Shown: positions 1-64,000 of the stretch, piece by piece
Layout of the letters: each line of letters starts with the position of its first letter
How positions within the stretch are numbered: the first letter of the stretch is position 1
Source: a phage
Direction: 5' to 3' (one strand)
Length of the DNA stretch: 64,000 bases
Assembly: GCA_027262695.1 (NCBI GenBank)
Contig: GCA_027262695.1_4722.1
Program-made: the position numbers and the translations under genes
The notes under the pieces: model-generated
Told to the model about the DNA's origin: nothing
Databases searched by the model: none
The model's input: the letters and a program-made list of their open reading frames with translations, nothing else

Positions 1-2358
1 GTAGTTCGCTTTAAGATGTTCTAATAACGGAGTAAGTCCGCCTAGGTAACTTAGCACAACGCCAACCGGGATACGTACGCCCATGAACTCAAGGTCAGCG
101 GCTTCGATAGGCATCTTCGCGGCATTGATACCGAAGAAATCAGGGAACGTTCCAACCGGCGTTGGGGTTTGATTCGGTTCGTAAACGTACAACTGATTCT
201 GATTATCCACCGCCAGGAATTCACCGTTGGTGTTTTTGGCGAACGTTAAGAATCCACCCGCCAGCTGTTCGGTGAACAAATCTGCGCCGATATGTTCTGG
301 CAACGTTTTGATATCGAGGCGTATGTCCCAATCCGCAAATTGAATTTGGGTGTAGTTACGCGCAAGCACAGCGAAGTAATACGGAACTTTGACAGCCGGA
401 TCAAAGACGTTACCACGTTTTAAGGTGGTTAGCGGGGAGGTTTTATCGTAATACATCGCTGTGAGTTGACGTGTTAACCAACGACCAGCATTATTCACGA
501 CACGCTCTGAACGTTTAACAAACACCTTACCGTAGGCGGTACTCAACGCAACTTCGGATGATGATACCTTTCTGATAGGTTTATCAACACGTTGTTTACG
601 CATCCGGTATTTAATACCGTTAACGACATAAATACCGTCCTTACGAACCTTCGGTAACATCACCGGGAACGTCGTTGGAACACCACCCACCGGAGCCAGC
701 TTGATCGTGATGACCTGGTAATCACCCATCACGTCAACAACATCTTCAACTTTATATCCGGTAACAGGATAGCCTGCTTGTTGCACTGCCACAACGGCCG
801 CTGCGATGTCCTTTTGCATCACGTGTTCAACGTAATGTTTATCCCACACCGCAAGCGTCGATTTACATAGGCTCTTATCGACGATAACATCCGCTTCCGG
901 CATAACCTTTGCTGGCGCTAATTTCGCGGCTTTTGGTTTAACCTCAACGTATTCAGCAAGCGTTAGTCCAGAACCGTCAGGTGCTTCAATTTCATGAATC
1001 GCGTCAGCGTTACGCATCGCGGCTTTATATTGAACGCCGCTTAATTGACCCGCATCCGCGAGGTCGCTCGCACGTACCAACACCGCATCGGATAACGACT
1101 GAATATATTCACCGTGCGTTTTCGGCAACGTTGCCGCATCGAAGACATCATCTTTTTCTTCCGGCACGTCGTCGTTGACGACCTCAAAGAGATCATCGGT
1201 GATGTCTTGATCTTCGTCCGGTTGAAAATCGGGCTGAACTTCAACGCCCGGGACTTCACGAACATCTTCGAACGCACGCTCAACAACCGCGTTCCATGCT
1301 TCAGCGTCGTCATCCTCATCCGATCCTCCGATCAACTCGCTTTCCAGTTCATCGGGGTCAAGAACGGTATCGAGATCCTCACCGTTAGGAAGCACGACAT
1401 CACGTTCATCGTACTCCGCATCGGGACTGTCTGCGAGAATATCACGCTCCTGACGAAGAACCTGCTCCTCTTCTTGTTTCTGTTCTTCTTCGTTGGCGCT
1501 CTGCGACCACAGACGGGTTACCGCCATCATCCAACGACGCTGGAATGTTTCAAGCGTTGTCTTATCAAGTTCCTCGCCTTCCTTCGCCAAACCCGAACGC
1601 CATTCTTCCATTAAACCAAGATTCAGGGTAAAGAAATAGACGCCGTCCGTAAATACAACGTTAAGCTTATCCAGCGAAGCACGATCCAATGACGCCATCG
1701 TACTGTTCTCACGATCGACACCTAACCAGCGGAAGAAGTCAAAGAACGACAGCTCCTCTGAGGTGGCAAAATTCATGAGGTTATTACGGGTTGGGGCTTG
1801 TTGTGTCGTACGCATCAACGATATCTTCGGTAACGTCGACGGGATACGGAATAACAAGAACTGCTGACGGTCGCTTTGCTTGGCGATCTCGTTTGCTTGC
1901 GTCCAAATCGTTTTACGCACGTTGAACCACTCATCATACCAACGTGTTAGCGTCGGACGATAGATGTACATGTGGTTAAGATGCGCATAGTTAGCCACGA
2001 TCTGGGCGTTGATGTTCTTCTCAACCTTGCTAAGATCGGTGACCAAACGAAAACGACGATGCGATGCACGGTAATCCAGTTTCGCACGCGGTAGCTGAAA
2101 TCGCTGATCGCGTCGAGGCGCGCCTTGCTTGGTTGCGAGGTCATCCGCGAACGATATCCAAAGCTGTGCACTTTCTTTGCTCAGCATGTATTCGTTTTCA
2201 GGAGGACCTATTAACGAAGGATCGGTTGCTGTGTAATGATAAACAGCATAACGCGGCAGCTGCAAAAGCTGCACCAAACGCAATCTAGGTGATAATAACT
2301 CTTGATAACGTCGTACACCGAATTGTCTGTAGTAATCAAGGTATTTAAGTTTTGCCAT
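1..2358 (-). CDS. large hypothetical protein, 5' part only (>785 aa, runs off window start); contains long acidic low-complexity stretch
   Basis: Uninterrupted minus-strand reading frame from ATG at 2358-2356 to position 1 (manually translated, MAKLKYLDYYRQFGVRRYQELL...); GGAG 8 nt upstream of ATG; not in ORF track because no stop in window. May alternatively be the 3' exon of the intron-containing gene upstream. Confidence 0.6.
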   Translation of the reverse strand, partial: MAKLKYLDYYRQFGVRRYQELLSPRLRLVQLLQLPRYAVYHYTATDPSLIGPPENEYMLSKESAQLWISFADDLATKQGAPRRDQRFQLPRAKLDYRASHRRFRLVTDLSKVEKNINAQIVANYAHLNHMYIYRPTLTRWYDEWFNVRKTIWTQANEIAKQSDRQQFLLFRIPSTLPKISLMRTTQQAPTRNNLMNFATSEELSFFDFFRWLGVDRENSTMASLDRASLDKLNVVFTDGVYFFTLNLGLMEEWRSGLAKEGEELDKTTLETFQRRWMMAVTRLWSQSANEEEQKQEEEQVLRQERDILADSPDAEYDERDVVLPNGEDLDTVLDPDELESELIGGSDEDDDAEAWNAVVERAFEDVREVPGVEVQPDFQPDEDQDITDDLFEVVNDDVPEEKDDVFDAATLPKTHGEYIQSLSDAVLVRASDLADAGQLSGVQYKAAMRNADAIHEIEAPDGSGLTLAEYVEVKPKAAKLAPAKVMPEADVIVDKSLCKSTLAVWDKHYVEHVMQKDIAAAVVAVQQAGYPVTGYKVEDVVDVMGDYQVITIKLAPVGGVPTTFPVMLPKVRKDGIYVVNGIKYRMRKQRVDKPIRKVSSSEVALSTAYGKVFVKRSERVVNNAGRWLTRQLTAMYYDKTSPLTTLKRGNVFDPAVKVPYYFAVLARNYTQIQFADWDIRLDIKTLPEHIGADLFTEQLAGGFLTFAKNTNGEFLAVDNQNQLYVYEPNQTPTPVGTFPDFFGINAAKMPIEAADLEFMGVRIPVGVVLSYLGGLTPLLEHLKANY

Positions 2359-2562
2359 GGGTTAGGCTCCACGAGGTCCCGTTAAGTTGCGTAATAGGAA
2401 CGCAACCGTATCGTAACCAATATCAATGTTGAATTTATTTTTACCGCTTACCCAGAAAGCACGCTTCTTGTGCGAGTTGGTAATTTCGTCGATGGCTTCC
2501 ATGGAATAAAGAACGTTAACCGAGACCGTATCACCGTCGAACCTTGTCTTCGCCTCAGTTCG

Positions 2563-3060
2563 CTACGCTGAGACCGCCTGCATGGATACGTACATGACAG
2601 GCTGCTTGCACTTTCATGCAAGAGGAGACTATATCAAACCGGCAGCTTCACCTTCTCGATCGTATCGAGAATGCGGTGCTGAAGTATTCTTCAGCAGCAC
2701 CTGCTACGGTAACCTACACTTCGAAGACGCTTGTCCTCTACAGGGTGGTAAATCCCTTAGTCGTTGAACCTGCGTTGTTTCCCATTCTTGGTTGCAAGAA
2801 TGCCGTATTACTACGCAACAACCAGGCTGCTGATTGCCCATTGTCTCGCACCTTAGCACCGCTTACGCGGCTTTTCTTTCAGCCTAAGCCTCTTACGGAG
2901 GTAGTGCATCTCAACTGTTGTTTCTGCCTTTCGGCACCCCATGGGTCGTTGAGCTTTAGGGGTTCCCAGCAATTCGTAGGTTTTTCAAGCACTCCCTTTC
3001 GGGAATACCGGACAACTTCCCTTGAAAAAAGTCTTTATTTTTCAAGGACTTATCCCCGCC
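2563..3060 (-). ncRNA. candidate group I self-splicing intron (boundaries approximate)
   Basis: Minus-strand core elements in canonical order: P AATTGCTGGGAA (2974-2963), Q AATCAGCAGCC (2835-2825), R GTTCAACGACTAAGGG (2769-2754), S GATATAGTCTCC (2635-2624); R GACTA pairs with S TAGTC (P7). No ORF >60 aa on this strand across ~600 bp between two long same-frame ORFs. Confidence 0.6.
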
Positions 3061-4518
3061 GAGTCCCTGGAGGTACGGGCTCGGAATGCAAACCGTTTCT
3101 ACGAACGATGCTTTTTGTTTCCAATCAGGGTATTCCCATGCGATATATCGTTCGTCAGTAATCGGTTCCCAATTACTATCAAGTTCTGTCTTGGGAGAAG
3201 CGTTAACGGTTGTACGCGCATAACAGGTTAACGGAATGACTGACTGCATGCCCGATACCGGATAACGTGTTACCATCGCAGCCAGGTTGTTCCAGTATTT
3301 ATATCCTGCGATATAGATAAGCTCAGTATAAGTAATGGGGTGAACATCCGCACCAGGTTTGTTAAGCATCTCTGGCGGTATTTCACTCATACCGCGGAAA
3401 AGTCGGAATGAATCGTTGTTTACATAAACCAAACAGAGATAACGACCATTCACCATGATAGGTTCGTTACGTACGCCTGGATCGCTTAGCGTGTTCAATA
3501 AACGTTCGATACCATCCCAAGTAGTAAAGTCATCGATGGTGTCAGGATCAAGTACGACTCGTTCACGTTCCATCGTTTCGGTATCGATAAGCTCAACCTC
3601 GGTAACATCACGGACGAAGATCTCTTGCAAAATACCAGTACGTAATGCGTGTTGCGTTATCGGAAGGGCTGCTTTGCTCATCTGGTATAGACCAAGCTGT
3701 ACAGATGTACATGACGTTTGGTTTGGAGAACCGAGAACCTCCGTTGTGGGGTTAATTGCCGAAATAACGTTACGGGTTGAGTTCCAAACACGACGTGAAC
3801 CGAACTTACCTTGGAAGATCCCTTTCTTACCCTGGAACATATCCAACAGCAATGCGTAGATATCATTGAAGGTTCTTTGCAGGCTCCAGCGCTGTCCGTC
3901 GTAGACAGGATCGTTGTAGTCCTTTAATCCATCGGGAACGGTATTGGAGATAGCAAGGAAACGACGGTAGAGCTCCGTGATTTCTTGTTCGCTTTCATAC
4001 CCGCCTTCCTTTACTTCTATTTCACGAAGACCAGCAGGTAACACCAATAAATGACGGGTCATCGCTTTGAACATGTTTTCTTCGACAACTTTAATACGCA
4101 GTTCTCGTTGCGCTGAACCTGTTGAAACGAACTTGATCTCCGCAACGTGTTGTGCGAAGAAACCGTAGCCGGTTTGTCCCGTTAATGCGTCAGCAGCAAC
4201 GAAATCACGCTGTTCTGGATCCCATCGTGCATAAGCTTTACCGGACATGATATCGCCATAAAGGTGTTTCAATCGAATAAGGCGATCGTAAATGACCGGA
4301 TGCAAGATTTCCACTTTACACTCGATGACCGCAAAGCGGCGATCACGATCTTCACTACCCGCACTCCCAAAGATGGTGTATGAATAAAAACCATCATCAT
4401 GGAAATTACCCGTACTCGGGTCACGGATACTCATGCTGGTAATCTTAGGAAGGAAACGCAACTGCTGCTTATCAAGATGCAGTATACTGATATTGAACGG
4501 CTCTCTGACTTTAGCCAT
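2956..4518 (-). CDS. hypothetical protein, putative 5' exon of intron-interrupted gene (last ~30-45 codons before the stop at 2956 are probably intron read-through)
   Basis: ORF track 2956..4551; start moved to ATG 4518 (MAKVREPF) preceded by AAGGAG with 7-nt spacer. ORF continues through the intron P element into a stop. Confidence 0.55.
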   Translation of the reverse strand: MAKVREPFNISILHLDKQQLRFLPKITSMSIRDPSTGNFHDDGFYSYTIFGSAGSEDRDRRFAVIECKVEILHPVIYDRLIRLKHLYGDIMSGKAYARWDPEQRDFVAADALTGQTGYGFFAQHVAEIKFVSTGSAQRELRIKVVEENMFKAMTRHLLVLPAGLREIEVKEGGYESEQEITELYRRFLAISNTVPDGLKDYNDPVYDGQRWSLQRTFNDIYALLLDMFQGKKGIFQGKFGSRRVWNSTRNVISAINPTTEVLGSPNQTSCTSVQLGLYQMSKAALPITQHALRTGILQEIFVRDVTEVELIDTETMERERVVLDPDTIDDFTTWDGIERLLNTLSDPGVRNEPIMVNGRYLCLVYVNNDSFRLFRGMSEIPPEMLNKPGADVHPITYTELIYIAGYKYWNNLAAMVTRYPVSGMQSVIPLTCYARTTVNASPKTELDSNWEPITDERYIAWEYPDWKQKASFVETVCIPSPYLQGLGGDKSLKNKDFFQGKLSGIPERECLKNLRIAGNP

Positions 4519-4691
4519 GGATGCACTCCTTAAATAAGGCGGCGGTATCATCTGAACACATGAGAGACGTAATGGGTGAAGCCATCACCCATCGCTTCCC
4601 TGCTTGATGCGAGGAAGGTATTAAATTACGTACCTGTCCGATGGCCTCGAACAGGCGATGTATGAAGCTATGCTTCAATTTGGAGGTATAC

Positions 4692-7600
4692 ATGGTAGAT
4701 AAAACCCGTGTTGAGGGTGATGATAATTGGGATAACTGGGATGAGGACTTCTCCCTGGATCTCGATTTTGATGAACCCAAAGACGACCGTAAGCCCATAA
4801 CCCGTTATGCAATAGGTGTCGCCAAAGGGGCTGCTGAAGATCTTACTTCCTACGAAAGAATGAAGGAGATCGCCAGAAACGCATTACCTAAGGGTTATAG
4901 CGACGGTATGGATCTTATCGATTCCGCCGTCGGATCCACGAAGGAACTATACAATGAAGCCGTTCGTGACATTCTTCCGAAGGTACAAAGCTCAAAACGG
5001 TTAGCCGCACAACTGACGAAAAAATACCGTGCGAGCATGCCCGATTTCTCGAAGAAAATTATCGAGCGTTGGGAGCAAGAAGCCAAGGAAGAAGACGAAC
5101 GTAAACAGGCGGAAGCCGATCTTAAACAACGCATGGCGAATGCAGGTGATGAAGAAATCGCTCGCAAGGTCGCTGAGGCGTTAGGAGAAGCGGCTAACCA
5201 GAACGCGGATCAGTTTGCAGAACAACAAGCAAAAGAAAGTATCCGTGACGATATTGCTGATAAACGTTATAATGTCACCAACAAACAGATGAGCGCGATG
5301 CAGGAAGGCATCGCCAAGATGGTTGGTTTCAATAACGAATTCGCCGCACGCTATATGCGTAAAAGCCTGGAACTAAAATACCGTTCTTTGGCGATACAAC
5401 GCGCGAGTTTCGATCAGCATAAAAAGTTAGCCGAAGTCTATATCGGTTTATTACAGAACATCCAAAAGAACACGGCTTTACCGGATGCGGCTAAAGCAAA
5501 AATGTCGGAAGAATTTCGTCGCACAGCGTACCAACGTTTCTTTGGTAACGCATTGAATGCGATGAGTTCTTTCGAGAACCGTTTCTTTGCTGATGTTAAG
5601 AAAAACCTTGCAACCAATGCGTTGGGTGCGTTGAAAGGTGTTGTGTCTGGCGCACACGACGCCCTCTCCGGTTTAAACGAAGCACGCGACTCGATGTCCA
5701 TGATGGACGGTATGGGGTCAGAAGGCGATATTAAGGAAATGCAAGGGAAGATGCTGGGTCAGTTGATCGGCTCAACCGTTGCACCATGGATGGCGAATAA
5801 AGGCATGACGGCATTGCGGGATTTAGCAAAACGTCATCCTAACGCTAAATTCGCCAACGCGTTAAAAGCGGTCGATCAAGGCGGTGAAGCTGCTGCTTAT
5901 ACAACGCGTAACGTTGGGAAACTGCTGCAAGAAGATCTTCGTAAAAACGAATTCAACCTCAGCGATCCCTTCTACAAACAGTTCCTGCGTGGGGCTGGAC
6001 GTTGGGCCTTCAATCTGGACGGTGGTCGTAACTTCCGTGTGATGAACGACACCGCGGAGACGTTAGCTGAACAAACATCTTTCGATGGTTTAACCTATCG
6101 TAGCATCAACGAGGTCATTCCCGGATTTCTTGCTCGTATACTGAAAAGCACTGAAGGTATCCGTACCGGTGAAAATGATCCTGATTACGAGGTCTATGAT
6201 GGCATCAGCGGGCAATTCGTTGCTCAACGTACCCGCGAACAAGGTGTAACCGACACCCTCTTTAACAAACGTTCGTTCGGTTATTACGCCGGTCGTTTTA
6301 ATGAAGTTATCTCGGTTATCGATCCCGATAAACAGCTGTCAGAAAAGGCAAGGAAAGCCTTGGCTAAACAGTTAGCACGCGACAGCGATGCGAACATGGC
6401 TTTCGATCCTGCTCGATATACCGACGAAAGTAACTTTGATCGCAGCATCGATAGAGACGCCATTAAAGAACTTTCTGCGTATTTCAAAGATCGTTACGGC
6501 ATTCGTGACGATGTTGATGATGAAGGTAACCGTCAACAGGTTATTGAAAACCGTGGGCAGTACTACACGGAACGTAACCGCGCTGATCTGCGGTACGGTA
6601 ATCTGAAATCCTTGCAGCCGGATATCCAACGCAACCTTAACCTTCTGAAACGTACCGGTGATGTTCAATACCTGGAACGCATCGGGATCGTAACAAGAAA
6701 CAGCGATGGCAGTTATTCGGTTAATCACGATCGTTACTTCTCTGAAATCGATCAATACATCGACCGACCGGAATACGCTGACCGTGGTGATGTTAACACG
6801 CGACTCAGTGCCCAACAGACCAGGGCGTTGGCGTTAGGCTATCGTGACGACGTTGCGTCAAACGCTGACGTACAAAATCGTGCGTTACCAAACCTCGATC
6901 GAACAACGGTCGGAACGGTAAACATCGATGAGAACATCGGATACGAGAAATGGTGGAACGATGCGGGTGTTATCACCACATCGCTTGAAGACCAAAATCG
7001 AGCATGGCAAGAACTCTATCTTGAAGCGCTTCAGGAAGCTTCGCATCAACGTGAAACGATGCTGGAACTTCTGAAAGCGATCTCAGAAAAAGAATGGGGT
7101 GGTAGCGGCGTTGGCCGCCAGGGCGAACCTGGCGGTGAAGAAAGTGATGATCGCTCTATGTTAGGTCGGATCTCCGACCTAACACTAGGTAAAGCCGGTA
7201 GCTATGCCTGGAAAGGTGCAAAAGGAGCTGCCAAGTTCGGATGGAAATGGGGTCGAAAAGCGGCGACATGGGGCGCAAAACGTACGTGGGGAAGCTTCGT
7301 AAACTCAGCGCGTCGAATTATCAACTTCAACCGTTTTGTGTTCGGTGCGTTATCCAAGGTCGATCAAGTTCCGTTTGACATTTACGTTAAAGGTGAAGAT
7401 CGTCCACGTATCTTAGCTGCAAAACTTCGTCAAGGTCTGTATTTCGATGAAGCCACCGGCAAAGCCGTCAAACGGATGAAGGATATTAAAGGTCCGTTAG
7501 TTGATGCTGACGGCAACATCGTCATCAGCGCTGAAGATATCGAGAAGGGATTGATTACGCGCGCTGGACGTGCCTTCGAAAACTCCGGTTTGAAAGCATG

Positions 7601-10600
7601 GGCACGTGAAGGTATCAACGGCATCACCACGGTATTAAGTTTACCAAGACTTTTAAAACGCGGTGCTACGGAGCTTTACAAGCATTTCGATAAAACACCT
7701 GACGTATACGTGACTGGTGAATCCACTCCACGTCTGCTTTCTCTGGTGATGGCGGCAGGCGGTTATTTCCGTAAGTCCGATGGGAAAGTCATCAAGCATC
7801 TGGAAGACATCGACGGTGATGTGGTTGACGCACAAGGAAACGTCATCCTGACCCACGCTGATATGCAGAAAGGGTTGGTCGATAAATACGGTAAGAAGAT
7901 ACGTCGCCTGAAAGAAAAGCTGATCAACTTCGGTGTGAAAGCTTTCACCTTACCGTTAACCTTATTGCGTAAGACAAAAGACATCCTGAAGAATCTCCCC
8001 ACGAAAGCCATGAACGGGTTGCGTCGTATGGGCCTGAACTTCCGTTTACCGGAAGAGGTGCTTATCGGTACAACCGCAGGCATGGTGGATCGTCTCGACG
8101 CTATTTATCAGCTTCTTGATAAACGCATGCCAGGTGGGGATAAGGATTATCGTGATTGGAACGGTGATGGTGTTCGTGAAGGATCGCTTGAAGATCTGAA
8201 ACGTAAACGCGCTGAGAAAGAAGGAGAAAAAGGAGAAGGTACAGGTAAAGGATCCGGGAAAGGAGAAGAGAAGGAGAAGAAAAAAGGAATTCTTGGGAGC
8301 CTTTTCGACATGCTTGGTGACACCGCACTTGGTAAACGTTTAATGGCGAGTCCGCTTGGAAAGATTCTGGGTGGCCTTGGATCCATTCTCAGCGGTGGTG
8401 CATCATTAACGGGGTTACTTGGGAAAGGTTTGCTTAAAGGCTCAGGCGCACTCCTCAGAGGGGGTTTAAGTGCTGCGGGTTGGTTAGGACGTGGTGCCCT
8501 GATGGCAGGCGGTGCTGCGCTTAATGCGGTAGGAGGATTATCCGGGCTTGGTGCTGCGCTTATCTCCCCGGTTGGGTTAGCGATTGCGGGCGGCGCATTA
8601 GCTGCCTATGCGGGTTGGAAAATCTATCAACATTTCGCTGATAAGCCTGACCCGATGCAGAAACTTCGTCTTATTGCATACGGTGCAAAAGGGGATGATA
8701 AGGACTTCAACAAGAAGTTATTGCAAACCGAAACCTACCTTACCGACCATGTGGTCATGACGGGAGATACCATCGGATTCAATCCAAAAGCAGATTCTGA
8801 AAAGATTCTTGAAATCTGGGAACTGTCATTGGAAGATACTGACCGGATGAATGAATGGAAGCGCTGGTATCTACATCGCTTTATCCCCGTTTTCGCTCGT
8901 GCGTTTAAACTCTGGAAAGAGCACATGCCGGACGAGAAGAAGTTCATGGAGATGGACGACTACCCCAACGGTGAGAACAAAGTCAAATGGTCAGAAGCCT
9001 TCATCTGGCCATCGGATAGTCCAGACAGCCCGTACTATGTTGAAGCTAACCCGTTAGGTTCGGCTGGCGCAACGTTATACATCGCGGGACAGGATGTTAA
9101 AAAGCTCATGGAAAGCCAGCTGGAAGTCATCAGGAAGGAATATCAAAACCAGATCAAGAAATACACGCACGATGAAGCGATTAAAGACTGGTCGAAGCTG
9201 TCTGACGCCCAACGTAAGTCCGTTGCGCCTAACGCGTTACGTGGACAGAAAGCCTCTTTACGTTTCAGCGATAACAAGTATAACAGTGCGGGTGTTAAAG
9301 GTCGTCAGAAACTGGACGCTACTGCGGTTGTTGAAAGCGTGGATCGTCGCGGTAAGAAATGGATGGCCGGTGGGTACATCGATGAACTTACCAGTTTACG
9401 TATCCGCGCCTACGGGTTAGAGGTTCCGCTGTTAAGCCAAATCAAGGTATTGATGGAACTGGAAGACGCGGTTGAACCTGGCGTTGTTGCTGAAGGTAAA
9501 GGCGTCAAATACGGCGGTAATCTCGCGGAGCTGTATAAGAAGTTCGCATCGAAATTCGGTCGGGATGTCAACGGCAAACAAGACCAGAACATCTGGTTTG
9601 CCTGGATGAACAACCGTTTCTTGCCGGTCTTCTTAACGTACTATCAGCAAGTTGGCGAGATGGGCGGACAAGGGCTGTTATCAGATGTTGTACAGAATCT
9701 GAAAGACAGCCAGCGTTGGGAAATCGGTGAGGCGTTGGTTGCTGCGCAATACAAGGATGAGAAGGGTGCGCTACAGCCGGTATGGTCGTGGAACAGTTGT
9801 GGTTTCTCTGGCACCAAAGCAAACATGTCCAGCAGTTCAACCAAGAGCCAACTCGATCTGTTAAAAGAATACGCAGATAAAGAGAAGGTTCGTGAGAAGA
9901 ACGCTGAAGCATCGCAGGAGGATGAAGATAAATTATCGAAAATCCAAGAGCAGTTGATGAAGCAAGCGGGATATGAGAAGAAGGACGGTGTTTGGCAGAA
10001 GAAATCACGTATCACGGGTGGGATGAGCAACGCGGAGGCGAACTACAATCCGAACCGTAACGAGGTTGGCAGAAGTAGCTTTACTGCTTCAGCAACCTCC
10101 AGCGCAGGTTTGGGTAGTGGTGGACCGGATATCACCGGGTTACCGAACATGGGACTGAAGAAACCCGCATCAGGTCCTGGTCCAGAAGCGGGTCGTCGTG
10201 CGGCAATTAAATCAGCGGTGAAGCACGGTATTACCGATCCGATGGAAATGGCGATGTTCTTATCGAACCTCGAACATGAATCCGGTAACTACAGGTATGT
10301 CCGCGAACTTAACTACACAAAACCCGACAGTCTGAAGAAAGCGTTCAGTCGTAAATTCAGGGATGAGCAGGACGCTGCCCAGACCATCAGCATGGGTCCA
10401 GAGGCGGTATTCGAACGTGTGTATGGAATGCGTAAGGATCTGGGAAATACCCAGAAAGGTGACGGAGCGAAATATCTGGGGCGTGGTTATATCCAGGTTA
10501 CAGGTAAAGCCAACTACGCACGATTGTCGAAGATCCTGAATAAAGATCTGGTTAGCGATCCATCGTATTTGGAAACCCCAGAAGGTGCAGCCGAAGGGAG

Positions 10601-11363
10601 TGTTGCGTGGTGGCTTAACAGGGGTAACGTATTACGCGATCCCGCAAAGCGTGGCGATGTTCGCCAGGTTCGTTACCTGGTTAACGGGGGGTATAACGGG
10701 CTACGCGATGTTGAGCAACGTTCAGCGTATTGGATTCAAGCTGCTAAAAGCGGTACATTGAAGAAAATGATGGATGAGGTTGCAGGTTCAACCTCAGACG
10801 ATCAAGCTGAAGGTCCGTCTACCGCCAGCCAAGTGAAGAACGAGGAGGCGCAAGAAACCAACAGCACACCAACATCAAGCAACGATCCGCAAGCACCGTC
10901 GGCAACCGCGACGCCTGAAGTCAAACCGTCAGCGGCCTCCGGTACCGCACCGGCACCCGGAACGGCAACACCGACACCAGGAAGTTTCGATACCGCAAAA
11001 GCTGCTGCTGGACAACCAGCGTCAACACCAGCGCCTAGCGAATTACCGTCAAACCCTGGTGCAAATCGAGGAATTTCAGTTCCAAATACACCTGCACAGG
11101 TTGCGCAGTCCGCAACACAAACATCGGCAGCAAGTGAAAACTTCTACGGTAGTGCAGGTGAGATTCTTCGTCAGCAGTTGACCGTGCAACAAAACATCGA
11201 GAAGAACACCGGTAAGACCAACGAACTGATCTCAGAATTGATCCAGGCTGTTAAAGGATCAACGATCGGTAAAGGTTCGACAGGATCTTCTCAACAACAG
11301 ACGATGTCGCTACCTAATCGTCCGCAAGGAATCTCTCCAACACGGACAAGGTACGCGCAGTAG
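4692..11363 (+). CDS. giant virion-associated protein (tape-measure-like) with GH19-family lysozyme/chitinase-like domain
   Basis: 2240-aa ORF; start set at ATG 4692 (GGAGG 5 nt upstream), giving 2223 aa. GH19-like motifs LEHESGN and KYLGRGYIQVTGKANY...SVAWWLNRG (about 10200-10750); Gly/Ala/Leu-rich hydrophobic segment about 8287-8630; Pro/Thr/Ser/Ala-rich tail about 10840-11140. Confidence 0.6.
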   Translation: MVDKTRVEGDDNWDNWDEDFSLDLDFDEPKDDRKPITRYAIGVAKGAAEDLTSYERMKEIARNALPKGYSDGMDLIDSAVGSTKELYNEAVRDILPKVQSSKRLAAQLTKKYRASMPDFSKKIIERWEQEAKEEDERKQAEADLKQRMANAGDEEIARKVAEALGEAANQNADQFAEQQAKESIRDDIADKRYNVTNKQMSAMQEGIAKMVGFNNEFAARYMRKSLELKYRSLAIQRASFDQHKKLAEVYIGLLQNIQKNTALPDAAKAKMSEEFRRTAYQRFFGNALNAMSSFENRFFADVKKNLATNALGALKGVVSGAHDALSGLNEARDSMSMMDGMGSEGDIKEMQGKMLGQLIGSTVAPWMANKGMTALRDLAKRHPNAKFANALKAVDQGGEAAAYTTRNVGKLLQEDLRKNEFNLSDPFYKQFLRGAGRWAFNLDGGRNFRVMNDTAETLAEQTSFDGLTYRSINEVIPGFLARILKSTEGIRTGENDPDYEVYDGISGQFVAQRTREQGVTDTLFNKRSFGYYAGRFNEVISVIDPDKQLSEKARKALAKQLARDSDANMAFDPARYTDESNFDRSIDRDAIKELSAYFKDRYGIRDDVDDEGNRQQVIENRGQYYTERNRADLRYGNLKSLQPDIQRNLNLLKRTGDVQYLERIGIVTRNSDGSYSVNHDRYFSEIDQYIDRPEYADRGDVNTRLSAQQTRALALGYRDDVASNADVQNRALPNLDRTTVGTVNIDENIGYEKWWNDAGVITTSLEDQNRAWQELYLEALQEASHQRETMLELLKAISEKEWGGSGVGRQGEPGGEESDDRSMLGRISDLTLGKAGSYAWKGAKGAAKFGWKWGRKAATWGAKRTWGSFVNSARRIINFNRFVFGALSKVDQVPFDIYVKGEDRPRILAAKLRQGLYFDEATGKAVKRMKDIKGPLVDADGNIVISAEDIEKGLITRAGRAFENSGLKAWAREGINGITTVLSLPRLLKRGATELYKHFDKTPDVYVTGESTPRLLSLVMAAGGYFRKSDGKVIKHLEDIDGDVVDAQGNVILTHADMQKGLVDKYGKKIRRLKEKLINFGVKAFTLPLTLLRKTKDILKNLPTKAMNGLRRMGLNFRLPEEVLIGTTAGMVDRLDAIYQLLDKRMPGGDKDYRDWNGDGVREGSLEDLKRKRAEKEGEKGEGTGKGSGKGEEKEKKKGILGSLFDMLGDTALGKRLMASPLGKILGGLGSILSGGASLTGLLGKGLLKGSGALLRGGLSAAGWLGRGALMAGGAALNAVGGLSGLGAALISPVGLAIAGGALAAYAGWKIYQHFADKPDPMQKLRLIAYGAKGDDKDFNKKLLQTETYLTDHVVMTGDTIGFNPKADSEKILEIWELSLEDTDRMNEWKRWYLHRFIPVFARAFKLWKEHMPDEKKFMEMDDYPNGENKVKWSEAFIWPSDSPDSPYYVEANPLGSAGATLYIAGQDVKKLMESQLEVIRKEYQNQIKKYTHDEAIKDWSKLSDAQRKSVAPNALRGQKASLRFSDNKYNSAGVKGRQKLDATAVVESVDRRGKKWMAGGYIDELTSLRIRAYGLEVPLLSQIKVLMELEDAVEPGVVAEGKGVKYGGNLAELYKKFASKFGRDVNGKQDQNIWFAWMNNRFLPVFLTYYQQVGEMGGQGLLSDVVQNLKDSQRWEIGEALVAAQYKDEKGALQPVWSWNSCGFSGTKANMSSSSTKSQLDLLKEYADKEKVREKNAEASQEDEDKLSKIQEQLMKQAGYEKKDGVWQKKSRITGGMSNAEANYNPNRNEVGRSSFTASATSSAGLGSGGPDITGLPNMGLKKPASGPGPEAGRRAAIKSAVKHGITDPMEMAMFLSNLEHESGNYRYVRELNYTKPDSLKKAFSRKFRDEQDAAQTISMGPEAVFERVYGMRKDLGNTQKGDGAKYLGRGYIQVTGKANYARLSKILNKDLVSDPSYLETPEGAAEGSVAWWLNRGNVLRDPAKRGDVRQVRYLVNGGYNGLRDVEQRSAYWIQAAKSGTLKKMMDEVAGSTSDDQAEGPSTASQVKNEEAQETNSTPTSSNDPQAPSATATPEVKPSAASGTAPAPGTATPTPGSFDTAKAAAGQPASTPAPSELPSNPGANRGISVPNTPAQVAQSATQTSAASENFYGSAGEILRQQLTVQQNIEKNTGKTNELISELIQAVKGSTIGKGSTGSSQQQTMSLPNRPQGISPTRTRYAQ

Positions 11364-11373
11364 TCATTAGTTC

Positions 11374-11395
11374 GGGGTGGGGAATCCCCACCCCC
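11374..11395 (+). terminator. GC-rich hairpin between the two large plus-strand genes
   Basis: GGGGTGGGGA-atc-CCCACCCC stem-loop immediately after stop of 4692..11363. Confidence 0.4.
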
Positions 11396-11412
11396 TTCTT
11401 GAGGAATGGTAC

Positions 11413-13554
11413 ATGGGTATTCTTGTTCAAAACGCCCTCATCACAAAACAAGCCTTTTTATTACCCGGTGACAGCAGCACGCTTAGTGCTGACATGATTA
11501 AAGCGAGACATACACCCTATTCCTACGATAACGTCGATGATACAACACTGGGTGGTAACTGGGTACTTAACCCGCCACCGCAATATACGAAATTTGCTGA
11601 TATCAAAGAACGACGACGTGCGGTTATGCCTGGATCAACGGGCATGGGTCGAGGCTATAGTGAAAGCATCAACAGCTTTAAAGAAGTTGTTACCTTACGA
11701 TTCGGTAAACCGCGCTTTACCGGCGCAGCTATCTTCTTTACTGACTTCTACGACGCGGATGTTGCGGTTACCGTGAAAACCGGTCGCGATCCCGGTATTC
11801 TTTATTACGCCGCCAAAGCGTATACCACCGTGCTTTCTTACCTCACACCGTTACCCTATATCTACATGCTGGGTCGTATCGGTCGATACTTCATGGGCAA
11901 ACCGACCAGCCAGTATTATTATCAAGTACCGACCATGCACGTTTATTGGTCTTCGTTCCAGACGTTGGTCAACCAAGCAGCAATAAACATGGGTATTGTT
12001 GCAGGGATGGGTAAGGACAAAGGGTACGTTGAGGAAGGCGGTACTGTACTCCACCAATTCTCGATTGGTGGTCAGGATGTTGAAGAATTCATCAACTACG
12101 CTTCTAAAACGCTCCCAGGCATTTACAAGAAAGGCGGTGGGATCGATATCTATCAAATTGCAACACGTCGTCAGCGTATACAGAACGCATGGGTTCGACG
12201 TATTCAATCCATGATGGAAAACGATTACGCGTCTTACGAGGAATTCTGGAACGATCTTGATAAACGACTTGATAGCGGCGCGTTTCCATCGGACGTTACC
12301 GGTCGTACGCTAACACAATACCTTGCTGATACACAGAAGTCTGCTGTTTACAGTGCAGCAGCAGGTGATAACAAACAGACGATGGACGACCTGTTATTCG
12401 GAAGGGCTTCCTACAGCAACAAAGATGCTGATGCTAACTTCAATGTCTCTGCTGCCACCTCCGACGGCGGTACGTCAACACATAGTCAAGGTACGACAGC
12501 CAACGTCGGTAATTCAACATCAGGGACCACACAGGCTTCAACTACAGCATCAACGGCTGGAGGTGCGAACGTACAGAGCAAAGGCATCGGGCAAACGAAT
12601 GCGGCTGAAGAAGCGACGTTCCTTGATCTGATGGATGCTGAACTGGCCGATGGTGCTCAGTTTATCAGTTTTCGAGTCGATTCCGTAACCAGTGTAACCG
12701 AAACATTCTCAAACAGTGCATCGGAAAGTTCAATCGCTCAGACGATGAACAGCAAAGCGCAAGCGAACATCGAACGGCGCTTTACGTTGTCAGGTGGTCA
12801 AACCGGTTGGGGTACGCTGGACGCGGCGATAAAGGGTGTGTCGGATACCATCAACGGTGCTATTTCAGGAATGGGTTTGGATGGTATCTTTGGTGCCTTC
12901 ATGGGTTCTGGCTTCGCAGACATTCCAAAGTTCTATTCTGGGTCATCGGTAAGCCTTCCACGTGCAGATCTGACAATGGAATTACGTTCCTGGAGTGGAG
13001 ATCGTTGGTCGATCTTTACGAACCTCATGGTACCGCTTTTAGCGATCCTTGCAGGCGGTTTACCGCAGTCTACCGGTAAATCGTCTTACGGGATGCCATT
13101 CATGTGCGAGTGTTATATTCCTGGTAAGGTCCAGATTAAAATGGGTCTTATTGATAATATCACAGTTACACGCCATGTCGGGAACGTGCCGTCAACACGT
13201 GAACGCTTACCGTTAGGTATTGATGTCAGTTTCAGTGTGTATGACCTGTCGTCGATCGTTGCAATGCCGATCACCACCACAGCAGCATCATTAGCAAAAT
13301 TGGATCCTCGTGGCTTCTTAAGTGATCTTCTTGCTGATGATACGCCGCTGAACAACTATCTTGCTGTGTTATCGGCGTTGACGCTTACCGAACAGGTTTA
13401 CATGGTCCCGGATTTAAGTCGTCGTATGCATAAGACCATGGCTGATATCGATAGTTTCTGGAGCAAAGGTAATTTTGCTAACTGGTTATCGGACACCATG
13501 CCTGGCAGGATAGCATCAGGGCTGTTATGGAAACGTACCGAACGACCGTTCTGA
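11413..13554 (+). CDS. hypothetical virion protein (follows giant protein; Thr/Ser-rich central linker)
   Basis: ORF track 11377..13554; start moved to ATG 11413 (GAGGAA upstream). 713 aa. No recognised catalytic motif. Confidence 0.55.
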   Translation: MGILVQNALITKQAFLLPGDSSTLSADMIKARHTPYSYDNVDDTTLGGNWVLNPPPQYTKFADIKERRRAVMPGSTGMGRGYSESINSFKEVVTLRFGKPRFTGAAIFFTDFYDADVAVTVKTGRDPGILYYAAKAYTTVLSYLTPLPYIYMLGRIGRYFMGKPTSQYYYQVPTMHVYWSSFQTLVNQAAINMGIVAGMGKDKGYVEEGGTVLHQFSIGGQDVEEFINYASKTLPGIYKKGGGIDIYQIATRRQRIQNAWVRRIQSMMENDYASYEEFWNDLDKRLDSGAFPSDVTGRTLTQYLADTQKSAVYSAAAGDNKQTMDDLLFGRASYSNKDADANFNVSAATSDGGTSTHSQGTTANVGNSTSGTTQASTTASTAGGANVQSKGIGQTNAAEEATFLDLMDAELADGAQFISFRVDSVTSVTETFSNSASESSIAQTMNSKAQANIERRFTLSGGQTGWGTLDAAIKGVSDTINGAISGMGLDGIFGAFMGSGFADIPKFYSGSSVSLPRADLTMELRSWSGDRWSIFTNLMVPLLAILAGGLPQSTGKSSYGMPFMCECYIPGKVQIKMGLIDNITVTRHVGNVPSTRERLPLGIDVSFSVYDLSSIVAMPITTTAASLAKLDPRGFLSDLLADDTPLNNYLAVLSALTLTEQVYMVPDLSRRMHKTMADIDSFWSKGNFANWLSDTMPGRIASGLLWKRTERPF

Positions 13555-13570
13555 TATTCGCCGCATAGAA

Positions 13571-13602
13571 CCCTCCTCCAACCCGTAAGGGAAGGAGGAG
13601 GG
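13571..13602. terminator. bidirectional hairpin CCCTCCTCC-AACCCGTAAGGGAA-GGAGGAGGG
   Basis: Perfect 9-bp outer stem with inner CCC/GGG and GTAA loop between convergent genes. Confidence 0.6.
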
Positions 13603-13608
13603 TTTATG

Positions 13609-14676
13609 TTAACCTAACGTCACTGTCGGTAAATCAGAATAAAGTTTCTTCAATCCTGCCATCGTGGTCGTCGTTGTGTAATTCTTACCCACCACAGCAA
13701 GCGATGCGTATTTCTTACTGCGTGAGAAAAGAGAATAAAACCCACTGGAGGTTTCCATCCACATCGTGAGGCGTTCTGCATCCTTACCGTGGTAATTCGT
13801 TTTACCCCATCCTGGTTTAAACGCATCAGCAAAATCAATTAAACGTGACGCTTCAGCGTCGTATTCTTTAAGGGTGATGTACGACGGTATACGGTAATTA
13901 CGAAACAGCAAAGTAATCAGTTCAGGAACCACGCTACGTGCGCGTTCAGCCGTAATAAGTTCGGTGATAACAGCAGCTGTACGGAAATCGCCGTTCTGTC
14001 CAACGCTACTTAATGACTCTGCTAAAGTGGTTGCCATCGCCACTTTATCTTCCGCTGATCCTGAATCATACAAACTACGCACGTCGATATAGTTGCCCGC
14101 TAATGCAGCTTGACGAATCAACGACGTAACAACAGTTTGGTTCGTCTTGTAGTCGTTATAGCTGAACGACGTACGTTCCTTTCCTTGATCAGAAAGATAC
14201 TGATCAACGATCGTAGACAGTTTGTAATACTCATCGCCAGACATCAGACTGTCGAGAAGTTTTACATTACCCTCTTTATCGATAAGCTTCCCTAGCGCAC
14301 CATTAGACTGTTGGTTGATGGTGCTGTAAATCTGATCTTTGACTTGCGATAAGATGTTATCCGTTGATGTGATATTCAAGCCGGTAACATCTTTGATCTT
14401 ATTCATTAACGCGTTTTCATTCAGCGAGATTTTACCGCCGCTGATGTCGATGAAAGAGTTAAGATCACTGATGGAAATCAGGTTTCCTGTTAACGCTGAT
14501 AATGTACTGTTGATGCTGTTCGTAATACTGCTACGAAAACTGGTTAACGCGTCTGCTGCTGAAACAGCGGTACCGCTAACCGCTTTAAGGAGCGTGTCAC
14601 GCCCGGTTGAAAAATCGCTGGTGATAGTTTTGATCTTGGACGTATCTATACTCGGCAGTTTGTCGTAAAGACTCAT
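13609..14676 (-). CDS. hypothetical protein
   Basis: ORF track 13609..14727; start moved to ATG 14676 (MSLYDKLPSI) with AGGAGGA 4 nt upstream. Confidence 0.6.
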   Translation of the reverse strand: MSLYDKLPSIDTSKIKTITSDFSTGRDTLLKAVSGTAVSAADALTSFRSSITNSINSTLSALTGNLISISDLNSFIDISGGKISLNENALMNKIKDVTGLNITSTDNILSQVKDQIYSTINQQSNGALGKLIDKEGNVKLLDSLMSGDEYYKLSTIVDQYLSDQGKERTSFSYNDYKTNQTVVTSLIRQAALAGNYIDVRSLYDSGSAEDKVAMATTLAESLSSVGQNGDFRTAAVITELITAERARSVVPELITLLFRNYRIPSYITLKEYDAEASRLIDFADAFKPGWGKTNYHGKDAERLTMWMETSSGFYSLFSRSKKYASLAVVGKNYTTTTTMAGLKKLYSDLPTVTLG

Positions 14677-14715
14677 CACGTCCTCCTGAAAAAGAAAAAA
14701 GAAATACGGCATAAA

Positions 14716-14741
14716 GCCTACCCACACAATGGTGGGTAGGC
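14716..14741 (-). terminator. hairpin GCCTACCCAC-acaat-GTGGGTAGGC followed on the minus strand by TTTATGCCGT
   Basis: Stem-loop after stop of 14759..15271; motif at 14706-14715. Confidence 0.55.
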
Positions 14742-14758
14742 TAAGATCAACATCGATG

Positions 14759-15271
14759 TTAAACTTCTTCGTTTTCTGAACCTAATGATTCAGCATCTGG
14801 ATCGTCAACAGGAACGGTTGCATCAAAATACCGCTTCGTATGCGTGGTTGTGTACCCTACGCTATCCGTAATGGAAATCGTAAACGTCACTTCCCTTGCA
14901 CGTATTAAACGCAACTTGTTCATGAAGTTCCGAAAAGGCATGGATCCACGATTCAACTCCTTGATGACGTTTCCTCGAATGCTGGAAATGTCTTTATTCG
15001 TTTTATCGGGATGCCGTTTCTTCACGTCACGCATATGTCGGGTGATATACGAATTGAGCTGATTTGCGCCGATCCCTCTCTCCGTATAAATCTGCAACAA
15101 GAACTCCGTCAGGAAATCCTGTCTACCCGTAGGCGTCCAGAAGTTGTTACCGTGGTTATAGTTAGTCGCTCGTCCTCGATTACTTTGAGGATTTTCATCA
15201 TCGCTTTCGTCACGACGCTTAAGCGGATTAATGCGTGCGCGAAAAGAGACTTCGTTATATTTATCTATCAT
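14759..15271 (-). CDS. hypothetical basic protein
   Basis: ORF track 14759..15316; ATG 15271 overlaps stop of upstream gene in ATGA arrangement. Confidence 0.5.
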   Translation of the reverse strand: MIDKYNEVSFRARINPLKRRDESDDENPQSNRGRATNYNHGNNFWTPTGRQDFLTEFLLQIYTERGIGANQLNSYITRHMRDVKKRHPDKTNKDISSIRGNVIKELNRGSMPFRNFMNKLRLIRAREVTFTISITDSVGYTTTHTKRYFDATVPVDDPDAESLGSENEEV

Positions 15272-15783
15272 AGTACACCAGTGTATTGACTGAGTGCGAA
15301 GGTTAGGAGTTCGCAACAGTCTCTCGCTAGTTTCCTTGTTTTGCGTAATCCATAAGCCGCATCCAAATCGTCACGTTCCGCCAGCGCGTCTAACCACGTC
15401 GCAAGTATGCGTCCATACTCGATAACGTCACGCATGAGAACGTCGAACTGGATAACACGACCATCGGCATCAGCAAGCCAACGATTGAATGTAATTTGTG
15501 GTGCTAATATTGCATAGGTTCTCTCCTCTAATGTTATTATGTTTATGTTGCCTTCGTTATCGAACGCTTGATGCCAACGGCGTAGGTCAAGCATCAACGA
15601 CTCAGCATCCATATACCACAACGGTAAATACGTTTTACGTGCAACACGTATATCGTAGATGTTGTGAACCCAGGACGTTGTTTTATAGAGCAACAAGAGT
15701 TCGTTTAACCGTTGCCTATCATCTTGAAACGTCTTCCTTTTATAACGTTGGAAAGCACGCCTCAAGAAAAAGCGATGTAACAT
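15268..15783 (-). CDS. hypothetical protein
   Basis: 171-aa ORF, first gene of a minus-strand operon. Confidence 0.55.
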   Translation of the reverse strand: MLHRFFLRRAFQRYKRKTFQDDRQRLNELLLLYKTTSWVHNIYDIRVARKTYLPLWYMDAESLMLDLRRWHQAFDNEGNINIITLEERTYAILAPQITFNRWLADADGRVIQFDVLMRDVIEYGRILATWLDALAERDDLDAAYGLRKTRKLARDCCELLTFALSQYTGVL

Positions 15784-15851
15784 GGCATCACCTATGTATC
15801 ATTCTTGCAGGTATCAATGATACCGTCACAAGAAGGTAACGTTTTACGTCG

Positions 15852-15875
15852 CCTCCATGACTGTTATCATGGAGG
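15852..15875. promoter_or_regulatory. inverted repeat CCTCCATGA-n6-TCATGGAGG in divergent promoter region
   Basis: Perfect 9-bp arms between minus gene start (15783) and plus gene start (15918); followed by GGTAATATAG. Confidence 0.35.
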
Positions 15876-15917
15876 TAATATAGTCCTGATATTTTTTTCA
15901 ATACGGAGAATAGAATA

Positions 15918-16532
15918 ATGAGCGAATACGGTGTTGTCCCCGTAGATGATGAACCGCAAGAGGCACCCGATAAATTCGAGGTCCGTCTCGATGAAACTCG
16001 TAACATCCGTCAACGATTTATTCAGCGTCTTGAAATGCTGTTAGATAGCGAATTCAAGGAATTTGAGCATAATCCCGGTGCGGATAATAAAGCCATCGTT
16101 GACGTAGAAAACGTCGACCGAATCGGGAAACTATTGCTGAAATCGTTGGGTGATAATGATAAAGTCGACTTAACGCTGAAACGTATTAGTGCTGACCAGG
16201 CCATGAACGACAGCGCATTGAAAACAGCGCAGGCCCTAACCGAAACCATGCTGCGCCGCTTAGGTCAGATGGATCAACATCCTCTCGCAGCAGGGGCTGT
16301 TTATGATGGCGAAGTCGTGCAACCGGTTACACCGGAAGAGCGCGATCGTCGACTTGGTTTTGCGTCGTTGGAAGAATTCGACAGCAAAGAGTTTTCACCG
16401 GGTATTCTCATCCAGGGACGTGTTGAAGAAACCAGCGATGCTTTTTACGCTAGAATGGCTCAACTGACGGCGTCGGTTCGTGAAGAGGTGTCTCAGCAGA
16501 TGACTGCTGAGGACGCACGCGAGGGGGAATAA
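15918..16532 (+). CDS. hypothetical acidic protein
   Basis: 204-aa ORF; AT-rich upstream region with GGAG. Confidence 0.55.
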   Translation: MSEYGVVPVDDEPQEAPDKFEVRLDETRNIRQRFIQRLEMLLDSEFKEFEHNPGADNKAIVDVENVDRIGKLLLKSLGDNDKVDLTLKRISADQAMNDSALKTAQALTETMLRRLGQMDQHPLAAGAVYDGEVVQPVTPEERDRRLGFASLEEFDSKEFSPGILIQGRVEETSDAFYARMAQLTASVREEVSQQMTAEDAREGE

Positions 16533-17229
16533 AATAACTGAACCATTTTATTCCAAAGAACCGCATGAACATCACGGGTGCGTTAGAAAGTTCAATCGCT
16601 TCGTAAAGTTGATCGTAAGCCAGATCGGAGTCAGGAATGGTTTCGCTGATCCGTCTGGCTACCACCAATACGTTACAAATCGGATTATCTTCCAACAGCA
16701 TTTGATTCGGGAGATGCCAACGTTTGAAATCGTAAAAGAACATCGCGTTATACGTTTTACGGATTTCTGCGGGATGCATCGTCGCCGGATGACGGTAGAT
16801 AATCTCGACGATATCTTGCGCACCGAGATACTGTTGAATACCCTCTTTTAACGCAACAGCTGCATCACCGACAAACTCAAACGGGTATGTGTTGACATGA
16901 ACCGAAAAATCCGGCGATGCGATACCGGTTAATCGATCCTTCATGTAATCCGCAACCACATAACACAACCGCCACATTAACTCCGTAGGAATGCATTTAT
17001 CGAGAATGGTTTCGTCAATATTTGCTAACGCGTTCTTAAACTCCTCGTAGGTGTAGTTTACTCCCGCCTGTTTCTCAGGTTCCAGGTTATAGGGCCTGTA
17101 ATGCCATTTCTTTCCCCACTTCCTGATCGCTTCTGGATCCAACGTTGTCGCTACTGCCATCTCAATGTCGAGCAGCGCTTCGAGTTCGACATAAACCGTA
17201 ACATACGCTGCGCTTTCAATCATCATCAC
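16450..17229 (-). CDS. hypothetical protein
   Basis: 259-aa ORF; 3' end overlaps convergent gene 15918..16532 by 83 nt; 5' end overlaps upstream gene by 4 nt. Confidence 0.5.
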   Translation of the reverse strand: MMMIESAAYVTVYVELEALLDIEMAVATTLDPEAIRKWGKKWHYRPYNLEPEKQAGVNYTYEEFKNALANIDETILDKCIPTELMWRLCYVVADYMKDRLTGIASPDFSVHVNTYPFEFVGDAAVALKEGIQQYLGAQDIVEIIYRHPATMHPAEIRKTYNAMFFYDFKRWHLPNQMLLEDNPICNVLVVARRISETIPDSDLAYDQLYEAIELSNAPVMFMRFFGIKWFSYFIPPRVRPQQSSAETPLHEPTPSVEPF

Positions 17230-17927
17230 TCTCCAGTATTACCCGTTAGCATCTGCGCGTCAGGCGACGTTGCCATTTTCTTCTCGTACTCTTTGGTTTG
17301 TTTGAAGACCAACTCACCGATTTCTTCCAGTTCTTCAACGGTGACGGTATGCAAATAGAGTAGCGGAATAATCCAGGTGTTCGCATTAAGCATGTCGCGG
17401 ATATCATCAACGGATGGGAGTTCGGTAAAGAACTGTTCATCAACTGCGAATAAATCCCGTGCGATGCCGTCAACGAGTTTGTGATTGCTTTCATGGATCC
17501 ATGCGAAACTTTCAGCAAGATGTTCCACGAGCATTTTAATATCATCGTCCGTTGAGAACACCGTACGACGAACATGCGTTGTAAGATCCATCGTGAATCC
17601 CATCAGCGAAGGGGTATCCTCAGAACGGAGTTCGCGCCACAAACGAAGCATGTTTTCAGGGATAAACAAATCATGGATAAAGGTGACACTGAACTTCGTC
17701 ACCCAATCTCGAATCGTCGCGCCTTTCGAATACTGTTGCGGCGGGGAATACAAATACACCCAGCGTTTTGTATACGCGATGACTTCCTTTCGCATCATCG
17801 CATCTAAAACAAGCACATAACGATCGGAAGCAAGTTCTTCCAATAAAAGCTCGAACGCCGTATCGCTTTCTGGAGAGAACGATCGTTTGATCTCTGCAAT
17901 ACGTCGTGATAACGAACTACGTAGCAT
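17226..17927 (-). CDS. hypothetical protein
   Basis: 233-aa ORF in operon. Confidence 0.55.
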   Translation of the reverse strand: MLRSSLSRRIAEIKRSFSPESDTAFELLLEELASDRYVLVLDAMMRKEVIAYTKRWVYLYSPPQQYSKGATIRDWVTKFSVTFIHDLFIPENMLRLWRELRSEDTPSLMGFTMDLTTHVRRTVFSTDDDIKMLVEHLAESFAWIHESNHKLVDGIARDLFAVDEQFFTELPSVDDIRDMLNANTWIIPLLYLHTVTVEELEEIGELVFKQTKEYEKKMATSPDAQMLTGNTGE

Positions 17928-17929
17928 GA

Positions 17930-18604
17930 TTAACCCTCGTCGAGATTATTCTGGAGATGCATTGCGGTGAGAATAACGCCAACTGCTGAAACCGATTTTG
18001 CTTTACTGTCTTCCGGAAGCTGTTCCAGACTTACCGTACCGGTTTCTAACAACATGCGGTTCATCGCGTTGAACTTCTTATCGTCACCACCACGCGCCTG
18101 CATCAACTCTCGGTTTACGTTCGGCATCGACCGTCCTAACGTCGCCTGCATTTCTGGCTGGCTCCACGTTGAGCCTTTACTGCCACCCGTCGGCTGGTTG
18201 GTCAACTGGTCTTTGGTGTTGTTGTTTTTCGGGATCGATATTTTAGCACTCAACGTTTCGGCTTGTCGGCGGTTTGGAATCAGGTACAATCTGGTTGGGC
18301 GGTCACGAAGCACCAATTGCCCTGTTTTCTGGTCGGTGAGATAAATGCGCTGGAAGAAGGGGAAACCGTATTTCTTACCAACTTCCAACGCACGTTTTAT
18401 CGTCACCTCGTTTTTGTTCATGTTGGGTACCCAGATGGGTAGAATCTCTTTCTTATCCCGACATAAACGCATATAGGCATCAAACGTCTCATCATCGATT
18501 TCAGCAAAACGTTTTTTGTAAATAGCGTAAGTCGGGCTAGATTCACCCACCAGGTCTTTGATATACCCAAGAATGAATTTTTCTGCTGCAGCGCGGTTGG
18601 ACAT
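17930..18604 (-). CDS. hypothetical protein
   Basis: 224-aa ORF in operon. Confidence 0.55.
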   Translation of the reverse strand: MSNRAAAEKFILGYIKDLVGESSPTYAIYKKRFAEIDDETFDAYMRLCRDKKEILPIWVPNMNKNEVTIKRALEVGKKYGFPFFQRIYLTDQKTGQLVLRDRPTRLYLIPNRRQAETLSAKISIPKNNNTKDQLTNQPTGGSKGSTWSQPEMQATLGRSMPNVNRELMQARGGDDKKFNAMNRMLLETGTVSLEQLPEDSKAKSVSAVGVILTAMHLQNNLDEG

Positions 18605-18613
18605 AAACGTCTC

Positions 18614-18955
18614 CTATTGTCGTGTCTGTTGCGGAAATACCCGAAACACCTGGACAATGATGTTCTTGTCCTCGCGGTTGGCGATGTCGATCATGTGTTT
18701 TGTTCCAGGACTTTTGAAATCCCAGAACGCAATTAGATGCGTAATGACATCACCCATCCACTCATTGCGTCTGAATCCAGCACCTTTACGATAAGGACCA
18801 TCCCAATCGGCAGGAAACGTGGTGTATTTAAACCCGTAATCCTTCGCGTAGCGGCGCACATGCAAATCAGCACCTGAATGCGCACCGCCAGCAATGAGAT
18901 GAACTTTGTCGTGAGGAAGGTTGTGTAACATCTGGTTCATACGCTTTTCGAACAA
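18614..18955 (-). CDS. DUF2493-like (SLOG/DprA-like Rossmann-fold) protein
   Basis: Motifs HLIAGGAHSGAD, FPADWD, KGAGFRRNEWM, AFWDFKSPGTKHMIDIA match the pattern I recall for DUF2493 proteins. Confidence 0.5.
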   Translation of the reverse strand: MFEKRMNQMLHNLPHDKVHLIAGGAHSGADLHVRRYAKDYGFKYTTFPADWDGPYRKGAGFRRNEWMGDVITHLIAFWDFKSPGTKHMIDIANREDKNIIVQVFRVFPQQTRQ

Positions 18956-19008
18956 GGGATAATCATCCCAGTAGCGTGATCCCGATACCCCTACACGATA
19001 GGGTTCGC

Positions 19009-19329
19009 TTATCTTCCACCGCGCAATGACTTTACGTTGCGTGCAATAAACGGTGCAACGTAGTCGCGGAAATTATGGATCCATCCTTTAATGGGTTGGT
19101 TGTCGAGCAAACATTCTCGTACTGAGAATGTGCTGACTTCTAATACGCCAAACTGCAATCGCCAATAACGGTTAATTTCAGCTTGGGTATGTTCTAATGT
19201 CATGTACTCAGGAACACGAGCCAGCAGGTCGTGTTTAAATTGCTCAGCAATCGCTGGTTGATGTGACGCAATTGTCTGCGTGATAACATCAATCAGTTCA
19301 TGCGCGTGCTTGATAGCAGGTGCTGTCAT
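19009..19329 (-). CDS. hypothetical protein
   Basis: 106-aa ORF in operon. Confidence 0.5.
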   Translation of the reverse strand: MTAPAIKHAHELIDVITQTIASHQPAIAEQFKHDLLARVPEYMTLEHTQAEINRYWRLQFGVLEVSTFSVRECLLDNQPIKGWIHNFRDYVAPFIARNVKSLRGGR

Positions 19330-19341
19330 TTATTTAGCCTT

Positions 19342-20832
19342 TTATTTTTTACTCGGACGATTCAGCGCAGGCACCGGATTTTTCGGTTGCTTTGTTTTTT
19401 CATCCATCCAGTACGGGAAGTATTCACCTGTACGCATGCGCAGTAAGTCCATGGTGGAAAGGAACGGAAGCGGATTTGGGTCGTCCAGATACGTCCAATA
19501 ACCACGTGTGTTTAACAGTACATCCCAGTCGAAACCTTTTGCTTTAAGATCGTCGTACAGTTCCTGTGGGGTGCAATAGAGCTGTGGGTTCTCGTAAACT
19601 TCTTGACGCCAGAGATTATGCATCTGGCACAACTCCGAGGTAATCTCCAGAGCGCGTTGCAGATACTCATCTTCTTCACAGAGAGAACGAATGGTTGTAC
19701 GCTGTAGTGCAACATCCGGATAAATATCCAAATACACCGTAGAAGCACCCTCAGCAGGTTTACCACCGGATGCATGCATACCCCAACCACGCATCCATTC
19801 TTTATCGCGTAGGTAATGGTATTCTGTTAACGACGGTTTAACGCCTTCGCTCTGACTGACGACAATCGGAAACGGTAAACCTGTCGGTCCGTTTTTAGCA
19901 CGCATGTTGAAAACCTGAATCAACTGCAGATCGGTATCACCAATAAGGTTATCACCAGGTCCACGAGGATACAACACACGTTTATCGGCGTTCTGAAGAA
20001 TCGTCAGTTTATCGATTTTCCAGAGGTTGTTAGTATAAAACGTAAAACGTTCAGGGACGTTCTTAAACTTCTCGTCACCTTTAAACCCTTTCAGTTTTCG
20101 TACCGGTTGCTGGCCTGGCATACCGCCAACGTTGACACCATCACCAAGGTGGGCCGTCATGGTGATATAAATGCCTGCTGACGCGGTGAGTACCGGCATC
20201 TGGGATAAAATCTGGCTTTTTGCTGCTGCTGAACGCATGGCTTCAGCATTTAGCTTTGCACCACCTGCGGTTTCTTTATCGAACAATGCATCAACAGCAT
20301 CGATTGGTAATCCAGAGAAACTGTCAATGAGGACAACGGTTGGTAACCACCAGGTGTAGTTCTCGCCGTGTTTGTTAATAAATGGAACGGCTTTGCGTTG
20401 TGACTTGTCTTTAACTTTGTCGTCACGGAATTTCTTGATTGCGTCGAACCAGATGTTACCACTCATCTGAACAGCGTCGGTGATAAACACACGTTCTTCT
20501 TCGAACAGGTCAACACCCGCGATATTAGACATGTTCATCGCAAGCGTTAAGATACGTGTTGTCGTTAACGACATTTCTGTGTCGTAAACGCTACTATTGC
20601 TGTTCGCGTAACGATCGATAACACGTAACAAGCGAAACATTATGAACGTGGTTTTGTTCATGTTGCCGCGAGCGCCTGCGCCCTCAACAAGCATCATACC
20701 GCCGTTACAAATGCTTTCACCGTGTTTACCGACGTAGTACCGACCACCAGATGTGGGAATATCCATTAAGCAACCAATGTTGAGATTAAAACGCATCTCT
20801 TCACCGGGAGAAAGGTACTTATTAAGATTCAT
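19342..20832 (-). CDS. RecA-superfamily ATPase (UvsX/RecA-like recombinase or DnaB-like helicase core)
   Basis: P-loop-like GAGARGNMNKTTF near N-terminus; TVVLIDSFSGL and AEAMRSAAAKSQILSQMPVLTASAG resemble RecA/UvsX Walker B and downstream region. Confidence 0.5.
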   Translation of the reverse strand: MNLNKYLSPGEEMRFNLNIGCLMDIPTSGGRYYVGKHGESICNGGMMLVEGAGARGNMNKTTFIMFRLLRVIDRYANSNSSVYDTEMSLTTTRILTLAMNMSNIAGVDLFEEERVFITDAVQMSGNIWFDAIKKFRDDKVKDKSQRKAVPFINKHGENYTWWLPTVVLIDSFSGLPIDAVDALFDKETAGGAKLNAEAMRSAAAKSQILSQMPVLTASAGIYITMTAHLGDGVNVGGMPGQQPVRKLKGFKGDEKFKNVPERFTFYTNNLWKIDKLTILQNADKRVLYPRGPGDNLIGDTDLQLIQVFNMRAKNGPTGLPFPIVVSQSEGVKPSLTEYHYLRDKEWMRGWGMHASGGKPAEGASTVYLDIYPDVALQRTTIRSLCEEDEYLQRALEITSELCQMHNLWRQEVYENPQLYCTPQELYDDLKAKGFDWDVLLNTRGYWTYLDDPNPLPFLSTMDLLRMRTGEYFPYWMDEKTKQPKNPVPALNRPSKK

Positions 20833-20930
20833 TGGGTAAAAACTCCTTCGATTCTTCGACTAATTCTTAGTGTTCAGAGAATAACTATTTTTAGTTAAGA
20901 CTGACAACCGCTATTTCCACGAGGACAATC

Positions 20931-21773
20931 ATGCATAAATTTACCATTCCTGAAGACCCGATTACACTGCAGACCCTTTGGGATTCACATCGTGCTCTAT
21001 CAATGGAAGGCTTTGCACAAGACTTCGCTTCACTTACTGCAGTAACGAATCTTCGTAGTATGTTTACTAACGGTAAGAAGTTCGTTACCGATTGGCTTAA
21101 AAAACGTGATGTGACGGTTTATCCTAAAGTCTCCGATGACCTCGATACCATCTTTAGCAACAACGCTTACAGCGATCTCATTGGGTATCGTGCTTTTATT
21201 CCGAATGGTTTAAATGCGCCGATGTCAGATTATGTTGTTGCTTTAACCCAGAGCCTGGATAGCGTAATTGGTACCATCTTGCCCGATTTGGATAAGTTGA
21301 CCGTAACGTGCGCTAAAGCCGTCAACGACGTTAACTTCCGTCGTAGTAGTGGTATGGCTCAAACACTACCTAAAAACGACCCAGAGAACGTTTTAGAGAC
21401 GTTACGTGCGATGTTCAAACGTGGGACGGTAACACAGACCACTGTAGGTCGTGCATATAAGAACGAAGACGATATCCGTCAGATCGGAAAAGATCTGGAT
21501 GTTTCCCGTACCCGTGCGCTCGACGTTAATCCTAAAGACGTGAAGAAAGCAATCGAACGTTTCATGGAGGTGGCTGACCGCTTAACCGAAATCCTGGTTC
21601 AAGATTACAATGAGGGTGCGGTGAGCAACGCAATGATTCGTGATATTAGCGACGCTATCTACCAAACAGCCAAGCAGGCTGAACTGTATGCGTTTCTCGT
21701 GAACGCTTTGGCTGAAGCGATCATCGCATATAACGACACATGGGACGCCGTTAAAAAGAACGCGAAAAAATAA
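20931..21773 (+). CDS. hypothetical protein
   Basis: 280-aa ORF bounded by divergent promoter region and terminator hairpin. Confidence 0.55.
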   Translation: MHKFTIPEDPITLQTLWDSHRALSMEGFAQDFASLTAVTNLRSMFTNGKKFVTDWLKKRDVTVYPKVSDDLDTIFSNNAYSDLIGYRAFIPNGLNAPMSDYVVALTQSLDSVIGTILPDLDKLTVTCAKAVNDVNFRRSSGMAQTLPKNDPENVLETLRAMFKRGTVTQTTVGRAYKNEDDIRQIGKDLDVSRTRALDVNPKDVKKAIERFMEVADRLTEILVQDYNEGAVSNAMIRDISDAIYQTAKQAELYAFLVNALAEAIIAYNDTWDAVKKNAKK

Positions 21774-21781
21774 CATAATAA

Positions 21782-21817
21782 CCCACCCTACTACCCCGTT
21801 AAGGGCGGTAGGGTGGG
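21782..21817. terminator. bidirectional hairpin CCCACCCTAC...GTAGGGTGGG
   Basis: 10-bp stem between convergent genes. Confidence 0.55.
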
Positions 21818-21824
21818 ATAAGGT

Positions 21825-22256
21825 TTATTTGCTGTATAGCTGTACCACTCGTTGTGTCGTAGGAACGCAGACTCTTACCAGAAGCTTTTTAATCTCCTGA
21901 CGAATCGTTGCTTTATCATCATAATAAAGCCATGGTGGAACGCGTTGCATTATGCGCTGCACGGCTTCATCGTAGTTCGTCGTCTCATTGAGTAACGTCT
22001 CACTATCCAGATCTTTCCATGCAGTAATACCAAGCCGCGCAGCAAACATCAGCGCTGAAACTGACTCCGCTATCTCCAGTCGCTCATTCATATCCGCAAG
22101 ACCTTTTAGCATGATGTAATTATCATCGTGCCGATGTAAGGTACCAAACAAACTTCCAAAGAGGAGGATGCGTTTGGCTTTTGCGGTTAAGAGGAACGAC
22201 AGGAGAGCGTGTTTCAACGGTTGTTTCTCACGTTCTACCTGTTCGACCATCTCCAT
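21825..22256 (-). CDS. hypothetical protein
   Basis: 143-aa ORF downstream of RNase H fusion gene. Confidence 0.5.
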   Translation of the reverse strand: MEMVEQVEREKQPLKHALLSFLLTAKAKRILLFGSLFGTLHRHDDNYIMLKGLADMNERLEIAESVSALMFAARLGITAWKDLDSETLLNETTNYDEAVQRIMQRVPPWLYYDDKATIRQEIKKLLVRVCVPTTQRVVQLYSK

Positions 22257-22259
22257 TGA

Positions 22260-23786
22260 TTACTCCAACACATAACGTGGGTTACTGTATATGTTAGCCC
22301 ATATCCCCACATCGTTACCTGATTCAATAATCACAGCAAAACGAAACGCAATATCAGACTCACGATAGGTTACTGCATACGCTTTCGTTTCGGGCGATGC
22401 TAAATAGCTCAAGTTCAGACGTTGAGGCAGGTCTAACCCCAAGGACATGGTACATGACGTAACACCTTGTTTATCAGGGTTCAGTCTGTAGTTCATGTCC
22501 ACTTTTAGGCTTTTCGTCACCTGCGTAATCGCACTATGCACTTTGGTAACCGTTTTGCCTTTCTTATCCTTTTCTGTTTCGAAAAGAACGTCGGTAATTT
22601 CGGTTACGACCAGACGCGGTGTGGATTCACGGTTATTGTCCAGCCATTCATCCAGTAACGTCTTCAAGAAGTTCAAGGAATCAATCGCACGCCAAGCAAG
22701 GTTCGGCGGATTACATGCTTCCATGAGAATCGCGGTGTTCGATCCACCCAACGGAAGATGCACGCTCTTACCGAGGCCCGTTGGACGCATGGTAAGATCG
22801 CACTCGCCCTCAAGAATATCGCGATGGTATTGACGATGATGAAGGTTATCGATGTATGCAATATACACTGATTCCGTTGTCCCATGCTCTAATACCCGAG
22901 ATGCATGCATACGCATAATCTCGACAGCATCATCTGGTTTGCTTAGATAGACAACGCTATACGCACTATCGCTGATTCTTTTCCCTAATTCAAGACGTCC
23001 TTTATTATCTTTATCGGTGTTACCACCGAAGTAGATATAGCGACCATCTTTCGCACGTTCTTGCTGCTGGTTGGTGGTGAAGTAACAGCGCGAGAACGTA
23101 AAGAACGGGCTTATTTCCGGCTCGGGGTTCCAATAACCTTTCGCTGGAAGCTCTCGGCGTATTTGGGTTCGTACAGCCCAGTCCTGGTTTTGTGACAGAT
23201 ACGTTCCACGCGTCGCCAGCATATCGGCACGCTCGTTACCGATATTGCCCTCGTGTCCAGGAACGTATCGCAGCGAAATATCGATAGCGTCGCGCTTTGC
23301 ATCCCTGATTGCACTATCGAGTTTTCGCCACCGTTCAGCATTCAACAACGGTTTATTATCGGATTTCACCCAGTTGTTTTCTCGCCAGTTAGCAAGATGG
23401 TTGGTGGTACCTACAACAACATATTGGCTATCCGACAATAGCTGAATCCGTTTTGCCCCCTTCGCTTTTCCAAGTTCAATCGCACGAATCGCTGCGTCCA
23501 ACTCCGCCTGATTGTTCGTCACGTTGAAACCTAACGCTTCTAACTCATCCACGTACTCTTTGGGTTCGACCAGCACAGCGTCTTTAGGAAAGTCGAGTTT
23601 AGGATCGACGTAACCGTATTGCGTCGGTTTGGGCTTTCCACTTTTTGAAGGTTCCAAGGTGCCTTTCACTTCTTTCATCAAATCGTAGGTGTAGCCATGT
23701 ACACCATAGCCACCGTACCCACTTGACGTTGGACGGGATCCCCCGTCACAATAGAAAACGGCACCAAGCTCGTTATTTCCTGCCAT
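22260..23786 (-). CDS. RNase H1-like domain fused to ~320-aa C-terminal domain of unknown function
   Basis: ORF track 22260..23798; start moved to ATG 23786 (MAGNNE, GAGG upstream). RNase H motifs: YCDGG, TNNQAELDAAIRA, SDSQYVV, GNERADMLA. Confidence 0.7.
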   Translation of the reverse strand: MAGNNELGAVFYCDGGSRPTSSGYGGYGVHGYTYDLMKEVKGTLEPSKSGKPKPTQYGYVDPKLDFPKDAVLVEPKEYVDELEALGFNVTNNQAELDAAIRAIELGKAKGAKRIQLLSDSQYVVVGTTNHLANWRENNWVKSDNKPLLNAERWRKLDSAIRDAKRDAIDISLRYVPGHEGNIGNERADMLATRGTYLSQNQDWAVRTQIRRELPAKGYWNPEPEISPFFTFSRCYFTTNQQQERAKDGRYIYFGGNTDKDNKGRLELGKRISDSAYSVVYLSKPDDAVEIMRMHASRVLEHGTTESVYIAYIDNLHHRQYHRDILEGECDLTMRPTGLGKSVHLPLGGSNTAILMEACNPPNLAWRAIDSLNFLKTLLDEWLDNNRESTPRLVVTEITDVLFETEKDKKGKTVTKVHSAITQVTKSLKVDMNYRLNPDKQGVTSCTMSLGLDLPQRLNLSYLASPETKAYAVTYRESDIAFRFAVIIESGNDVGIWANIYSNPRYVLE

Positions 23787-23836
23787 TGTAAACCTCATTA
23801 ATCATTGTCCGTATGATAGCCCAAAGTTGTACGGTA

Positions 23837-24388
23837 TTACCGATTCTGTTCTGTTGATGTCGATTGATTGCGATTGACCTTCATTGACCTTAATTTTCCT
23901 CCGTTAATCACGCATTGATCGCGTTGTTCGACAGTAGTGAGGCTATTGCAGACGTAGTAAGTATCAATGAAACGATCCACGCGTTCTTGAAACTTCCTTT
24001 CATCAGCTTGTTCTCGTTCGTAAGTTCGTAACGCACGATCAACTTCACCCTGCAGGATCCGGTTCTGTTCAACCATACTGTCGATTAAACGGCCTCTTAC
24101 TTCGTTCGATGTGTAGAGTTGACGAATCAGTTCTCGGTTGGTATCACGCGCATAACGCAATGTTGCATTCTCCTGACGTAAGCTATTAACATCAGCCATC
24201 AGGGTAATGATTTTTTCGCCAGCAAATAACGTCACGATACCCAATACGATGAAAAAACCCGTAATCAAGAATATCGAGGACTGCCGAGCTCCATCTCGAC
24301 GAGAACGTGCAGGCGGTCGCTTACTTCGCCGAAACAGCTCGCGAAGAAAAGGGAAAAGCCAGGGCAACGCCTTGAGTGTAGTAAACAT
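23837..24388 (-). CDS. membrane-anchored coiled-coil protein (single TM, Rz/i-spanin-like topology)
   Basis: ORF track 23837..24532; start moved to ATG 24388 (AAGGA upstream). Basic N-terminus, TM SSIFLITGFFIVLGIVTLFAG, then heptad-rich region. Confidence 0.4.
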   Translation of the reverse strand: MFTTLKALPWLFPFLRELFRRSKRPPARSRRDGARQSSIFLITGFFIVLGIVTLFAGEKIITLMADVNSLRQENATLRYARDTNRELIRQLYTSNEVRGRLIDSMVEQNRILQGEVDRALRTYEREQADERKFQERVDRFIDTYYVCNSLTTVEQRDQCVINGGKLRSMKVNRNQSTSTEQNR

Positions 24389-24442
24389 GCGTGTGTCCTT
24401 GATAGTATGAAATTTCCAATACAACTTAACCGAGGACGTCGA

Positions 24443-25783
24443 ATGATTAATATTTTTGGTTTTTATACGTACAAAGGGTACGCTAATAACCACCCAAAAA
24501 CCACGGCGAAATTCGGTGAGTTCAGTCAGCACAGTGCTACGTTCAGTCGCGAGATCGGCATCTATACCAACACGGCGTACGCACGTACGACCTTATTAGT
24601 GTTGAATGCAGAAAACGAAGCTGGTGAGGCACAAACGCTGGATGACGACACCGCAGGCCGCATTCTTCAGGTTGGTCAATGGTTGCTGGAAAAAGCCTCA
24701 TCGGGCGAAATCCAGGAAGACAGAGACCAAGTTATCAGCTACCTAAAAGACGACTTCACAACGTATCTTGATTCTATCGACATCCCAACACCCACCACCG
24801 ATGGGAAAGTCTATCTACCGGCGTGGATCAGTTTCAAGATAACAGCCACCGGCGATGTTGTCAAGATTTGGTTGTCTGATAGCGTATTCCAAAGTCAATA
24901 TCCAAAATACGAATATGAAGTCGTTCCTCCTGTTCCTAAGGATCAGTTAGATACCTTCTTCGAAGATCTGGCAACATTGAAGAAACTGGTTGACAGTCGA
25001 AGCAGCGAGAAACTGACCGAAGAAATCAACGAGGTGCGCGACCAATTCCCAGACACACAATTGTGGACGAAAACCTATAAAGCGTACGATTACACCGACG
25101 ATTCGAAATACATTAATACCGATTGGACGGTGATCATCTACGGTGCGGCAGGTAACAACATTGATAATATCAAGGAGTTCCTGCAAAACTGGGTTCTTAG
25201 CAACAGCACGCACGGACGTCCAGACTGGGAAATCGTTCTGCCGGATCTTTTTATTCCGACGGAACACATCTTCATCCCAATCTGGAACCGCCACAGCGCC
25301 CCGGAAATGACCAATCAGGCACGTATCTATAGTCCTATCTTCGATGATTCGTTGATGGATACCTACCTGAAAAACTTTGCTGATGGTTACGGTGAAACCA
25401 CCGAAGTCCGTAAATCGCTTCAAGCTGTGCCGACGTTGTGGCGCTCGATCGGTTTCTTAAGCGTTGGTAACTCACGTAACCGTGACGGTAAGCTTAAGTT
25501 CTACGATCGCTGGCCGCAATACGCACTTATCAGCACAACCAGTATCGACATTAACCGTATCGACGATGCGACACGTGAATTCATCACCTTCACTTACGAA
25601 ATGCTGAAACTGGCAGAATCGCTCACCGAAGACGATCCAGTACCGTTGGGCTATAGTCGTGTTACGCGTGGCAGCAATAGCTTCTTAGCGAAAAGCCACA
25701 ACGATGTTCAGTATCTCTTCTTAACAAAAGAAGCGTTCCTGAAGAAAATGCCGGATGAAGCCGACACACCTGTTGGAGGTTGA
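24443..25783 (+). CDS. hypothetical protein
   Basis: ORF track 24407..25783; start moved to ATG 24443 (GAGGA 6 nt upstream). Confidence 0.55.
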   Translation: MINIFGFYTYKGYANNHPKTTAKFGEFSQHSATFSREIGIYTNTAYARTTLLVLNAENEAGEAQTLDDDTAGRILQVGQWLLEKASSGEIQEDRDQVISYLKDDFTTYLDSIDIPTPTTDGKVYLPAWISFKITATGDVVKIWLSDSVFQSQYPKYEYEVVPPVPKDQLDTFFEDLATLKKLVDSRSSEKLTEEINEVRDQFPDTQLWTKTYKAYDYTDDSKYINTDWTVIIYGAAGNNIDNIKEFLQNWVLSNSTHGRPDWEIVLPDLFIPTEHIFIPIWNRHSAPEMTNQARIYSPIFDDSLMDTYLKNFADGYGETTEVRKSLQAVPTLWRSIGFLSVGNSRNRDGKLKFYDRWPQYALISTTSIDINRIDDATREFITFTYEMLKLAESLTEDDPVPLGYSRVTRGSNSFLAKSHNDVQYLFLTKEAFLKKMPDEADTPVGG

Positions 25784-25785
25784 TT

Positions 25786-26412
25786 ATGGCTGTAACACGC
25801 ATGACGCCAAGTCCCGGTGCGGTCGGGGTATTCACAGTATCAGCGCCGTTCTCCGTTGGTGCATCGACGTTATATACCGTTACAGCGTTGCGAAGATTCA
25901 GCGAAGTCATCGGTAGTGGAATCGATCTATTTACGGAACTATACGAACCGTTATCGATAGACAAATCCACTTTCGAAGCGCATCTTGAAGCAAATGCTTA
26001 TCTCGTCACGTTACAGCCGGATTATGGTGCGCCAGTACTGGTACCAGATACGTATATCACGTCGTACCCAAAGAACGATTCCTTACGGTATCGCCGCATT
26101 ATTCTGGGTATTGATTTCGGGCCTCTTCCTCCCGGTCTTGACCTTTCGTATTTAACAACGATATTGAAAGGTAAAGCCAGTGATATTCTTGGTGTCGAAC
26201 CTGAAGTTAAAACGATGGAAATCACTCTCGATGATACCGTTACTCAGGAACAACATCAGATAAACGAAGCCCGTCGTCAGGCTGCGATAAAAGAGCGAGA
26301 TACCATTTACGCACGCTGTGAAACACAAGAGAAGCAGATAACGGCTTTACTTGCAACCCAAAAGCAACTTATCAAATTGCTTCAAGACGCCGGAATCAAT
26401 CCGACACCTTAA
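25786..26412 (+). CDS. hypothetical protein with C-terminal coiled coil
   Basis: ATG 25786 with GGAGG 6 nt upstream, 3 nt after stop of previous gene. Confidence 0.55.
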   Translation: MAVTRMTPSPGAVGVFTVSAPFSVGASTLYTVTALRRFSEVIGSGIDLFTELYEPLSIDKSTFEAHLEANAYLVTLQPDYGAPVLVPDTYITSYPKNDSLRYRRIILGIDFGPLPPGLDLSYLTTILKGKASDILGVEPEVKTMEITLDDTVTQEQHQINEARRQAAIKERDTIYARCETQEKQITALLATQKQLIKLLQDAGINPTP

Positions 26413-26418
26413 CATATT

Positions 26419-26450
26419 CCCTCCTCCAACCCGTAAGGGAAGGAGGAGGG
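26419..26450. terminator. hairpin CCCTCCTCC-AACCCGTAAGGGAA-GGAGGAGGG followed by TATGCCGT and A12
   Basis: Same hairpin family as 13571; motif at 26452-26459. Confidence 0.6.
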
Positions 26451-26521
26451 CTATGCCGTAAAGCAAAAAAAAAAAATGATAGTCACGAGCCCTCCAATGA
26501 AGGAGAGCCGTGACCGTCAGT

Positions 26522-27223
26522 TTAGGATGCGGATAATCTAGCGTACTTTTGTCGAATATGGTTCTTACGGCGAACTTCGTCATCCTCGTCGCGCCATTCG
26601 AGGTAAGCTACGAATCGCCGTAACTGCGCTGCAGTCATTGTTGCTGACAGATCTTCTATTTCTAAAACAACATAGTGAACTTCGCCGACACCATCGCAGT
26701 CAGTATAACGGAATACCAAAAGATCCTTATCATATTCCGTGATAATAACCTTGAATCGTTTCTCGAACAAATAAAACAGTTCCGATTCGATAATCATCGG
26801 GATAACACAATTATCGTCACGTTCAATGATTTTCATCATCACACGTAACGCACGAAGCGCGTGATGGGCGAACGAACCATTAAATCGTTGATTCATTGCT
26901 TGTCCCACATCAACGATCTTTGTTCCTGGCCAGGGACGGATTACTGATTTCGGTGGTGTAAGACGGCAGCGGTACGCTTGTATAAACAACAGAATATCGG
27001 CGACATTAGGAAATTCTTCCTGGTCTTTGTACAGCTTACGGATAATATCCGGGATCGTAGTCAACAAATATTTCCTATCGCCTCCTACTTTCTCGAGATT
27101 AGCGATATGCCCTTCTACCACTGGCTGGTAAACGAAATTATACCAGTGGTGGTATTTTGCAACGTGTTGGTATTTCGGGATGAAATTAAGAACAGCGTTC
27201 ACTGCGCGTTTTAATGGGTTCAT
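26522..27223 (-). CDS. hypothetical protein
   Basis: 233-aa ORF. Confidence 0.55.
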   Translation of the reverse strand: MNPLKRAVNAVLNFIPKYQHVAKYHHWYNFVYQPVVEGHIANLEKVGGDRKYLLTTIPDIIRKLYKDQEEFPNVADILLFIQAYRCRLTPPKSVIRPWPGTKIVDVGQAMNQRFNGSFAHHALRALRVMMKIIERDDNCVIPMIIESELFYLFEKRFKVIITEYDKDLLVFRYTDCDGVGEVHYVVLEIEDLSATMTAAQLRRFVAYLEWRDEDDEVRRKNHIRQKYARLSAS

Positions 27224-27237
27224 CAGAAGAATCCTTC

Positions 27238-27672
27238 TTATGTTTTAATATGCACATCGTCAATCCCCTCGGTAATCCAGCCGATGGGAAGGACAATCGT
27301 TGTTATCGTGTTATGGGTGTAAGGATTAAGAAAATGGAAATAGTAATTTGTGTTAGATTGTTCGATGCGTAGGTCGAGCTGTGCGTCTTCAGGTAACCGT
27401 AACCAGGCACCGTACAGTTCATTAAACTTACGCTGAATTTTACCTGGGTTCATTGGAACCCCACGACCACGTTGATGTAGCTGACGTAATGATTCAATCA
27501 AACACTCAGAGATACCCGTTGTCGTTCCGTTATCGCTTGTATCGACAACGATGAACTCTCGTGACCCACGACCAAGATAAAAACCAGCAACAAAAGCTGC
27601 AGCAACAAAAAATATCGTACCGATACCAATATACCAATAGTAAGTATCCATAACGGCCTCACTTATACCCAA
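27238..27672 (-). CDS. small membrane protein (N-terminal TM)
   Basis: TM YYWYIGIGTIFFVAAAFVAGFYLG near N-terminus. Confidence 0.5.
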   Translation of the reverse strand: MGISEAVMDTYYWYIGIGTIFFVAAAFVAGFYLGRGSREFIVVDTSDNGTTTGISECLIESLRQLHQRGRGVPMNPGKIQRKFNELYGAWLRLPEDAQLDLRIEQSNTNYYFHFLNPYTHNTITTIVLPIGWITEGIDDVHIKT

Positions 27673-28238
27673 TAGTCGGCAAGCGGTTTCACCTTATTAA
27701 CGGGTAATTGTACTTTACCGATATTCTCTACATCTGCATCCGCGTAGAGAACAATTTTATCATTGTCTCTTTCCCAACGAATAATAAATCGACCAGGAAG
27801 AAGATTACCCTGTTCAAGAGACGCAGTAACCTGCTGCGTTAACACCGACAACCAAGCAGGCATCAGTGTTGCAATATCTAAGTCATTTGACCATTCAGCA
27901 CGTTGCTCCACAGGGCGTAACATCCGTTGGATGGTGCGTTGAACCGTCGCAGTGATATAGCCTTTATCTTCATCACTGATCGGATCCGGACGAGACACAA
28001 AACGTTCAGTAGGCTTGTGGGTAATATGTTCATGCAATTCGATGAGTGGTGTTGTCATAGTACTCGCTCCGTCAGAATGTAATTGGGTAACCCGCAGGGT
28101 TGTCTGCATGGTATTCAGAAGCGCAAAAGCGCCATAAACAACAACGACACTAAGTACAACCAAAACAGAAATCATTAACGTATATTGCATTGATATCTCC
28201 TCTTCATACGCATCTTGAAGATTAGTTAAAATCAACAA
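27663..28238 (-). CDS. small membrane protein (N-terminal TM)
   Basis: TM LMISVLVVLSVVVVYGAFALL near N-terminus; GAGGAGAT upstream. Confidence 0.5.
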   Translation of the reverse strand: MLILTNLQDAYEEEISMQYTLMISVLVVLSVVVVYGAFALLNTMQTTLRVTQLHSDGASTMTTPLIELHEHITHKPTERFVSRPDPISDEDKGYITATVQRTIQRMLRPVEQRAEWSNDLDIATLMPAWLSVLTQQVTASLEQGNLLPGRFIIRWERDNDKIVLYADADVENIGKVQLPVNKVKPLADYWV

Positions 28239-28258
28239 AAGAAAAAACGATATAAAGC

Positions 28259-28284
28259 AAGGTCCTCTGATATCAGAGGACCTT
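28259..28284 (-). terminator. intrinsic terminator: 26-bp perfect palindrome followed by T-rich run on minus strand
   Basis: AAGGTCCTCTGA-TA-TCAGAGGACCTT, then TTTATATCGTTTTTTCTTTTG on the transcribed strand. Confidence 0.65.
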
Positions 28285-28291
28285 GGATCAA

Positions 28292-28948
28292 TTAGCTTGC
28301 AGCTTCTTCATTTGTTTCAGGTTTGCTTCCCCCTAACAAACCGTCGAACAGACCCGTATGTTTCAGGTAGAAGAGAGCGATAGCGCCCATTGCTGCTGCG
28401 CTCGTCGCCGTTAATGCAACCCCTGCACGATACTGCCATTTACGGTCAGGCTTTTGATCAAGCGCCATACGACGCATGTATTCAGCCTCTGCTTCATTCC
28501 GATGAATTTCGGATTCGGCCAAGCGGGCTAAGGTATCGCGGTCAAGGTTATCATAACGTGCGTTCATGGTGGTTTCCTCTTGTTTGGAAGTTGATTGCTT
28601 GGTAGATTCTTGGTCAACAGTCGTTTCGGTTGGTTCAAACGGCTGGTTGTTCATTTTCTGATCTTTATTGGACATGATAGGCTCCTTCGATTTTTGAGAC
28701 GAAATTGATTTAAACCATCGTGGATGGCGGTATTCGGTTTTACATGTGCAGTTAAGTTTCTCGTGCAGGAAAGCGTAAAAACGTTTTGCGCCTACACGTA
28801 AGGCTTTCAGCATTACCCATCCACGAGCACTCAAACGGTGTAGCTGTTGCGGTATGTCGAGTTTCCTAGCCAAGCGAAAGTATCTTTCAATCACTTCGAT
28901 AGGAAACCATTGTTGTTCCACATCGGTGAGACTGAAAGTCTTATCCAT
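28292..28948 (-). CDS. hypothetical protein with C-terminal TM segment
   Basis: 218-aa ORF; hydrophobic GVALTATSAAAMGAIALFYL near C-terminus. Confidence 0.5.
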   Translation of the reverse strand: MDKTFSLTDVEQQWFPIEVIERYFRLARKLDIPQQLHRLSARGWVMLKALRVGAKRFYAFLHEKLNCTCKTEYRHPRWFKSISSQKSKEPIMSNKDQKMNNQPFEPTETTVDQESTKQSTSKQEETTMNARYDNLDRDTLARLAESEIHRNEAEAEYMRRMALDQKPDRKWQYRAGVALTATSAAAMGAIALFYLKHTGLFDGLLGGSKPETNEEAAS

Positions 28949-28979
28949 GATTGAAATCTCGCTGGCTTACTTCACTTAA

Positions 28980-28996
28980 GTAATATAGCCGTGAAA
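28980..28996 (+). promoter_or_regulatory. conserved 17-mer GTAATATAGCCGTGAAA (candidate promoter element)
   Basis: Identical 17-mer recurs at 43715-43731; the 9-nt core GTAATATAG recurs at 15875-15883. Confidence 0.35.
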
Positions 28997-29098
28997 AATG
29001 TTGGATTAAGTTAAATACCGCAACCGCAGCTAATTTTATAGGCTTTTAGCCTAAACCAATCATCTTCGGAATCATCATCTTTGAAACAGGAATCTATC

Positions 29099-29920
29099 AT
29101 GGAAAAAGTATTTGTTTGTAAGTTGTTTACCAACGGCAATAGCCAACCAATGTATCTGACCGATCCTGTTCTAGGTAATCGGAACAGTACCGTATTCAAA
29201 GAGGCTTTCGAATACGCTAAAAATAAAGCCGTGAGAACACTGACGTCTGATGACTGTATCGACGGTATCACGTGGGCAGAGTTAATCGGTGATGCCGTTC
29301 GACACTTCGTTCGGGATGCGAGAAAACGGGAAATCTGTCTCACGACTATTGTTGTGCGTGAAAACGCAGAAATTTTATCAAACGTTTTGGTTGATTTTAA
29401 TGACGTTTGCGTGTTTAATCCAGAGAACACGTTTGAACAATACCTTACTGCCCTGAACAACCAGCTCGGTAAAGATATTCATCCCGAATTCGCCAAGTTA
29501 ACGTATCAAGTGCTTTTTAACGACGTCGATCCAAACACAAAGATCAACACCAGCTTATCGCCCCTGGTAAAGAAATACGGATCGGTTCTTGCTACGGCAA
29601 CACCCACCACCGATGGCGGTTATGATATCGAATTGGATGGTCCATTAAAAGAACAAGAACCTACTGGGATTCGGGCGGTACATCACAACCTCGTCGTTAA
29701 ATCTGATGGATGCGATGAACATTACGCTATGATAAACGATGAAAACAATTACCGTTTAAGTCAAGCGATTGGTGTTCTACGCTATACCGAACCCACTGTT
29801 GTAGACGATTATACATCGACAACAACACACACCACGTGTTTCATTTTCATCTATCCCAATGAAAGTGTATACATTACCGACTGCTATGGCAATACCGTAG
29901 ATAGCTTACGTCGTTATTAA
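29099..29920 (+). CDS. hypothetical protein
   Basis: ORF track 29081..29920 (TTG); ATG 29099 preferred. Confidence 0.5.
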   Translation: MEKVFVCKLFTNGNSQPMYLTDPVLGNRNSTVFKEAFEYAKNKAVRTLTSDDCIDGITWAELIGDAVRHFVRDARKREICLTTIVVRENAEILSNVLVDFNDVCVFNPENTFEQYLTALNNQLGKDIHPEFAKLTYQVLFNDVDPNTKINTSLSPLVKKYGSVLATATPTTDGGYDIELDGPLKEQEPTGIRAVHHNLVVKSDGCDEHYAMINDENNYRLSQAIGVLRYTEPTVVDDYTSTTTHTTCFIFIYPNESVYITDCYGNTVDSLRRY

Positions 29921-29926
29921 TCATCA

Positions 29927-29948
29927 AGCCTGTCCTTCGGGGCAGGCT
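29927..29948 (+). terminator. hairpin AGCCTGTCC-ttcg-GGGCAGGCT followed by TTTTATGCCGTTAAA
   Basis: Stem-loop 6 nt after stop of 29099..29920; T-run then TATGCCGT motif. Confidence 0.6.
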
Positions 29949-30022
29949 TTTATGCCGTTAAATAACTGGAATAAGAATTAACAAAATAGGAAAATGGTGT
30001 GAATATAACACAAAGGAGGGAG

Positions 30023-30145
30023 ATGATTATGTTACTCATTCTAATGGAGAGAGCATTGCTGGCGGGTATCTGCGCATTCTCTGTTAAACACGCTGTTACT
30101 ATCATGACTGAAGAAAGGCGTAATACGCATAATGTATTACGCTGA
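30023..30145 (+). CDS. small hydrophobic peptide (40 aa), not in ORF track
   Basis: AAGGAGGGAG immediately upstream of ATG 30023; MIMLLILMERALLAGICAFSVKHAVTIMTEERRNTHNVLR; stop TGA 5 nt before ATG of next gene. Confidence 0.45.
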   Translation: MIMLLILMERALLAGICAFSVKHAVTIMTEERRNTHNVLR

Positions 30146-30150
30146 AAACA

Positions 30151-30564
30151 ATGTCTGCATTAGTGTATGACGAGAAATCGTCGAGGCCCCCGTCTTCACG
30201 AGGGCCAACACCTATGCATGATTATTCATCGTCTGTTAAACAAAAGGTTATAAACATGAGCAATTTGAACGTTGAATTTACTTCAACAACGCCTGTCATG
30301 AATGGTGTTGGCACTGAAACCAAAATCGTATTAGAACCCATTCCAGGGTTACGCGATCTCGGTGATTTTTATCAACTGATGCCGCGTATACGGAAGGCCT
30401 TAAACAGTATCGATCTTGATTCTAATAAAGATTTCCAACACGATACAGAAAATACCGATCATGTATTGCTGCCATCAGGGATCGCAAAATTCACCTACAC
30501 GCAAACATTGAAAGCCTCCGATGGTGAAATCCGTCGTTTTATCGTTGAAGTAGAAAGCGCATAA
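30151..30564 (+). CDS. hypothetical protein
   Basis: 137-aa ORF; no SD at 30151 but possible coupling to upstream small ORF; alternative start ATG 30256. Confidence 0.45.
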   Translation: MSALVYDEKSSRPPSSRGPTPMHDYSSSVKQKVINMSNLNVEFTSTTPVMNGVGTETKIVLEPIPGLRDLGDFYQLMPRIRKALNSIDLDSNKDFQHDTENTDHVLLPSGIAKFTYTQTLKASDGEIRRFIVEVESA

Positions 30565-30568
30565 AAAC

Positions 30569-30600
30569 CATCCTCCCGACCCGTAAGGGAAGGGAGGATG
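30569..30600. terminator. hairpin CATCCTCCC-GACCCGTAAGGGAA-GGGAGGATG followed by TATGCCGTTAAA
   Basis: Same family as 13571/26419; motif at 30604-30611. Confidence 0.6.
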
Positions 30601-30617
30601 AAATATGCCGTTAAACG

Positions 30618-31259
30618 TTATTCAACAAACCCTGCATTCAACAGATTGTCGTAAACACGATTAGCGACATCAACAGGAGAATGTGTGTTACTGGTATCTA
30701 TACGCAGCGTTTTCGCGTCGCCGAGATAGTCCATAAAATCCATGTAACGATAACGTCGTTTATTGAATGTCGCTTCATCGATGTTATCAAACATCTGATG
30801 TTTAGCGTGACGAACACGGAACCGCCTTAAATACGTAGGATAGTCGATATCCAGATAAACATAGTAAGACGGCATGATAATCGACGGTAGGTTCGGCAAC
30901 AATGCGTCAAACAACTTAACGTTGGCATCATTAACCTGATAAACATACGTCGAAGCAATCGAACGATCGCTAAGCACAGTCTTCCCTTCGTTAAGGGCTG
31001 GATGAATCACCTTGTTGAAGAGATGATTACGTTGCGACATCATCGCCAATAGTTCAGTTTCTGGATCGAATCTGTTCGTTGGTGTCTGATCTTCCAGGAT
31101 AAGTTTACGAATGGCTTCTCCGTAGAGCGTACCACCGGGTTCACGTACGACACAGACGTTGTTTAAACGACTGTGTAAAGACGAGATAACCGAACTCTTT
31201 CCTGAATAATCCAGACCTTCAATAACGATATATTTATTACGAGACATTCCCCGCTCCAA
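30618..31259 (-). CDS. tmk: thymidylate kinase (dTMP kinase)
   Basis: KYIVIEGLDYSGKSS P-loop and REPGGT motif match the Tmk pattern; 213 aa. Confidence 0.85.
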   Translation of the reverse strand: MERGMSRNKYIVIEGLDYSGKSSVISSLHSRLNNVCVVREPGGTLYGEAIRKLILEDQTPTNRFDPETELLAMMSQRNHLFNKVIHPALNEGKTVLSDRSIASTYVYQVNDANVKLFDALLPNLPSIIMPSYYVYLDIDYPTYLRRFRVRHAKHQMFDNIDEATFNKRRYRYMDFMDYLGDAKTLRIDTSNTHSPVDVANRVYDNLLNAGFVE

Positions 31260-31263
31260 TTAA

Positions 31264-32490
31264 CTACTTCGTTTTCGCCGTTATCGGCTGCGATACTGTA
31301 ATCTCGACCCGATCGACATCGGTACGTTTAACGATGATAAGGCTGCGTTCATCACCGAATGGTTCTGAGATCTTACAAGCCTCTTTAAGATTTTCGAGAA
31401 TCGTGCCATGGGGTTCAAACACCGCAAAACCGGAACTAGCGTCGATTCTTATTAAATATACACGCACATTGTTTACGGTAATGGTGTCATCCGTCTTGAA
31501 CCCACAGCAGGAGGGTAGACAGAACTGACCATTAACGCAATTAGCTAAGTATGCCTCACCACCGAACATTTCTATTAACGTCACCGGTTTAAATGTTTTC
31601 TCTGGGAAAGCATTATTAAGAATATCGTTTCCATTCACAAACCAGATCGTTACTTTATCTTCGGAATACGCTAGTCTGTATGGTTGGGTTGCGGACGCCT
31701 GCGCTTTATGCTGGTTAAATAACTTTGATTTTGTCGCAATCACAGCACGACCTTGGGCGTCAAAGTACAGAACTTCATACCCAACACATCCGATAAACAC
31801 GCGACGGTTATTAAGTTCCGGAATTCTGACTACTAACGCATTACCATCTTCCGTCGGTGTAATACCACGTAGGATGATAGATTCGTTGTTCAATGTTGAG
31901 TTGCTCACGATGACGCTTCGCATTACCGCTGGCGACACTATTTCATCTGCTGCAGGTTCAAGTTGCTCAGCTGTTACAGTCACGGATCTGTCTTCCTTTT
32001 CAACTGGCCAGTTGAAAAGGATTGTTTTATTAAGACAAACAATTGGGGTAATTTCGCCGATACTCCGTATCTTGACTGAGGGGCAATTGCACACATACGG
32101 AACAAAAACATCAATATCGTTGGTCGCTTCTTCAAGCATGCTAGCATACGCCATTGCTTCGGGACGATCGGTGAGATGAATAACAGCATAGACGATATCG
32201 TCTTTTAACCACGCACGTTTCACTCGTCCTATAACACGATTGATGTCTACAATAACTCTCTGAGCTTTCATCTCCCATTTTACTGCATCAGTACCACCCG
32301 CAACCACGTTCGGTTTATCCGTGTTTACACGATGAAGGAAACTATTGATTATTTCCTCATCGATCTGGATATCCTTTCTCGCAAAATTCAACAACGGAAT
32401 AACGAACTCATTGTTACCGCACTTCTCTGCTCCGCGAATGATAGGAGTACACTTCTTGTTCTCATCTGATCCCCAGATAACTTTAGTCAT
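31264..32490 (-). CDS. hypothetical protein
   Basis: ORF track 31264..32517 (GTG); ATG 32490 with AAGGA upstream preferred. Confidence 0.5.
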   Translation of the reverse strand: MTKVIWGSDENKKCTPIIRGAEKCGNNEFVIPLLNFARKDIQIDEEIINSFLHRVNTDKPNVVAGGTDAVKWEMKAQRVIVDINRVIGRVKRAWLKDDIVYAVIHLTDRPEAMAYASMLEEATNDIDVFVPYVCNCPSVKIRSIGEITPIVCLNKTILFNWPVEKEDRSVTVTAEQLEPAADEIVSPAVMRSVIVSNSTLNNESIILRGITPTEDGNALVVRIPELNNRRVFIGCVGYEVLYFDAQGRAVIATKSKLFNQHKAQASATQPYRLAYSEDKVTIWFVNGNDILNNAFPEKTFKPVTLIEMFGGEAYLANCVNGQFCLPSCCGFKTDDTITVNNVRVYLIRIDASSGFAVFEPHGTILENLKEACKISEPFGDERSLIIVKRTDVDRVEITVSQPITAKTK

Positions 32491-32523
32491 TTTCTGTTTC
32501 CTTCTTGGGTTTTGCACAAGTTT

Positions 32524-33138
32524 CTAACGGCGTTTTGTACCGACCTTCCCATTTCGATGGTCATCAAGAATACGCCATTCTTCGAACAGGAGTTCGGCTG
32601 CGAAATAACCTACAGCGATGCTGTCTATCGCATGCTCATCAAGATTCGCTAACACAACACCGTTTCTGGGTGTGATGTTCATGAGGTTCAACACTTTCTG
32701 GCGAACATCGTCCTTACCAACACGGGACGTCATAATCCCAACAGCGCGTTTTGCGCTTCGGTTATCAACCCCTAAGAAAGACACCGTAGGGTCAAAATCG
32801 ATAACCGTTGTCTGAATCGCTGAAAACAGCTCGCTGAGCGCCATACCGCTTTGCTTGAAACGACCGATGAATGGCGTCTCACAAGCGACCGCTTGCGGCT
32901 GGTACTCTTGCAATAACGTTGTCAGCGAACGACGGTGTTCTTGGATACGTGCGGCACGATTACCGTATCCAAGCGCAATATCGCCATCGGGATCATATCG
33001 ACGTGAAGCGTGCCATGTCCCTGCATACAGCAGTTCAATATCTTCGACACGCACGTCCAAACGTAGTAACGACGCACCGAGTGTATCGGTGCCAGGGTCG
33101 ATTGCCAGAATATCGTAAGCGTATTCTGGTGGGATCAT
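32524..33138 (-). CDS. RuvC-like Holliday junction resolvase
   Basis: ILAIDPGTDTLG (RuvC motif ILGIDPG), ACETPF, C-terminal DEHAIDSIAVG; ATG 33138 overlaps upstream stop (ATGA). Confidence 0.7.
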   Translation of the reverse strand: MIPPEYAYDILAIDPGTDTLGASLLRLDVRVEDIELLYAGTWHASRRYDPDGDIALGYGNRAARIQEHRRSLTTLLQEYQPQAVACETPFIGRFKQSGMALSELFSAIQTTVIDFDPTVSFLGVDNRSAKRAVGIMTSRVGKDDVRQKVLNLMNITPRNGVVLANLDEHAIDSIAVGYFAAELLFEEWRILDDHRNGKVGTKRR

Positions 33139-33950
33139 GGTGTTACAACAGCCTCTACTGACCATGGGAAGGTTTTCGCAACAACACCTTCCAGGAAGCG
33201 TTCAACTTCCGATTGCTCATACACCGAAAGCTTTTCGAACGGCGTTTGGTCTTCGGTTAAACCTACCGCATGAATAGGACCCAGGTCTTTAACCAGAGTG
33301 ACTTCGCCTTTAACGCCTTCGCGTTTAACGATGATCGCATGATCATTAACCTTGGGATCATACAGCACGCGCATCATGGTTACCGCGTCATCCGGTTCAT
33401 GACCGAAATCGATGGCAACACGAGCATTCGTCCCTTCATCATCCAGAAGCTTGCTCAGCGCTTTACAACGGTCTTCAATCCAATCCAACGCAACCACGGT
33501 TTCTTGGCGTAGCTGAACCTCAACTTCTTTTCCTTGTTCGTCGATACGTTTCACAGTAACAAAATCGTGTAATAGGCGGTCAGGAAGGAGGGAAGCAATA
33601 AGCTCAATGTTGGGTTCAGGTTTTTCGTTTTCCAGAATGATGGTCGCTTGTGCGTCCAGATGTTCTTTAAAACGGATGTAGCGCGTTAATCGCAGAACCT
33701 CGTCTTGGGATTTTGCGTCTTCGGGAATAATCTCCGTCATGACGTTATAAATCTTTTCAGCGAACGTCGGAATTACGGTGATTGTAATTCGTGCTGGTGT
33801 ACCGCGCTCCTGATACTCATCGGCTAACTTCTTGGCCATCCCGTTAAAATAGGTCTGGAGAAACGGTTGTTGTGTTAAAAACATTTTCTCCAGATCGGAA
33901 TAGCGATGCTTGCGTGCATGGCCTAGCTTCTTCATAGGCTTTTTCATCAA
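33135..33950 (-). CDS. hypothetical protein
   Basis: 271-aa ORF between Rad50-like and RuvC-like genes; no Mre11 phosphoesterase motifs seen. Confidence 0.5.
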   Translation of the reverse strand: MMKKPMKKLGHARKHRYSDLEKMFLTQQPFLQTYFNGMAKKLADEYQERGTPARITITVIPTFAEKIYNVMTEIIPEDAKSQDEVLRLTRYIRFKEHLDAQATIILENEKPEPNIELIASLLPDRLLHDFVTVKRIDEQGKEVEVQLRQETVVALDWIEDRCKALSKLLDDEGTNARVAIDFGHEPDDAVTMMRVLYDPKVNDHAIIVKREGVKGEVTLVKDLGPIHAVGLTEDQTPFEKLSVYEQSEVERFLEGVVAKTFPWSVEAVVTP

Positions 33951-33968
33951 CAGAAATCCTTATTTGTC

Positions 33969-36425
33969 TTAAATTATCGTGACATGTTCGTTATACGTTT
34001 CGGGGAGAATGATGTTCGTTTTATCAAGAACCATACACTCGGCTTTACGGAATGATGCATGGTTAATAACATAGTGGCTGATGAACCACACTTGGCTTAC
34101 GCGGTGACCATCAACCAAACGACGAACAAAATCCATGGCATTAGATTGGTGCTGCGGATCAAATGTTGATGCGAATTCATCTAACATCAACGGATAATCC
34201 GTGAACCCTTTGTAATGCATCATCGCGATGATGAACGCGATATTGATAATTTCCTTTTGTCCCTTACTCCCATAAACAATATCTTTTCGCGGTGTCGGAT
34301 ACTTCTCGGTTAAAAGTGGAAAACGATAGTTCAATCCTTGCGCATCGATAGCACATGGGAGTATCTGAAGTTGGTATTCCCAAATACTCGCAATGATACC
34401 GTTCATGTACTCAACGAACGCGTTGATTGGACCAGCGATTGTTTCGGCAATCAGTCCGTTAGATGGACTTAACTCATCCAGAACAAGTTGTGCGTAACTG
34501 AGCTGTTCTTCCACCTCTTTTTGTGTCGTTTCCAACTGAACCAGAAGCTGCTGGTCGGTTTTAGCTTCCTGTAGTTGCTGTTCGACATGACTTATTCGGC
34601 GAACTGTATCAGACATCGCAGCACGTAACGATTTCGTGTAGAGGTGTTGCAGATACTCTAACCACAGTTGCGTTAACGCTTTATCGCTGTTATCAGAACG
34701 TACCTGATCTTCCATAATCGACGTAATGGTTTCCAATCTACCTTCCGTAGCTGTGATGGCTTGTGTTAACCGCTCAACGGTTGTTAACAACTCTGTCCTG
34801 TTCTTATAAAGCAATTCTCGACGTTGCTGTAACGGTTCAACATCAACCGCTTGTACCCGTTCGAGCATACCTTGAAGATGCTTCCGTTCCTGTTCGGCTT
34901 GTGTGTAACGCGCAAGTTTCTCAAACGCAAGCAACCAATCGTTAATGATTCCAATGCTGCGGAATCCTAAACCGTTTTTACGTCCTTCTTCCAACAGATT
35001 ATCCCACATGGGTTTAATGGCGTAATAATCCTTCGTCCAACGCGTTAACTGACGATGTTGTTCCATCCAAAGCGTATAGCGCTGCACCTTCTCATTAAGT
35101 TCGGCTAACGATTTCTCCTGTTCTTCAACCCAAGCACGACCCTTCTGAATACGTTGTTCAATACCCGCTTTGCTGGTCTTTTCTGTCTCACCAACATGAA
35201 AGCGATAATTGCATTTTGGACAGCTGGTCTGGGGTTGATGGTTAAGGTGGTCGAGGTGCGCTTCTAAATCGGCTAACGCATGTTTCGCGTTACGCAAACG
35301 CATTCTTGCTGCCTCTTCCTCCTTGATGTAAGCTTCAGCGTCGTAAACATGATAGGTGTTGTCGGTATCAATCCATTCTTGGAGTAATTCCGTTAACGGA
35401 GCCTGAACTTGTGTGAGCTGTTGTAAACAAACCGCGGCGTCCAGATTCATTGTTAAAAGCTCACCTGGATGATCTTGCTGAAGTTGTTCATCCAAACAGG
35501 CAAGGCGGGCTTTAATCTGATCGATATCGCCTTCTCCAGACTGTTTCAACTGGTCAAGGATATTATCGATACCCAACAGCTCGTCAACCTGACTTTCGAG
35601 TTTCGCATTCGCATTCGCGAGTTGCTCTCTTAGTTCAGCCAGATTCTGCTGTTCTTGTTGCGATGTTCCTCCTTGGTAACGAACAACCGCGCGAAGAAGT
35701 TCGCGATTAAAATGATGGGCACGTTGTGCGGATTCCAGAAGCTGTCGTTGATCAACGTCGCTATCGAATAACGGCAATCCCATCATCGCTTCGAGCGCTG
35801 AGCGTTGCTGCTTTAACTCTGCTTCCAATCCCTGGTGGTCGGTTCCGGTGTATTTCGCTTCAATACGCTGTGATGTTTCAACCAACTTATTCAGTGTATG
35901 CTCATTCACCGCTTTCAGTGAACGTACTTGTTGCTTAACAACCTGAAACAACTCGAGCGCATAATCGACGTTAACCGGACATATCTGTGTTAATCGTTCG
36001 CGGCGTTTCATCGGTCCCATTTCGGTGAACTGATAAGCCGTTTCGTAACCTAGCAACAAACGAATGGTGTCATCATTAAGTTCGAAATGTTCTTCAATCA
36101 GTTTCCATTGGGCCGGTTGTGTACCACCACCGTTCAGGTTCTCGCTGTCGTTAACGTAGAACTCATGCTTAAACCCTTTTTCTAAACGACTGATAAGACG
36201 GTATTGCTTATTACGGTGTTCGCAGCGGTACTCGTAATACCCGTCTTTATCAAAATCAGCACGCTCAGGAACGGTCGGATACAGCAAAGGCAATAGACTA
36301 CTCTTACCGGAACCATTACTGCCTAAAATGAGTTGTACGGGATTATCTGGCCGGATGACCAGCTCCCGAATCATCCCGGTATCAAAACGATTGAATCCAC
36401 GTAAGTGGAGATAGGTGCATCGCAT
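33969..36425 (-). CDS. Rad50/SbcC-like SMC-family ATPase with coiled coil and CxxC zinc-hook
   Basis: Walker A LILGSNGSGKSSLL; central CPKC (about 35215-35226) inside long coiled coil; C-terminal signature-like GSKGQKE and Walker B PLMLDEF. Start set at ATG 36425. Confidence 0.7.
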   Translation of the reverse strand: MRCTYLHLRGFNRFDTGMIRELVIRPDNPVQLILGSNGSGKSSLLPLLYPTVPERADFDKDGYYEYRCEHRNKQYRLISRLEKGFKHEFYVNDSENLNGGGTQPAQWKLIEEHFELNDDTIRLLLGYETAYQFTEMGPMKRRERLTQICPVNVDYALELFQVVKQQVRSLKAVNEHTLNKLVETSQRIEAKYTGTDHQGLEAELKQQRSALEAMMGLPLFDSDVDQRQLLESAQRAHHFNRELLRAVVRYQGGTSQQEQQNLAELREQLANANAKLESQVDELLGIDNILDQLKQSGEGDIDQIKARLACLDEQLQQDHPGELLTMNLDAAVCLQQLTQVQAPLTELLQEWIDTDNTYHVYDAEAYIKEEEAARMRLRNAKHALADLEAHLDHLNHQPQTSCPKCNYRFHVGETEKTSKAGIEQRIQKGRAWVEEQEKSLAELNEKVQRYTLWMEQHRQLTRWTKDYYAIKPMWDNLLEEGRKNGLGFRSIGIINDWLLAFEKLARYTQAEQERKHLQGMLERVQAVDVEPLQQRRELLYKNRTELLTTVERLTQAITATEGRLETITSIMEDQVRSDNSDKALTQLWLEYLQHLYTKSLRAAMSDTVRRISHVEQQLQEAKTDQQLLVQLETTQKEVEEQLSYAQLVLDELSPSNGLIAETIAGPINAFVEYMNGIIASIWEYQLQILPCAIDAQGLNYRFPLLTEKYPTPRKDIVYGSKGQKEIINIAFIIAMMHYKGFTDYPLMLDEFASTFDPQHQSNAMDFVRRLVDGHRVSQVWFISHYVINHASFRKAECMVLDKTNIILPETYNEHVTII

Positions 36426-36450
36426 GCTATGATAATCCTTCTTCGATACC

Positions 36451-36496
36451 TTCTGAACCACGGGTTCAGAATGCGAAGCTGAAGCCATACTTCAGC
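36451..36496. promoter_or_regulatory. two adjacent inverted repeats in divergent promoter region
   Basis: TTCTGAACC-acg-GGTTCAGAA (36451-36471) and GCTGAAG-ccata-CTTCAGC (36478-36496). Confidence 0.35.
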
Positions 36497-36539
36497 GTTA
36501 TTTTCTATATCGTTATTTAAATCAGTAGGAGATTACAGC

Positions 36540-37628
36540 ATGAGCGACCTGGCAACAGACAATCGCACAAAAGGGAGTCAGCTAGCTCCAGACAACAACG
36601 TAAGCGTTTTCCGTATCTATGCCTTGGGTACTGTTGCTGCCGACTTTTCCAATAAAAGTCTGGAGGAAGATCCTAACCAAACGCTGGAGGTCTTTCTTGA
36701 TGAGATGATGTCAGGCGCTGATGGGAAAGTTGAAGCGGCGGGAAGCGTTAAAGAAGTCAGTGCAACAGACGCTCAAGGGAACAGTTATACGGCGAAAGCG
36801 GCAACAACAACCAGCGTACAGTGTTACTGGTTACCTTTCGGTAGTAACCGGATGACAGCACCTAACTTGAGGAAAGGTCAGCGTGTGGTGGTCTGGCGTA
36901 CTGCTGATGAAGAACAACTCTATTGGCAGCCCAAAGGAGGGGATAGTGAGCTGATGACCATGGAATCGGTTATCCTCACCGTCAGCGCACGTCCTAGCGC
37001 TAAGAAGGACCGTAAATCGATTTCAACGGAAGACTGCTATTACCTAATGGTTGATACCTTTCTTAAGAAAGCGGTTATCGGTACAAGCGCACAGCTTGGT
37101 GAAGTTACCCAAGTCTACATGGAACTTAATCTGGACGAGGGTTACCTACAGGTTGCGGACAGCGTCCATCAAAATCTGCTGTTACTCCATTTCGTTGAAC
37201 ATATGCTGCGTTATCAAAACCAGGACGACAGCATCATCGACGTGACAAAAAAGAACATCACATTCCAGTGCGAGGATACGCTCAAAGCCATCGCTAAGAA
37301 CGATATCCGAATGAAAGCAAAAAACATTTATACCGAATGTGAGAACTTCGAGCGTACCAGCAAAACAGAAAGCGTTACGAGTCAGAATGTTTCTTTGAAG
37401 TGTGACCGCTACACCGCGCAAGTATCAGGACAAACCACGTTCAAATGTCCTAATACGGTATTCACCGGAGCTGTAAGCTTCACAGGTGAGGACGGAAACA
37501 CGATGACGTTGAATGGGAACTTCGTACATGTTGCGGGCTCTTGGCGTTCACCAACCGGAACAAACGTATACACCCACGATCATGGTGGTGTAGATCGTGG
37601 TAGCGGTCGTACAGACCCGTTCCAATAA
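36540..37628 (+). CDS. hypothetical protein
   Basis: 362-aa ORF, AGGAGA upstream; isolated plus-strand gene with hairpin 37651-37684 downstream. Confidence 0.55.
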   Translation: MSDLATDNRTKGSQLAPDNNVSVFRIYALGTVAADFSNKSLEEDPNQTLEVFLDEMMSGADGKVEAAGSVKEVSATDAQGNSYTAKAATTTSVQCYWLPFGSNRMTAPNLRKGQRVVVWRTADEEQLYWQPKGGDSELMTMESVILTVSARPSAKKDRKSISTEDCYYLMVDTFLKKAVIGTSAQLGEVTQVYMELNLDEGYLQVADSVHQNLLLLHFVEHMLRYQNQDDSIIDVTKKNITFQCEDTLKAIAKNDIRMKAKNIYTECENFERTSKTESVTSQNVSLKCDRYTAQVSGQTTFKCPNTVFTGAVSFTGEDGNTMTLNGNFVHVAGSWRSPTGTNVYTHDHGGVDRGSGRTDPFQ

Positions 37629-37650
37629 ACAAAAAAGAAATGCAACACAA

Positions 37651-37684
37651 CCTCCTTCCCCGGCCTGATGGCTAGGGAAGGAGG
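37651..37684. terminator. bidirectional hairpin CCTCCTTCCC...GGGAAGGAGG
   Basis: 10-bp stem between convergent genes. Confidence 0.55.
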
Positions 37685-37699
37685 ATTATGGTTTATTTA

Positions 37700-38089
37700 T
37701 TAACGGATTGCGTTTTGGATGATTTCTTTTCCGATCGTAATCAAAGCAGGTATCTGTACTGCGGTTGCGCCTTGATGACGAAACGCGGTCGTTAATGCGG
37801 TATCGATGCTCACAGCACGTCCGTGAAGACGATCGAAATAGACTTGAGTGATAGCAGCGGCATACTCTTTTCGCTGTTTCTTGGTTTGGTTTACCATCGT
37901 CGCACTACTACCGACGATGAAATAAGCGATTAAGAAGAATGCGGCTGACCGTGAGCCGGGTAGAAAGCCTTGGCGTTTAGGAAGCATTTCACAATCACGA
38001 ACAGTAATACTGTTCGTGAGCTTTTCCATGTCGACATGGCATAATTTTGCATAGGTGTGAAGATGATGGGTAAAAGTTGAATTTAACAT
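37700..38089 (-). CDS. small membrane protein
   Basis: Central TM AAFFLIAYFIVGSSATMV; GAGGAAAG upstream. Confidence 0.5.
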   Translation of the reverse strand: MLNSTFTHHLHTYAKLCHVDMEKLTNSITVRDCEMLPKRQGFLPGSRSAAFFLIAYFIVGSSATMVNQTKKQRKEYAAAITQVYFDRLHGRAVSIDTALTTAFRHQGATAVQIPALITIGKEIIQNAIR

Positions 38090-38193
38090 TTCTTTCCTCG
38101 GTTACAATGAGTTCAATGTATGGCGTAAACGTCACAGAACGACGTATAACAGTTTGTTTTGATTTCTAAGGTGTTTCCCTATCTAAGAGTGAA

Positions 38194-38556
38194 TTAAAGC
38201 GTTCTGAAGAGTTCTGTGGCGTTCTCAGCACGTAAACATGCTTCGTTCAACAACTCCGCTAACAACTTCGATCTAACTTCAACGAATGTCCTGGTACGAT
38301 GCTCCCAGTCTAAACGGATGGTGTAAGTATCATCCATGTTTCTGTGGTCAACAACAGATGTTGAACAACGTGTTTCTTGTTTATTCACAGCACTCCAGAC
38401 ATCACGGATAATCGTCATGCCTTTCTTGGTGCACGTAAACGTCAAGATACAACGATTATTCGCTGCTTCTTCACAAACGTGAATAAATTCGCTTCGTAGC
38501 GATGAGGTCTTGGTCAATCGATCGATAGCAAGCGATAACCCAATACGTTGTTGCAT
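38194..38556 (-). CDS. small hypothetical protein (tandem family, possible third member)
   Basis: 120 aa; ILTFTCTKKGMTIIRDVW resembles the core of the two upstream genes. Confidence 0.45.
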   Translation of the reverse strand: MQQRIGLSLAIDRLTKTSSLRSEFIHVCEEAANNRCILTFTCTKKGMTIIRDVWSAVNKQETRCSTSVVDHRNMDDTYTIRLDWEHRTRTFVEVRSKLLAELLNEACLRAENATELFRTL

Positions 38557-38557
38557 A

Positions 38558-38971
38558 TCAAATTCCTTCTTTCAAAATCTCATTAAGGCCGTCTGCAACC
38601 GCGTCCAAATGGGCATCCATATCCGTTACGGTGTCAGCGGTAACTGTCCAGACGTGCTGTATTAATGTCTCACCATTCGTACATTTTACCATTTCCATCG
38701 CCAACTTTGTTTGTCCTGACGATGGTGAGATCTCATTGCTCCGCCAAAACGCAGCCTCGAGTAATGTTTTACCTAACGCTGTACACACAAAAGTAAATTC
38801 TACTTGACCAATACCTACCACCGAAGCGGATAACGGTTGGATATGTTCGCGCAGCTTATCATCTTCACGTAGGAGCAGCAGTGTACGATGTAAGTGTGTA
38901 CGGTGGGTAACAATAGCGTCGTAATGACCGATGCGTACATCGGCTACTGATTCAGGCCAGTTAATTTTCAT
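38558..38971 (-). CDS. small hypothetical protein (tandem paralog)
   Basis: 137 aa; VEFTFVCTALGKTLLEAAFW aligns with LGFVFSQTGKDVLENIFW of 38987..39430. Confidence 0.5.
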   Translation of the reverse strand: MKINWPESVADVRIGHYDAIVTHRTHLHRTLLLLREDDKLREHIQPLSASVVGIGQVEFTFVCTALGKTLLEAAFWRSNEISPSSGQTKLAMEMVKCTNGETLIQHVWTVTADTVTDMDAHLDAVADGLNEILKEGI

Positions 38972-38986
38972 GTTCGATTCCTCGTA

Positions 38987-39430
38987 TTAACACTGTGTTC
39001 CATTCGATAAGCGGGTGGTATCAAAACGATCCAGTTGGTGTACAATGCTATTAGCAACACGATGCAAATAGTGTATTTTGTCCATTCGTGAAATCGCAGA
39101 AATCGTCCAGCAAGCCTCTGACGTCCAATAGGTGCCGTCTTCACTAAGGCTAACGTTATAAACTAACTTCGTCATCACATTTCTCGCCTTATGCTCAGCA
39201 GACCAGAATATGTTTTCTAACACATCCTTCCCCGTTTGTGAAAACACGAACCCAAGCTTCACGTCGAGGTCGGATGCTTCAAGATTAACGAAGTGAAGAT
39301 GATTCTCCAAAGGCGCAAAAGAGGCTAAACGTTCCAGCGCGTTTTGCAGCGTGGGATGATCGAGCTTTTCGAGATCATCCACAGGTTGTTCAGGTACAAT
39401 CGCGATCGATTTACAGAATTTAATTTCCAT
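38987..39430 (-). CDS. small hypothetical protein (tandem paralog)
   Basis: 147 aa; shared core motif with 38558..38971. Confidence 0.5.
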   Translation of the reverse strand: MEIKFCKSIAIVPEQPVDDLEKLDHPTLQNALERLASFAPLENHLHFVNLEASDLDVKLGFVFSQTGKDVLENIFWSAEHKARNVMTKLVYNVSLSEDGTYWTSEACWTISAISRMDKIHYLHRVANSIVHQLDRFDTTRLSNGTQC

Positions 39431-39459
39431 GGTAGGTTCCTCTTGATAGATGGTAGTAA

Positions 39460-39479
39460 CGGGGATACCGCGGTATCCC
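39460..39479 (-). terminator. intra-operon hairpin GGGGATACCGCGGTATCCCC
   Basis: Perfect 20-bp palindrome between two minus genes. Confidence 0.4.
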
Positions 39480-39487
39480 CTAAGTCT

Positions 39488-39958
39488 TTATAACACGCCC
39501 CAAGCCATATTGGGTACAGGCTCGTTACGTTCGATGTAATACATCAAGCGTTCTTTAAGTTTGGTTAACGCCTCAGCAACGATGTTCTCCATGGCAATCA
39601 CCTTTCCAATGTAATCCATGGTATCCTGCCACGTAAACCATTCGACGGTATTGACGATGTAAAGGGTTTCATCGTCGTCGGTCATGACCTTGGCATTTTC
39701 ACGATGATCGCGGGTCGCGTATAACGGTGTTTTTAGATTCGCTCTGATACGTACCCAGAGCTTCTCCAGGAAATCGCTCGGTTGACTATCTGTCGTGATG
39801 ATAAGTTCACTCCGTACTGAACGCTCTCCACGCTTTTCAATAACAAGTAAACCATCGTAAGTGATGTTCATCAAGTTACGAAGGTCATCATTGCTATTCC
39901 AGTCTTTTACAACAGCAGGAAGTTGGCTATTGTACTCTTCAGGTAATCTCTTAAGCAT
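39488..39958 (-). CDS. hypothetical protein
   Basis: 156-aa ORF. Confidence 0.5.
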   Translation of the reverse strand: MLKRLPEEYNSQLPAVVKDWNSNDDLRNLMNITYDGLLVIEKRGERSVRSELIITTDSQPSDFLEKLWVRIRANLKTPLYATRDHRENAKVMTDDDETLYIVNTVEWFTWQDTMDYIGKVIAMENIVAEALTKLKERLMYYIERNEPVPNMAWGVL

Positions 39959-40403
39959 CGGTTTCTGCTCCTATATCACGTTTGAGTTCGGCGACCAGTT
40001 TGTCGTAATGGTCTTTTATCACATTCGCCATAACGAATTGCGCTTTTCTCACTAGCTGCTCATTGGCATCACTGAATGTAAAATACTCTCGCACTTCAAC
40101 CGGATGTGATACGCCACCGATATCGTAGGCTTTATTCGATGTGCGTTGAGCGATCACTGGGAGCGGTTTCGCGGCGTTCAGCGCAGTACAGATTTCCGTA
40201 ACGAGTTCTTGAATTTGGCTTTTCCCTTCGATGATAACGCTGCAACGATAAACATCCACCTCGTTAAGTTGTTCAACAACATCCGCCTTGATTTTGAATT
40301 GACCTACAAGCGCGCTTACTAAAGTGCGGTGCCAATTGTTCACCACTCCAACCAGCAATGGATGATTCTCAAGATCTCTTCTGTTCATTTCTGAGCTCCT
40401 CAA
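39951..40403 (-). CDS. hypothetical protein
   Basis: 150-aa ORF overlapping downstream gene by 8 nt. Confidence 0.5.
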   Translation of the reverse strand: MRSSEMNRRDLENHPLLVGVVNNWHRTLVSALVGQFKIKADVVEQLNEVDVYRCSVIIEGKSQIQELVTEICTALNAAKPLPVIAQRTSNKAYDIGGVSHPVEVREYFTFSDANEQLVRKAQFVMANVIKDHYDKLVAELKRDIGAETDA

Positions 40404-40425
40404 TCGCTCTATAACAAACTTTTAG

Positions 40426-40450
40426 AGGAAGGGAAACATATTCCCTTCCT
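40426..40450 (-). terminator. hairpin GGAAGGGAA-acata-TTCCCTTCC
   Basis: 9-bp stem between 40468..40743 and 39951..40403. Confidence 0.4.
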
Positions 40451-40467
40451 TGAGTTAGTTTATTGCG

Positions 40468-40743
40468 TTATACGTCTTTTCTGTGCGCGTAGAACGCCTT
40501 CGTTCCGTTGTTGATCGCCTCAACCACATCCGGGGTTAACACAACGGCGATATCGCTTCGAGATGACGGTGCGTAATACCCTTCACCGTTCTCGGTAATC
40601 AGGCGATAACGGACTAAGCCTATGTTCGGTTCAACGCGTACCACTCTTTCGAGTTTGTACTTGATGATCTTCGTCAGGCCGATAGTCTCTGATGCGTAGA
40701 TGGCTTTATAAACTTTGTTCTTTGCTGTCGTTTTCATCAACAT
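40468..40743 (-). CDS. small hypothetical protein interleaved in paralog cluster
   Basis: ORF track 40468..40812; internal ATG 40743 chosen to limit overlap with paralog 1 (still 38 nt). Confidence 0.4.
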   Translation of the reverse strand: MLMKTTAKNKVYKAIYASETIGLTKIIKYKLERVVRVEPNIGLVRYRLITENGEGYYAPSSRSDIAVVLTPDVVEAINNGTKAFYAHRKDV

Positions 40744-41599
40744 GGTTTCTGTTTTCCTTGGTTTGTTGTGGTCCCAGGTCGGAGATATCCCAACGGATAT
40801 AACCAACATCACGGATTCGCTCGGCTGTTTCTTCGGATTGTGGATTACGACTGATAACCGGTAGCCATTCCCCTTCTCGGGTTATCTTAACTTCGGTGAT
40901 CTGTAAGCTCATGTTCCAACGAACGTCATAAACCAGCGCGTAACCAAGAGGATGAACAAGCCCATCTTGGTTATACATCTTCAAAAGACCTCTTACATCT
41001 TCGCTACGAAGTGATTTCATGGCTGGACGTACGCGTTGAAGTCTCTTTGTGATATCGTATCCCAACTTAATATCCTTCCAACCCGTCATGACGTAAGGAA
41101 CAACGTTGCGGCGACGGAGTTGATGGTTGTGAGTGGTTTCTTCGGCGGTAAGATGTACCCAACCGAGATCGCTGTACGCCACGAACCGCGCTCCTTCTCC
41201 ATCGAGCACTGTGTGCTCATCTAACGCTGCTGCAACACCATGGCCTGCGTAATACGACGGAAGAACGTTCAGCATTTTAATACGGCTTTCTTGACCGGTA
41301 TGGTCAGGGTCGATATGCGCGTAGTAATAATTACGGCTTACCGGACGACCTTCCGCCATACATCCACGGAAGACAGGGTCCTGCATTCCAAGCGGATGGT
41401 AATACGCGAGCTGTTGCTCGTCACCTTCCCCGATGACCAACAAACGATCTTCACGACTTGGTGTGCTAGGATCTTTCACCGTGATGTAGGTAACAATCAC
41501 TTTCAGATTGTCTAAAATGTCCTGTGGAAGTTTCTCTAAATCCCGTGCGTCGTAAATACGATTAACAACAACGTTTGCAATGTGTTTTGGTAAGCTCAT
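40706..41599 (-). CDS. member 1 of triplicated ~270-aa paralog family (unknown function)
   Basis: Shared motifs LAYYHPLGMQ, SDLGWVHL, HPLGYALVYDVRWN, GYIRWDISDL; unique C-terminal extension. Confidence 0.6.
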   Translation of the reverse strand: MSLPKHIANVVVNRIYDARDLEKLPQDILDNLKVIVTYITVKDPSTPSREDRLLVIGEGDEQQLAYYHPLGMQDPVFRGCMAEGRPVSRNYYYAHIDPDHTGQESRIKMLNVLPSYYAGHGVAAALDEHTVLDGEGARFVAYSDLGWVHLTAEETTHNHQLRRRNVVPYVMTGWKDIKLGYDITKRLQRVRPAMKSLRSEDVRGLLKMYNQDGLVHPLGYALVYDVRWNMSLQITEVKITREGEWLPVISRNPQSEETAERIRDVGYIRWDISDLGPQQTKENRNHVDENDSKEQSL

Positions 41600-41644
41600 T
41601 TTAGATCTCTCTTTGTTATCGGTAAAATAAATAACGGCATAAAT

Positions 41645-41660
41645 GGGACATAACTGTCCC
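41645..41660 (-). terminator. hairpin GGGACA-taac-TGTCCC followed on minus strand by TTTATGCCGTTATTTATTTT
   Basis: Between paralog 2 stop and paralog 1 start; motif at 41633-41642. Confidence 0.45.
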
Positions 41661-41679
41661 CGTGTTAAATATCAACTGT

Positions 41680-42522
41680 TCACGCTTTCAAGTCTGAAAT
41701 ATCCCAACGTACGTAACCTGTACGCTCAATGTCGTCAACCAGTCGCTCGGTTTGATTTTCAACGCCAACGACGGGCACCCAATTTAAACGCCAGCGTCCA
41801 CCGACATTAACCTCAACACGCTGCAGATCTTCATTCCAACAAACCCCATTCGGTCTCAAAAAGCCCATCGGATGGATGTAGTCCTCATCGTAATCTTTCA
41901 ATAGCGCGAGAATATCGCTTCGGCTATAAGTCTTCACGCTTGCTAGATGTACGCTTTGTAGCTTATCACGCAGACCCCAACCGTACTCACTATCACGCCA
42001 TTCAGGCATGACAACCGGCAGTACATTCCGATGACGGATGTATTTTGCCGCTTCAGCAATATCAGCTGGGAGATGTATCCAACCTAAATCGCTGTTAGCG
42101 ACAAAATCAGGACTATCCATTTCATGGATGTAACGATCGTAAAGCGTAGCAGCGAGTCCTTCAGCAAGCACGTTTGTTGGAAGGAGGCAGTTGGCGCTTA
42201 TCTTGAAATCGAATACATCGGCATCAGGATCCACGTATGCGTAAAACCCGCGCGCAAAAGCACCGCCATGCTCTTTGAAGTAGTATTGGAACACAGCGTT
42301 TTGCATTCCGATGGGGTGGTAGTAAGCCAACACACGTTGTTCGCCGTCCGTGATTTCAATGAGCCGATCTTTCGGCTTCGGCCAGGTGATCTTCTCAACA
42401 TCGCAAACGCTGACGATCTTTCGTAGATTCACCTTGATATGTTCCGGGAGATGCCCGATTTCATTTTCATGATAAACACGGGTGATGACGTGATGAATAA
42501 CAGATTGTGGTTTAGCTGTCAT
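41680..42522 (-). CDS. member 2 of triplicated paralog family
   Basis: LAYYHPIGMQ, SDLGWIHL, HPMGFLRPNGVCWN, GYVRWDISDL. Confidence 0.6.
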   Translation of the reverse strand: MTAKPQSVIHHVITRVYHENEIGHLPEHIKVNLRKIVSVCDVEKITWPKPKDRLIEITDGEQRVLAYYHPIGMQNAVFQYYFKEHGGAFARGFYAYVDPDADVFDFKISANCLLPTNVLAEGLAATLYDRYIHEMDSPDFVANSDLGWIHLPADIAEAAKYIRHRNVLPVVMPEWRDSEYGWGLRDKLQSVHLASVKTYSRSDILALLKDYDEDYIHPMGFLRPNGVCWNEDLQRVEVNVGGRWRLNWVPVVGVENQTERLVDDIERTGYVRWDISDLKA

Positions 42523-42554
42523 TTGACGTCTCCTTTTCGTTTGTTGGTGATGGT

Positions 42555-42854
42555 TTAGGGTTTAGGTTCCGTTTTGTATTGTGCGAGTAATGCGTTGATC
42601 TGCTCCCGTTGTTCTTTTAAGCATGTGGGAAGCTGGTCTTCCCGTACCGTTCCGATTTCCAACGTGATGTACCAACGTTGTTCGGAAGCCTGCCATTGAA
42701 AACTGCTCTGTAACCGAAGGATGTTGGGATCGCGTACCTTGCTTGCGCTGTAGCGATCGAACCAATCCAGATAAGCGGCTTTTCCTTCCTCGTCGGCAAC
42801 GTAACGCTGCACGCTGTTCTTGCCTTTGTTCTCGTATCCCGTGATGCGGATCAT
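42555..42854 (-). CDS. small hypothetical protein interleaved in paralog cluster
   Basis: ORF track 42555..42908; ATG 42854 overlaps stop of paralog 3 in ATGA arrangement. Confidence 0.45.
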   Translation of the reverse strand: MIRITGYENKGKNSVQRYVADEEGKAAYLDWFDRYSASKVRDPNILRLQSSFQWQASEQRWYITLEIGTVREDQLPTCLKEQREQINALLAQYKTEPKP

Positions 42855-43627
42855 GCGAACGTTTCTCCTGTAACGTGTTGCGGATAGCGTAGCATGGTAA
42901 CATCCCATTGTACGAATCCCTGCTGTTGGAGTTGTTGCATAACCGCTTCAACGTCTTGTCCTGGATGCGCAACCGGCAACCAACGTGTATCCAGCACCTT
43001 CGCTTCAAGGCGGGCTTTGCGCTTGTTCCAACGTACCTCGCTGATCCATGCGAAGCCAAGCGGATGCACCACCTGCGGGTAATGCACGCGCAGCAGGTTC
43101 TTCATCCGGCGAAGGATTGCAAGCCTGGCGTCAAGCGCGTATGGTTTCACCTGGTTAAGCTTGCGGGTGTAATACGTTCCCACGGTTTGGTTCGCCCAAC
43201 CAGGAAGCGCATGATGGGACCCAGCCTGCAATGTATTGTCCCCGTTCGTCTTCAACCAACCGTATTGCCCTGCCGCACGTCCTTTCTCATGTTCAACTTG
43301 TACCAGCTGATCGATGAACGAAGCATCAACGATACCGTGATCCACCTCATCCAACGCATAGCGCACCACCAACCCGCTCGCGCTCATCCGTGCGGGATGC
43401 TGGCTCCGATGCGCGTACCAAACCCTATTAACATGCAGCCGAGAAGGATACGTGTGTGCGCCACGCCAAAACACTTTTCCGAGAACACGTTCTCCACAGT
43501 ACACCATCACCCCTTTGTGATCGATTAGGTAATCCAACACCTTCATGCATTCCGCTTTGATGCTATCCGGTAATGCTAAGTATTCCTCTTCGGTGAACAC
43601 GGTATCAAAAATGATTTCATCGCTCAT
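42851..43627 (-). CDS. member 3 of triplicated paralog family (most divergent)
   Basis: HPLGFAWISEVRWN and GFVQWDVTML align with members 1 and 2. Confidence 0.55.
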   Translation of the reverse strand: MSDEIIFDTVFTEEEYLALPDSIKAECMKVLDYLIDHKGVMVYCGERVLGKVFWRGAHTYPSRLHVNRVWYAHRSQHPARMSASGLVVRYALDEVDHGIVDASFIDQLVQVEHEKGRAAGQYGWLKTNGDNTLQAGSHHALPGWANQTVGTYYTRKLNQVKPYALDARLAILRRMKNLLRVHYPQVVHPLGFAWISEVRWNKRKARLEAKVLDTRWLPVAHPGQDVEAVMQQLQQQGFVQWDVTMLRYPQHVTGETFA

Positions 43628-43639
43628 GGATAAAGTTCC

Positions 43640-44075
43640 TTGTTTTCACGTTGTTTGATTAACGTATTGATTTCTGATGATGATAACATCGATATGTTTG
43701 CTGTTATCAAGAAGGTAATATAGCCGTGAAAGGATTTGTATTACAGAAAGGATATTTGTTTTTAAGAAGGGACGATGGTTATCAGGAAGGAGGTTATCGG
43801 TAGGTGTAGGAGAGGGGATTTCAAGGAAGGTTTAAGAGGATAGTTATGTTGTTTAGTTGAGAGTTTGCTAAAATAGCTTTATCGTTATCTTAGTTTATCT
43901 GTGTATTCGTTAGGTATCTTGATTTATCTTCTTAATGATCTTTTCAAAAGTGTTATCATGGTTATCTTAGGTTATGTCTTAATTGTTTTATCTTGGTATG
44001 TTTAAGTTGTTTTAAGTTATCTGTTTATCTATCTTGTTATCTTGTTTAAGTTGTTAATGGCTTATCTTCAAAACA
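43640..44075. repeat. AT-rich non-coding region with purine-rich (A/G)GAAGG repeats (about 43700-43850) and at least 8 TATCTT iterons (about 43880-44070)
   Basis: No credible ORF; copies such as GTTATCTTAG, GGTATCTTGA, TTTATCTTCT, GGTTATCTTAGG, TTTATCTTGG, GCTTATCTTC; TGTTTAAGTTGTT twice. Confidence 0.6.
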
Positions 44076-44085
44076 ATGGATAACA

Positions 44086-44131
44086 TGTGTTTACTACGCT
44101 CGTTGAGTTATAACTCAACGGTAACACATGT
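44086..44131. promoter_or_regulatory. composite palindrome: perfect 20-bp CGTTGAGTTATAACTCAACG flanked by inverted ACATGTGTT / AACACATGT
   Basis: 44101-44120 is its own reverse complement; flanking arms extend the dyad imperfectly. Confidence 0.45.
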
Positions 44132-44535
44132 CATCTGTGCATTACACTACGTTACATGCTTATCAACGTTTTGTGAAGACAAAACGTTCAACTCTAAAAA
44201 ACCATTTGTGATACTCTTCTTCACGTTGTTCATCAGAGTATCTCGTCTATCCTCACTGCGTTCGCATACGACATCACCGTTATACGCTAACGCTACGCTT
44301 ATAGCTTATAACTCTAAGGATAAAAACATAAACTCGCTTCGCTCGTTTAGTTTTTCTTTTTCTTAGAGTTATCATGTTGCTCGTCTCTAAAGGACTTCGC
44401 TCCTCCCCCGTCCCCCGAAGGGGCCGAGGTCGTGGAAATTTTACTTTCCAAATACATTTACAACGTCTGTAAACTTTTACCGACACATACCTAATCTTAT
44501 ATTTAAAATTAGAAAAAGAGAAAATACGAACATAA

Positions 44536-44566
44536 CCCTCCTCCAACCCGGAAGGGAAGGAGGAGG
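44536..44566 (-). terminator. hairpin CCCTCCTCC-AACCCGGAAGGGAA-GGAGGAGG
   Basis: Same family as 13571; after stop of 44585..45478; followed on minus strand by TTATGTTCGTATTTT. Confidence 0.6.
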
Positions 44567-44584
44567 TGATAACAGTCTATTTAA

Positions 44585-45478
44585 TTAATCGGAAGTGTTA
44601 TAACCGAATACTGCTTTACCGTAGGTGTGAGTACCATCACTGAGTGACAATACTAATACGTGGTTATACGCATCGTTAACACCCTTGTCGGTAGAATCGG
44701 TGGTAACACCGTTGTAGACAAAGGTAGCTGATTGCAGATTGGTTTTCAGTTCATTGATGATATCATCACTTACACCAGTCTGCTCTTTAATCAGAGTAGT
44801 CAGGTTACCTGCTAAGCTTGCGTCGAGATTTACTTCGTTGCCAGTAATAGCTTGTAAACCTGAAGCGTAAGTACTGAAGTCTAACGGATAGGTTAACAGA
44901 CGTGCTGACGTTTTGGTACCATTGCCTTCATCAACGTAGGTTAAGTTACCCAGGTTGGTAACCTTGATAATGTTAGACAGATCCAGCGTTGTGTTATAAA
45001 CTTTAACTTGAACAGAACCATACCAAGCCAACGAATCTTCTTTGGCTTCCAGGGTAACGGTTTGGATACCTGACTGATCAAAGGTAACGGGATTAGATAA
45101 CGTTTCAGCTTTGATGTCTTTTGTTTTATCCAGGAACTTCTCGCCGGAAGGCGTAACCATACCGTAGCGTTGAGCTACGAGGTCGACCACGTCACCGATG
45201 GTGGTGTTTGCTTCAACACTAACGCGCACCGCGATCTTCTGGAACCATTTAGCCAGATCCAGACGATGATAGGTGACATCGCGGGTATTGAAGTACGGTG
45301 TACCATCACCCGGACTGAGTGTTAATGTTGCTGCACTATCAGAATCGCTTTTGGATTTAAGAACGTATTTGAGATCAGTGTATTTGAAACTGGCTCCCGT
45401 ATCGGCGTTAAGCTGGTTGATCTCATCAACGATAAGTTGCCACGGTGTTTTCAAAGTAAGTGATACTCGACTTGACAT
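44585..45478 (-). CDS. structural-region paralog family member A (YYDR-YG-LAWTGSV family)
   Basis: VTYHRLDL, LVAQRYGMV, LAWYGSVQV. Confidence 0.55.
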   Translation of the reverse strand: MSSRVSLTLKTPWQLIVDEINQLNADTGASFKYTDLKYVLKSKSDSDSAATLTLSPGDGTPYFNTRDVTYHRLDLAKWFQKIAVRVSVEANTTIGDVVDLVAQRYGMVTPSGEKFLDKTKDIKAETLSNPVTFDQSGIQTVTLEAKEDSLAWYGSVQVKVYNTTLDLSNIIKVTNLGNLTYVDEGNGTKTSARLLTYPLDFSTYASGLQAITGNEVNLDASLAGNLTTLIKEQTGVSDDIINELKTNLQSATFVYNGVTTDSTDKGVNDAYNHVLVLSLSDGTHTYGKAVFGYNTSD

Positions 45479-45514
45479 TTTTTTACCTCGATGGTTGTTA
45501 CATCACTCTCAAAA

Positions 45515-45562
45515 GATGTAAATGTTTACAGAAAATAATATATTTTATATTTAATGTAAATG
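45515..45562. promoter_or_regulatory. direct repeats ATGTAAATG (x2) with TGTAAA-tg-TTTACA inverted repeat in AT-rich divergent promoter
   Basis: 45515-45523 and 45554-45562; inverted repeat 45517-45530. Confidence 0.35.
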
Positions 45563-45620
45563 ATATGGAGAACGACTCCGAATCTCCTTTTCGACCATCA
45601 AAATCAGAGGACACACAGTC

Positions 45621-46163
45621 ATGGCCTTAGACTTTAACAAAGCAGCGAAATCCCTTCTGCTCGATCTTATCAACACCAAAGCAACTCGCACACTGACCGA
45701 AGAAGAACTGCAGTTCGGTACTCCGGGGGCATCTTCCGAACATTCTAAGAACACCGTTATTCAGCTGGATGCTGCGGATGAAGCAGAAAACCTGCAGGGT
45801 ACTCAGCAGTTCTACTACGATCGTCTGGCTCTATCTGACGTTTTCGCTGATGTAACCGGCGATGTTACTTTCGAACTGCCGCACGGTACTGAAAGCATCC
45901 AGGCTTCCGAGCTGGTAAGCAAGCTGGTCACCAAATTCGGCCTGGCTTCCCTGACCGGTGAAATCAAAGAAGAAACCTTCCAGCTGTCTGCAGGTACTGT
46001 TGGTCAGGTAACTCTGAGCGCGATCGAGAACGGTCTGGTATATACCGGCACTCTGCAGGTTGCTCTGACCTATGCAGCAGCACCGAAAGACGAACTGGCA
46101 ACCGTTCTGGCGAATAACGTAGCTGAAGGTTTCGTGAAACCTGAAGTAGCTGTCGTTGGCTAA
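45621..46163 (+). CDS. paralog family member B; strongly codon-optimised, probably very abundant virion protein
   Basis: FYYDRLAL, LVTKFGLA, LVYTGTLQV; near-exclusive CTG/GGT/CGT/ACC/TTC codon use unlike neighbours. Confidence 0.65.
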   Translation: MALDFNKAAKSLLLDLINTKATRTLTEEELQFGTPGASSEHSKNTVIQLDAADEAENLQGTQQFYYDRLALSDVFADVTGDVTFELPHGTESIQASELVSKLVTKFGLASLTGEIKEETFQLSAGTVGQVTLSAIENGLVYTGTLQVALTYAAAPKDELATVLANNVAEGFVKPEVAVVG

Positions 46164-46172
46164 TAAGCACGT

Positions 46173-46213
46173 AGAGCAATAGTATGGGTTTTGTACAGCT
46201 CGGCTATTGCTCT
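46173..46213 (+). terminator. stem-loop AGAGCAATAG-n21-CTATTGCTCT directly after stop of 45621..46163
   Basis: 10-bp perfect stem; further hairpins downstream in a ~290-nt 3' region. Confidence 0.4.
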
Positions 46214-46362
46214 TCTACAATTTGGTTGTAACAATCTGCGTGGTTGCACGCTTATCTTTCTCATTGAACGCTTCGTATGATGCGTGGTGTTGAAAGGGTT
46301 GTGGATCTCCTCAAGCGGCCAGGGACCCAGACCAACCTGAATAAACACAAACACATGTTAAG

Positions 46363-46394
46363 CCCCTCCTCATCCGTTATTGGGTGGGGAGGGG
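46363..46394. terminator. bidirectional hairpin CCCCTCCTCATCC...GGGTGGGGAGGGG
   Basis: Between convergent genes 45621..46163 and 46458..47093. Confidence 0.5.
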
Positions 46395-46457
46395 TCTTAT
46401 ACGTCTTTATGCGTTCCGTTCGTTCTGGAGCGTTTTAGAACGGTTTACGACAGGGTT

Positions 46458-47093
46458 TTATTCAGCACTGAAACCGTTCAAACGGATAGCTTCGTAACGT
46501 TTACGTTCACGACGTTTACGCGCCTGCCAACCGTAAATGAACTTCTCGTCTTTCTCACGACGTTCAGCTAATTCGATGTAATACATGCTCTGCATATCCA
46601 GCATCGCGTCGATAAGGTAATCTTTACCTTGCTCGCCACGTTTTGCGATATAAGCGTCCAACGCACCTAAGGTTTTAGGTCCCATCCCACCATCAGCGTC
46701 AATATCTTTCCAGTAAGTTTGACGGTTGTTCATGACGTTGAGGTAACGCTGGAGGTTCTTAACGGCAACGGATTTGCCTGCATTGATACCCAGATCAAAG
46801 AGACGGTCAGCTAAGAACACGGAACGCTTCATGACGTCATCAAGCTTCATCTTATCCCAGAAGTGGGTTTTGTAGATGAAGAACGCCATGTCGTAGGTCA
46901 GATTGCGCATATTACCATTCCAACCGAATTTCGTTTTCAGCGTGGTTTTGTATTGATCGGCGAGCGCTTTCGTAATTCCCATCATGGTTTCATTACCGCT
47001 GTCATCTGGGTCGTTGACGTATCCCGCCTCGATGTTGGTTTTATCACGAATGATGAATTCGCAGGTAAAATCTTTTTCAGTAATCTTGGTCAT
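46458..47093 (-). CDS. endolysin, GH108-like muramidase with PG_binding_3-like C-terminal domain
   Basis: EAGYVNDPDDSGNETMMGIT matches the GH108 motif (EGGYVNDP.D.GG.T.GIT); DADGGMGPKTLGAL matches the peptidoglycan-binding motif. Confidence 0.8.
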   Translation of the reverse strand: MTKITEKDFTCEFIIRDKTNIEAGYVNDPDDSGNETMMGITKALADQYKTTLKTKFGWNGNMRNLTYDMAFFIYKTHFWDKMKLDDVMKRSVFLADRLFDLGINAGKSVAVKNLQRYLNVMNNRQTYWKDIDADGGMGPKTLGALDAYIAKRGEQGKDYLIDAMLDMQSMYYIELAERREKDEKFIYGWQARKRRERKRYEAIRLNGFSAE

Positions 47094-47185
47094 TAGAACT
47101 CCTCGTTTAGATAACGATTTAGAGGAACAGGAAGGCCCTAGAACGCGATAAACGATTTAAACCAGGCAAACCCTAGATTAAACTT

Positions 47186-47199
47186 TTCGAAGCGTTAGA
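47186..47199. promoter_or_regulatory. perfect palindrome TAGAACGCGTTCTA upstream of endolysin gene
   Basis: Related TAGAACG / CGTTCT words also at about 47138, 46411-46432. Confidence 0.35.
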
Positions 47200-47219
47200 A
47201 CGCGTTCTAGAGCGTGAAA

Positions 47220-49268
47220 TTAAATACCCTTGGTTCCTTTCACGCGGTGCGCAATTTCTTCAACCATTGCACGCAAGGCACGAAGCTGTTGGTCGTGTTC
47301 GTACCAACCGCCTAACAGAACCCCGCTATACACCATGGTGTCCAGACTTAACAGTCCTTTATCTGATACGTTGATCATTTCAGGGAACTGTTCTTGTACA
47401 CGTTGTGCGATAACACCGATCTTCTCAACATCAGGATCGTAGTCGTGACGGAAACGGGCAAGCCCGGTGTATGCCATTTCACGTAAACGATCACTGAAAG
47501 ATTCTGGATGGTCTTTCAGATAACGGATGTCGTGTTTACTACGCTCATCTGAACGGATGTATGCGTTAGGAACATCGATGTTGCTGTTGAAGTACAACGC
47601 GCTACCACCACCTGCAGAGTTACCCCAATAGAAGCTAGTAAGAATGCTACCGCCATTACCTGTAACATGCACGGTGCTTCCCACCCTCGTTCCACCGCTA
47701 CCATCAACGAAGACCAGTTTGTTTCCGCTGTAAGAACCCCAGAACAGACGACTATCGATGATGTTGGTTGCGGCGAGGCGGGCGTTACGTGGTGTAGAAT
47801 AGACGGTGTTGATATCTTGCTGCGCCTGTGCGTCAGAAGCGATACCGTAGTTCTGCACATTACCTAAACCTACTTGGGCTTTTGTAACAGCGTGAGGGTT
47901 GTCTCGACGGTTAGCGTGATTGTTAACCAGATCGCCCGCCAATTTCTGAATTGCCCAGTTGGTAGACTGTGGCGTCATGTAACGGTTAGTTGCAGAACCA
48001 CCTTGCGCCTCAGCTTGGTTAGCGGTTGGGTAGTTCTCAACGCTTCCTAACCCTACTTGTGCCTTAGACACTTGGTGCGGGTTATTCTTGTCGGCAATAT
48101 GTGCATTAAGCGGAACTAACGCGAAGGTCTCGATGGACGCTTTGGTTGTGTTCGGTGCCATTAATCGGTTAGCTGCAACCCCAGCACGTGCTTCATCCTC
48201 CGAAGCCATCGGATAGTCTTGCACATTACCTAATCCTACCTGCGCTTTGGTCACCTTGTGCGGGTTGTTGTAATCGGTTTTATGTGCGTTAAGCGGAATC
48301 AATGCGAATTGTTCAATCGCTGCAACGGTACGTAGCGGCGTCATGAATCGGTTATTCGCTGTTCCGTCCTTCGCCTCGCTATCCGAAGCGGTCGGGAAGT
48401 TATCAACGTTCCCAAGGTTAACCTGTGCTTTGGTAACGCTATGTGGGTTATCTTTACGATTAGCGTGAGCGTCGACTAGATCCCCACCCAGTTTAGCAAT
48501 CGCCCATCCAACCGTTTGTGCGGTCATGTATCGGTCAGGTGCTGTACCGGCTTCTGCCTCCGCCTTGTTTGCGGTAGGATAGTTCTGTACATTACCTAAA
48601 CCTACTTGGGCTTTTGTGGTTTCGTGCGGGTTATCGGTACGGTTAGCATGCGCGTAATGCAGATCGGTAAGGTCTTTATCCGCCGCTTGCATGTCTTTAC
48701 GTAGCTGATCGATTGCCGCCCAGAGACGGTTATCGGACGCAGCATCACCGATAAGTATTGCGGCTTTCAGCGAATAGATCGCTAAGCAAAGATGTTCGGT
48801 ACCGTAGATAGCACTAACATGGTGGATGTGTGGTTCAGGCGGATAAAGTTCCGGTTTGTTCTTGATGTCGTCCCAGTTGATCGGACGATCGTCAAGTTTG
48901 AGTTCTTCGATAGCCTGATATAACGCGTCAATAAGACTTACGTAAACACCACCGATGATACGATAGTCGTTAATTAACGTCCCCTCGATATCATCGTTGA
49001 TGATGGCGATCGCCGCACAGATTTCTTTACCTGCGTAAAGCGTCGCATCCTGATACAAGAAGATGGGTTTATAATCCACGCCTCGTACCAGTGTCTTACC
49101 GGTAAGCTTTTCAGTGATGACCAGACTTTCGGTAAAGAACGGTCCGCCATCAAGGGCGTAACATTTATTCTCGGTTCGTGGAACGGTATGCTCTTCACCA
49201 ACGATGTGGTTGCTGGCGAGTGTACCGGTCCAGTCCTCGGGGTACTTCAGGGTAATTGGTGTCGACAT
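47220..49268 (-). CDS. tail fibre protein with five NPH..TKAQVGLGNV repeats and C-terminal S74-type intramolecular chaperone domain
   Basis: Repeats about 47846-48656; C-terminal SDERSKHDIRYL...GVIAQRVQE (about 47220-47590) matches the autoproteolytic chaperone motif of endosialidase/T5 pb1-type fibres. Confidence 0.75.
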   Translation of the reverse strand: MSTPITLKYPEDWTGTLASNHIVGEEHTVPRTENKCYALDGGPFFTESLVITEKLTGKTLVRGVDYKPIFLYQDATLYAGKEICAAIAIINDDIEGTLINDYRIIGGVYVSLIDALYQAIEELKLDDRPINWDDIKNKPELYPPEPHIHHVSAIYGTEHLCLAIYSLKAAILIGDAASDNRLWAAIDQLRKDMQAADKDLTDLHYAHANRTDNPHETTKAQVGLGNVQNYPTANKAEAEAGTAPDRYMTAQTVGWAIAKLGGDLVDAHANRKDNPHSVTKAQVNLGNVDNFPTASDSEAKDGTANNRFMTPLRTVAAIEQFALIPLNAHKTDYNNPHKVTKAQVGLGNVQDYPMASEDEARAGVAANRLMAPNTTKASIETFALVPLNAHIADKNNPHQVSKAQVGLGSVENYPTANQAEAQGGSATNRYMTPQSTNWAIQKLAGDLVNNHANRRDNPHAVTKAQVGLGNVQNYGIASDAQAQQDINTVYSTPRNARLAATNIIDSRLFWGSYSGNKLVFVDGSGGTRVGSTVHVTGNGGSILTSFYWGNSAGGGSALYFNSNIDVPNAYIRSDERSKHDIRYLKDHPESFSDRLREMAYTGLARFRHDYDPDVEKIGVIAQRVQEQFPEMINVSDKGLLSLDTMVYSGVLLGGWYEHDQQLRALRAMVEEIAHRVKGTKGI

Positions 49269-49281
49269 AACCTGGAGGTCC

Positions 49282-51879
49282 TTATAACGTGACTGTACCT
49301 AATTTGGTTGTCTTATTGAGATTAATGACAGAGATCTGGGTATCGCTGGTCGTAATCGTTCCGATATTAACGCGCTGTCCTTTATCATCTTCTTGCTTGT
49401 AGATGGTTAACTCCAGTTCTAACTGGTCGCCATTAGGAACAACGGAAACGTACCATGTTTTATTACCTGGTGAACTATTATAGTCTTTTAGGTTATAATG
49501 GCCTTTAGGTAAGGTCATGGCCTTACCGGCAAACAAACATGAAATGTCCTCGTTGATATAAACGTCGAAACCGGAAGAAGCGATGACTGTTGAGGCCATT
49601 ATTCGAGACGCGACGATACCACGATTATAGTCGTCGATTGTGGTACCTATGACATTGAATACTTGCCCCCCGTTACCCATAATGGTCGATTCGCTAGTGT
49701 TTACGTAGCCGATACCCCAAGTCGGATGAATGTTCCAGCGGTACCCACTGTTTTGTAAATATGTATACATGTCCTCATAGGCCGCATTCACCCAACTACC
49801 ATCACTTTTTCGTCCAGCCCTAAATTGGAATGTGTTGCTATTTCCAGATGTCCCTCGGCCAAGCGGGACATGTCCCGCTACTAACCAACCATCCGTACTT
49901 TGCATATATGCGAACGAACCGTACGCTCTGTTATCAGCCCAAATATTCACGGTATCAACACGCTCAACGTAGGCGATTACCTTTTGTACGCCAGTTATAG
50001 CGATTGAACCCTTGCGTGCCGACAAATTAACTTCTGCGATTACAACACCCATTTTACGCTGGCTGCCACTAAACCCCAATACAACCATTAAACACGGTGC
50101 GTTTGTTGCTTCAGGAGGGATTGTTATCGATTGTTTCCAGTCGGTGATTCCGTTGAGTTTTGTTCCAGTGTATGCGTTCCAGACGGTTTGTCCAGCCGAT
50201 TTCAGATTCTGTTCAGAAATAGAAATGCTATCGCCCTCAGGGATTAACGTGTCGTAATTAAGACCGATGTTACTGGATAGACGATTGTCATTTAAGTAAG
50301 ATCCACTGAGTGTGACGTTATTGTTACGATATATTGTCAAGAATGGCGCAGCCAGAGCGTCTAATACCGTAAAGTTACTTGATGGCATGAAACCATAGAC
50401 ATCGATACCATTACCGTGGTAATGGTAGTTTGTCCAACTACCTTGATAACTTACGGTACGCCCATCGTAGTGACCTTGTTCACCGCCACTGCTAGACAAC
50501 GTGTATATCTTGGTTGCTGATAGAAATGCGAGATACCCATGAGCCGCCAAAGCTCCAACAACCCTGTCTTTTATCTTTAACCAATCTGAAGTATATAACG
50601 TACTGTCGGGATTCATTTTGGCTATTTCATCGTAAGCTGTGCCTGCGAAGTTTCCGATAGTGTACGTACGTATATCCGGCTGTCCGTTATTGTCGTTCTG
50701 TACAGCAATTACTTGCCCAGAATCATTGATATCGATATTACCGATACAGTTGTGAGGCCCCCACACCCAATATCCATCTTTATAATTGGATTCTCCTTGT
50801 GTGAATGTTGATGGTCCTCGCCACGCGATGCCGTTCGATTCGGCGTAGTAGGTCGCTTGCCCCGATCCGGGATTCATGGCGTATTTGTTATTGGTTGGGT
50901 CAAAATCGATGTAAAAATGATGCATTCCTTGACGTTGATGATTGTTCTGATCATTTGTCCACCACGATGAACCGACCAGAATTCGCGCTTTACCATTTTT
51001 TACAGTGGACCATAAACGTATTGCAGCGCGCCAGATGATTTGACCGATCCCGTTAGACGGGAAACTATTCGCACTTATACGGTTACAGACTATGAGTTCG
51101 CTGCTATTGTTTACTTGAGTCCCTTCAATTGTGACACCGTTTATGTTAGTGATCAGTGTTGCCGATACACTACCCCCTGTAGGGGCGATAGAGGAACGTT
51201 GAACGGTGTAAATTTTTAGTGATAATTTATAGCCGTCCCTAACAGCAATCCCAATGTAAATAGTCCCGTTAATTTCCCAACAACAAACATCGGGCATCGT
51301 TTCTTTGAAATCGGATAAAGCACCATCGATATACATTGCAACGTGTTTACTGGCATCGAATGTACCATCCGTTAACGCGATGAACATTTTGGCGTTATTA
51401 CCGTTGATATCAGCCGCTAATCCGAGTAGTATGTTGTTCTGATGACAGTAGATGGCTTTAGGTGCTAGATCCAACATAGCCGGTTGGTACTGTCGGCTTG
51501 TCGGTATTACGCTAGTAACTGCACCATTTTGATCCGTTTTACAAATAACGTAATATACGCCATGTATGATGCTGTTTGTCGCCGACCTTAGTAGGACAAT
51601 CGTCCCGTCAGATTCACGACATATACCGTAATGACGATAGTCGGTGATTAAGCCGATAGCACCATCAGCAGAGCCTTCAATTGCCAGAGGAAAATAACTT
51701 TGGTCCCCAACCTGTTCGATATCGGTTGCGCCAATATCGATGTATTTTTCCATCTCAGTGTTGAACTCAGCGGTACTGTAGGCACCGAGATCGCTCGCCT
51801 TTAGTCCCGTTGGGTTGTCGCGACTGGCGATACGCGTAGTAACGCTACTCACCAGTTCGCTGAACTTTTTCATTGCCAT
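49282..51879 (-). CDS. large tail fibre / receptor-binding protein candidate
   Basis: 865-aa ORF immediately upstream of and co-oriented with the fibre genes; no repeats or catalytic motif recognised. Confidence 0.45.
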   Translation of the reverse strand: MAMKKFSELVSSVTTRIASRDNPTGLKASDLGAYSTAEFNTEMEKYIDIGATDIEQVGDQSYFPLAIEGSADGAIGLITDYRHYGICRESDGTIVLLRSATNSIIHGVYYVICKTDQNGAVTSVIPTSRQYQPAMLDLAPKAIYCHQNNILLGLAADINGNNAKMFIALTDGTFDASKHVAMYIDGALSDFKETMPDVCCWEINGTIYIGIAVRDGYKLSLKIYTVQRSSIAPTGGSVSATLITNINGVTIEGTQVNNSSELIVCNRISANSFPSNGIGQIIWRAAIRLWSTVKNGKARILVGSSWWTNDQNNHQRQGMHHFYIDFDPTNNKYAMNPGSGQATYYAESNGIAWRGPSTFTQGESNYKDGYWVWGPHNCIGNIDINDSGQVIAVQNDNNGQPDIRTYTIGNFAGTAYDEIAKMNPDSTLYTSDWLKIKDRVVGALAAHGYLAFLSATKIYTLSSSGGEQGHYDGRTVSYQGSWTNYHYHGNGIDVYGFMPSSNFTVLDALAAPFLTIYRNNNVTLSGSYLNDNRLSSNIGLNYDTLIPEGDSISISEQNLKSAGQTVWNAYTGTKLNGITDWKQSITIPPEATNAPCLMVVLGFSGSQRKMGVVIAEVNLSARKGSIAITGVQKVIAYVERVDTVNIWADNRAYGSFAYMQSTDGWLVAGHVPLGRGTSGNSNTFQFRAGRKSDGSWVNAAYEDMYTYLQNSGYRWNIHPTWGIGYVNTSESTIMGNGGQVFNVIGTTIDDYNRGIVASRIMASTVIASSGFDVYINEDISCLFAGKAMTLPKGHYNLKDYNSSPGNKTWYVSVVPNGDQLELELTIYKQEDDKGQRVNIGTITTSDTQISVINLNKTTKLGTVTL

Positions 51880-51891
51880 TATTCACCTCGA

Positions 51892-52377
51892 TTAAATAGG
51901 CGAGTCGGGTAGCTGACCATCATCGATCTCGATGGTGGCCACCTTACGTGTTGCAGCAAGATGTGATGTACCCTGGATTTTGTTCCAGGTGCCGATACGC
52001 ATGGCGTTTTTGTAGCTGCTATCGCTATCGTTCAGCGTGTAAACAAAACCGCTATCGGTTACGGCAAGATAGATCCAGCCTACAGACTCACTGATGCCTG
52101 ACACGTCCAAAGTTGCTGCTGGCACCGTCCCTACCACCGTGTTGTATTCCGCTGTACCTTGACCAATGCTGATCCGTCCGTTGCTGTAACTGGCTGCTGG
52201 AAGCGTTTTATTTCGACTGAAGAAAAGAAACGGAAGGTAACGCTGGGTAACAAGCGGTGCAAGTTTAGGAGCCACTTCGGTCTTAACGTAGACATCTGTT
52301 TGTGCTGGCGTTACCTCGTGAGGGTTCTTTTGGGTAAGATACGTCCCCCATTCAGAAAGCAGTGTTGATAGCTTCAT
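51892..52377 (-). CDS. small fibre-associated protein with N-terminal NPH-type motif
   Basis: KNPHEVTPAQTDVY near N-terminus; paralog of 52382..52897. Confidence 0.5.
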   Translation of the reverse strand: MKLSTLLSEWGTYLTQKNPHEVTPAQTDVYVKTEVAPKLAPLVTQRYLPFLFFSRNKTLPAASYSNGRISIGQGTAEYNTVVGTVPAATLDVSGISESVGWIYLAVTDSGFVYTLNDSDSSYKNAMRIGTWNKIQGTSHLAATRKVATIEIDDGQLPDSPI

Positions 52378-52381
52378 GCGG

Positions 52382-52897
52382 TTACCCCATGTAACGTTTT
52401 TGGCCGAGGATGAAGACTTTGTTAAATACCACCGAAGTGATTCCTGTTGCGTTACAGCTCACCTGCCCGACGCGAATTGCTGTTGACGTATCGACCCCAG
52501 CACTACTCTGCCAGATCCAATCGATCGATCCGTCTTTCTGACGAATGAAAAGATAACCGGTTTTGTTCGCCCAGTCGGAAGTAAGTTTTTTGATGTCTAG
52601 CGTTCCCTTCGCCAGAATATAGTCGGTACCGGCGATCATGACGGGTATTTCAGGATACGAGATTACCGTACCGCTGGCAGTAACGTTGCTGATGCGTTCG
52701 CTACGAATATCGGTACAGTCACCGAAATACGCTACGGGGAGTATCCCCTTAGGGAGCTTTTTGCCGATTCTCGTATCGATCGTGTTTTTATCGGGTGCGT
52801 CGATTTGCGCTGCGGTGACTTGGTTAGGGTTATCCTTCCTTGCGTACCATGTCGTCATGCGAGCACCCAATTCACTCATTTTTGTGCCCATTTTCAC
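52382..52897 (-). CDS. small fibre-associated protein with N-terminal NPN-type motif
   Basis: KDNPNQVTAAQIDAP near N-terminus; paralog of 51892..52377. Confidence 0.5.
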   Translation of the reverse strand: MKMGTKMSELGARMTTWYARKDNPNQVTAAQIDAPDKNTIDTRIGKKLPKGILPVAYFGDCTDIRSERISNVTASGTVISYPEIPVMIAGTDYILAKGTLDIKKLTSDWANKTGYLFIRQKDGSIDWIWQSSAGVDTSTAIRVGQVSCNATGITSVVFNKVFILGQKRYMG

Positions 52898-52936
52898 ATC
52901 CTATCGAAAAATAAAAAGAAGGAAAGGTGGGTAGAA

Positions 52937-52954
52937 CCCACCCATCCGTTATAA
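52937..52954 (-). terminator. hairpin GGTGGGT-aga-ACCCACC followed by T-rich run on minus strand
   Basis: Overlaps stop of fibre gene 52949..55102; TTCCTTTCCTTCTTTTTATTTTT follows on transcribed strand. Confidence 0.55.
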
Positions 52955-55102
52955 CGTTTCGAAGTCGGTTGCTTTGATAACCGCGTTGAAGTTGGCAAGG
53001 AATTCCTTAAGCAACGCTTGGAAGACATCACGGAACGCCGTGTTCGTCTTCAAACTGGTTAAATAATCGTTCTTAAGGTAATCGCTCAGCTTACCGATCT
53101 TCTGCATCTTCTCGCCGTCTTCGTTCTCTCCAGGTTCTTGGCTGTTGATGTTAACCCATTTGATCCCTTCGAGATCGCCATCGGCAAGGAAGTTAGCGGG
53201 CGTCTCATCGTCGTTCAGGATTTTAATTGTGTCGCTGGATTCAATGCCACCGTAAGCTTCCAGAAGCTGGTTGACTGTTAGCGTGTTGGTGTTGATTGAA
53301 CCATTGACACCATCAATACCGATGCCTGCACCTGTGATGGATGTCGCCGAAAGATCGATCGGCCCGGTTAACTTACCACCGTTGATCGGTAACGCACCAA
53401 CTTGCTCTGCGGTGTGTGTGTGGTTGGCTAACGCCGCAAACGCCGCGATAGACTTATATGTCGAATACGGCGTCATGTACGCTGATTGGTTGGTGTTGTC
53501 AGCGGCTTCAGTATCGGTAGCGACATTAAAGTTCTGCACGTTGCTGAGACCGACCTGCGCCTTCGTTACTTCATGCGGGTTGCTCTTATCGACAACGTGT
53601 GCTGCAAAACCGTCACCGGCTAAAGCGGTGATTGCTGCTTTTGTCGCAGCCGGTGTCATATAGCGGTTGGTTGCTTCACCTGCCTGTGCTTCCGCATCAG
53701 AAGCAACAGGATAGTTCTCAACGCTCCCCAAACCGACCTGAGATTTTGTTACTTGGTGTGGGTTTTCGGTATTCGCGATATGGCTACTGAATCCTTGACC
53801 AGCCAGTTGCTCGATTGCGTAACGAACAAGTATTGGCGTCATGTACTTGTTGTTAACCTGACCATCGATGGCTTCTTGGGTGGTGGCAACCCCGAAGTTT
53901 TGCACGCTCCCCAACCCAACTTGCGCTTTCGTAACAGCGTGGGGGTTATTGGTGTTACCGATGTGATCGGTAACCGTTGGGGTGATTAATCCTGCGATAG
54001 CGGCTGCCGTGGTCGCAGGGGTCATGTATTTATCGTTAGCAACACCCGCAGCAGCTTCTACGTTAGATGCTACACCGTAGTTCAATACATTTCCTAACCC
54101 AACCTGCGCCTTGGTTACCCCGTGGGGGTTGTTCTTGTCTCCGGTATGGGTTGTCAACGTAGCGTTAACGTTATCGATACGCGTGCTTAAGCTATCAGTG
54201 ATTGCTTTGATTGCGGCTCGTACACCCGCTGGTGTTGTGTACAGATCTGTGGCCGTACCGGTAATGGTTGTATTACTATCGGCTACACCGTAGTTCTCAA
54301 CGTTTCCGAGTCCCACCTGGGCTTTCGTTACCTTGTGTGGGTTGTTGTAGTTGCTGATGTGCGCAGCAGCACTATCACCACTCAGGTTAGCGATCATCTT
54401 ACGCGTCATCGCCAACGTCATGTACAGATTTTCACCGATGGTTTCCAGATCGCTCTCGGTCGCCGTTGTGAAGTTCTGCACATTCCCCAATCCAACTTGA
54501 GCCTTGGTTACCCCATGGGGATTATCGCGACGATTCTCGTGCTGCAGCAATGCGGTCATTGCTTTATTGAACCCTTCTTCAAGCGGTTCTTTCAATGATT
54601 CGATTGCAGCCACCACATCGTCCCACGTCATTGTGTCGGTTTCGACATTATGCTGGTGGTTGATTGGCGGGAATACGGAAGGAACGTCGGCAACCTTTTC
54701 CCAGAACGTAACGCGGGGATCGTAAAGGTTGTTGGCTAAAACGTTAAGAATTTGTTGTTGATCAAGTGTAAACTCACCCCCCAGTGAATAGTAGTTCAGT
54801 TGCAACTGTCCACTGAATGCGGTGTCCAACAGCATGATGGAACCGTATAATTCCAGGCCGGTCAGCGCAGCCATGGCACGGAAGGGGTGAGTGCATAAAA
54901 AGTCAACGCCTTCTTCCAGATACGCGTTTGTTTCCGGGTTGTAGATCTTTAATCCATTACGAAAATATGGCGCGTATTTAGGAACGAGAAAGTTAAATCC
55001 GGTCCCCGTGGAAGGACGGACAGTGACGAGTTCTTCTGGAACCCATGCGCCATCCAAATTCCCCTGCGGGTTATACGGAAGGCGTTTAATTTCATCTGTC
55101 AT
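52949..55102 (-). CDS. tail fibre protein with six NPH..TKAQVGLGNV repeats
   Basis: Repeats about 53530-54541, e.g. NRRDNPHGVTKAQVGLGNVQNF, NNPHKVTKAQVGLGNVENY. Confidence 0.7.
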   Translation of the reverse strand: MTDEIKRLPYNPQGNLDGAWVPEELVTVRPSTGTGFNFLVPKYAPYFRNGLKIYNPETNAYLEEGVDFLCTHPFRAMAALTGLELYGSIMLLDTAFSGQLQLNYYSLGGEFTLDQQQILNVLANNLYDPRVTFWEKVADVPSVFPPINHQHNVETDTMTWDDVVAAIESLKEPLEEGFNKAMTALLQHENRRDNPHGVTKAQVGLGNVQNFTTATESDLETIGENLYMTLAMTRKMIANLSGDSAAAHISNYNNPHKVTKAQVGLGNVENYGVADSNTTITGTATDLYTTPAGVRAAIKAITDSLSTRIDNVNATLTTHTGDKNNPHGVTKAQVGLGNVLNYGVASNVEAAAGVANDKYMTPATTAAAIAGLITPTVTDHIGNTNNPHAVTKAQVGLGSVQNFGVATTQEAIDGQVNNKYMTPILVRYAIEQLAGQGFSSHIANTENPHQVTKSQVGLGSVENYPVASDAEAQAGEATNRYMTPAATKAAITALAGDGFAAHVVDKSNPHEVTKAQVGLSNVQNFNVATDTEAADNTNQSAYMTPYSTYKSIAAFAALANHTHTAEQVGALPINGGKLTGPIDLSATSITGAGIGIDGVNGSINTNTLTVNQLLEAYGGIESSDTIKILNDDETPANFLADGDLEGIKWVNINSQEPGENEDGEKMQKIGKLSDYLKNDYLTSLKTNTAFRDVFQALLKEFLANFNAVIKATDFETL

Positions 55103-55133
55103 GATGCGCCCTTTACAAGTTGTTAGTAAGTGT

Positions 55134-55152
55134 GGGATACCCTGGGGTATCC
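55134..55152. promoter_or_regulatory. hairpin GGGATACC-ctg-GGTATCC in divergent promoter region
   Basis: Between minus start 55102 and plus start 55207. Confidence 0.3.
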
Positions 55153-55206
55153 TGTGTTAACAGCGGTAAAATATTACTGTAACTATAAAATAAGGGGGCC
55201 TCTCCC

Positions 55207-56484
55207 ATGTATACATTGGTAAAAACTTACGGATTACCCGTAGGTTCCGGCACGGCCTGGACAGCACTTGAAGCGGGTGAAAGCGTCCTGAGCACGTTGT
55301 TCGCAACGTATCAAAAACTCAATATCCAGGTCCATGAAAGTTATACTGACCAGCAGCAGGTTATCGATCTTTATACGTTTCAATCCGAGCTTCAAAACAG
55401 CAGCGATACGCTTAATGCTTGGCTGAAGGCGAAGTCGGATGCCCACACCAACCTTCGTGGTCAACCGGGTGAACTCTCGATTAAAGCCCACAAGCTCTAT
55501 TGTCACGACGTTATCACGGTAGGCTTTCTTCCTAAAGTCGGTAATAGTGGATATCATCCAAGCAACGCGATTCCTGAATCGGAACGTACCGATATTCTCC
55601 TAACAAAAGCGAACACGAATTACGAGAACATCGGCAAGCACTGCTTGTTCACGGTAGGGGGTTACGTACACCCTCACGTTTACGGTAAGGATGTTGGTGT
55701 TTATATCCAGGGTGGATTCAAGACAGCCCAACGCAGCCAGGAAAACGATATCGGGATGATCGATTTCAGCTGTATCGGAAGTTTGGAGATTCATGCGATC
55801 ACAGAAGACATGATTGCGGATTCCACGAAGCTTTTACCGTACAAAGATGAGATGTATCTGCGCTTACCCCGTAAAGTCGCGGAAGATGAAACGGTCGCAT
55901 TAGTGTTCGGAGGTTACTTACATCTCCTCGATGACTGTTACACGATCGTTAGTGATACGACAGCAAAAATAAACTGCATTAACATGTTCTTGTACGAAAG
56001 GTATTTTCGTTCTCGTGAATATCTTGACTTAACCTCCCTCGGTATTCTCTTGGACGAAGAAAACCCACAATCGGATATTGTTGCGAACCGTTTGCTGTCC
56101 GATAAAGCCTTGAAAGCTTGGGTGACCCATCCATGCAGCTTTTGGGTTTATATCAAAGCAACCTCGATTCAAGTTACGCAAGAACCGCTACCGCGCAGTG
56201 GTGTGCCAGGACAGTATTTCTTAGGCAAGAAACCGGAAGGATTAATTCGCGCGGATCTTGGAGAACTACCTGCGTACGTACAGACTTACGAGAAACCACT
56301 GTGGGTACTTCATTCACGATGGGGACTTCGTAAGAACATGCTGTTTGAAAACACGTTATACAAACACACACGTGTTAAACGCCTCAATGATACACCGTAT
56401 CTCCATCAGGTATGGTTGGAAACGCATGCGACGTTACAAACCGTACACAAGCTGGAACTGATCGATTCCAGTCAGAAAAAATAA
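55207..56484 (+). CDS. hypothetical protein (structural region)
   Basis: 425-aa ORF. Confidence 0.55.
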   Translation: MYTLVKTYGLPVGSGTAWTALEAGESVLSTLFATYQKLNIQVHESYTDQQQVIDLYTFQSELQNSSDTLNAWLKAKSDAHTNLRGQPGELSIKAHKLYCHDVITVGFLPKVGNSGYHPSNAIPESERTDILLTKANTNYENIGKHCLFTVGGYVHPHVYGKDVGVYIQGGFKTAQRSQENDIGMIDFSCIGSLEIHAITEDMIADSTKLLPYKDEMYLRLPRKVAEDETVALVFGGYLHLLDDCYTIVSDTTAKINCINMFLYERYFRSREYLDLTSLGILLDEENPQSDIVANRLLSDKALKAWVTHPCSFWVYIKATSIQVTQEPLPRSGVPGQYFLGKKPEGLIRADLGELPAYVQTYEKPLWVLHSRWGLRKNMLFENTLYKHTRVKRLNDTPYLHQVWLETHATLQTVHKLELIDSSQKK

Positions 56485-56499
56485 ACACGGCAAACATAA

Positions 56500-56531
56500 C
56501 CCTCCTCCAACCCATCAGGGAAGGAGGAGGG
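56500..56531. terminator. hairpin CCCTCCTCC-AACCCATCAGGGAA-GGAGGAGGG followed by TATGCCGT
   Basis: Same family; motif at 56534-56541. Confidence 0.6.
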
Positions 56532-56540
56532 CATATGCCG

Positions 56541-57446
56541 TCAGGCTACGTATAACGTTAGATAACCTTCAATGAGGGTGTTCATTACACTGAGTTGGAG
56601 AACGACAGCTTTACTAACATCCGTACGCACCCCGAACGGTAGCGTTTTGAAGTGCTCTGGATCCGTAATAACTTTCGCGTTTTGTAGGTTAAGCGATCCT
56701 GGTATCGCTGACAATACCCAACGATCGTTAACCGTCAGACCAACGATCTCTTCAGAAAGTCCTAACTTCAGAGTGTTCATTTCTGCAATCAGGGCTTCTG
56801 AATGCGCATCGCCCGATGTTAACGTGTAACCATCGGTTAACGCCGTCAACACCGCATCCGATACGAACCAGTTGTACGATACGATCGCACCTGGTAGCTT
56901 ATCGCTATCCCGATCGATGATGTAGTTAAGACCAGCTAACATGTTGTTACGGATGAGGTTGTTCAGGTCGTTATGACCTGATGTCAACTCAACAAGCAGT
57001 TGACCGACCCAGACTTGGTTACCGGGTTTCGGTGTTATTACAACCTGTATCGGCTGTCGGGATTTGTCCAGATCAGCATCAACGATTTCGGTTTTATTCA
57101 GCAGGATACCGTACGTTGAGGCTAAGACAGGCAATACCTCAGAAACCTTGGTCAGTGTATCTAAGGTTTCGATTTCTATCGGCCAACGATGTTGCCCACC
57201 AGACCAAATACCGAGTTTGCTAAGATCGATACGGTTGTAATAGATGTCGACGGAGTTCACGAGCCCGGAACCCGGTTGTGGGTGCACGGTCAACATACTG
57301 TTGCGTTTGTATCCCGTGCTTTCAGAAGCCTCACCGATAACCAGCTTATCCAGCGTCACACCCCGAGCATCGAAATCGCTATGTTTTCGAATCAGTCGGA
57401 AGAGAATTTCCTTTGATTCTAGCCCCAGGATTTCACTGTACTCCAT
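56541..57446 (-). CDS. structural-region paralog family member C
   Basis: DIYYNRIDL, LASTYGILL, QVWVGQLLV. Confidence 0.55.
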   Translation of the reverse strand: MEYSEILGLESKEILFRLIRKHSDFDARGVTLDKLVIGEASESTGYKRNSMLTVHPQPGSGLVNSVDIYYNRIDLSKLGIWSGGQHRWPIEIETLDTLTKVSEVLPVLASTYGILLNKTEIVDADLDKSRQPIQVVITPKPGNQVWVGQLLVELTSGHNDLNNLIRNNMLAGLNYIIDRDSDKLPGAIVSYNWFVSDAVLTALTDGYTLTSGDAHSEALIAEMNTLKLGLSEEIVGLTVNDRWVLSAIPGSLNLQNAKVITDPEHFKTLPFGVRTDVSKAVVLQLSVMNTLIEGYLTLYVA

Positions 57447-57461
57447 TTAACACCCCTTAGG

Positions 57462-58346
57462 TTACGGTAGGATTTCTGCACCGGTTGGACCTGCCTTACG
57501 GGCTTCCAACGCACCAAGGTCGTATTTCAACGTTAACGTATCGTTGGTGGTGTAGAGGTTGTGGTACGTTGAAATCAGGTCGGTAACTTGAGCTCCTACG
57601 ATTTCGTTCATATCGAAGTTGGAACCTTGACCGTCATCAGCACGAACGATTTTATCGCCCGCAGAGACTATTCCAATTTCAGAAATAACCGCGTACTCTT
57701 CACCACCCTCGGTGAGCTTAGCCACATTGCGGTATTCGTTAATATCCCACGGTGTCCAAACCAGAGACACCTTGCAGCTGTAATCGTAATACTCACCTGT
57801 CGCCACTAAAATTCCGGTGGTCGGAATATCCGGTCGTGGCGGGTTGAGGTTCACATCGGTGGGATGCCATTCGATGGTCTGAGCAACACCATCAATGTAT
57901 TTGGTATAACGCATGGAGCGGACAACGTTATCGAAATCGATGCGGCGACCGTAATAACAGATGTACTTTTTACCGCTTTCCAGCGTCTCGATACGCCGTA
58001 ACCCAAATTTAGCACGTTCGTCCGTGGTTAAATCGTTACCCACTTCACGCATTACAAATGGCTTGATCTTCCACGGTGAAAGATTGCTTGCTTCATGGGC
58101 GATCGGCATCGAGGAAGGGATACCGTTCGCATTACGGATGAATTCATGACCCAGGTTACCGATACAGAAGTAACGTACGGCAGGATTACCTTCAGGGTAG
58201 ATCTTCGCTTGGATCTGAAGTTTTTCGTTCAGGGTGCTATGTTCTTCCCACGCGTGAGGAAGTCCCAACGTCAGGTTGGTTTGTACTTGACCACCGATAA
58301 TCGTACGAACGATACGATCGGTAGCACGGATTTGTGTAGAAGCCAT
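57462..58346 (-). CDS. hypothetical structural protein, possible divergent member of the same family
   Basis: YICYYGRRIDF and VSLVWTPW loosely match family motifs. Confidence 0.45.
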   Translation of the reverse strand: MASTQIRATDRIVRTIIGGQVQTNLTLGLPHAWEEHSTLNEKLQIQAKIYPEGNPAVRYFCIGNLGHEFIRNANGIPSSMPIAHEASNLSPWKIKPFVMREVGNDLTTDERAKFGLRRIETLESGKKYICYYGRRIDFDNVVRSMRYTKYIDGVAQTIEWHPTDVNLNPPRPDIPTTGILVATGEYYDYSCKVSLVWTPWDINEYRNVAKLTEGGEEYAVISEIGIVSAGDKIVRADDGQGSNFDMNEIVGAQVTDLISTYHNLYTTNDTLTLKYDLGALEARKAGPTGAEILP

Positions 58347-58362
58347 GTCTTTTCCTATTTAA

Positions 58363-59214
58363 TCAGTTATATTGCATCAACAGGATACCGCCGTAGTTCG
58401 TGCAGTAATCTTGACTTAGTGTAACGATAACCGCATTAGCGAATGCTGGGTTAACCGGATAGCCCTGGGCGATAAGGTCGGTTGTTTTACCTGTTGCGAG
58501 CACGGTTGCCCCATACAGGTTGTTTTCGTCCTCACGACCGTTATAAACCCAAGGGGTTGGTGCAACGTTGTTGAATAAACTCACCAGTGCGCTTAAGTTA
58601 CTACCAACCTTTAATCCAGCAAGATCGGAACGGATGGCTGTACAATCAATAGCGTAACTGTAAACCAATGCCTGGATACGATTTGCGGTGTAGTACGGGA
58701 AATTGAGGCCGGTCATCACCGTGGTCTTCATCATCCCTGCAATATCGCGTGCGCTATCGAGAAGATAAAATTTAACACTCCCTGTCCAGGCTAATCCGGT
58801 TGTTTTCAATTCTACGACATGAGGGAACGGATATTCATCACCTCGAACAATCGGAGAATCAACGCAGCTTTCCTGATCGATAACGATTCCGTACGTTGAT
58901 TGGATCAGCGGGATAAGATCGTGCGTGGTTTTAACACCGGCATCGATTGCAAGCTTCGGCTCCATTCCCAAGAAGAAATCCTGGATTGGAATACGATCGT
59001 ACCATACGTAGCTGCTTTCACGGTACTGCGCTGGTGTTACGGTTGCCGAAGGCGATACTTTAGCGCGGGTATTTCGATTATACGCGTGGTTTCCGTTTTC
59101 AGCAACATCCGTGATATCAAGTGCATCGAAGTTAAAGTCGAAGTCAGGATTGGCTACCTGAATAAGTTCGGCGACCAGTACTTTAGGACTTTTGTTTAAC
59201 AATTTCTGACTCAT
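58363..59214 (-). CDS. structural-region paralog family member E
   Basis: YVWYDRIPI, LIQSTYGIVI, LAWTGSVKF. Confidence 0.55.
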   Translation of the reverse strand: MSQKLLNKSPKVLVAELIQVANPDFDFNFDALDITDVAENGNHAYNRNTRAKVSPSATVTPAQYRESSYVWYDRIPIQDFFLGMEPKLAIDAGVKTTHDLIPLIQSTYGIVIDQESCVDSPIVRGDEYPFPHVVELKTTGLAWTGSVKFYLLDSARDIAGMMKTTVMTGLNFPYYTANRIQALVYSYAIDCTAIRSDLAGLKVGSNLSALVSLFNNVAPTPWVYNGREDENNLYGATVLATGKTTDLIAQGYPVNPAFANAVIVTLSQDYCTNYGGILLMQYN

Positions 59215-59224
59215 TGTTTATTCC

Positions 59225-60160
59225 TTAGCCTTGTTCTTTCGGGGAACGGCCCTGAAGGCTTGCGGTATGCCCGTCGACATTATAATAGAAAATCAACGGA
59301 CCGCCAACAGCAGTACAGTAGTTTTCATCCAGACTGATTTCGATGCCGTATTGGTAACCTGCGCGAGCCGGGATACGTTCGCCTAACTCACCGTTGAAAT
59401 CCACCTTCGCGTTATACAGGTTGTATGGCGCTGTGTTATCGGTTAATACCCAACGATCGGTGGTCATTTCAGCCAGAAGGTCAGCAACCATCACATCGCT
59501 AACAACGGTACCTGTTACCAGCGAAGCCAAAAGCTCACCGTACTCAGACGTATCGCGACTGTAACTGTAGATTTCACCGCTTGCACGTACACCCTGTCCA
59601 AAGAACTTAAGACCGTCCAGCTCTTTGATCGCGATGATATCATCAAGATTCGGTACACGCGATTTCATCAGGATACGAACGCTCCCCGTCCAAGCCAGGC
59701 AACTAGATACGACGCGAAGCAACTGTCCGTTAACGGTATCCCAGTTAAGTTCATCGTTGACGATTTCTTCAGCTGTAAGGCCAAGACCGAAACGTTCCTT
59801 GATGATAGGCCAGATATCACGCATCTTGGTGGCGTCTGGCGCATCAATAAGAATAGGCGCTACGTTACGCAGATACGCGCCGATATTAATACGATCGTAA
59901 TACAGCGTCGTCGAACCTTCATAATCGTCTAACTCAGTAAGCTTAGCGGTTGCCGTTGCCGTAATCTGGGTGTCGCGCTCGTAGGCGCTTTGGTTAGTGG
60001 TTGGTGTTCCTAAAACCAATAATTCAGGTGTCAGGACGTGTTCTCCGTTCTGAGGTGGGTTATCGTGGTTGATAAGACCGTACACGAGATCGGATGAAGG
60101 TAAAGAGACGTCAACCGGGTAAAGTTCGGTGCCGTCAGTAGTTGTTACCGTATCACTCAC
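59225..60160 (-). CDS. structural-region paralog family member F
   Basis: TLYYDRINI, IIKERFGLGL, LAWTGSVRI. Confidence 0.55.
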   Translation of the reverse strand: MSDTVTTTDGTELYPVDVSLPSSDLVYGLINHDNPPQNGEHVLTPELLVLGTPTTNQSAYERDTQITATATAKLTELDDYEGSTTLYYDRINIGAYLRNVAPILIDAPDATKMRDIWPIIKERFGLGLTAEEIVNDELNWDTVNGQLLRVVSSCLAWTGSVRILMKSRVPNLDDIIAIKELDGLKFFGQGVRASGEIYSYSRDTSEYGELLASLVTGTVVSDVMVADLLAEMTTDRWVLTDNTAPYNLYNAKVDFNGELGERIPARAGYQYGIEISLDENYCTAVGGPLIFYYNVDGHTASLQGRSPKEQG

Positions 60161-60219
60161 GGTGGCCTCCTCGCCAGAAATTAGTTAAAAAAGAGTTTGC
60201 GATATGCTGCGCTATCACG

Positions 60220-62631
60220 TTAAGCATCCTCGGTAGGTAATGGTTTCACAATCAAACGATTGAGCGGATTCGATAGGCGCATACTGATAGGCTTATACGC
60301 AGCATGATTCGTTTCGCTCAATACAGCGGATCGGAAGCGACCTTCAACACGTTTATAGATTGGGTTTATCCAAAGACCCTGAAGACCCGGTTGACGGAAA
60401 CGTTGTTCGATAGGTTTAATCGGTTTCACGGTCAAACCACGTACCGCTTCTGACGGTATACGTTCGCTGATGTCGCGAGGCGCTCGACCTGGGAATGGAG
60501 CCAACCAGAGACCATCCAGCGGGTTCTTACGGAAACGCAACGAGATAGGATCGCTGATAACCTGCGCCCAGTATTGCGTGCTGAACCGTACCGTCTGGGT
60601 ATTCTCGTAACCGCTGCAATCGCACCAGGTGGGTTTCGGCGGGGCTTCTAAGCTCTCAACCGCGGATTCACGCCAGTTCGTCATTGGATTGTTATCATGG
60701 ACGAATTTGATAACTTCCGTAGCCTGGTTATCCGTATCGTGAACGTTTGCTTGTGCCCAGTCCTCCCACAGTTCTTCACTGCCGCTTACCAAACTTGAAC
60801 CGAGTCGAACGGCAATTTTGTTCAGTGGTTTGATCGGATCACTGTTGATTGTCTGGATAAAATGGATGGTGTAACTGCTCAGTGTCTTAAGCAGCTGTAG
60901 CATCCCGTATTGAATATCCTTAAGACTGGTAACGTCTTCCAAGTCTTGACCGGTGGCCTTCGTGAAGATATCGAGAGCCAGAATCCCTGCTTCTTCTTGA
61001 CTGATTGCGTCAAGTTCCCAATCCATCGCTAAGAACCATTCCTTGTAAAGCTGTCCAATACCGAAATCAACCCCAACGTCCATGTAGAAGTTTTCAACGA
61101 TCGCTTCAGCCATACCTCGAGCCTGGTAATGCTCCTGGAGCTGATACATGAACTGATGACGACGCCAACCCTGGTAAATTTCGGTAACGATGTTAAGAAA
61201 TTCCTCAGTACTGACGATAGGACGTAATGTCACCTGTTTATCTAAACACCACCAGATCAGTTTGTCAGGAATGATAACCGGATCGGTAATGCTACGAAGA
61301 TGCTCGAATGTCGGTAACGTTAAAACGCGGACGTGGTTAGCATGGATCTTAGGCACTTCAATCAGCGTCATACCCATCGAATAGTTCAGCAAATACAAGA
61401 ATAGCTTGTAGGCATCTTTCATCGACATGGTCATGGTATCACCCGTCACCGGGTTGGTGGTGGTTAACCGTGACTGATACATGCCGATGGAACTCAGATG
61501 GATCCATTCGTTGAGCAAGAAATCGTATTTCGGGTATAACTCACTGTCGGTAAGATCTTCCGCTTCACTTTCCAATACCTTGGTTGTTAAGGTATTATTG
61601 TCATGCATCGACATCTTCTCTATTGTGCGGTTAAGCTCGGTATAATACTCCGCTTCGTTATCCCGCGCTAGAGGGAACTGTTGTTGCATTACGGTGGTGA
61701 CCTTACGACGTACCGTCCCGTTACCAACGATCTCTTGAAGGTTAAGCGGTTTACGTTCCATGTAAACAGTGGGTTTTAACGTCTGAGGTATTTCGGAAGC
61801 GTCTTGTTTGATCGAAAACGCACCGATTGGAATGCCACGATCGGTTAATACCTTTTGAATGAGCTTATCGTAGTTTTCCGTTCTACCCATGTTCCTTTCG
61901 ACGTAAGCGATGTTACGATAGAACCAGAGCATTTGGGATTCTGTCATGTATCGCTTGAATCGATCAAGACCTTGATGGCTTGCCAGATAACTCCAGATAT
62001 GGAAGCTATGGGCATAATGGGTATGACAGTTTTCCCAACGAATACCTTTTATCATCTCAGGTATTTGTGTGAATAGAATAGCATATAACGCAGGCCAATG
62101 AAGCATATCGACGCTTTCATATGCCGGATGTTCCCAGCGTCTGAAGTAGTCGTCGATTTCTTGCTGTAATCGTGGAATAAGGTTGGCTTCGCGTGATTCA
62201 ACCTCACGGGTATCGTACCAGAGAATCTCGTGATTGCGTGCAGCAATGGCTTTCTCGATATCGATGGGGTTAAGGATACCCAAGATCAACATACGTTGTT
62301 CCGGGTACCGTGCAATTAGACGATTGAAATAATCTCCGCCGTACGCGTATTCCCTTGCGGTCATGCGGTGCCGTAGCATGTTTTCCTTGGTGAACTCGAT
62401 CTCTTCGAGCGTATCCAGGGAATTGACGGTCATCATTGTCTGACAAGGATGATACTCGCCAGCGAGATTCATGTAGTATAACCACGTGCGTGGGTCGTCC
62501 CCGACGGCCATCTGGTAGACTTCGGAAACCTTGAGGTTTAACCGTTCTGCCGTGATGTCGCTTTTAATAATCAGGGTGTCCGTTAGACGCTGCACGCTTT
62601 CCGAATAAAGCTGATAGTCAGTGTTGGACAC
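60220..62631 (-). CDS. large hypothetical protein (about 803 aa)
   Basis: ORF track 60220..62700 begins at TTG; GTG 62631 with GGAGGA 6 nt upstream preferred. Confidence 0.5.
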   Translation of the reverse strand: MSNTDYQLYSESVQRLTDTLIIKSDITAERLNLKVSEVYQMAVGDDPRTWLYYMNLAGEYHPCQTMMTVNSLDTLEEIEFTKENMLRHRMTAREYAYGGDYFNRLIARYPEQRMLILGILNPIDIEKAIAARNHEILWYDTREVESREANLIPRLQQEIDDYFRRWEHPAYESVDMLHWPALYAILFTQIPEMIKGIRWENCHTHYAHSFHIWSYLASHQGLDRFKRYMTESQMLWFYRNIAYVERNMGRTENYDKLIQKVLTDRGIPIGAFSIKQDASEIPQTLKPTVYMERKPLNLQEIVGNGTVRRKVTTVMQQQFPLARDNEAEYYTELNRTIEKMSMHDNNTLTTKVLESEAEDLTDSELYPKYDFLLNEWIHLSSIGMYQSRLTTTNPVTGDTMTMSMKDAYKLFLYLLNYSMGMTLIEVPKIHANHVRVLTLPTFEHLRSITDPVIIPDKLIWWCLDKQVTLRPIVSTEEFLNIVTEIYQGWRRHQFMYQLQEHYQARGMAEAIVENFYMDVGVDFGIGQLYKEWFLAMDWELDAISQEEAGILALDIFTKATGQDLEDVTSLKDIQYGMLQLLKTLSSYTIHFIQTINSDPIKPLNKIAVRLGSSLVSGSEELWEDWAQANVHDTDNQATEVIKFVHDNNPMTNWRESAVESLEAPPKPTWCDCSGYENTQTVRFSTQYWAQVISDPISLRFRKNPLDGLWLAPFPGRAPRDISERIPSEAVRGLTVKPIKPIEQRFRQPGLQGLWINPIYKRVEGRFRSAVLSETNHAAYKPISMRLSNPLNRLIVKPLPTEDA

Positions 62632-62700
62632 GATCGGTCCTCCAAGGAGCCAGTGTAAATGAACGATATAAATAAAGGGCGCGTCGCCCTCGAACGTCAA

Positions 62701-64000
62701 ATGAGCAATAATGACGTTGCGAAGGCACTCATGAACAAATTTGTCGCTCCTGCTCCGCAGTCACGTCTTTATAACACACGTGAAGCGGAAGGAGCGAGCG
62801 GTCGTTTCGGGTTAGTTGTTCCCGACCAGATGACGATGAACACGGTGACGCGTGCGACCGCAACAAACGTCGAGGATAATAAAAACATCCTCGAGTTGTT
62901 CCCTGAACTTAAACGCGTGATGCAGATCTATGTTGCCGCGTTGACGAACCCTAACGATCTTAAGACGGTCGAGATGTTCATCGACAGCGAAGATTTCCCC
63001 GGCAGAGTCGCAGAAATCGTTCAGCCGATGATCGATACCATCGACACGCATTTTAAGAATATCTATAAAATAAAGACGCTTATCCCTCGTATCATCGAAG
63101 ATGTCTTCTTTATCAAGGGCAGCTATAACTTCGTTGTTCTGCCTGAAAGCACGCTCGATCGTGCTATTAACGGCAACGGCCAACTGAAACTCGAAGAATA
63201 CGGATTTAAAAACAATCATTTCGCCAGCTGGGGGCTGCTGGGGAATGACAGCCGTATACGCAGTCAACATCAGTTACCGACAACGGTTTCGATGGAAGAT
63301 TATTTTTCAGGCGTTAACGAAACCATCCCGTACGATCCGGTTGTCCGTATCGATAGCATCAAGTTTACCAACACGATGCTCCGTGATAAAGACGGTAAAT
63401 TCATTGAAGCGAAGGTCGATATTCCGGATATGGTTACGGTTGTTGATAACCCAGACATCCTTCGCATGCCGATTTTACACCAACGTCGTGCGTCAACAGC
63501 CGTGCAACGTGCATTACGTGCAAACACCTTAGGCGGTAACGGCCTGGTGACGTTATCAGGCGATCCGACGCAAACCGCGAATCGACGTGAGCTGACACAA
63601 GAGCAAGTTAATGAGATCTGGAATAAACTAAACATCCAACGTCATACCAAGGTATCGCCTGTGTACGCACTAGCAACCCCGGATACCCTTGACCGTCAAA
63701 GTGTCGGTCATCCTGGTGTGATGCACGTACCACCTGAGTCATTAGAACCGGTTCATGCGCCTGGCGATCCAGAGAACCATATCGGTTATCTCGTCCAGCT
63801 GGATGAATTCGGTTACCCAGTACGTTTGGTTGAAGATGCTGCGTATTACAAACAGCTGGAAGGTCGACTGTCGAAGATCACGGCGGATATTGCCGGTACA
63901 TCAAGCAACGGAATGGCGAGTGAGATGATCGGGGCAGCGAAGAACATGGTTCAAGGTACGTCGTGTAACCAAGTCGATATGTCAGCGTTTGTCTCGTCGT
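62701..64000 (+). CDS. hypothetical protein, 5' part only (>430 aa, runs off window end)
   Basis: Frame from ATG 62701 (or ATG 62731 with GAAGG upstream) is open to position 64000 (checked codon by codon); not in ORF track because no stop in window. Confidence 0.6.
   Translation, partial: MSNNDVAKALMNKFVAPAPQSRLYNTREAEGASGRFGLVVPDQMTMNTVTRATATNVEDNKNILELFPELKRVMQIYVAALTNPNDLKTVEMFIDSEDFPGRVAEIVQPMIDTIDTHFKNIYKIKTLIPRIIEDVFFIKGSYNFVVLPESTLDRAINGNGQLKLEEYGFKNNHFASWGLLGNDSRIRSQHQLPTTVSMEDYFSGVNETIPYDPVVRIDSIKFTNTMLRDKDGKFIEAKVDIPDMVTVVDNPDILRMPILHQRRASTAVQRALRANTLGGNGLVTLSGDPTQTANRRELTQEQVNEIWNKLNIQRHTKVSPVYALATPDTLDRQSVGHPGVMHVPPESLEPVHAPGDPENHIGYLVQLDEFGYPVRLVEDAAYYKQLEGRLSKITADIAGTSSNGMASEMIGAAKNMVQGTSCNQVDMSAFVSS

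Follow-up and report, generated by a model that had tools for sequence, protein, structure and literature searches.

A Goslar-like jumbo phage with three tandemly duplicated small genes

Organisation of the locus

The window, by which we mean the whole stretch of 64,000 nucleotides of phage DNA that was analysed (contig GCA_027262695.1_4722.1 of assembly GCA_027262695.1), is related to Escherichia phage vB_EcoM_Goslar, which the region discussed here matches over part of the query with about 87% nucleotide identity. Goslar is a nucleus-forming jumbo phage (Chimalliviridae) and the E. coli model for phages of this type. A preliminary description of the window had reported a tandem array of three small open reading frames (ORFs) between positions 38,194 and 39,430; all three were recovered precisely there, on the minus strand and with the motifs that had been quoted for them. 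They are referred to as C, B and A in their order of transcription and are given below together with their neighbours and the hairpins of the locus.

40468..40812, minus-strand block: further gene, between a triplicated gene family and the array
40425-40451: hairpin preceding gene E
39951..40403, minus strand: gene E, 150 aa, absent from Goslar and Goslar-type loci, upstream of D
39488..39958, minus strand: gene D, 156 aa, about 39% identical to Goslar gp018, directly upstream of C together with E
39461..39480, minus strand: GC-rich hairpin between gene D and C, without U tract (RNA fold -14.7 kcal/mol, z -2.5)
38987..39430, minus strand: paralog C, ORF of 147 aa, orthologous to Goslar gp017 and heading the C-B-A cassette
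38558..38971, minus strand: paralog B, ORF of 137 aa, orthologous to Goslar gp016, with the greatest variability of the three
38194..38556, minus strand: paralog A, ORF of 120 aa, ortholog of Goslar gp015
37700..38089, minus strand: gene Z, 129 aa, counterpart of Goslar gp014, with which the minus-strand block ends
37651..37684: strong hairpin terminator (inverted repeat, -31.4 kcal/mol, z -6.2), closing the block after Z and convergent with the tail-spike gene

The cassette is tightly packed: C and B are separated by 15 nt, B and A by 1 nt. The TGA of B stands one base from the ATG of A (window positions 38545-38560), and the ribosome-binding site of A (GAAGGA) is encoded inside the invariant C-terminal residues LKEGI of B, so that part of the C-terminal conservation of B may reflect a constraint of translational coupling and not of the protein. 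A is missing about 20 N-terminal residues that are present in B and C, and is basic, with a pI of 8.4 versus 5.4 and 5.6 for B/C. Neither a membrane segment nor a signal peptide was found in A, B or C, and their GRAVY values are negative. The hairpin between D and C could act as a processing or pause site; the site equivalent to the hairpin behind Z is annotated as a terminator in Goslar. A scan of 36-46 kb with Rfam found nothing.

The minus-strand block to which the cassette belongs spans from a promoter-like motif near 43.7 kb to the hairpin terminator at 37.65 kb, and also holds the triplicated family, whose members have 258, 280 and 297 aa. The array had been described as lying immediately downstream of this family, and the two families as nested. 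Three genes (40468..40812, 39951..40403 and 39488..39958), none of them a detectable member of either family, were however found between the two, which follow one after the other in the same block; with unrelated genes in between and the arrays in series, both of these statements had to be abandoned.

In Goslar, the block corresponds to gp014-gp021, each of them a 'hypothetical protein' by annotation, flanked by the tail-spike gene gp13 on one side and by the virion proteins gp22/gp23 on the other. The orthologs of A, B and C, gp015, gp016 and gp017 (YP_009820700-702), occupy the interval from gp014 to gp018 in unchanged order and orientation, with amino acid identities of 85% for A, 47.5% for B and 96.6% for C. 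Compared to the window, Goslar is without gene E and without the triplicated gp021-like family.

Common origin, distribution and allelic variation

Ortholog sets were collected from a database of 5.8 billion proteins and from contigs, yielding 15 B clusters, 12 A clusters (two of them partial) and 5 C clusters. In pairwise BLASTP, B matched C with 30% identity over 74 aa (E 2e-5), and A stayed below significance (E 0.033 to B, 2.0 to C). On comparison of the ortholog-family profiles with hhalign, B and C aligned over 129 of about 137 columns, starting at residue 1 and reaching the C-terminal helix (E 2.4e-8, probability 95%), A aligned to B with an E of 1.6e-4, and A aligned to the merged B+C profile over 81 columns (E 1.2e-5, probability 81%). 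The scores of the B-C and the A versus B+C alignments were 53.6 and 35.9, versus maxima of 25.0 and 16.2 in the respective column-shuffle nulls, and in both cases none of the 60 shuffles reached the observed value. The pairwise registers of all three agree (A37 = B58 = C58), and F61, G67 and W108 (B numbering) are invariant in the merged alignment. The families of D, E, Z and F, which served as neighbour controls, all gave E > 0.05 and probabilities < 1%, and a merged three-family profile HMM matched A, B and C alone among the 145 ORFs of the window. The kinship proposed in the preliminary description, with B and C as the closer pair and A as a looser third member, was thus borne out by formal profile-profile alignment and by structure prediction (below), two of the checks suggested there; presence across related phages, the third, is described further on. 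Since no repeat between A, B and C remains at the DNA level, the duplication is old, and the three genes descend from a single Goslarvirus-specific gene by ancient tandem duplication.

Genes D, E, Z and F were also considered as extra members and turned down at the sequence level. In hhalign, Z gave E >= 0.069 to A/B/C, and genes D and E gave 0.18-0.26, inside the shuffle null; in hmmsearch with the family profile, D was obtained with an E-value of 4.6 only, and gene E was not among the matches listed. By eye, D (SELIITTDSQPSDFLEKLW) and E (VYRCSVIIEGKSQIQELV) have a strand-helix pattern and a late aromatic residue like the A/B/C core, with all formal comparisons being non-significant.

In a tblastn search of 50,697 phage records, A, B and C were found in Goslar only, and a HMMER scan of 1.84 billion cluster representatives returned 8 clusters, all of the A, B or C types. 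Complete E. coli genomes contained no match for B, and no relative was found in GTDB genome contigs. In these sequence searches, the family is confined to Goslar-like phages. Pfam, PHROG, NCBIfam and PADLOC, queried with A, B, C and their neighbours, returned noise only and no usable match, with no known defence or anti-defence family at a meaningful E, and the best hit of the family profile in a PDB sequence search had an E of 0.71. The gene order (E)-D-C-B-A-Z is kept in about 11 independent Goslar-like contigs, with A, B and C intact and Z always after A. The sources of the family sequences are named as Shigella, Salmonella and E. coli, which fits the report that 59 of the 60 known genomes of Goslar-like phages were obtained from bacterial assemblies, representing four genera of Enterobacteriaceae (10.1101/2024.12.31.630880).

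Between the window and Goslar, dS amounts to 0.04 for C, 0.5 for Z, 0.6 for A and about 1.9-2 for B (1.5-2.1 across Goslar-type alleles). The dN/dS ratios of 0.08-0.49, obtained with saturated dS, indicate purifying selection on all genes. Among the clusters of B (n=15), identity ranges from 96% down to 37%, with the variability concentrated in residues 50-57 (β1-β2 turn) and 76-125 (end of α2, β3, β4 and start of α3 in the model described below). Conservation in spite of the saturated dS is seen at the N-terminus, in α1, in β2 with the beginning of α2, and in the 12 C-terminal residues. Accelerated evolution of B in situ was ruled out, since its dS is saturated as well; its alleles are therefore old. 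Allele combinations differ in every locus, each paralog assorting its alleles independently; the block is therefore a mosaic, assembled by recombination from old alleles on which purifying selection acts.

The backbone around the block is 98-100% identical to Goslar. The region of ~37700-46200, comprising the gp014-like to gp023-like genes, forms a plasticity island in which identities vary from 39-97% and genes are gained or lost. In the flank that was compared (30100-37630), an ORF of 417 aa (31264..32517) is an exception, with only 62% identity to Goslar.

Two kinds of natural variants affect C. An in-frame fusion of D and C with a length of 111 aa (P0036) is found at positions 1405-1740 of L016 and 1405-1740 of L017 (GCA_047444535.1; SRR32103871). 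It consists of residues 1-42 of D and of C from about residue 70 and replaces both genes, so that the N-terminal half of C (α1, β1, β2) is lost in that lineage. In another relative, L006, C is truncated at its C-terminus.

Transcription class and virion content

Transcription of the Goslar block has been recorded by RNA-seq under knock-down of chimallin (ChmA), which prevents formation of the phage nucleus. The log2 fold changes were +0.8 to +1.4 for gp014-gp021 (Sup. Table 2, 10.1101/2023.09.20.558163), versus -2.8 to -7.6 for gp005-013 and gp022-036 (10.1101/2023.09.20.558163), with the structural genes flanking gp014-gp021 falling 8- to 190-fold. According to the authors, the knock-down transcriptome matches early infection (10.1101/2023.09.20.558163). 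As gp014-gp021 are maintained in it, the Goslar block is nucleus-independent and early, and in Goslar these genes behave as early genes transcribed from the infection vesicle. The RNA data pertain to the Goslar orthologs; for the phage of the window, synteny and a conserved upstream motif point to the same early class. The copies of this motif are as follows.

43715..43731, minus strand: TTTCACGGCTATATTAC(CTTCTTGATAACAG), candidate motif of an early promoter; the 258-aa gene, first of the block ending in C-B-A-Z, starts 88 nt downstream
28980-28996, minus strand: second copy of the TTTCACGGCTATATTAC motif in the window
15875-15891, minus strand: third copy of the TTTCACGGCTATATTAC motif in the window
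L006 3080-3096, L009 2309-2325, L012 1421-1437 and L014 714-730: copies in relatives, upstream of the equivalent first gene of the block
L001 11931-11947, minus strand: further site of the motif

The three window copies (43715-43731, 28980-28996 and 15875-15891) are located 32-92 nt upstream of starts of minus-strand genes. In the relatives, the distance between motif and gene is 88 nt in L006 and L014 and about 135 nt in L012, and Goslar has a copy with two mismatches 89 nt upstream of gp021. The extended motif (...CCTnCnTGATAACAG) has three intergenic copies in the window, a number that was reached in 0 of 100 shuffles; TATATTAC by itself is not enriched (4 found, 2.1 expected), the enrichment being confined to the extended motif. 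TATATTAC resembles the core of the phiKZ early promoter. In the paper on the Goslar vesicle, two early transcripts are described to have leaders of 91 nt. On sequence grounds, we regard the TTTCACGGCTATATTAC motif as a candidate early promoter of the virion RNA polymerase. A scan for sigma-70 promoters remained at chance level (16 found, 15.7 expected).

The promoter-like motif is contained in a stretch of 957 bp (43628-44584) without an ORF of at least 100 aa, which separates the early block from the DUF7941 virion gene. The same stretch includes an ORF of 88 aa (44280..44546) that is conserved, with 97.7% identity in L006, and the equivalent gap in Goslar has 854 bp and is unannotated.

Evidence at the protein level is provided by mass spectrometry of a Goslar virion preparation (10.64898/2026.04.21.720040), in which gp017 was represented by 4 peptides and estimated at about 12-29 copies per virion (~19; Table S4), gp018 at about 4 copies and gp016 at < 1, with gp015 and gp014 undetected. 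Of the non-virion proteins in the same preparation, chimallin was estimated at ~126 and thymidylate synthase (ThyA) at ~20 (10.64898/2026.04.21.720040); as these occur at equal or higher levels, the 19 copies of gp017 are within carry-over. Peptides found in this way prove translation, not packaging. The proteins gp015-gp017 are not among the 28 proteins of the Goslar cryoEM model, and a role of the A/B/C orthologs as structural proteins of the Goslar virion was rejected on account of their position outside this model, their low or zero copy numbers and their nucleus-independent transcription.

Predicted fold and proposed function

Structures were predicted with AlphaFold2 for B, using the merged alignment (pLDDT 89.3, pTM 0.84), and for A, using A orthologs alone (pLDDT 92.0, pTM 0.84). 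The model of B comprises α1(25-36), β1(44-53), β2(56-63), α2(65-81), β3(87-96), β4(102-111) and α3(115-135), and that of A comprises α1(3-17), β1(24-32), β2(35-42), α2(44-60), β3(65-72), β4(78-85) and α3(89-119). Both have the same α-ββ-α-ββ-α order, with an offset of ~21 residues that equals the register of the sequence alignment. This agreement is one between the models of A and B, the former being independent of B/C sequences. The predicted fold is that of a small soluble single-domain protein, a two-layer sandwich with a four-stranded antiparallel sheet packed on helices.

Neighbours of the two models were sought with Foldseek among the predicted viral structures of BFVD, and the lists for A and B overlap. 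The best neighbours of the B model are uncharacterised proteins of ~140-165 aa from other jumbo phages, which occupy ranks 5-33 in the list for A. Among them are PhiPA3 gp356, 201phi2-1 B3FJY3 and B3FJT6, and proteins of Erwinia phages Simmy50, Stratton and Kwan, Vibrio phage VP4B, Photobacterium phage PDCC-1 and Klebsiella phage RaK2, with E 2e-5 to 2e-3 and a moderate TM of 0.45-0.6. For PhiPA3 gp356, which is annotated as similar to phiKZ gp290, the values are E 2e-5 and TM 0.40-0.45, and no sequence link of the family to this protein was found in hhalign (E 0.35). In fold class, the models resemble DCoH-like/RBP11-like sandwiches (RNAP alpha NTD, Rpb11, subunit L, PCD/DCoH, Pcc1), the C-terminal domain of Mfd and the TYW3-like UPF0130, with 5-14% identity and no common motif; the DCoH-like/RBP11-like references are characterised by a ββαββα core and by dimerisation via the sheet edge. 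As the matches are scattered over many unrelated families, we take them for likeness of fold class and not for evidence of homology or function. A search of the literature on Goslar gp15-17, PhiPA3 gp356 and phiKZ gp290 found nothing, and a paper on Avs5/JADA proved to be unrelated to A/B/C.

The best explanation overall, though still short of probable, is that the lineage-specific duplicates A, B and C are early binding modules, most likely counter-defence or host-takeover effectors. They would be non-enzymatic and made early in the host cytoplasm, and their targets would be strain-variable host factors. The conserved helices and the β2/α2 core would hold the fold, and target specificity in B would reside in the hypervariable β1-β2 turn and the surface formed by the end of α2, β3 and β4. 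Pairing via the sheet edge, in homo- or heterodimers, is suggested by the predicted fold class. A more specific proposal, which we consider unlikely as it stands, would have A/B/C as a new early cytoplasmic effector family that neutralises strain-variable host immune sensors, a defence class against which the phage nucleus cannot shield; B would then be an arms-race allele, and the family the Goslarvirus branch of a sequence-diverged structural superfamily of jumbo phages that includes PhiPA3 gp356.

Four alternatives were each scored below an effector role. If A, B and C were packaged in the virion at low copy number, they would enter the cell by injection together with the DNA and act on the early infection vesicle or inside it. 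The estimate for gp017 is indeed like that of bona fide packaged vRNAP subunits (8-21 copies), gp018 was detected as well, and the genes are situated between the tail-spike gene and genes of high-copy virion proteins. We nevertheless hold packaging to be very unlikely, given the carry-over level set by chimallin and thymidylate synthase, the values for gp016 (below 1 copy) and gp015 (undetected), the absence of gp015-gp017 from the cryoEM model, and the sharp drop of the sampled flanking structural and virion genes in the ChmA knock-down, which gp014-021 do not share. It is also quite unlikely that the three proteins have a housekeeping role internal to the phage, for example as small dimerisation or adaptor subunits of its transcription or nucleus-establishment machinery. 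The family is limited to Goslar-like phages, without a link in sequence to PhiPA3 gp356, its alleles are extremely variable, and relatives carry the D-C fusion without the N-terminal half of C or a C-terminally truncated C; an indispensable, conserved component of the machinery would not be expected to vary so much, to be truncated or to be so narrowly distributed.

A function in the coexistence of phages with each other or with the host, by superinfection exclusion or persistence in a carrier state, would suit the origin of 59 of the 60 Goslar-like genomes from bacterial assemblies and their description as 'persistent' virulent phages (10.1101/2024.12.31.630880). Its restriction to one lineage, its early expression and a diversity of alleles by which related phages might be told apart would agree with it too. 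The case is one from distribution only, however, and no membrane segment or signal peptide is present in A, B or C. We consider this role highly improbable. Finally, functionless or decaying duplicates, or mis-called ORFs, would be compatible with the lack of a family or function match in any library searched, with the fused D-C gene of one relative and with the truncated C of another. They are already contradicted by dN/dS values of 0.08-0.49 over saturated dS, by the preservation of all three genes, intact and in synteny, in about 11 independent contigs, by Goslar peptides for two of the three (gp016, gp017) and by the high confidence of both structure models, and can hardly be credited any more.

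An effector role as binding modules thus stays the preferred reading. To our knowledge, most early genes of Goslar have no assigned function. Three adjacent hypothetical proteins now gain a common origin, a confident predicted fold and, from the Goslar data, an expression class. The hypervariable surface and the natural variants (divergent B alleles, truncated C, D-C fusion) make them testable candidates for host-specific counter-defence, takeover or persistence proteins, and the candidate early-promoter motif would help to delimit early transcription units in Goslar-like phages. Should the genes prove dispensable without a phenotype, they would represent an ordinary lineage-specific gene family. 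The feature itself is genuine but ordinary in kind, consisting of lineage-specific, tandemly duplicated early accessory genes that offer useful handles for experiments.

Other multigene families of chimalliviruses, namely the PF12699 inner-body proteins and the DUF7941 proteins gp22/gp23, are likewise lineage-restricted, duplicated and often encoded in one operon (10.64898/2026.04.21.720040). Both families consist of virion proteins of high copy number, and knock-down of ChmA sharply lowers the transcripts of those gp22/gp23 members that were sampled. In contrast, A/B/C have no sequence relationship to them, are nucleus-independent (Goslar data), and are scarce in virions or missing from them. 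Further paralogs within the window were found by all-against-all BLAST: two genes of 680-720 aa (47220..49268 and 52949..55102) resemble the Goslar gp025-like tail fibre, are 38-48% identical and have internal repeats, and a four-member family of ~290-310 aa includes the DUF7941 gene (44585..45478, 56541..60160).

Follow-up and report, generated by a model that had tools for sequence, protein, structure and literature searches.

The window, 64,000 nucleotides of phage DNA related to the nucleus-forming jumbo phage Goslar (DNA identity ~91%), carries three tandem paralogous genes of an uncharacterised protein family found only in Goslar-like phages. The genes are three of four old subtypes and are situated behind a conserved predicted early promoter. 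The array appears to be an early, non-structural and dispensable set of genes for binding-type proteins, the likely target being the host or its defences. An early unit, host-binding subtypes and evolution by cassettes, taken together, form the best explanation, one we hold with about even confidence. The features are as follows.

43715..43731, minus strand: ΦKZ-type early (virion RNA polymerase) promoter motif TTTCACGGCTATATTAC, preceding member 3
42851..43627, minus strand: member 3, subtype A, 258 aa, orthologue of Goslar gp21
42555..42854, minus strand: small gene of 99 aa, orthologue of Goslar gp20
42531..42549, minus strand: spacer repeat, left copy CACCAACAAACGAAAAGGA, upstream of member 2
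41680..42522, minus strand: member 2, subtype C, 280 aa
41646..41659, minus strand: small hairpin GGACAGTTATGTCC followed by a T-rich run, upstream of member 1
40706..41599, minus strand: member 1 (subtype D), 297 aa, of which 22 aa are a read-through tail
40760..42530, no strand: 1,771-bp indel relative to Goslar, holding members 2 and 1, inside the 40-nt gp20-gp19 spacer of Goslar
40755..40770, minus strand: spacer repeat, right copy CACAACAAACCAAGGA, within the 3′ end of member 1, where it encodes part of the tail
40468..40743, minus strand: small gene of 91 aa, orthologue of Goslar gp19, the 3′ boundary of the array in all relatives
37700..40403, minus strand: downstream part of the early operon, six small genes equivalent to Goslar gp18-gp14, and a 156-aa gene
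37651..37684, no strand: palindromic terminator shared with the convergent baseplate gene, equivalent to the annotated Goslar terminator 11186-11220

All five open reading frames of the array that a sequence-only reading of this DNA had placed here are present on the minus strand at the positions it gave. The array adjoins an AT-rich stretch, as described (GC 0.39 at 44001-45000 vs ~0.46 elsewhere), and the ATGA overlap behind the proposed coupling is real, the ATG of the 99-aa gene overlapping the stop codon of member 3. By BLAST and profiles, neither small gene is related to the family or to the other. BLAST of the small genes against the family and among the downstream genes showed no relationship, and profiles gave only a separate gp15/16/17 family. 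The overlap between the 91-aa gene and the 3′ end of member 1 is 38 nt. The 53 clusters of the gp20-like 99-aa gene show identities of 80% or more and come from Goslar-like phages alone; the gene is absent from the relative L004. The hairpin GGACAGTTATGTCC is kept upstream of every subtype D gene (the window, L002, L006, L007 and L008). A second paralogous trio, unrelated to the member 1-3 family, lies at 38194-39430 in the downstream part of the operon. Rfam and tRNA scans of the non-coding region upstream of the array found nothing.

The three genes are paralogues, and pairwise alignment is significant for all pairs. By BLASTP, members 1 and 2 share 36% identity over 275 aa (E-value = 3e-58), members 1 and 3 27% over 161 aa (E-value = 1e-13) and members 2 and 3 26% over 115 aa (E-value = 2e-8). 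Profile-profile comparison of type A (member 3-like) sequences with the other subtypes shows full-length homology (probability 99.1%, E-value = 7e-19, 239 columns). Member 3 is the most divergent of the three, as first described. Of the motifs first listed as common to the three genes, HPxG(Y/F)...V(R/C)WN and G(Y/F)(I/V)(R/Q)WD(I/V)(S/T)(D/M)L are found in all, but LAYYHP(L/I)GMQ and SDLGW(V/I)HL are confined to members 1 and 2; the member 3 counterparts are VFWRGAH and QYGWLKT. The first HPxG is missing in subtype A. The presence of two HPxG motifs and of DLGW / WDxxDL prompted consideration of an internal duplication, which was rejected, as hhalign of the halves aligns only a 6-7 residue motif with a probability of ~1%.

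The family has no recognisable enzyme motif or fold, in agreement with the initial description. Pfam-A gave no match above the significance cut of E 0.1 for the three members, PADLOC-DB gave none, and the best values in PHROGs v4 (E-value = 0.046) and in a PDB profile search (E-value = 0.068) are not significant; no housekeeping family was matched. PF25613 (DUF7941 filament proteins) matches the neighbours gp22 and gp23 and no family member. In a search of 5.8 billion proteins the family was found only in Goslar-like phages (25 clusters). Exhaustive HMMER found 8 representatives of the family among 1.84 billion proteins and none outside these phages, and in tblastn none of 50,697 phage genomes matched member 2. 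Homology to a characterised anti-defence inhibitor is therefore very unlikely. Membrane segments and signal peptides are not predicted for the family proteins, which are predicted to be soluble. The AF2 model of member 3 (pTM 0.72) has confident N-terminal (positions 1–78) and C-terminal (positions 145–250) domains. The structure models are of medium confidence (pLDDT 67-68), and for this reason a known fold may have been missed. Failure to detect a catalytic fold is also no proof of a binding role.

Four subtypes make up the family and occur in the fixed order A-(gp20)-B-C-D-gp19. The window contains A, C and D and Goslar contains A only, with 1-4 copies found in relatives (~12 genomes, one of them added by a scan of IMG/VR). 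The term triplication, first applied to the window genes, is thus misleading, as they represent three of four old subtypes and not a recent triplication. Subtype A is the first gene of the array in every relative examined, while subtypes B-D are often lost. Alleles of subtype A have diverged strongly, and which allele a phage carries is independent of the remaining array; member 3 and Goslar gp21 share 61% aa identity in a surrounding genome of ~91% DNA identity. Member 2 is 74% identical to L008_g4 and 75% identical to a C/D chimera in L004, a recombinant gene, and subtype C is also found in L020 (a Salmonella Heidelberg contig). Member 1 shows 83-86% identity to its orthologues in L002, L007 and L008. 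The source of this diversity is old divergence together with loss, gain and recombination of cassettes.

The indel is clean and flanked by the repeated spacer. Window positions 40441-40759 correspond to positions 7974-8292 of Goslar (L001) and window positions 42531-47500 to L001 8293-13166, segments that are adjacent in Goslar. Goslar has a single spacer copy, CACCAACAAGCGAAAAGGA, between gp20 and gp19. The unique C-terminal tail that had been ascribed to member 1 is present as a 22-aa extension, absent from the 277-aa form of subtype D (L006, L019, L020), which ends at TGATAA directly after ...DLAS. The last 17 codons and the stop of member 1 fall in DNA that Goslar also has, made up of the gp19 ribosome-binding spacer and the gp19 5′ end. 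The tail is a run-on of the frame into the gp19 start region.

The clean indel with flanking repeats, the frequent loss in relatives and the accidental read-through tail on member 1 might be taken to mean that members 1 and 2 ride along without a function, as selfish or decaying elements, i.e. mobile cassettes or remnants nearing deletion. This is highly improbable. The reading frames of all copies are intact in every genome, each subtype has its own conserved and distinct translation-start spacer, and nuclease, integrase or transposase motifs are not found in the members (Pfam, PHROGs, PADLOC). In addition, dN/dS between C and D orthologues is 0.16-0.37, which indicates selection on the protein.

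Gene-wide dN/dS of the family members is 0.16-0.40, compared with 0.01-0.16 for the endolysin and gp22 controls. By gene, subtype A reaches 0.40, C shows 0.16-0.29, D 0.22-0.37 and the gp20-like gene 0.11-0.26. Selection is purifying and looser than on neighbouring genes. The sequence-only reading had called the paralogues diversifying, but there is no gene-wide dN/dS >1 and the maximum over 40-codon windows is ~0.6, so positive selection was not found. Many anti-defence genes do show positive selection, and its absence counts against an anti-defence reading here.

The array had been placed next to a regulatory region, and it does lie directly downstream of one that holds a conserved predicted early promoter. 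The sequence TTTCACGGCTATATTAC-N6-G spans 43731-43708 and has the features of a ΦKZ-type promoter, a TATATTAC core with a purine 6 nt downstream. TATATTAC is the ΦKZ consensus (PMC7058600 Table 2) and transcription begins 6 nt downstream of virion RNA polymerase promoters (PMC5312081). Transcription is predicted to start at the G at 43708 (6 nt from the motif), with a leader of 81 nt to the member 3 ATG. The motif is kept in Goslar and five other relatives while the flanks diverge, and an identical 16-mer at 28980-28995 heads another operon. Taken by itself, the 8-mer TATATTAC shows no enrichment (4 observed vs 2.1 expected); the predicted promoter draws its weight solely from the extended motif, from where that motif lies and from how it is conserved. 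An intragenic copy of TATATTAC at 51550 is without the upstream extension and the +7 G and is in a late gene. A scan for sigma-70 promoters and terminators in 37000-45000 gave sites no more numerous than in shuffled sequence. The palindromic terminator at 37651..37684 is the likely 3′ end of the operon. The motif as defined here helps to annotate early units in Goslar-like genomes.

The RNA-seq and proteomics data are from Goslar, another phage, and within the family they cover subtype A only. There the orthologous block is transcribed early and is independent of the nucleus. In a ChmA knockdown, gp014-gp021 show log2FC values of +0.8 to +1.4 and the flanking gp005-013 and gp022-036 values of -3 to -7 (10.1101/2023.09.20.558163, Sup. 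Table 2). All three intergenic motif sites head blocks that are kept in the knockdown, the other two being gp001-004 and gp200-201, a comparison that runs from motif site to early block (3/3). Our own arithmetic on the published Goslar counts gives 0.8-1.6 reads per nt across gp021-gp014, a fairly even level that fits a single transcript. Early transcription is weak evidence of function, because transcripts of 175 of the 249 Goslar genes are already seen at 5 min and the knockdown leaves 146 of the 249 unchanged. In the protein sheet that opens the Goslar virion LC-MS/MS file, gp19, gp20 and gp21 do not occur, and gp22 and gp23 are among the most abundant virion proteins.

The block is co-expressed with genes needed for nucleus building, and the family may serve the early programme of the phage itself instead of acting on the host. 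It might, e.g., help the early-infection vesicle or nascent nucleus to assemble or function, or take part in mRNA export or in selective import of proteins. Subtype A would be the required member and B-D specialised or redundant copies. Subtype A is present in all ~12 genomes, always first behind the promoter, with a small, well-conserved partner gene to which its translation is coupled. However, the family is missing from all other nucleus-forming phages and so is not part of a shared machinery, subtypes B-D are freely lost, and subtype A is among the fastest-evolving proteins of the region (61% aa vs ~91% DNA identity; dN/dS up to 0.40), which is unusual for a fit to conserved phage partners. 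This explanation is unlikely. Given its constant presence in the genomes examined, subtype A could nevertheless serve an important, lineage-specific function of the phage and not an accessory one.

The view of the array as a host-interaction type locus stands in part. Tandem paralogues, an early promoter, an early Goslar block absent from virions and a copy number of 1-4 support it, these early, non-structural and copy-variable features being typical of accessory host-interaction genes; the word diversifying, taken as positive selection, does not hold. The members are good but unproven candidates for proteins acting on the bacterial host.

A mechanism that would account for these features begins with the locus as the promoter-proximal part of a ~6 kb early unit running from ~43708 down to 37690 on the minus strand. 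After injection, the virion-packaged RNA polymerase would initiate at TATATTAC-N6-G, 81 nt upstream of member 3, with the genome still within the early-infection vesicle. Translation of the presumed polycistronic mRNA would take place in the cytoplasm of the host. The family members, here subtypes A, C and D (members 3, 2 and 1), are predicted soluble proteins of 30-34 kDa, built of small beta-rich and alpha/beta domains with no catalytic signature, and would probably be cytoplasmic. They would act by binding and not by catalysis, as stoichiometric binders of host factors, either for takeover or to neutralise cytoplasmic immunity before the nucleus is formed. Each subtype may have a target of its own, the set carried mirroring the hosts met. 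Whole cassettes would be lost, gained or exchanged by recombination at the repeated ribosome-binding spacers and between paralogues. A bolder version of this mechanism is unlikely. It treats the four subtypes as combinatorial novel-fold inhibitors produced within the first minutes of infection, each disarming a different enterobacterial immune or housekeeping factor that endangers the phage before the nucleus forms, when the genome is in the early vesicle, the subset carried helping to set host range (E. coli, Shigella, Salmonella).

Early expression, the divergent and independently assorting subtype A alleles and the differing cassette content of phages with the same hosts are also expected if the target is another phage, by superinfection exclusion or interference with co-infecting relatives, with subtype sets as incompatibility groups. 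But the membrane segments or signal peptides common in envelope-acting exclusion proteins are not present, and family and fold searches show no likeness to known exclusion proteins, which makes competition between phages quite unlikely.

A tandem family of uncharacterised function in a jumbo phage is unsurprising on its own. The completed nucleus shields nucleus-forming phages from DNA-targeting immunity, but their survival in the first minutes, and their response to defences that are cytoplasmic or target RNA, are still under study. The array is compact, early and lineage-specific, its content varies between otherwise near-identical phages, and Goslar is a model phage with existing knockdown, RNA-seq and virion proteomics. 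The locus is therefore a practical place to seek new host-takeover or counter-defence proteins, and the natural 1-, 2-, 3- and 4-copy variants are ready comparison strains.

The closest known systems include the Goslar locus. Goslar gp21 (HOV27_gp021 / QBO63814.1) has the same position and promoter motif as member 3, with the same synteny on both sides, and gp20 and gp19 share 95% and 89% aa identity with the window small genes. Goslar differs in having subtype A only, whereas the window adds C and D between gp20 and gp19. All three Goslar genes are annotated as hypothetical protein, and a literature search by gene name and accession found no published function for them. The promoters of ΦKZ, 201φ2-1, OBP and N1M2 (predicted) resemble the TATATTAC core and upstream extension of the window, and the mapped ΦKZ and φR1-37 starts have a G 6 nt downstream, as does the predicted start here. 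Goslar chmA has a reported leader of 91 nt, compared with the predicted 81 nt of the window operon. Small beta-barrel domains of the Mop / OB-like type (ModG 1h9j, ModE 1b9m) are also among the closest known systems. Early-expressed, host-directed proteins of nucleus-forming phages belong here too, e.g. ΦKZ gp014, reported to bind host ribosomes (PMC11849849). There is no sequence or fold relationship between gp014 and the family. We also know of no counterpart, for gp014, of a multi-subtype array that varies in copy number. What proteins of the gp014 type do have in common with the family is that they are early, non-structural, lineage-restricted and without an enzyme signature, with binding to a host component as the proposed mode of action.

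The five open reading frames described from sequence alone are all present in the window.

Genes of the locus
40706..41599 (-), member 1, subtype D
41680..42522 (-), member 2, subtype C
42851..43627 (-), member 3, subtype A
40468..40743, 91-aa gp19 orthologue, overlapping the end of member 1
42555..42854, 99-aa gp20 orthologue

The three large proteins are homologous. Members 1 and 2 share 36% identity over 275 residues (E-value = 3e-58), members 1 and 3 27% over 161 residues (1e-13), and members 2 and 3 26% over 115 residues (2e-8). Profiles built from relatives align the member 3 type with the other types over the full length (hhalign 99.1%, E-value = 7e-19, 239 columns). The ATGA overlap of the 99-aa gene with member 3 and the AT-rich neighbourhood of the locus are real. 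Four motifs had been listed as shared; the two C-terminal ones are common to all three members and the other two are found in members 1 and 2 only. The term triplication is misleading, because the copies are old (23–36% identity) and those in the window represent three of four subtypes.

Pfam, PHROG and PADLOC gave no matches, nor did a PDB sequence search. All five proteins are soluble and display no membrane-type segments. AlphaFold2 models have pLDDT 67 and pTM 0.61 for member 2, and pLDDT 68.5 and pTM 0.72 for member 3, where a confident N-terminal beta-rich domain and a C-terminal alpha/beta domain (pLDDT 75–96) are separated by a poorly predicted middle.

A three-sequence profile matched 25 clusters among 5.8 billion proteins, none of them named, and when 1.84 billion representatives were searched exhaustively by HMMER, using a profile of 22 sequences, only 8 matched. 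Each match belongs to a Goslar-like phage contig or to an assembly of E. coli, Shigella or Salmonella in which such a phage is present. Across the dozen or so genomes compared, the arrays draw on four subtypes whose order never changes, A-(gp20)-B-C-D-gp19.

Array types among the genomes compared
A alone (1 copy): Goslar plus at least 4 further lineages
A-D (2 copies): 2 genomes, one from a Shigella flexneri assembly and one from Salmonella enterica
A-C-D (3 copies): the window, and one contig from Salmonella Heidelberg
A-B-D (3 copies): 2 genomes
A-B and a C/D recombinant, gp20 missing (3 copies): 1 genome
A-B-C-D (4 copies): 1 genome

Goslar-like DNA lies within isolate assemblies of Shigella flexneri (L006, GCA_022679365.1, 235.5 kb), Salmonella enterica (L019, GCA_016018055.1, 236.4 kb) and Salmonella Heidelberg (L020, GCA_011633445.1, a 100-kb contig). 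Its presence points to phage carried by these cultures, or contaminating them, and to hosts beyond E. coli.

Escherichia phage vB_EcoM_Goslar is a nucleus-forming jumbo phage of 237 kb. Window positions 30000–54000 share about 91% DNA identity with Goslar 3581–25248, while the locus alone aligns over just 39% of its length, with 83% identity. Synteny holds on either side.

Flanks of the locus
One side: gp22 and gp23 (DUF7941 virion filament proteins), an endolysin-like gene, a tail-fibre gene
Other side: small hypothetical genes gp18 to gp14, a terminator, a baseplate gene

Near 26400 the window passes without a break over the point where the linear Goslar record ends and begins. Positions 13500–17300 match Goslar 224312–228127 and position 30000 matches Goslar 3581, a spacing of 16,500 nt in the window and 16,576 nt in Goslar that fits a continuous join. 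Either the GenBank record thus starts at an arbitrary point, or the genomes show circular permutation.

Members 2 and 1 together form a clean 1,771-bp indel relative to Goslar (40760–42530), situated within the 40-nt gp20-gp19 spacer. A similar ribosome-binding spacer, single copy in Goslar, is found at both edges, as CACCAACAAACGAAAAGGA upstream of member 2 and CACAACAAACCAAGGA inside the end of member 1; this is the footprint expected from recombination between short direct repeats. The C-terminal tail noted as unique to member 1 is present and has the same explanation: the final 17 codons fall in sequence common to Goslar, the gp19 spacer and gp19 start, read in another frame. Subtype D in L006, L019 and L020 stops earlier, at a TGATAA directly past ...DLAS.

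In the relative L004, the gene adjoining gp19 is 83–100% identical to subtype C over residues 1–165, and from about residue 210 onward it is nearer subtype D, which shows directly that paralogues have recombined.

Recombinant gene
L004 2931–3827, also in L005: natural C/D recombinant carrying the subtype D tail, in an array without the gp20-like gene

Directly upstream of every subtype D gene is a small hairpin, GGACAnnnnTGTCC (window 41646–41659, minus strand), with a T-rich run after it. It is kept whatever gene precedes subtype D, and may be an RNA processing or attenuation signal travelling with the cassette.

Nei-Gojobori dN/dS between orthologues is 0.22–0.40 for subtype A, which is distinctive (61% amino acid identity to Goslar gp21), 0.25–0.36 for B, 0.16–0.29 for C and 0.22–0.37 for D. 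The two small genes give 0.11–0.29, and the controls 0.10–0.16 (gp22) and 0.01–0.08 (endolysin). These genes thus code for proteins under constraint, and they evolve more quickly than the structural genes beside them. The sequence-only reading had called the copies diversifying; with 0.16–0.40 across A–D and no 40-codon window above about 0.6, positive selection is not demonstrated. That the cassettes are functionless passengers is argued against by this selection on the proteins and by the intact frames.

The motif TTTCACGGCTATATTAC lies 88 nt upstream of the member 3 ATG and recurs in the window.

Other motif sites
28980–28995 (-), identical 16-mer heading the operon at 28948, equivalent to Goslar gp004-gp001
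15875–15882 (-), related copy heading the operon at 15783, equivalent to Goslar gp200-gp201

The predicted ΦKZ promoter is TATATTAC, with similar extended forms in related phages (PMC7058600 Table 2), and the promoters of the virion polymerase in ΦKZ-like phages are conserved and AT-rich, transcription starting 6 nt downstream of them (PMC5312081). Every intergenic copy in the window has a G at that position. Upstream of subtype A the motif is kept in Goslar and five other relatives while its flanks diverge.

Nine co-oriented AGATAA motifs, of 50 in the 64-kb window, occur within 183 bp (43885–44067, minus strand), about 160–350 nt upstream of the early promoter in a non-coding stretch of ~950 bp. 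Several are conserved in relatives, and the region has no Rfam or tRNA matches; the cluster may serve as an array of protein-binding sites or as an upstream element of the promoter. The predicted member 3 5′ leader carries an inverted repeat, ACGTT...AACGT, in the block AGAAATCAATACGTT...AACGTG (43648–43665, minus strand). This block is invariant in five genomes while the rest of the leader varies, and may be an RNA structure or binding site.

Goslar RNA-seq compares normal infection with chmA-knockdown arrest at the early-vesicle stage; gp014-gp021 are retained (log2FC +0.8 to +1.4), whereas gp005-013 and gp022-036 drop 3 to 7 log2 units (10.1101/2023.09.20.558163, Sup. Table 2). The retained block is exactly the unit between the motif and the terminator past gp14, and by our arithmetic on the published counts its reads per nt are fairly even (0.8–1.6). 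The two other motif sites likewise head retained islands, gp001-004 and gp200-201, whose neighbours collapse, and the motif could serve to annotate early units across the genome. Mass spectrometry of Goslar virions did not detect gp19, gp20 or gp21, and found gp17 and gp18 at trace levels, about 19 and 4 copies (10.64898/2026.04.21.720040, Table S4).

The early operon contains a second, unrelated tandem paralogous family (38194–39430, minus strand). BLAST across genomes groups its gp16-like with its gp17-like genes, profile comparison adds gp15-like (hhalign 93%, E-value = 3e-7), and the family has no Pfam match.

It is established that the member family is early, non-structural, lineage-restricted and partly dispensable, and is built as exchangeable cassettes. 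Early expression by itself says little of function, since most Goslar genes are early by these criteria. The members would bind host components while the infection is still vulnerable, before the nucleus forms, and the set of subtypes carried would be matched to the host. We infer this host-binding step as the most economical reading, and give the explanation as a whole about an even chance. An early role internal to the phage is favoured by the finding that every array includes subtype A and that this gene is coupled to a conserved small one; competition between phages is a further alternative. The array is useful as a clearly delimited target for experiments in a model phage that is easy to work with, though not surprising in itself: the protein family is unannotated and without recognisable relatives, and variable tandem early accessory genes in a large phage are a familiar type.

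Follow-up and report, generated by a model that had tools for sequence, protein, structure and literature searches.

In plasmids and lambdoid phages, iterons are 17–22 bp long, regularly spaced, and located next to or inside the initiator gene. At the primary origin of T7 and at oriF and oriG of T4, a phage promoter lies beside an AT-rich stretch in a single-copy non-coding locus, and in the T4-type PeSL cassettes an early promoter together with a stem-loop borders a variable block of small early genes. Among the nucleus-forming jumbo phages, for which Goslar is the E. coli model, the early genes of Goslar's family are transcribed by a multisubunit RNA polymerase carried in the virion, and the jumbo phages that encode such polymerases share a conserved AT-rich early-promoter motif of about 10 nt (PMC7598289). 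Conserved structured RNAs have also been described in intergenic or leader regions of such phages, namely, sRNA005 of 201phi2-1 and its phiKZ counterpart (PMC11512511). For Goslar itself, RNA-seq of the infection from 5 to 60 min has been published (10.1101/2023.09.20.558163), with the results described at the gene level; the literature searched describes neither a promoter consensus nor a non-coding RNA or a replication origin for this phage and gives no account of the locus described here.

The window, by which we mean the whole stretch of 64,000 nucleotides analysed, is collinear with Escherichia phage vB_EcoM_Goslar at 85–95% identity (blastn), Goslar position 17 falling at window position 26442, and Goslar was the sole match to the region among 50,697 phage records. 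Judged by these matches, the window is a relative of Goslar, a nucleus-forming E. coli jumbo phage of the Chimalliviridae. Its minus-strand homologues of gp021 and gp022 are separated by a gap of 957 bp (43628–44584), as against the usual intergenic gap of about 50 bp in this genome; the Goslar counterpart (14,972–15,825) is unannotated, and a gap of 830–920 bp or more occupies the same position in every Goslar-like genome sampled. Public assemblies contain about 70 proteins related to the gp022 homologue, most of them 77–97% identical and a few near 50%, and the loci of these relatives, together with pattern scans of IMG/VR and metagenomes, provided 21 distinct gap sequences for comparison.

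A preliminary description of this DNA had noted about 950 bp without a credible ORF, and the comparison bears this out: from 43627 to 44585 we found no ORF having a ribosome-binding site and none conserved in frame. That the gap conceals one or more small protein genes is therefore highly improbable in our estimation, even though three ORFs can be drawn in it (44076–44366 on the plus strand, 96 aa; 44347–44457 on the minus strand, 36 aa; and 44374–44472 on the plus strand, 32 aa). The first of these, the only long one, has its frame broken in Goslar by indels of 16, 16, and 1 nt, which also disrupt the long frames in relatives; the 32-aa ORF has no start codon in Goslar-type genomes; and the 36-aa ORF, although intact, lacks a ribosome-binding site, whereas nearly all genes of the window have a clear one. 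The AT-richness given in the same description was likewise confirmed (GC 23–33% over 43640–44060 vs. about 46% for the window), and the plus strand is G- and T-rich across the region, with a strong strand asymmetry. The locus is an ordinary terminator–promoter control region with a repeat-rich spacer, plus a near-invariant structured element. Its features, in the order in which the minus strand is read, are as follows:

44585–45478, minus strand: gp022 homologue, a virion protein (DUF7941), 85% identical to Goslar gp022
44537–44566, minus strand: intrinsic terminator of the gp022 homologue, a hairpin and then a T-rich tail (fold −23.5 kcal/mol)
44485–44500, minus strand: conserved block ATAAGATTArGTA, in all 21 sequences, directly upstream of the core
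44196–44481, presumed minus strand: structured core of 286 nt, a candidate non-coding RNA (from conservation and folding)
44474–44456, 44450–44433, 44429–44406 (cUUCGg loop), and 44405–44390, minus sense: predicted core helices
44372–44308 (GCGAAGC apex) and 44242–44210 (invariant 17-nt loop), minus sense: further predicted core helices
44302–44245, minus strand: variable region of the core, varying without a consistent fold
44201–44196, minus strand: U-run at the 3' edge of the core, 9 nt past the last helix
44165–44188, strand unassigned: optional 10-bp hairpin with a 4-nt loop (fold −10.2 kcal/mol)
44079–44135, minus strand: long hairpin (inverted repeats I6 and I11; fold −25.9 kcal/mol) whose outer stem measures 13 bp and whose tip varies
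43880–44075, plus strand: TATCTT zone, an A/T-rich spacer where kTTATCTTr (minus-strand AAGATAA) stands in 13 loose copies, drawn from enrichment, consensus, and spacing
43740–43850, minus strand: GGAAGG zone, C/T-rich and almost G-free on this strand, with the conserved blocks ACCTTCCTTGAAA and CCCTTCTTAAAA
43702–43743, minus strand: putative early promoter for the virion RNA polymerase, TAATACAAATCCTTTCACGGCTATATTACCTTCTTGATAA, with its core CTATATTAC at 43723–43715
43680–43709, minus strand: hairpin TGATAACA/TGTTATCA, predicted by folding for the start of the early transcript, with similar hairpins after other Goslar copies of the promoter
43628–43679, minus strand: 5' leader and ribosome-binding site AAGGAA of the gp021 homologue, with the conserved blocks GAAATCAATACGTT and AACGTGAA
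42851–43627, minus strand: gp021 homologue, 61% identical in protein to Goslar gp021, the first early gene

The two ends of the gap are the better understood parts. The terminator hairpin starts 19 nt past the stop codon of the gp022 homologue and consists of a G+C-rich stem and a U-run; its stem varies on both sides in relatives in a compensatory manner (CCTCC/GGAGG to CTTCC/GGAAG), and near-identical copies at 13569, 26419, and 56493 make it a member of a repeated terminator family, so that the terminator is well supported. At the other end, the window contains exactly three copies of CTATATTAC, each of them intergenic, on the minus strand, and upstream of minus-strand genes. In the complete Goslar genome, CTA[TC]ATTAC occurs 13 times, all 13 on the minus strand, and 10 of these copies lie within a consensus of about 40 nt, TAAT..TTTCACGgCTAyATTACyTnnnTGA, upstream of blocks of small minus-strand genes; all ten extended copies are intergenic, and each is followed by a short hairpin. 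A matrix built from these 10 Goslar sites matched the window at exactly three places (43723, 28988, and 15883), all intergenic, on the minus strand, and above 40 bits, with no match in the 20 shuffles used as a control, a test that is partly circular since 2 of the 10 matrix sites are orthologous to window sites. In IMG/VR, the exact promoter 17-mer is almost confined to the three Goslar-like contigs, with 3–4 copies each, the single further match being on a 42-kb contig, and the motif is retained in all relatives sampled, including the distant L009. In Goslar, the counterpart core is CTACATTAC on the minus strand, with a predicted start about 10 nt downstream, at about 15,050 (about 43,705 in the window), and the gap alignment of the relatives contains the invariant block TCCTTTCACGGCTATATTACCT.

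From its recurrence, its orientation, and its agreement with the published description of early promoters, we infer that 43743–43702 on the minus strand is the virion-RNA-polymerase early promoter of the gp021 block, on the assumption that the small genes downstream of the promoter copies are early genes. As a part of the gap the promoter is well supported, and the Goslar-type consensus tTTCACGgCTAyATTACyTnnnTGA derived here was, as far as our searches of the literature went, not found in any publication. The preliminary description had offered a cluster of early promoters as its second reading; a site of the early-promoter type was indeed there, and it was a single one (43736–43713, minus strand, 48 bits against the Goslar matrix) and not a cluster. 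Downstream of it, the 5' leader shares AACAACGTGAA as a direct repeat with the invariant core loop at 44230–44220.

The words of the adjoining GGAAGG zone, in which the GC skew reaches +0.85 on the plus strand, are in part those of this promoter. Over 43700–43850, [AG]GAAGG occurs 4 times vs. 0.5 expected (reached in 1 of 2000 shuffles) and AAGG 7 times vs. 2.1 expected (0 of 2000), which agrees with the earlier remark that the left part of the region is rich in (A/G)GAAGG. Part of these words come from the early promoter, whose upstream half reads GTGAAAGGATTTGTATTAC on the opposite strand, and from a partial tandem copy of that half with a 20-nt period (43734–43772). Only some relatives carry a 29-nt insert in this zone. 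The promoter accounts for only about 120 of the 957 bp, and the other early-promoter gaps of Goslar measure 110–210 bp.

The TATCTT zone belongs to the island that had been described as a candidate origin of replication or regulatory hub. The enrichment of its word is real: the claim of at least eight copies of TATCTT holds, with eight found, all on the plus strand (43886, 43915, 43925, 43963, 43989, 44030, 44038, and 44063), as against 0.7 ± 0.8 in dinucleotide-preserving shuffles of 43880–44075, none of which reached eight in 2000 trials, and with TTATC found 10 times vs. 0.96 expected under the same shuffling. The shuffling proposed at the outset as a check thus placed both the TATCTT and the [AG]GAAGG words above chance frequency and not at it. 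The cluster is unique, in that the next-densest 250-nt stretch has two copies of TATCTT, in the window and in the whole 237-kb Goslar genome alike, and the duplicated word described earlier, TGTTTAAGTTGTT, is present as an exact duplicate at 43999 and 44043. What the comparison did not bear out was an array of regular repeats: the repeat unit is a word of 7–8 nt, kTTATCTTr, and its 13 loose copies are separated by 6, 10, 19, 10, 29, 9, 26, 29, 8, 4, 8, and 25 nt, with no fixed period.

Among 20 relatives, the core-to-promoter spacer ranges from 122 to 479 nt, the window having the largest tract, and the AAGATA words within it number from 0 to 8 copies. The zone contains local duplications, and alignments of the relatives are rich in indels here, which suggests that the word tract grows and shrinks through local duplication and deletion. 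In the relative L030, the U-run of the core is joined straight to the counterpart of window position 43870. Two TTTTAG repeats bound the deletion, which has taken out the long hairpin and the entire word tract and left the core, the C/T-rich blocks, and the promoter in place. The word tract is therefore dispensable, as this natural variant shows. The spacer may nevertheless not be wholly neutral, given that most relatives have retained TATCTT words through all these indels. Two other explanations of the words were tried and rejected. GATAAC as a genome-wide regulatory word (100 copies vs. 36 expected) owes its excess mostly to the codon pairs GAT-AAC and GTT-ATC within genes, and an antitoxin-RNA-like tandem array of the ToxI type would have regular 34–36-nt units and an adjoining nuclease gene, neither of which is present.

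The origin reading takes the TATCTT words as iterons for a phage initiator and the adjacent AT-rich DNA as the unwinding region. The word cluster is indeed unique in the genome, the DNA is AT-rich (GC 23–28% over 43880–44060), and the adjoining promoter might activate the locus in the way known from the T7 and T4 origins. Against this, the words are only 7–8 nt long and irregularly spaced, their number varies from 0 to 8 among the 20 relatives, the tract is deleted in L030, and L009, with the same genes on either side, has no such tract. The gp021 homologue (258 aa) shows no sign of being an initiator, with no family match in Pfam, PHROG, or PDB; its AlphaFold model is unreliable (pLDDT 57) and gave no Foldseek match below E = 0.6. 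In Goslar, the DNA polymerase and helicase genes lie 30–65 kb away, and the GC skew, which had been suggested as a check, follows gene orientation and is uninformative on an origin. DnaA boxes were also considered by eye and rejected: the CACA half of TTATCCACA is missing from the TTATC words, and the nearest approach, TTATCCATT at 44076–44084, agrees at 7 of 9 positions. Of the original claim of an iteron origin, only the AT-richness and the single-copy status speak in its favour; iterons at 43880–44070 are unlikely, and the origin reading as a whole is, in our opinion, very unlikely.

The most conserved part of the gap lies outside the interval of the preliminary description (43640–44075). 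The core at 44196–44481 has a mean pairwise identity of 98% and 95–96% invariant columns (two 100-nt bins, 14 genomes), which makes it the most conserved 200 nt in 6.9 kb across these 14 genomes, where coding bins reach at most 87% invariant columns. For the same genome pairs, it is 96.5–97.2% identical to the window vs. 59–78% at the four-fold degenerate sites of the adjacent gene, and it evolves about 10 times more slowly than those sites. Across 21 genomes the identity is 96–98%, with 31 variable columns out of 290, and the conservation begins and ends sharply at a possible closing helix, UAAAA with UUUUA. In the distant L009, whose flanking protein is 50% identical, the terminator and promoter lie about 40 nt apart with nothing between them, an arrangement which suggests that the core and the spacer are an insertion specific to Goslar-like phages. 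The core counterpart in Goslar is at about 15,440–15,725. No more distant homologue was found: blastn against 50,697 phage records returned Goslar only, exact-pattern scans of IMG/VR and metagenomes returned Goslar-like genomes only, and 5,426 E. coli genomes and 72,556 plasmids were searched without a match.

Identity between the window and Goslar is mosaic along their length, and in such genomes the pairwise identity of the core alone is unremarkable.

What is remarkable is a conserved island common to all the genomes sampled, with the same two boundaries in each. This bears on the reading in which the gap has no function beyond its terminator and promoter, the words being by-products of slippage and duplication and the core being conserved through recent recombinational spread. 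Such a reading draws on the mosaic identity, with many 250-nt stretches at 99–100%, on the local duplications and many indels of the word tract, and on the fact that this tract can be lost, as in L030; we nevertheless consider it rather unlikely, given that the core is near-identical in all 21 genomes while both of its flanks diverge, so that a sweep would need the same two boundaries in every lineage, and that the few changes in helix 44429–44406 preserve pairing. That the core is functional, judged by its conservation, is well supported.

The core is predicted to fold into about seven hairpins. Against shuffles, the minus strand folds with a z-score of −3.7 and the plus strand with one of −4.5, and since both strands fold beyond shuffles this test cannot separate them. 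Invariable pairs make up 75 of the 84 predicted, and covariation is thin because the core hardly varies; the one helix with a true compensatory series is 44429–44406, in which the pair 44428:44407 appears as C-G, U·G, and U-A and a neighbouring pair as U·G and C-G. In L030, the UUCG loop is swapped for its reverse complement and an internal G·A mismatch becomes U-A. The core is non-coding, its long ORFs being broken by a 1-nt indel at 44305 and two 16-nt indels, with the 36-codon ORF left without a ribosome-binding site. No credible Rfam 15 match was found in 42500–45500 up to E = 10, the only hit in the whole window at Rfam gathering scores being a group I intron (2605–3037), and neither a tRNA nor a tmRNA was found. 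A search upstream of the core found no recurring promoter motif, and sigma-70-like promoters were present at chance (5 vs. 3.9 expected). The block ATAAGATTArGTA, which has no second copy in Goslar or in the window, could be the promoter or the 5' flank of a core transcript; the 12 nt separating it from the core exist in two forms among relatives.

Between the core and the TATCTT zone lie the two optional hairpins. The smaller (44165–44188) is found only in the window, L011, and L016, with its loop inverted between them (CTTC vs. GAAG). The long hairpin (44079–44135) contains a nested 10-bp palindrome (44101–44120); its stem is invariant in 17 relatives, with the tip in three indel forms, and it has a G·U pair on the minus strand, to which L008 adds a second (A-U to G·U). 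It is missing from L007, L030, and L032, and is dispensable.

Most likely, the core is a non-coding RNA, and we infer that it is transcribed, and from the minus strand. The cUUCGg loop favours this strand, as do the U-run at the 3' edge, the orientation shared with all neighbouring genes, and the G·U pairs of helix 44429–44406 and of hairpin 44135–44079, which work on the minus strand only. A strand call by the number of G·U pairs was rejected, since the fold of each strand has G·U pairs of its own that are mismatched on the other (67 and 49 cells), which leaves the count undecided; the CU/UC swap in the core also fits an alternative plus-strand helix when paired by hand on the plus-strand fold.

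A role of the core at the level of DNA is a serious rival to the RNA reading, although we judge it unlikely. Here, hairpins formed on single-stranded or supercoiled DNA would mark a site of priming or initiation, signal packaging, or offer a phage protein complex a place to dock, and the AT-rich tract would play an accessory part. The core is present in a single copy per genome, and its extreme conservation takes in loops and linkers, which are as conserved as the stems; unvarying loops and linkers are compatible with sequence-specific recognition whether the target is DNA or RNA. It folds well on both strands, and the loop inversions (UUCG to CGAA in L030, and CTTC to GAAG at 44165–44188) indicate that the palindromes behave as hairpins during DNA replication. 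Moreover, the longest core helix is capped by GCGAAGC, a sequence that forms a DNA mini-hairpin of unusual stability, and this sequence recurs in variants. Against a DNA role, the absence of the core from L009 speaks against a family-wide core function at this position, the G·U-dependent pairs favour RNA over DNA, and no partner protein was identified. The packaging version is weakened further by the circularly permuted genome of Goslar (PMC6563267) and by the distance of the terminase gene, about 175 kb. A pac site as in headful phages, where short repeated words flank a cleavage site in or near the terminase genes, had separately been considered for the words and was rejected, with the large terminase gene of Goslar at 189.5–191.8 kb, about 175 kb off, and the words themselves being dispensable.

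The observations themselves are the repeats, the pattern of conservation, a promoter motif that recurs in a constant orientation, and a tract that can be dispensed with. The reading we prefer, and to which we give an even chance of being right as a whole, treats the gap as a composite region for transcription control on the minus strand, with a terminator, the core, optional hairpins, a spacer, an early promoter, and an operon. In this model, the hairpin terminator would end the late virion-protein gene (the gp022 homologue), and the 286-nt core, from about 44481 to the U-run at 44201–44196, would then be made as a stable non-coding RNA with almost every base under purifying selection. After the core would come the two optional hairpins (44188–44165 and 44135–44079) and the A/T-rich spacer with its AAGATAA (TATCTT) words, which would be non-essential. 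The C/T-rich upstream zone would lead to a single early promoter for the virion RNA polymerase, and the transcript would begin with a 5' hairpin and enter a highly variable block of small early genes.

A bolder proposal, to which we assign only a small probability, is that the core is a new cis- or trans-acting element of Goslar-like phages, either a DNA signal (for an origin, for priming, or for handling the genome from vesicle to nucleus) or a structured RNA acting on host or phage machinery (for instance in counter-defence, translation, or the export of RNA). No element of either kind has so far been defined for any member of Goslar's family. The leads provided by this locus are an early-promoter consensus, a single-copy near-invariant element of 286 nt, and a natural deletion that marks the expendable part. 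Should a defined role be established for the core, as an RNA or as a DNA signal, the core would offer a new handle on how early infection is organised in these phages; failing that, the locus would be an ordinary promoter–terminator region with a repeat-rich spacer.

Compared with the known systems, the gap resembles iteron origins in having repeated words beside AT-rich DNA and differs from them in that its words are 7–8 nt long, irregular, and variable in number, with no initiator found. Like the transcription-activated origins of T7 and T4, it has a promoter next to an AT-rich stretch, but here this AT-rich tract is dispensable in a natural variant and the promoter points away from it. The layout has a parallel in the PeSL cassettes, in that a Goslar-type early promoter and then a stem-loop border a block of small genes that varies strongly, although the polymerase is a different one from that of the T4-type cassettes. 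The site at 43723 fits the early promoters of phiKZ, 201phi2-1, and AR9, which have a conserved AT-rich motif upstream of small-gene operons and can be found by sequence alone (PMC7598289; PMC11512511); it differs in that a promoter covers only about 120 of the 957 bp here and in that the Goslar-type promoter is a prediction from sequence. Finally, the sRNAs of giant phages, which transcript mapping brought to light, come from 5' leaders and are shorter than 250 nt (PMC11512511), whereas the core measures 286 nt, lies upstream of a promoter, belongs to Goslar-like phages only, and is a candidate RNA predicted from genomic sequence; what it has in common with sRNA005 of 201phi2-1 and with its phiKZ counterpart is that all of them are conserved and structured and occur in nucleus-forming phages.

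Which genes follow the inferred early promoter varies among the relatives (loci L010-L021, over the equivalent of window 40700-43627), with gene sets as different as 250+298+280 aa, 260+96+284 aa, and 260+99+91+133 aa, and the first protein encoded downstream of the promoter shows just 40-78% identity across most of them. The conserved hairpin-rich core forms the boundary, with a stable structural module on one side and a highly variable early-gene block on the other.

Copies of the inferred early promoter also lie elsewhere in the window, each of them upstream of a gene on the same strand:

15862-15903, minus strand, inferred early promoter copy upstream of the minus-strand gene 15268-15783
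28967-29008, minus strand, inferred early promoter copy upstream of the minus-strand gene 28292-28948

In Goslar, a short hairpin follows within about 10 nt of the inferred promoter in 10 out of 10 copies, and this recurrence suggests that the early transcripts carry a conserved 5' stem-loop. Separately, at the equivalent of window ~43715 in the relative IMGVR_UViG_3300011560_000001 (loci L004/L007), the promoter core CTATATTACCTTCATGATGC is present twice, with a 43-nt palindromic insert between the two copies.

The apex of the longest hairpin of the core is formed by the 18-mer AACGAGCGAAGCGAGTTT (minus sense, window 44329-44346), which consists of a GCGAAGC mini-hairpin with tandem G.A pairs on its flanks. 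Exact matches to it were found in IMG/VR at 24 loci unrelated to Goslar (L034-L057), about 17 of them independent, on contigs that include some of 176 kb and one of 285 kb, and a giant-virus bin among these loci carries the 18-mer three times at a spacing of 265 nt. The copies in these non-Goslar loci are mostly intergenic and often flanked by A- and T-runs, with more GCGAAGC-like hairpins close by, and their orientation relative to gene direction is mixed. All in all, AACGAGCGAAGCGAGTTT looks like a widespread hairpin motif of very high stability.

Two hairpins differ among the relatives by an inversion of their loop: the hairpin at 44165-44188 has CTTC in the window vs. GAAG in two relatives (L011 and L016), and the core-helix loop at 44416-44419 reads UUCG in the window vs. 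CGAA in L030, the natural variant that lacks the word tract and the long hairpin. Loop inversion of this kind is the hallmark of template switching at palindromic sequences as DNA is replicated.

A family of near-identical C/T-rich terminator hairpins, 31-38 nt long and 92-97% identical, is repeated along the window:

13569-13601, C/T-rich terminator hairpin
26419-26449, C/T-rich terminator hairpin
44534-44566, C/T-rich terminator hairpin
56493-56530, C/T-rich terminator hairpin

Two independent short-read contigs (L017 and L019) both stop about 46 nt past the gp022 stop codon, and these assembly breaks were probably caused by the terminator repeat.

The window opens with few ORFs, and the explanation is a group I intron, the counterpart of the annotated Goslar intron at 211,817-212,245, which adjoins an RNA polymerase subunit gene:

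2605-3037, minus strand, group I intron (Rfam RF00028, 58 bits)

Outside the window, Goslar contains another unannotated gap, about 820 bp long (Goslar 82,470-83,288; 42470-43288 of the fetched stretch L022), flanked by a NUMOD1/HNH endonuclease gene, itself adjoining a DNA polymerase fragment, and by gp070. Across the whole window, GATAAC/GTTATC occurs 100 times vs. 36 expected from dinucleotide shuffles; this excess was considered as a set of regulatory sites and rejected, given that the excess is mostly due to in-gene codon pairs, GAT-AAC in sense and GTT-ATC in antisense reading.

NCBI assemblies that bear the names Salmonella enterica, Shigella, and E. coli (GCA_007261085.1 and GCA_009290805.1 among them) also contain near-complete Goslar-like genomes, in contigs of 180-245 kb, a pattern suggesting that these lytic jumbo phages were either carried over or in a carrier state in the isolates that were sequenced.

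The 11-mer AACAACGTGAA (minus sense) is found both at 44220-44230, within the invariant 17-nt loop of the last hairpin of the core, and at 43645-43655, within the first early gene's 5' leader, immediately before its ribosome-binding site, and AACGTGAA is retained at both sites in all relatives; the two sites may be bound by the same factor, or the match may be due to chance. A second short word of the gap, GATAACCTCCTTCC (43786-43800, minus strand), sits inside a 29-nt insert found in some relatives only and is similar to the 3'-terminal sequence of E. coli 16S rRNA, GATCACCTCCTTA; it could, if transcribed, pair with ribosome-binding sites.

What the first reader, a model, noticed from the sequence alone, without database searches (positions are those of the whole stretch)
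44086..44131. Composite palindrome at the edge of the AT-rich island
A perfect 20-bp palindrome CGTTGAGTTATAACTCAACG (44101-44120) is flanked by inverted copies of ACATGTGTT / AACACATGT, giving an imperfect dyad of about 46 bp. It could form a cruciform or bind a dimeric protein (operator, origin-melting site, or recombination site).
Basis: seen in the sequence. Interest (0 to 1): 0.4.

Follow-up and report, generated by a model that had tools for sequence, protein, structure and literature searches.

The report
Variable hairpin tip in phage spacer
The palindrome is real, but it is only the optional tip of a dispensable stem-loop in a non-coding spacer of a Goslar-like jumbo phage, so it is ordinary; the more notable feature is the almost invariant 285-base non-coding block beside it.

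Summary
The window comes from a relative of the nucleus-forming E. coli jumbo phage Goslar. The perfect 20-bp palindrome is at 44101-44120, as reported. It sits inside longer arms (44079-44094 and 44121-44135), offset by a 6-nt bulge. It exceeds chance, but perfect hairpins are enriched across the whole window.

I compared about 25 related genomes. The palindrome occurs in only 4-5 of them. Ten carry a 16-nt shorter tip and 5-7 carry a third tip. Five sequences lack the whole stem-loop, through at least four different deletions. The basal stem never varies except for one A-to-G change, which keeps pairing only on the minus strand (G.U).

The palindrome has no second copy in the window. It lies about 350 nt from the nearest promoter, a phiKZ-type early promoter at 43714-43731. 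It does not match this phage's canonical terminators (GC-rich stem followed by TTAT).

My best reading is an accessory stem-loop in a minus-strand transcript, acting as a 3' end, stability or insulator element. The palindrome would then be an unstable, probably ancestral, extension of its tip. An operator, origin or recombination site is not supported.

Next to it, 44196-44480 is 94-97.5% identical across the clade with no conserved ORF. This is a candidate new structured RNA.

The parts
44101..44120 (.). Perfect 20-bp palindrome CGTTGAGTTATAACTCAACG. It forms the tip ('form A') of the stem-loop.
   Evidence: Present in the window, L008/L010, L020 and L021 only.
44079..44094 (-). 3' arm (minus sense GTAAACACATGTTATC) of the conserved basal stem.
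   Evidence: Invariant in every genome that carries the module.
44121..44135 (-). 5' arm (minus sense GATGACATGTGTTAC) of the conserved basal stem.
   Evidence: The only variant is L007 GATGGC, which gives G.U on the minus strand and C.A on the plus strand.
44095..44100 (-). One-sided 6-nt bulge (minus sense AGCGTA) between the basal stem and the inner palindrome.
44066..44078 (-). Conserved 3' flank of the hairpin (minus sense CATTGTTTTGAAG) with a short interrupted U-tract.
   Evidence: It does not fit the TTATNYY(N)GT terminator tail.
44060..44164 (-). The whole stem-loop module, bounded by 7-nt direct repeats GCTTATC (44060-44066 and 44158-44164). It is deleted between these repeats in L006 and L034.
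44165..44188 (-). Second optional hairpin (10-bp perfect stem). Its loop is CTTC (minus sense) in the window and GAAG in six relatives, a loop flip.
44196..44480 (-). Nearly invariant non-coding block, a candidate structured RNA, ending in a hairpin plus a T6 run.
44526..44566 (-). Canonical phiKZ-type terminator of the upstream virion gene: CCTCCTCC...GGAGGAGG followed by TTATGTTCGT.
   Evidence: Motif taken from PMC10914365.
43885..44067 (-). AT-rich island holding nine same-orientation AGATAA repeats.
   Evidence: 0.7 expected. Absent from L009.
43714..43731 (-). phiKZ-type early (virion RNA polymerase) promoter TTTCACGGCTATATTACC for the downstream ORFan gene 42851..43627.
   Evidence: Consensus taken from PMC7058600 Table 2.

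Best explanation
The dyad is the DNA image of a long, bulged stem-loop that forms in a minus-sense single strand, most probably a transcript.

**Setting.** It sits in the plastic spacer between a nearly invariant non-coding block (44196-44480) and the AGATAA-repeat island plus early promoter of the next gene.

**Which part is under selection.** The conserved part is the 15-16-bp basal stem with its flanks. The 20-bp perfect palindrome is only an extension of the tip. It raises stability from about -19.5 to -25.9 kcal/mol.

**History of the tip.** The palindrome is probably the ancestral state. It has collapsed independently to two shorter tips, and the whole stem-loop has been lost at least four times.

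**Function (inferred, not shown).** An accessory RNA element that helps define or protect the 3' end of the upstream non-coding transcript. It could equally insulate the early promoter region from read-through. It is helpful but not essential.

**What it is not.** It is not an operator, an origin or a site-specific recombination site.
For: **Shown**
- The region is non-coding. A 16-nt indel, module deletions and two 1-nt indels break every frame, and no start codon is conserved.
- Three tip alleles sit on an invariant basal stem, and all of them fold into the same hairpin.
- The only basal-stem substitution (L007, A to G) costs 0.3 kcal/mol on the minus strand (G.U) and 1.2 on the plus strand.
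- In the adjacent block, every one-sided stem change is a wobble that pairs only in minus sense.
- The minus strand of 44060-44500 folds at -137.7 kcal/mol against -108.8 for the plus strand.
- Both flanking genes, the upstream terminator and the downstream early promoter are on the minus strand.
- Where present, the module is very conserved outside the tip: 1-3 mismatches in about 80 nt, while the flanking CDS differ by 5-32%.

**Inferred**
- The palindrome allele occurs in both sequence lineages of the block. Form B occurs in only one lineage and form C only in the other. Both B and C keep remnants of one palindrome arm.
Against: - There are no transcript data, so transcription of this stretch is only inferred.
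- There is no compensatory double substitution in the basal stem, which is simply invariant. Structure-level selection therefore rests on the tip variation and a single wobble change.
- For the palindrome allele itself, both strands fold equally well.
- The hairpin does not belong to this phage's canonical terminator class. Its stem is AT-rich and it has no TTATNYY(N)GT tail.
- Five sequences lack the module, so any function is dispensable.
- The block ends with its own hairpin plus a T6 run about 60 nt upstream. The transcript may stop before it reaches the dyad.
Confidence: 0.45

Rival explanations
1. Functionless structural relic. The palindrome and the stem-loop are neutral products of hairpin-templated mutation (template switching or snap-back during replication) in a fast-evolving AT-rich spacer. 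They persist by chance or by linkage to the conserved block.
For: - The spacer is highly plastic: modules come and go, deletions fall between short direct repeats, and there are tandem 11-mers.
- Loop flips in three neighbouring hairpins show DNA-level hairpin events in this lineage.
- The module has been lost at least four times, and the palindrome has collapsed twice.
- The genome has a general excess of perfect hairpins, some of them inside ORFs.
Against: - Outside the tip the module is almost invariant (1-3 mismatches in about 80 nt), while the flanking genes differ by 5-32%. That is hard to reconcile with neutrality, unless the whole intergenic region was recently homogenised by recombination.
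- All three tip alleles keep a foldable hairpin.
Confidence: 0.3
2. DNA-level site. The palindrome would be a binding site for a dimeric protein or a cruciform. It would act as an operator, as an origin-associated element next to the AGATAA iteron-like array, or as a recombination site.
For: - The dyad symmetry is perfect, with an AT-rich centre.
- It adjoins an AT-rich island with nine same-orientation AGATAA repeats.
- GAGTTAT/ATAACTC is locally enriched: 4 of the 8 window copies lie in this gap.
- Tip alleles are shuffled relative to the flanking lineages, which suggests recombination nearby.
Against: - The palindrome is absent from about 80% of relatives.
- Four deletion types remove the module. 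In one assembly (L009) the deletion also takes the whole repeat array.
- There is no second copy in the window or in IMG/VR.
- It lies about 350 nt from the promoter.
- There is no GC-skew inflection.
- No neighbouring gene product matches a DNA-binding family.
- The 6-nt one-sided bulge disfavours cruciform extrusion beyond the 20-bp core (inference from the general behaviour of cruciforms).
Confidence: 0.12
3. Canonical factor-independent terminator of the phiKZ type, closing the upstream transcription unit.
For: It is a hairpin followed 3 nt later by UUGUUUU on the minus strand. It lies between a late virion gene or non-coding unit and an early promoter on the same strand.
Against: - The six clear terminators in the window have GC-rich perfect stems that abut TTATNYY(N)GT and a T-rich trail. 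This matches the published phiKZ motif.
- The dyad is about 30% GC, and its tail TTATCCATTGT fails the pattern.
- The generic terminator scan did not call it.
- A canonical terminator already follows the upstream gene at 44526-44566.
Confidence: 0.1

Closest known systems
phiKZ-type intrinsic terminators (BCCYCCCC...GGGRRGG followed by TTATKYYGT; Putzeys et al. 2024, PMC10914365)
   Same: An intergenic stem-loop on the transcribed strand at the end of a unit, followed by T-rich sequence. The same window holds six true members, one of them 400 nt upstream at 44526-44566.
   Different: The dyad has an AT-rich, bulged stem of about 25 bp, lacks the TTATKYYGT tail, and is dispensable.
Intergenic and 5'UTR-derived small RNAs of giant phages (201phi2-1 and phiKZ; PMC11512511)
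   Same: Short structured non-coding units between a promoter and a nearby terminator in Chimalliviridae, conserved among related phages by position and fold.
   Different: There is no sequence similarity. The unit here (block plus hairpins) is longer, at about 285-420 nt, is restricted to Goslar-like phages, and has no transcript evidence.
Quasipalindrome or template-switch mutation, and small hairpin-loop inversions (known from bacterial mutagenesis and chloroplast non-coding DNA; from general knowledge)
   Same: Perfect inverted repeats that gain or lose an arm and whose loops flip between relatives. This is exactly the polymorphism pattern seen here.
   Different: This describes how the sequence arose, not a function. 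The direction of change (gain or loss of the palindrome) is inferred only by parsimony.
Operators and iteron-type origins of phages (for example lambda ori; from general knowledge)
   Same: Dyad symmetry next to an AT-rich region that carries direct repeats.
   Different: The site is not conserved or repeated, is not near a promoter, has no initiator or repressor gene nearby, and the array and dyad are deleted in natural relatives.

Membership tests
phiKZ-type intrinsic terminator | GC-rich stem-loop (CCYCCCC...GGGRRGG-like) | tested here: not met
   The dyad stem is about 30% GC. The six canonical examples in the window are GC-rich.
phiKZ-type intrinsic terminator | TTATKYYGT-like tail that abuts the stem | tested here: not met
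   A regex TTATNYY(N)GT plus upstream fold finds 14714-, 28255-, 29950+, 41642-, 44535- and 62671- but not the dyad, whose tail is TTATCCATTGT.
phiKZ-type intrinsic terminator | Transcript 3' ends map to it | not testable with these tools
   No RNA data are available.
Operator for a dimeric DNA-binding protein | Dyad-symmetric sequence | tested here: met
   Perfect 20-bp palindrome.
Operator for a dimeric DNA-binding protein | Conserved in related genomes | tested here: not met
   Present in 4-5 of about 25 sequences. Two other tip alleles and five module-less sequences exist.
Operator for a dimeric DNA-binding protein | Overlaps or adjoins a promoter, with further copies in the regulon | tested here: not met
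   The nearest promoter motif is about 350 nt away. There is no other copy at up to 3 mismatches in 64 kb. The rest of the genome was not available.
Iteron-type replication origin | AT-rich region with direct repeats | tested here: met
   Nine AGATAA repeats in one orientation at 43885-44067, with GC content 0.28-0.32.
Iteron-type replication origin | Retained in all viable relatives | tested here: not met
   L009 lacks window 43874-44193, though this rests on one assembly. The dyad module is also absent in L006, L033, L034 and L038/L039.
Iteron-type replication origin | Strand-composition switch or adjacent initiator gene | tested here: not met
   There is no skew inflection. The neighbouring genes are ORFans or virion proteins.
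Structured RNA element (hairpin with variable tip) | Fold much more stable than shuffles | tested here: met
   z = -4.1 to -4.8 for the three main tip alleles and -3.5 for the L007 variant on the minus strand.
Structured RNA element (hairpin with variable tip) | Pairing kept through substitutions (covariation) | tested here: inconclusive
   The basal stem is invariant apart from one A-to-G change that gives G.U in minus sense. No double compensatory change was seen.
Structured RNA element (hairpin with variable tip) | Is transcribed | not testable with these tools
   No RNA data are available. Orientation is inferred from the flanking signals.
Any Rfam family | Covariance-model match | tested here: not met
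   No hit at E<=1 across 43000-45000. Only two noise hits at E<=10.

The most novel reading that the evidence does not exclude
The stem-loop, with its optional palindromic tip, is the variable 3' domain of a previously undescribed structured non-coding RNA of about 300-420 nt. This RNA would be specific to Goslar-like nucleus-forming phages. Less likely, it is a single-stranded-DNA-active element.

The core is the nearly invariant block 44196-44480, which carries four GCGNAGC-type mini-hairpins with GNA triloops. The palindrome would be an expansion segment on that molecule.
Probability: 0.25. Interest if true: 0.55.

Novelty: new member of a known kind. Interest (0 to 1): 0.25.

Why it matters
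The palindrome itself matters little. It is an optional, unstable tip on a dispensable intergenic stem-loop, and it can be removed from lists of candidate operators or origins.

Its polymorphism is still a clean natural example of palindrome gain, collapse and loop flipping in jumbo-phage genomes.

The neighbourhood is more useful. It gives promoter and terminator landmarks for Goslar-like phages that match the phiKZ early-promoter and terminator consensus. It also exposes a 285-nt non-coding block more conserved than any nearby gene. That block is a concrete target for asking whether nucleus-forming phages use their own structured RNAs.

Tried and rejected
- **Protein-coding reading.** The plus-strand ORF 44076..44366, the minus-strand ORF 44280..44546, and a 117-aa gene called over the block in L008/L010 are all rejected. 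A 16-nt indel, two 1-nt indels, module deletions and non-conserved starts break every frame.
- **tRNA or tmRNA.** None in the window.
- **Rfam.** Nothing credible.
- **Similarity to E. coli genomes or plasmids.** None.
- **Repeated operator or mobile palindromic element.** No other copy in the window and none in IMG/VR. One hit in GTDB genomes, in a Pedobacter MAG, is consistent with chance.
- **Sigma-70 promoter or generic terminator scans.** Counts were at the background level and nothing was called at the dyad.
- **phiKZ late-promoter TATG upstream of the block.** Present in the window lineage (GGTATGTG) but absent in the Goslar lineage (GTACCTGG), so it is not conserved.
- **Distant relative L015** (flanking protein 50% identical). 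It has a small membrane-protein ORF at this position and neither the block nor the dyad.
- **GC-skew evidence for an origin.** None.
- **DnaA-box-like TTATCCATT at the hairpin foot.** Only 7 of 9 matches, recalled from memory and not pursued.

Full report
**1. What the window is, and where the finding lies**

The region around the finding matches Escherichia phage vB_EcoM_Goslar (NC_048170). Goslar is a nucleus-forming jumbo phage. Identity is about 77-86%.

The finding lies in a 957-bp gap (43628-44584) between two minus-strand genes.
- Upstream in minus sense is 44585..45478, a DUF7941 virion structural protein and the homologue of Goslar gp022.
- Downstream is 42851..43627, an ORFan and the homologue of gp021.

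**2. The observation**

- The 20-bp palindrome CGTTGAGTTATAACTCAACG is at 44101-44120 and is perfect.
- The outer arms really span 44079-44094 and 44121-44135.
- They are not concentric with the inner palindrome. TACGCT (44095-44100) forms a one-sided bulge.

The composite hairpin folds at -25.9 kcal/mol as RNA on either strand. No shuffle out of 200 does as well. As DNA it folds at -15.8 and -14.9 kcal/mol.

A perfect palindrome of 20 bp or more is expected 0.1 times per window. The window has four. It also has 13 perfect stems of 10 bp or more against 0.7 expected. The feature is therefore real and non-random, but it is one instance of a genome-wide excess. Several of the other hairpins sit directly after gene stops.

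**3. Comparison with relatives**

Relatives came from three routes:
- three IMG/VR contigs;
- homologues of the flanking virion protein, traced back to their contigs;
- one metagenome scan with a 20-mer from the conserved block.

Alignments and a direct read-out give this census in minus sense.

| State of the tip | Sequence | Where found |
|---|---|---|
| Form A (the palindrome) | ACCGTTGAGTTATAACTCAACGAGCGTAGT | window, L008/L010, L020, L021 |
| Form B | ACCGTTAAGGTAGT (ACCATTAAGGTAGT in L012) | Goslar, L007, L012, L014, L016, L026, L028, L029, L035, L037 |
| Form C | ACTGAAGTTGTAGT | L018, L022-L024, L025, L040, L041 |
| Module absent | - | L006 and L034 (deletion between ATAAGC direct repeats), L033, L038/L039, L009 |

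- L033 and L038/L039 carry other, different deletions.
- L009 has a 320-nt deletion that also removes the whole AT-rich island.
- At least three module-less sequences come from 237-240 kb contigs, which is full genome size.
- The basal stem GATGACATGTGTTAC / GTA(A)ACACATGTTATC and the following CATTGTTTTGAAGATAAGC are invariant wherever the module exists.
- The one exception is L007 (GATGGC). It keeps pairing as G.U in minus sense only. The cost is 0.3 kcal/mol on the minus strand and 1.2 on the plus strand.
- All three tip alleles fold into the same hairpin. Forms B and C fold at -19.6 and -19.4 kcal/mol on the minus strand, against -17.3 and -16.9 on the plus strand.

**4. History of the palindrome (inference)**

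The adjacent block exists in two sequence lineages. Form B is confined to one lineage and form C to the other. Form A occurs in both.
- Form B equals form A minus 16 nt plus one substitution.
- Form C can be read as form A minus most of the same arm.

The most parsimonious reading is that the palindrome is ancestral and has collapsed twice. The alternative is transfer of the palindrome between lineages by recombination.

Neighbouring hairpins show loop flips between relatives:
- 44165-44188 has loop CTTC in the window and GAAG in six relatives;
- the core of the upstream terminator is flipped in L008/L010;
- the UUCG loop is flipped to CGAA in L009.

Hairpin-mediated DNA rearrangement is therefore active in this lineage.

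**5. Context signals**

*Early promoter.* The sequence TTTCACGGCTATATTACC at 43714-43731 (minus strand) recurs at 28980-28993 and, with two mismatches, at 15875-15888. It matches the published early-promoter consensus of phiKZ-like phages: phiKZ TATATTAC and 201phi2-1 TTTRARR_BTATATTAC (PMC7058600 Table 2). The downstream ORFan is therefore probably an early gene. The dyad lies about 350 nt upstream of its promoter.

*Terminators.* The published phiKZ terminator motif is a GC-rich hairpin followed by TTATKYYGT (PMC10914365). It is clearly present six times in the window, including 44526-44566 directly after the virion gene. The dyad does not fit this class. Its stem is AT-rich and its tail is TTATCCATTGT.

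*Other local features.* The AT-rich island holds nine same-orientation AGATAA repeats against 0.7 expected. There is no GC-skew inflection.

**6. The neighbour that stands out**

Window 44196-44480 is 94-97.5% identical to every relative. The flanking coding sequences are 77-95% and 68-99% identical. In a sliding comparison it is the most conserved stretch of the 6-kb neighbourhood, with column identity 0.93-0.99.

It is not coding. Two polymorphic 1-nt indels shift the frame, the start is not conserved, and only some genomes have an open frame.

Both strands fold far better than shuffles (z about -6.4). The minus strand is more stable, at -137.7 against -108.8 kcal/mol. All one-sided changes in predicted stems are wobbles that pair only in minus sense.

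Four mini-hairpins of the GCGNAGC type (2-bp stem, G-N-A triloop) lie on the minus strand. One of them shows compensatory alleles:
- AU/UA with loop GCA
- AU/UA with loop GUA
- AU/CG with loop GCA
- GU/CG with loop GCA
- GC/CG with loop GAA

One datum runs the other way. The window and L041 share an allele that puts a G.G mismatch in the stem below that mini-hairpin.

There is no Rfam match, no similarity to E. coli genomes or plasmids, and no copy in the distant relative L015. I found no description of such an RNA for Goslar in the literature I searched. Small RNAs are reported for phiKZ and 201phi2-1.

**7. Interpretation**

The pattern has five parts:
- an invariant basal stem;
- interchangeable tips;
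- repeated loss of the whole module;
- minus-sense wobble tolerance;
- minus-strand transcription signals on both sides.

It fits an accessory stem-loop in a minus-strand transcript better than a duplex-DNA protein site. I rate that reading at 0.45. Its role as a 3'-end, stability or insulator element is inferred, not shown.

Rivals:
- a neutral relic of hairpin-templated mutation (0.3), which is weakened by the near-invariance of the module outside the tip;
- a DNA-level operator, origin or recombination site (0.12);
- a canonical terminator (0.1), which failed its membership test.

**8. Verdict**

The palindrome is ordinary (interest 0.25). The adjacent invariant block is the item worth following up. 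The most novel reading still open is that the dyad is the variable 3' domain of a new RNA specific to Goslar-like phages (probability about 0.25).

Noticed in passing
window 44196-44480 (minus sense): A non-coding block that is 94-97.5% identical across about 25 Goslar-like genomes, more conserved than the flanking genes. It has no conserved ORF and no Rfam hit. Its fold is strong, and substitutions tolerated as wobbles fit the minus sense only. This is a candidate new structured RNA.
   Followed up: partly
window 44196-44480, minus strand (e.g. GCGAAGC at 44336-44342; variable patch about 44255-44272): Four GCGNAGC-like mini-hairpins (2-bp stem, G-N-A triloop). One has five compensatory alleles in relatives. 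The motif recalls the very stable d(GCGAAGC) DNA mini-hairpin (from memory), so action as single-stranded DNA cannot be excluded.
   Followed up: partly
window 44165-44188; 44536-44566; about 44405-44428; compared with L008, L009, L012, L025, L028, L035, L037: Hairpin loops are flipped between related genomes: CTTC against GAAG, the terminator core, and UUCG against CGAA. These are small inversions mediated by the inverted repeats.
   Followed up: partly
window 43714-43731(-), 28980-28993(-), 15875-15888(-): The motif TTTCACGGCTATATTAC matches the phiKZ/201phi2-1 early (virion RNA polymerase) promoter consensus. These are likely early promoters of this phage.
   Followed up: partly
window 14714(-), 28255(-), 29950(+), 41642(-), 44535(-), 62671(-): GC-rich perfect hairpins that abut TTATNYY(N)GT and a T-rich trail. 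This is the phiKZ-type terminator motif, conserved in a Goslar-like phage.
   Followed up: partly
window 43885-44067 (minus strand): Nine AGATAA repeats, all in one orientation (0.7 expected), with a duplicated unit of about 44 nt. The array is iteron-like, of unknown role, and is deleted in relative L009.
   Followed up: partly
window 2605-3037 (-): A group I intron (Rfam RF00028, 58.4 bits, above the gathering score) next to or overlapping the start of ORF 2956..4551.
   Followed up: no
window 46150-46650: A second highly conserved stretch (column identity 0.91-0.96). It covers the 294-nt gap between convergent genes and holds a phiKZ-type terminator (CCCCTCC...GGGGAGGGG).
   Followed up: no
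window 31994-32021; also 7159-7184, 37995-38019: Long perfect hairpins (14-bp and 12-bp arms) lying inside long ORFs rather than between genes.
   Followed up: no
L008 3447-3800 and L010 3447-3800: Public gene calls place a 117-aa protein over the conserved block in these contigs. The frame is broken in most relatives, so the call is probably spurious.
   Followed up: yes
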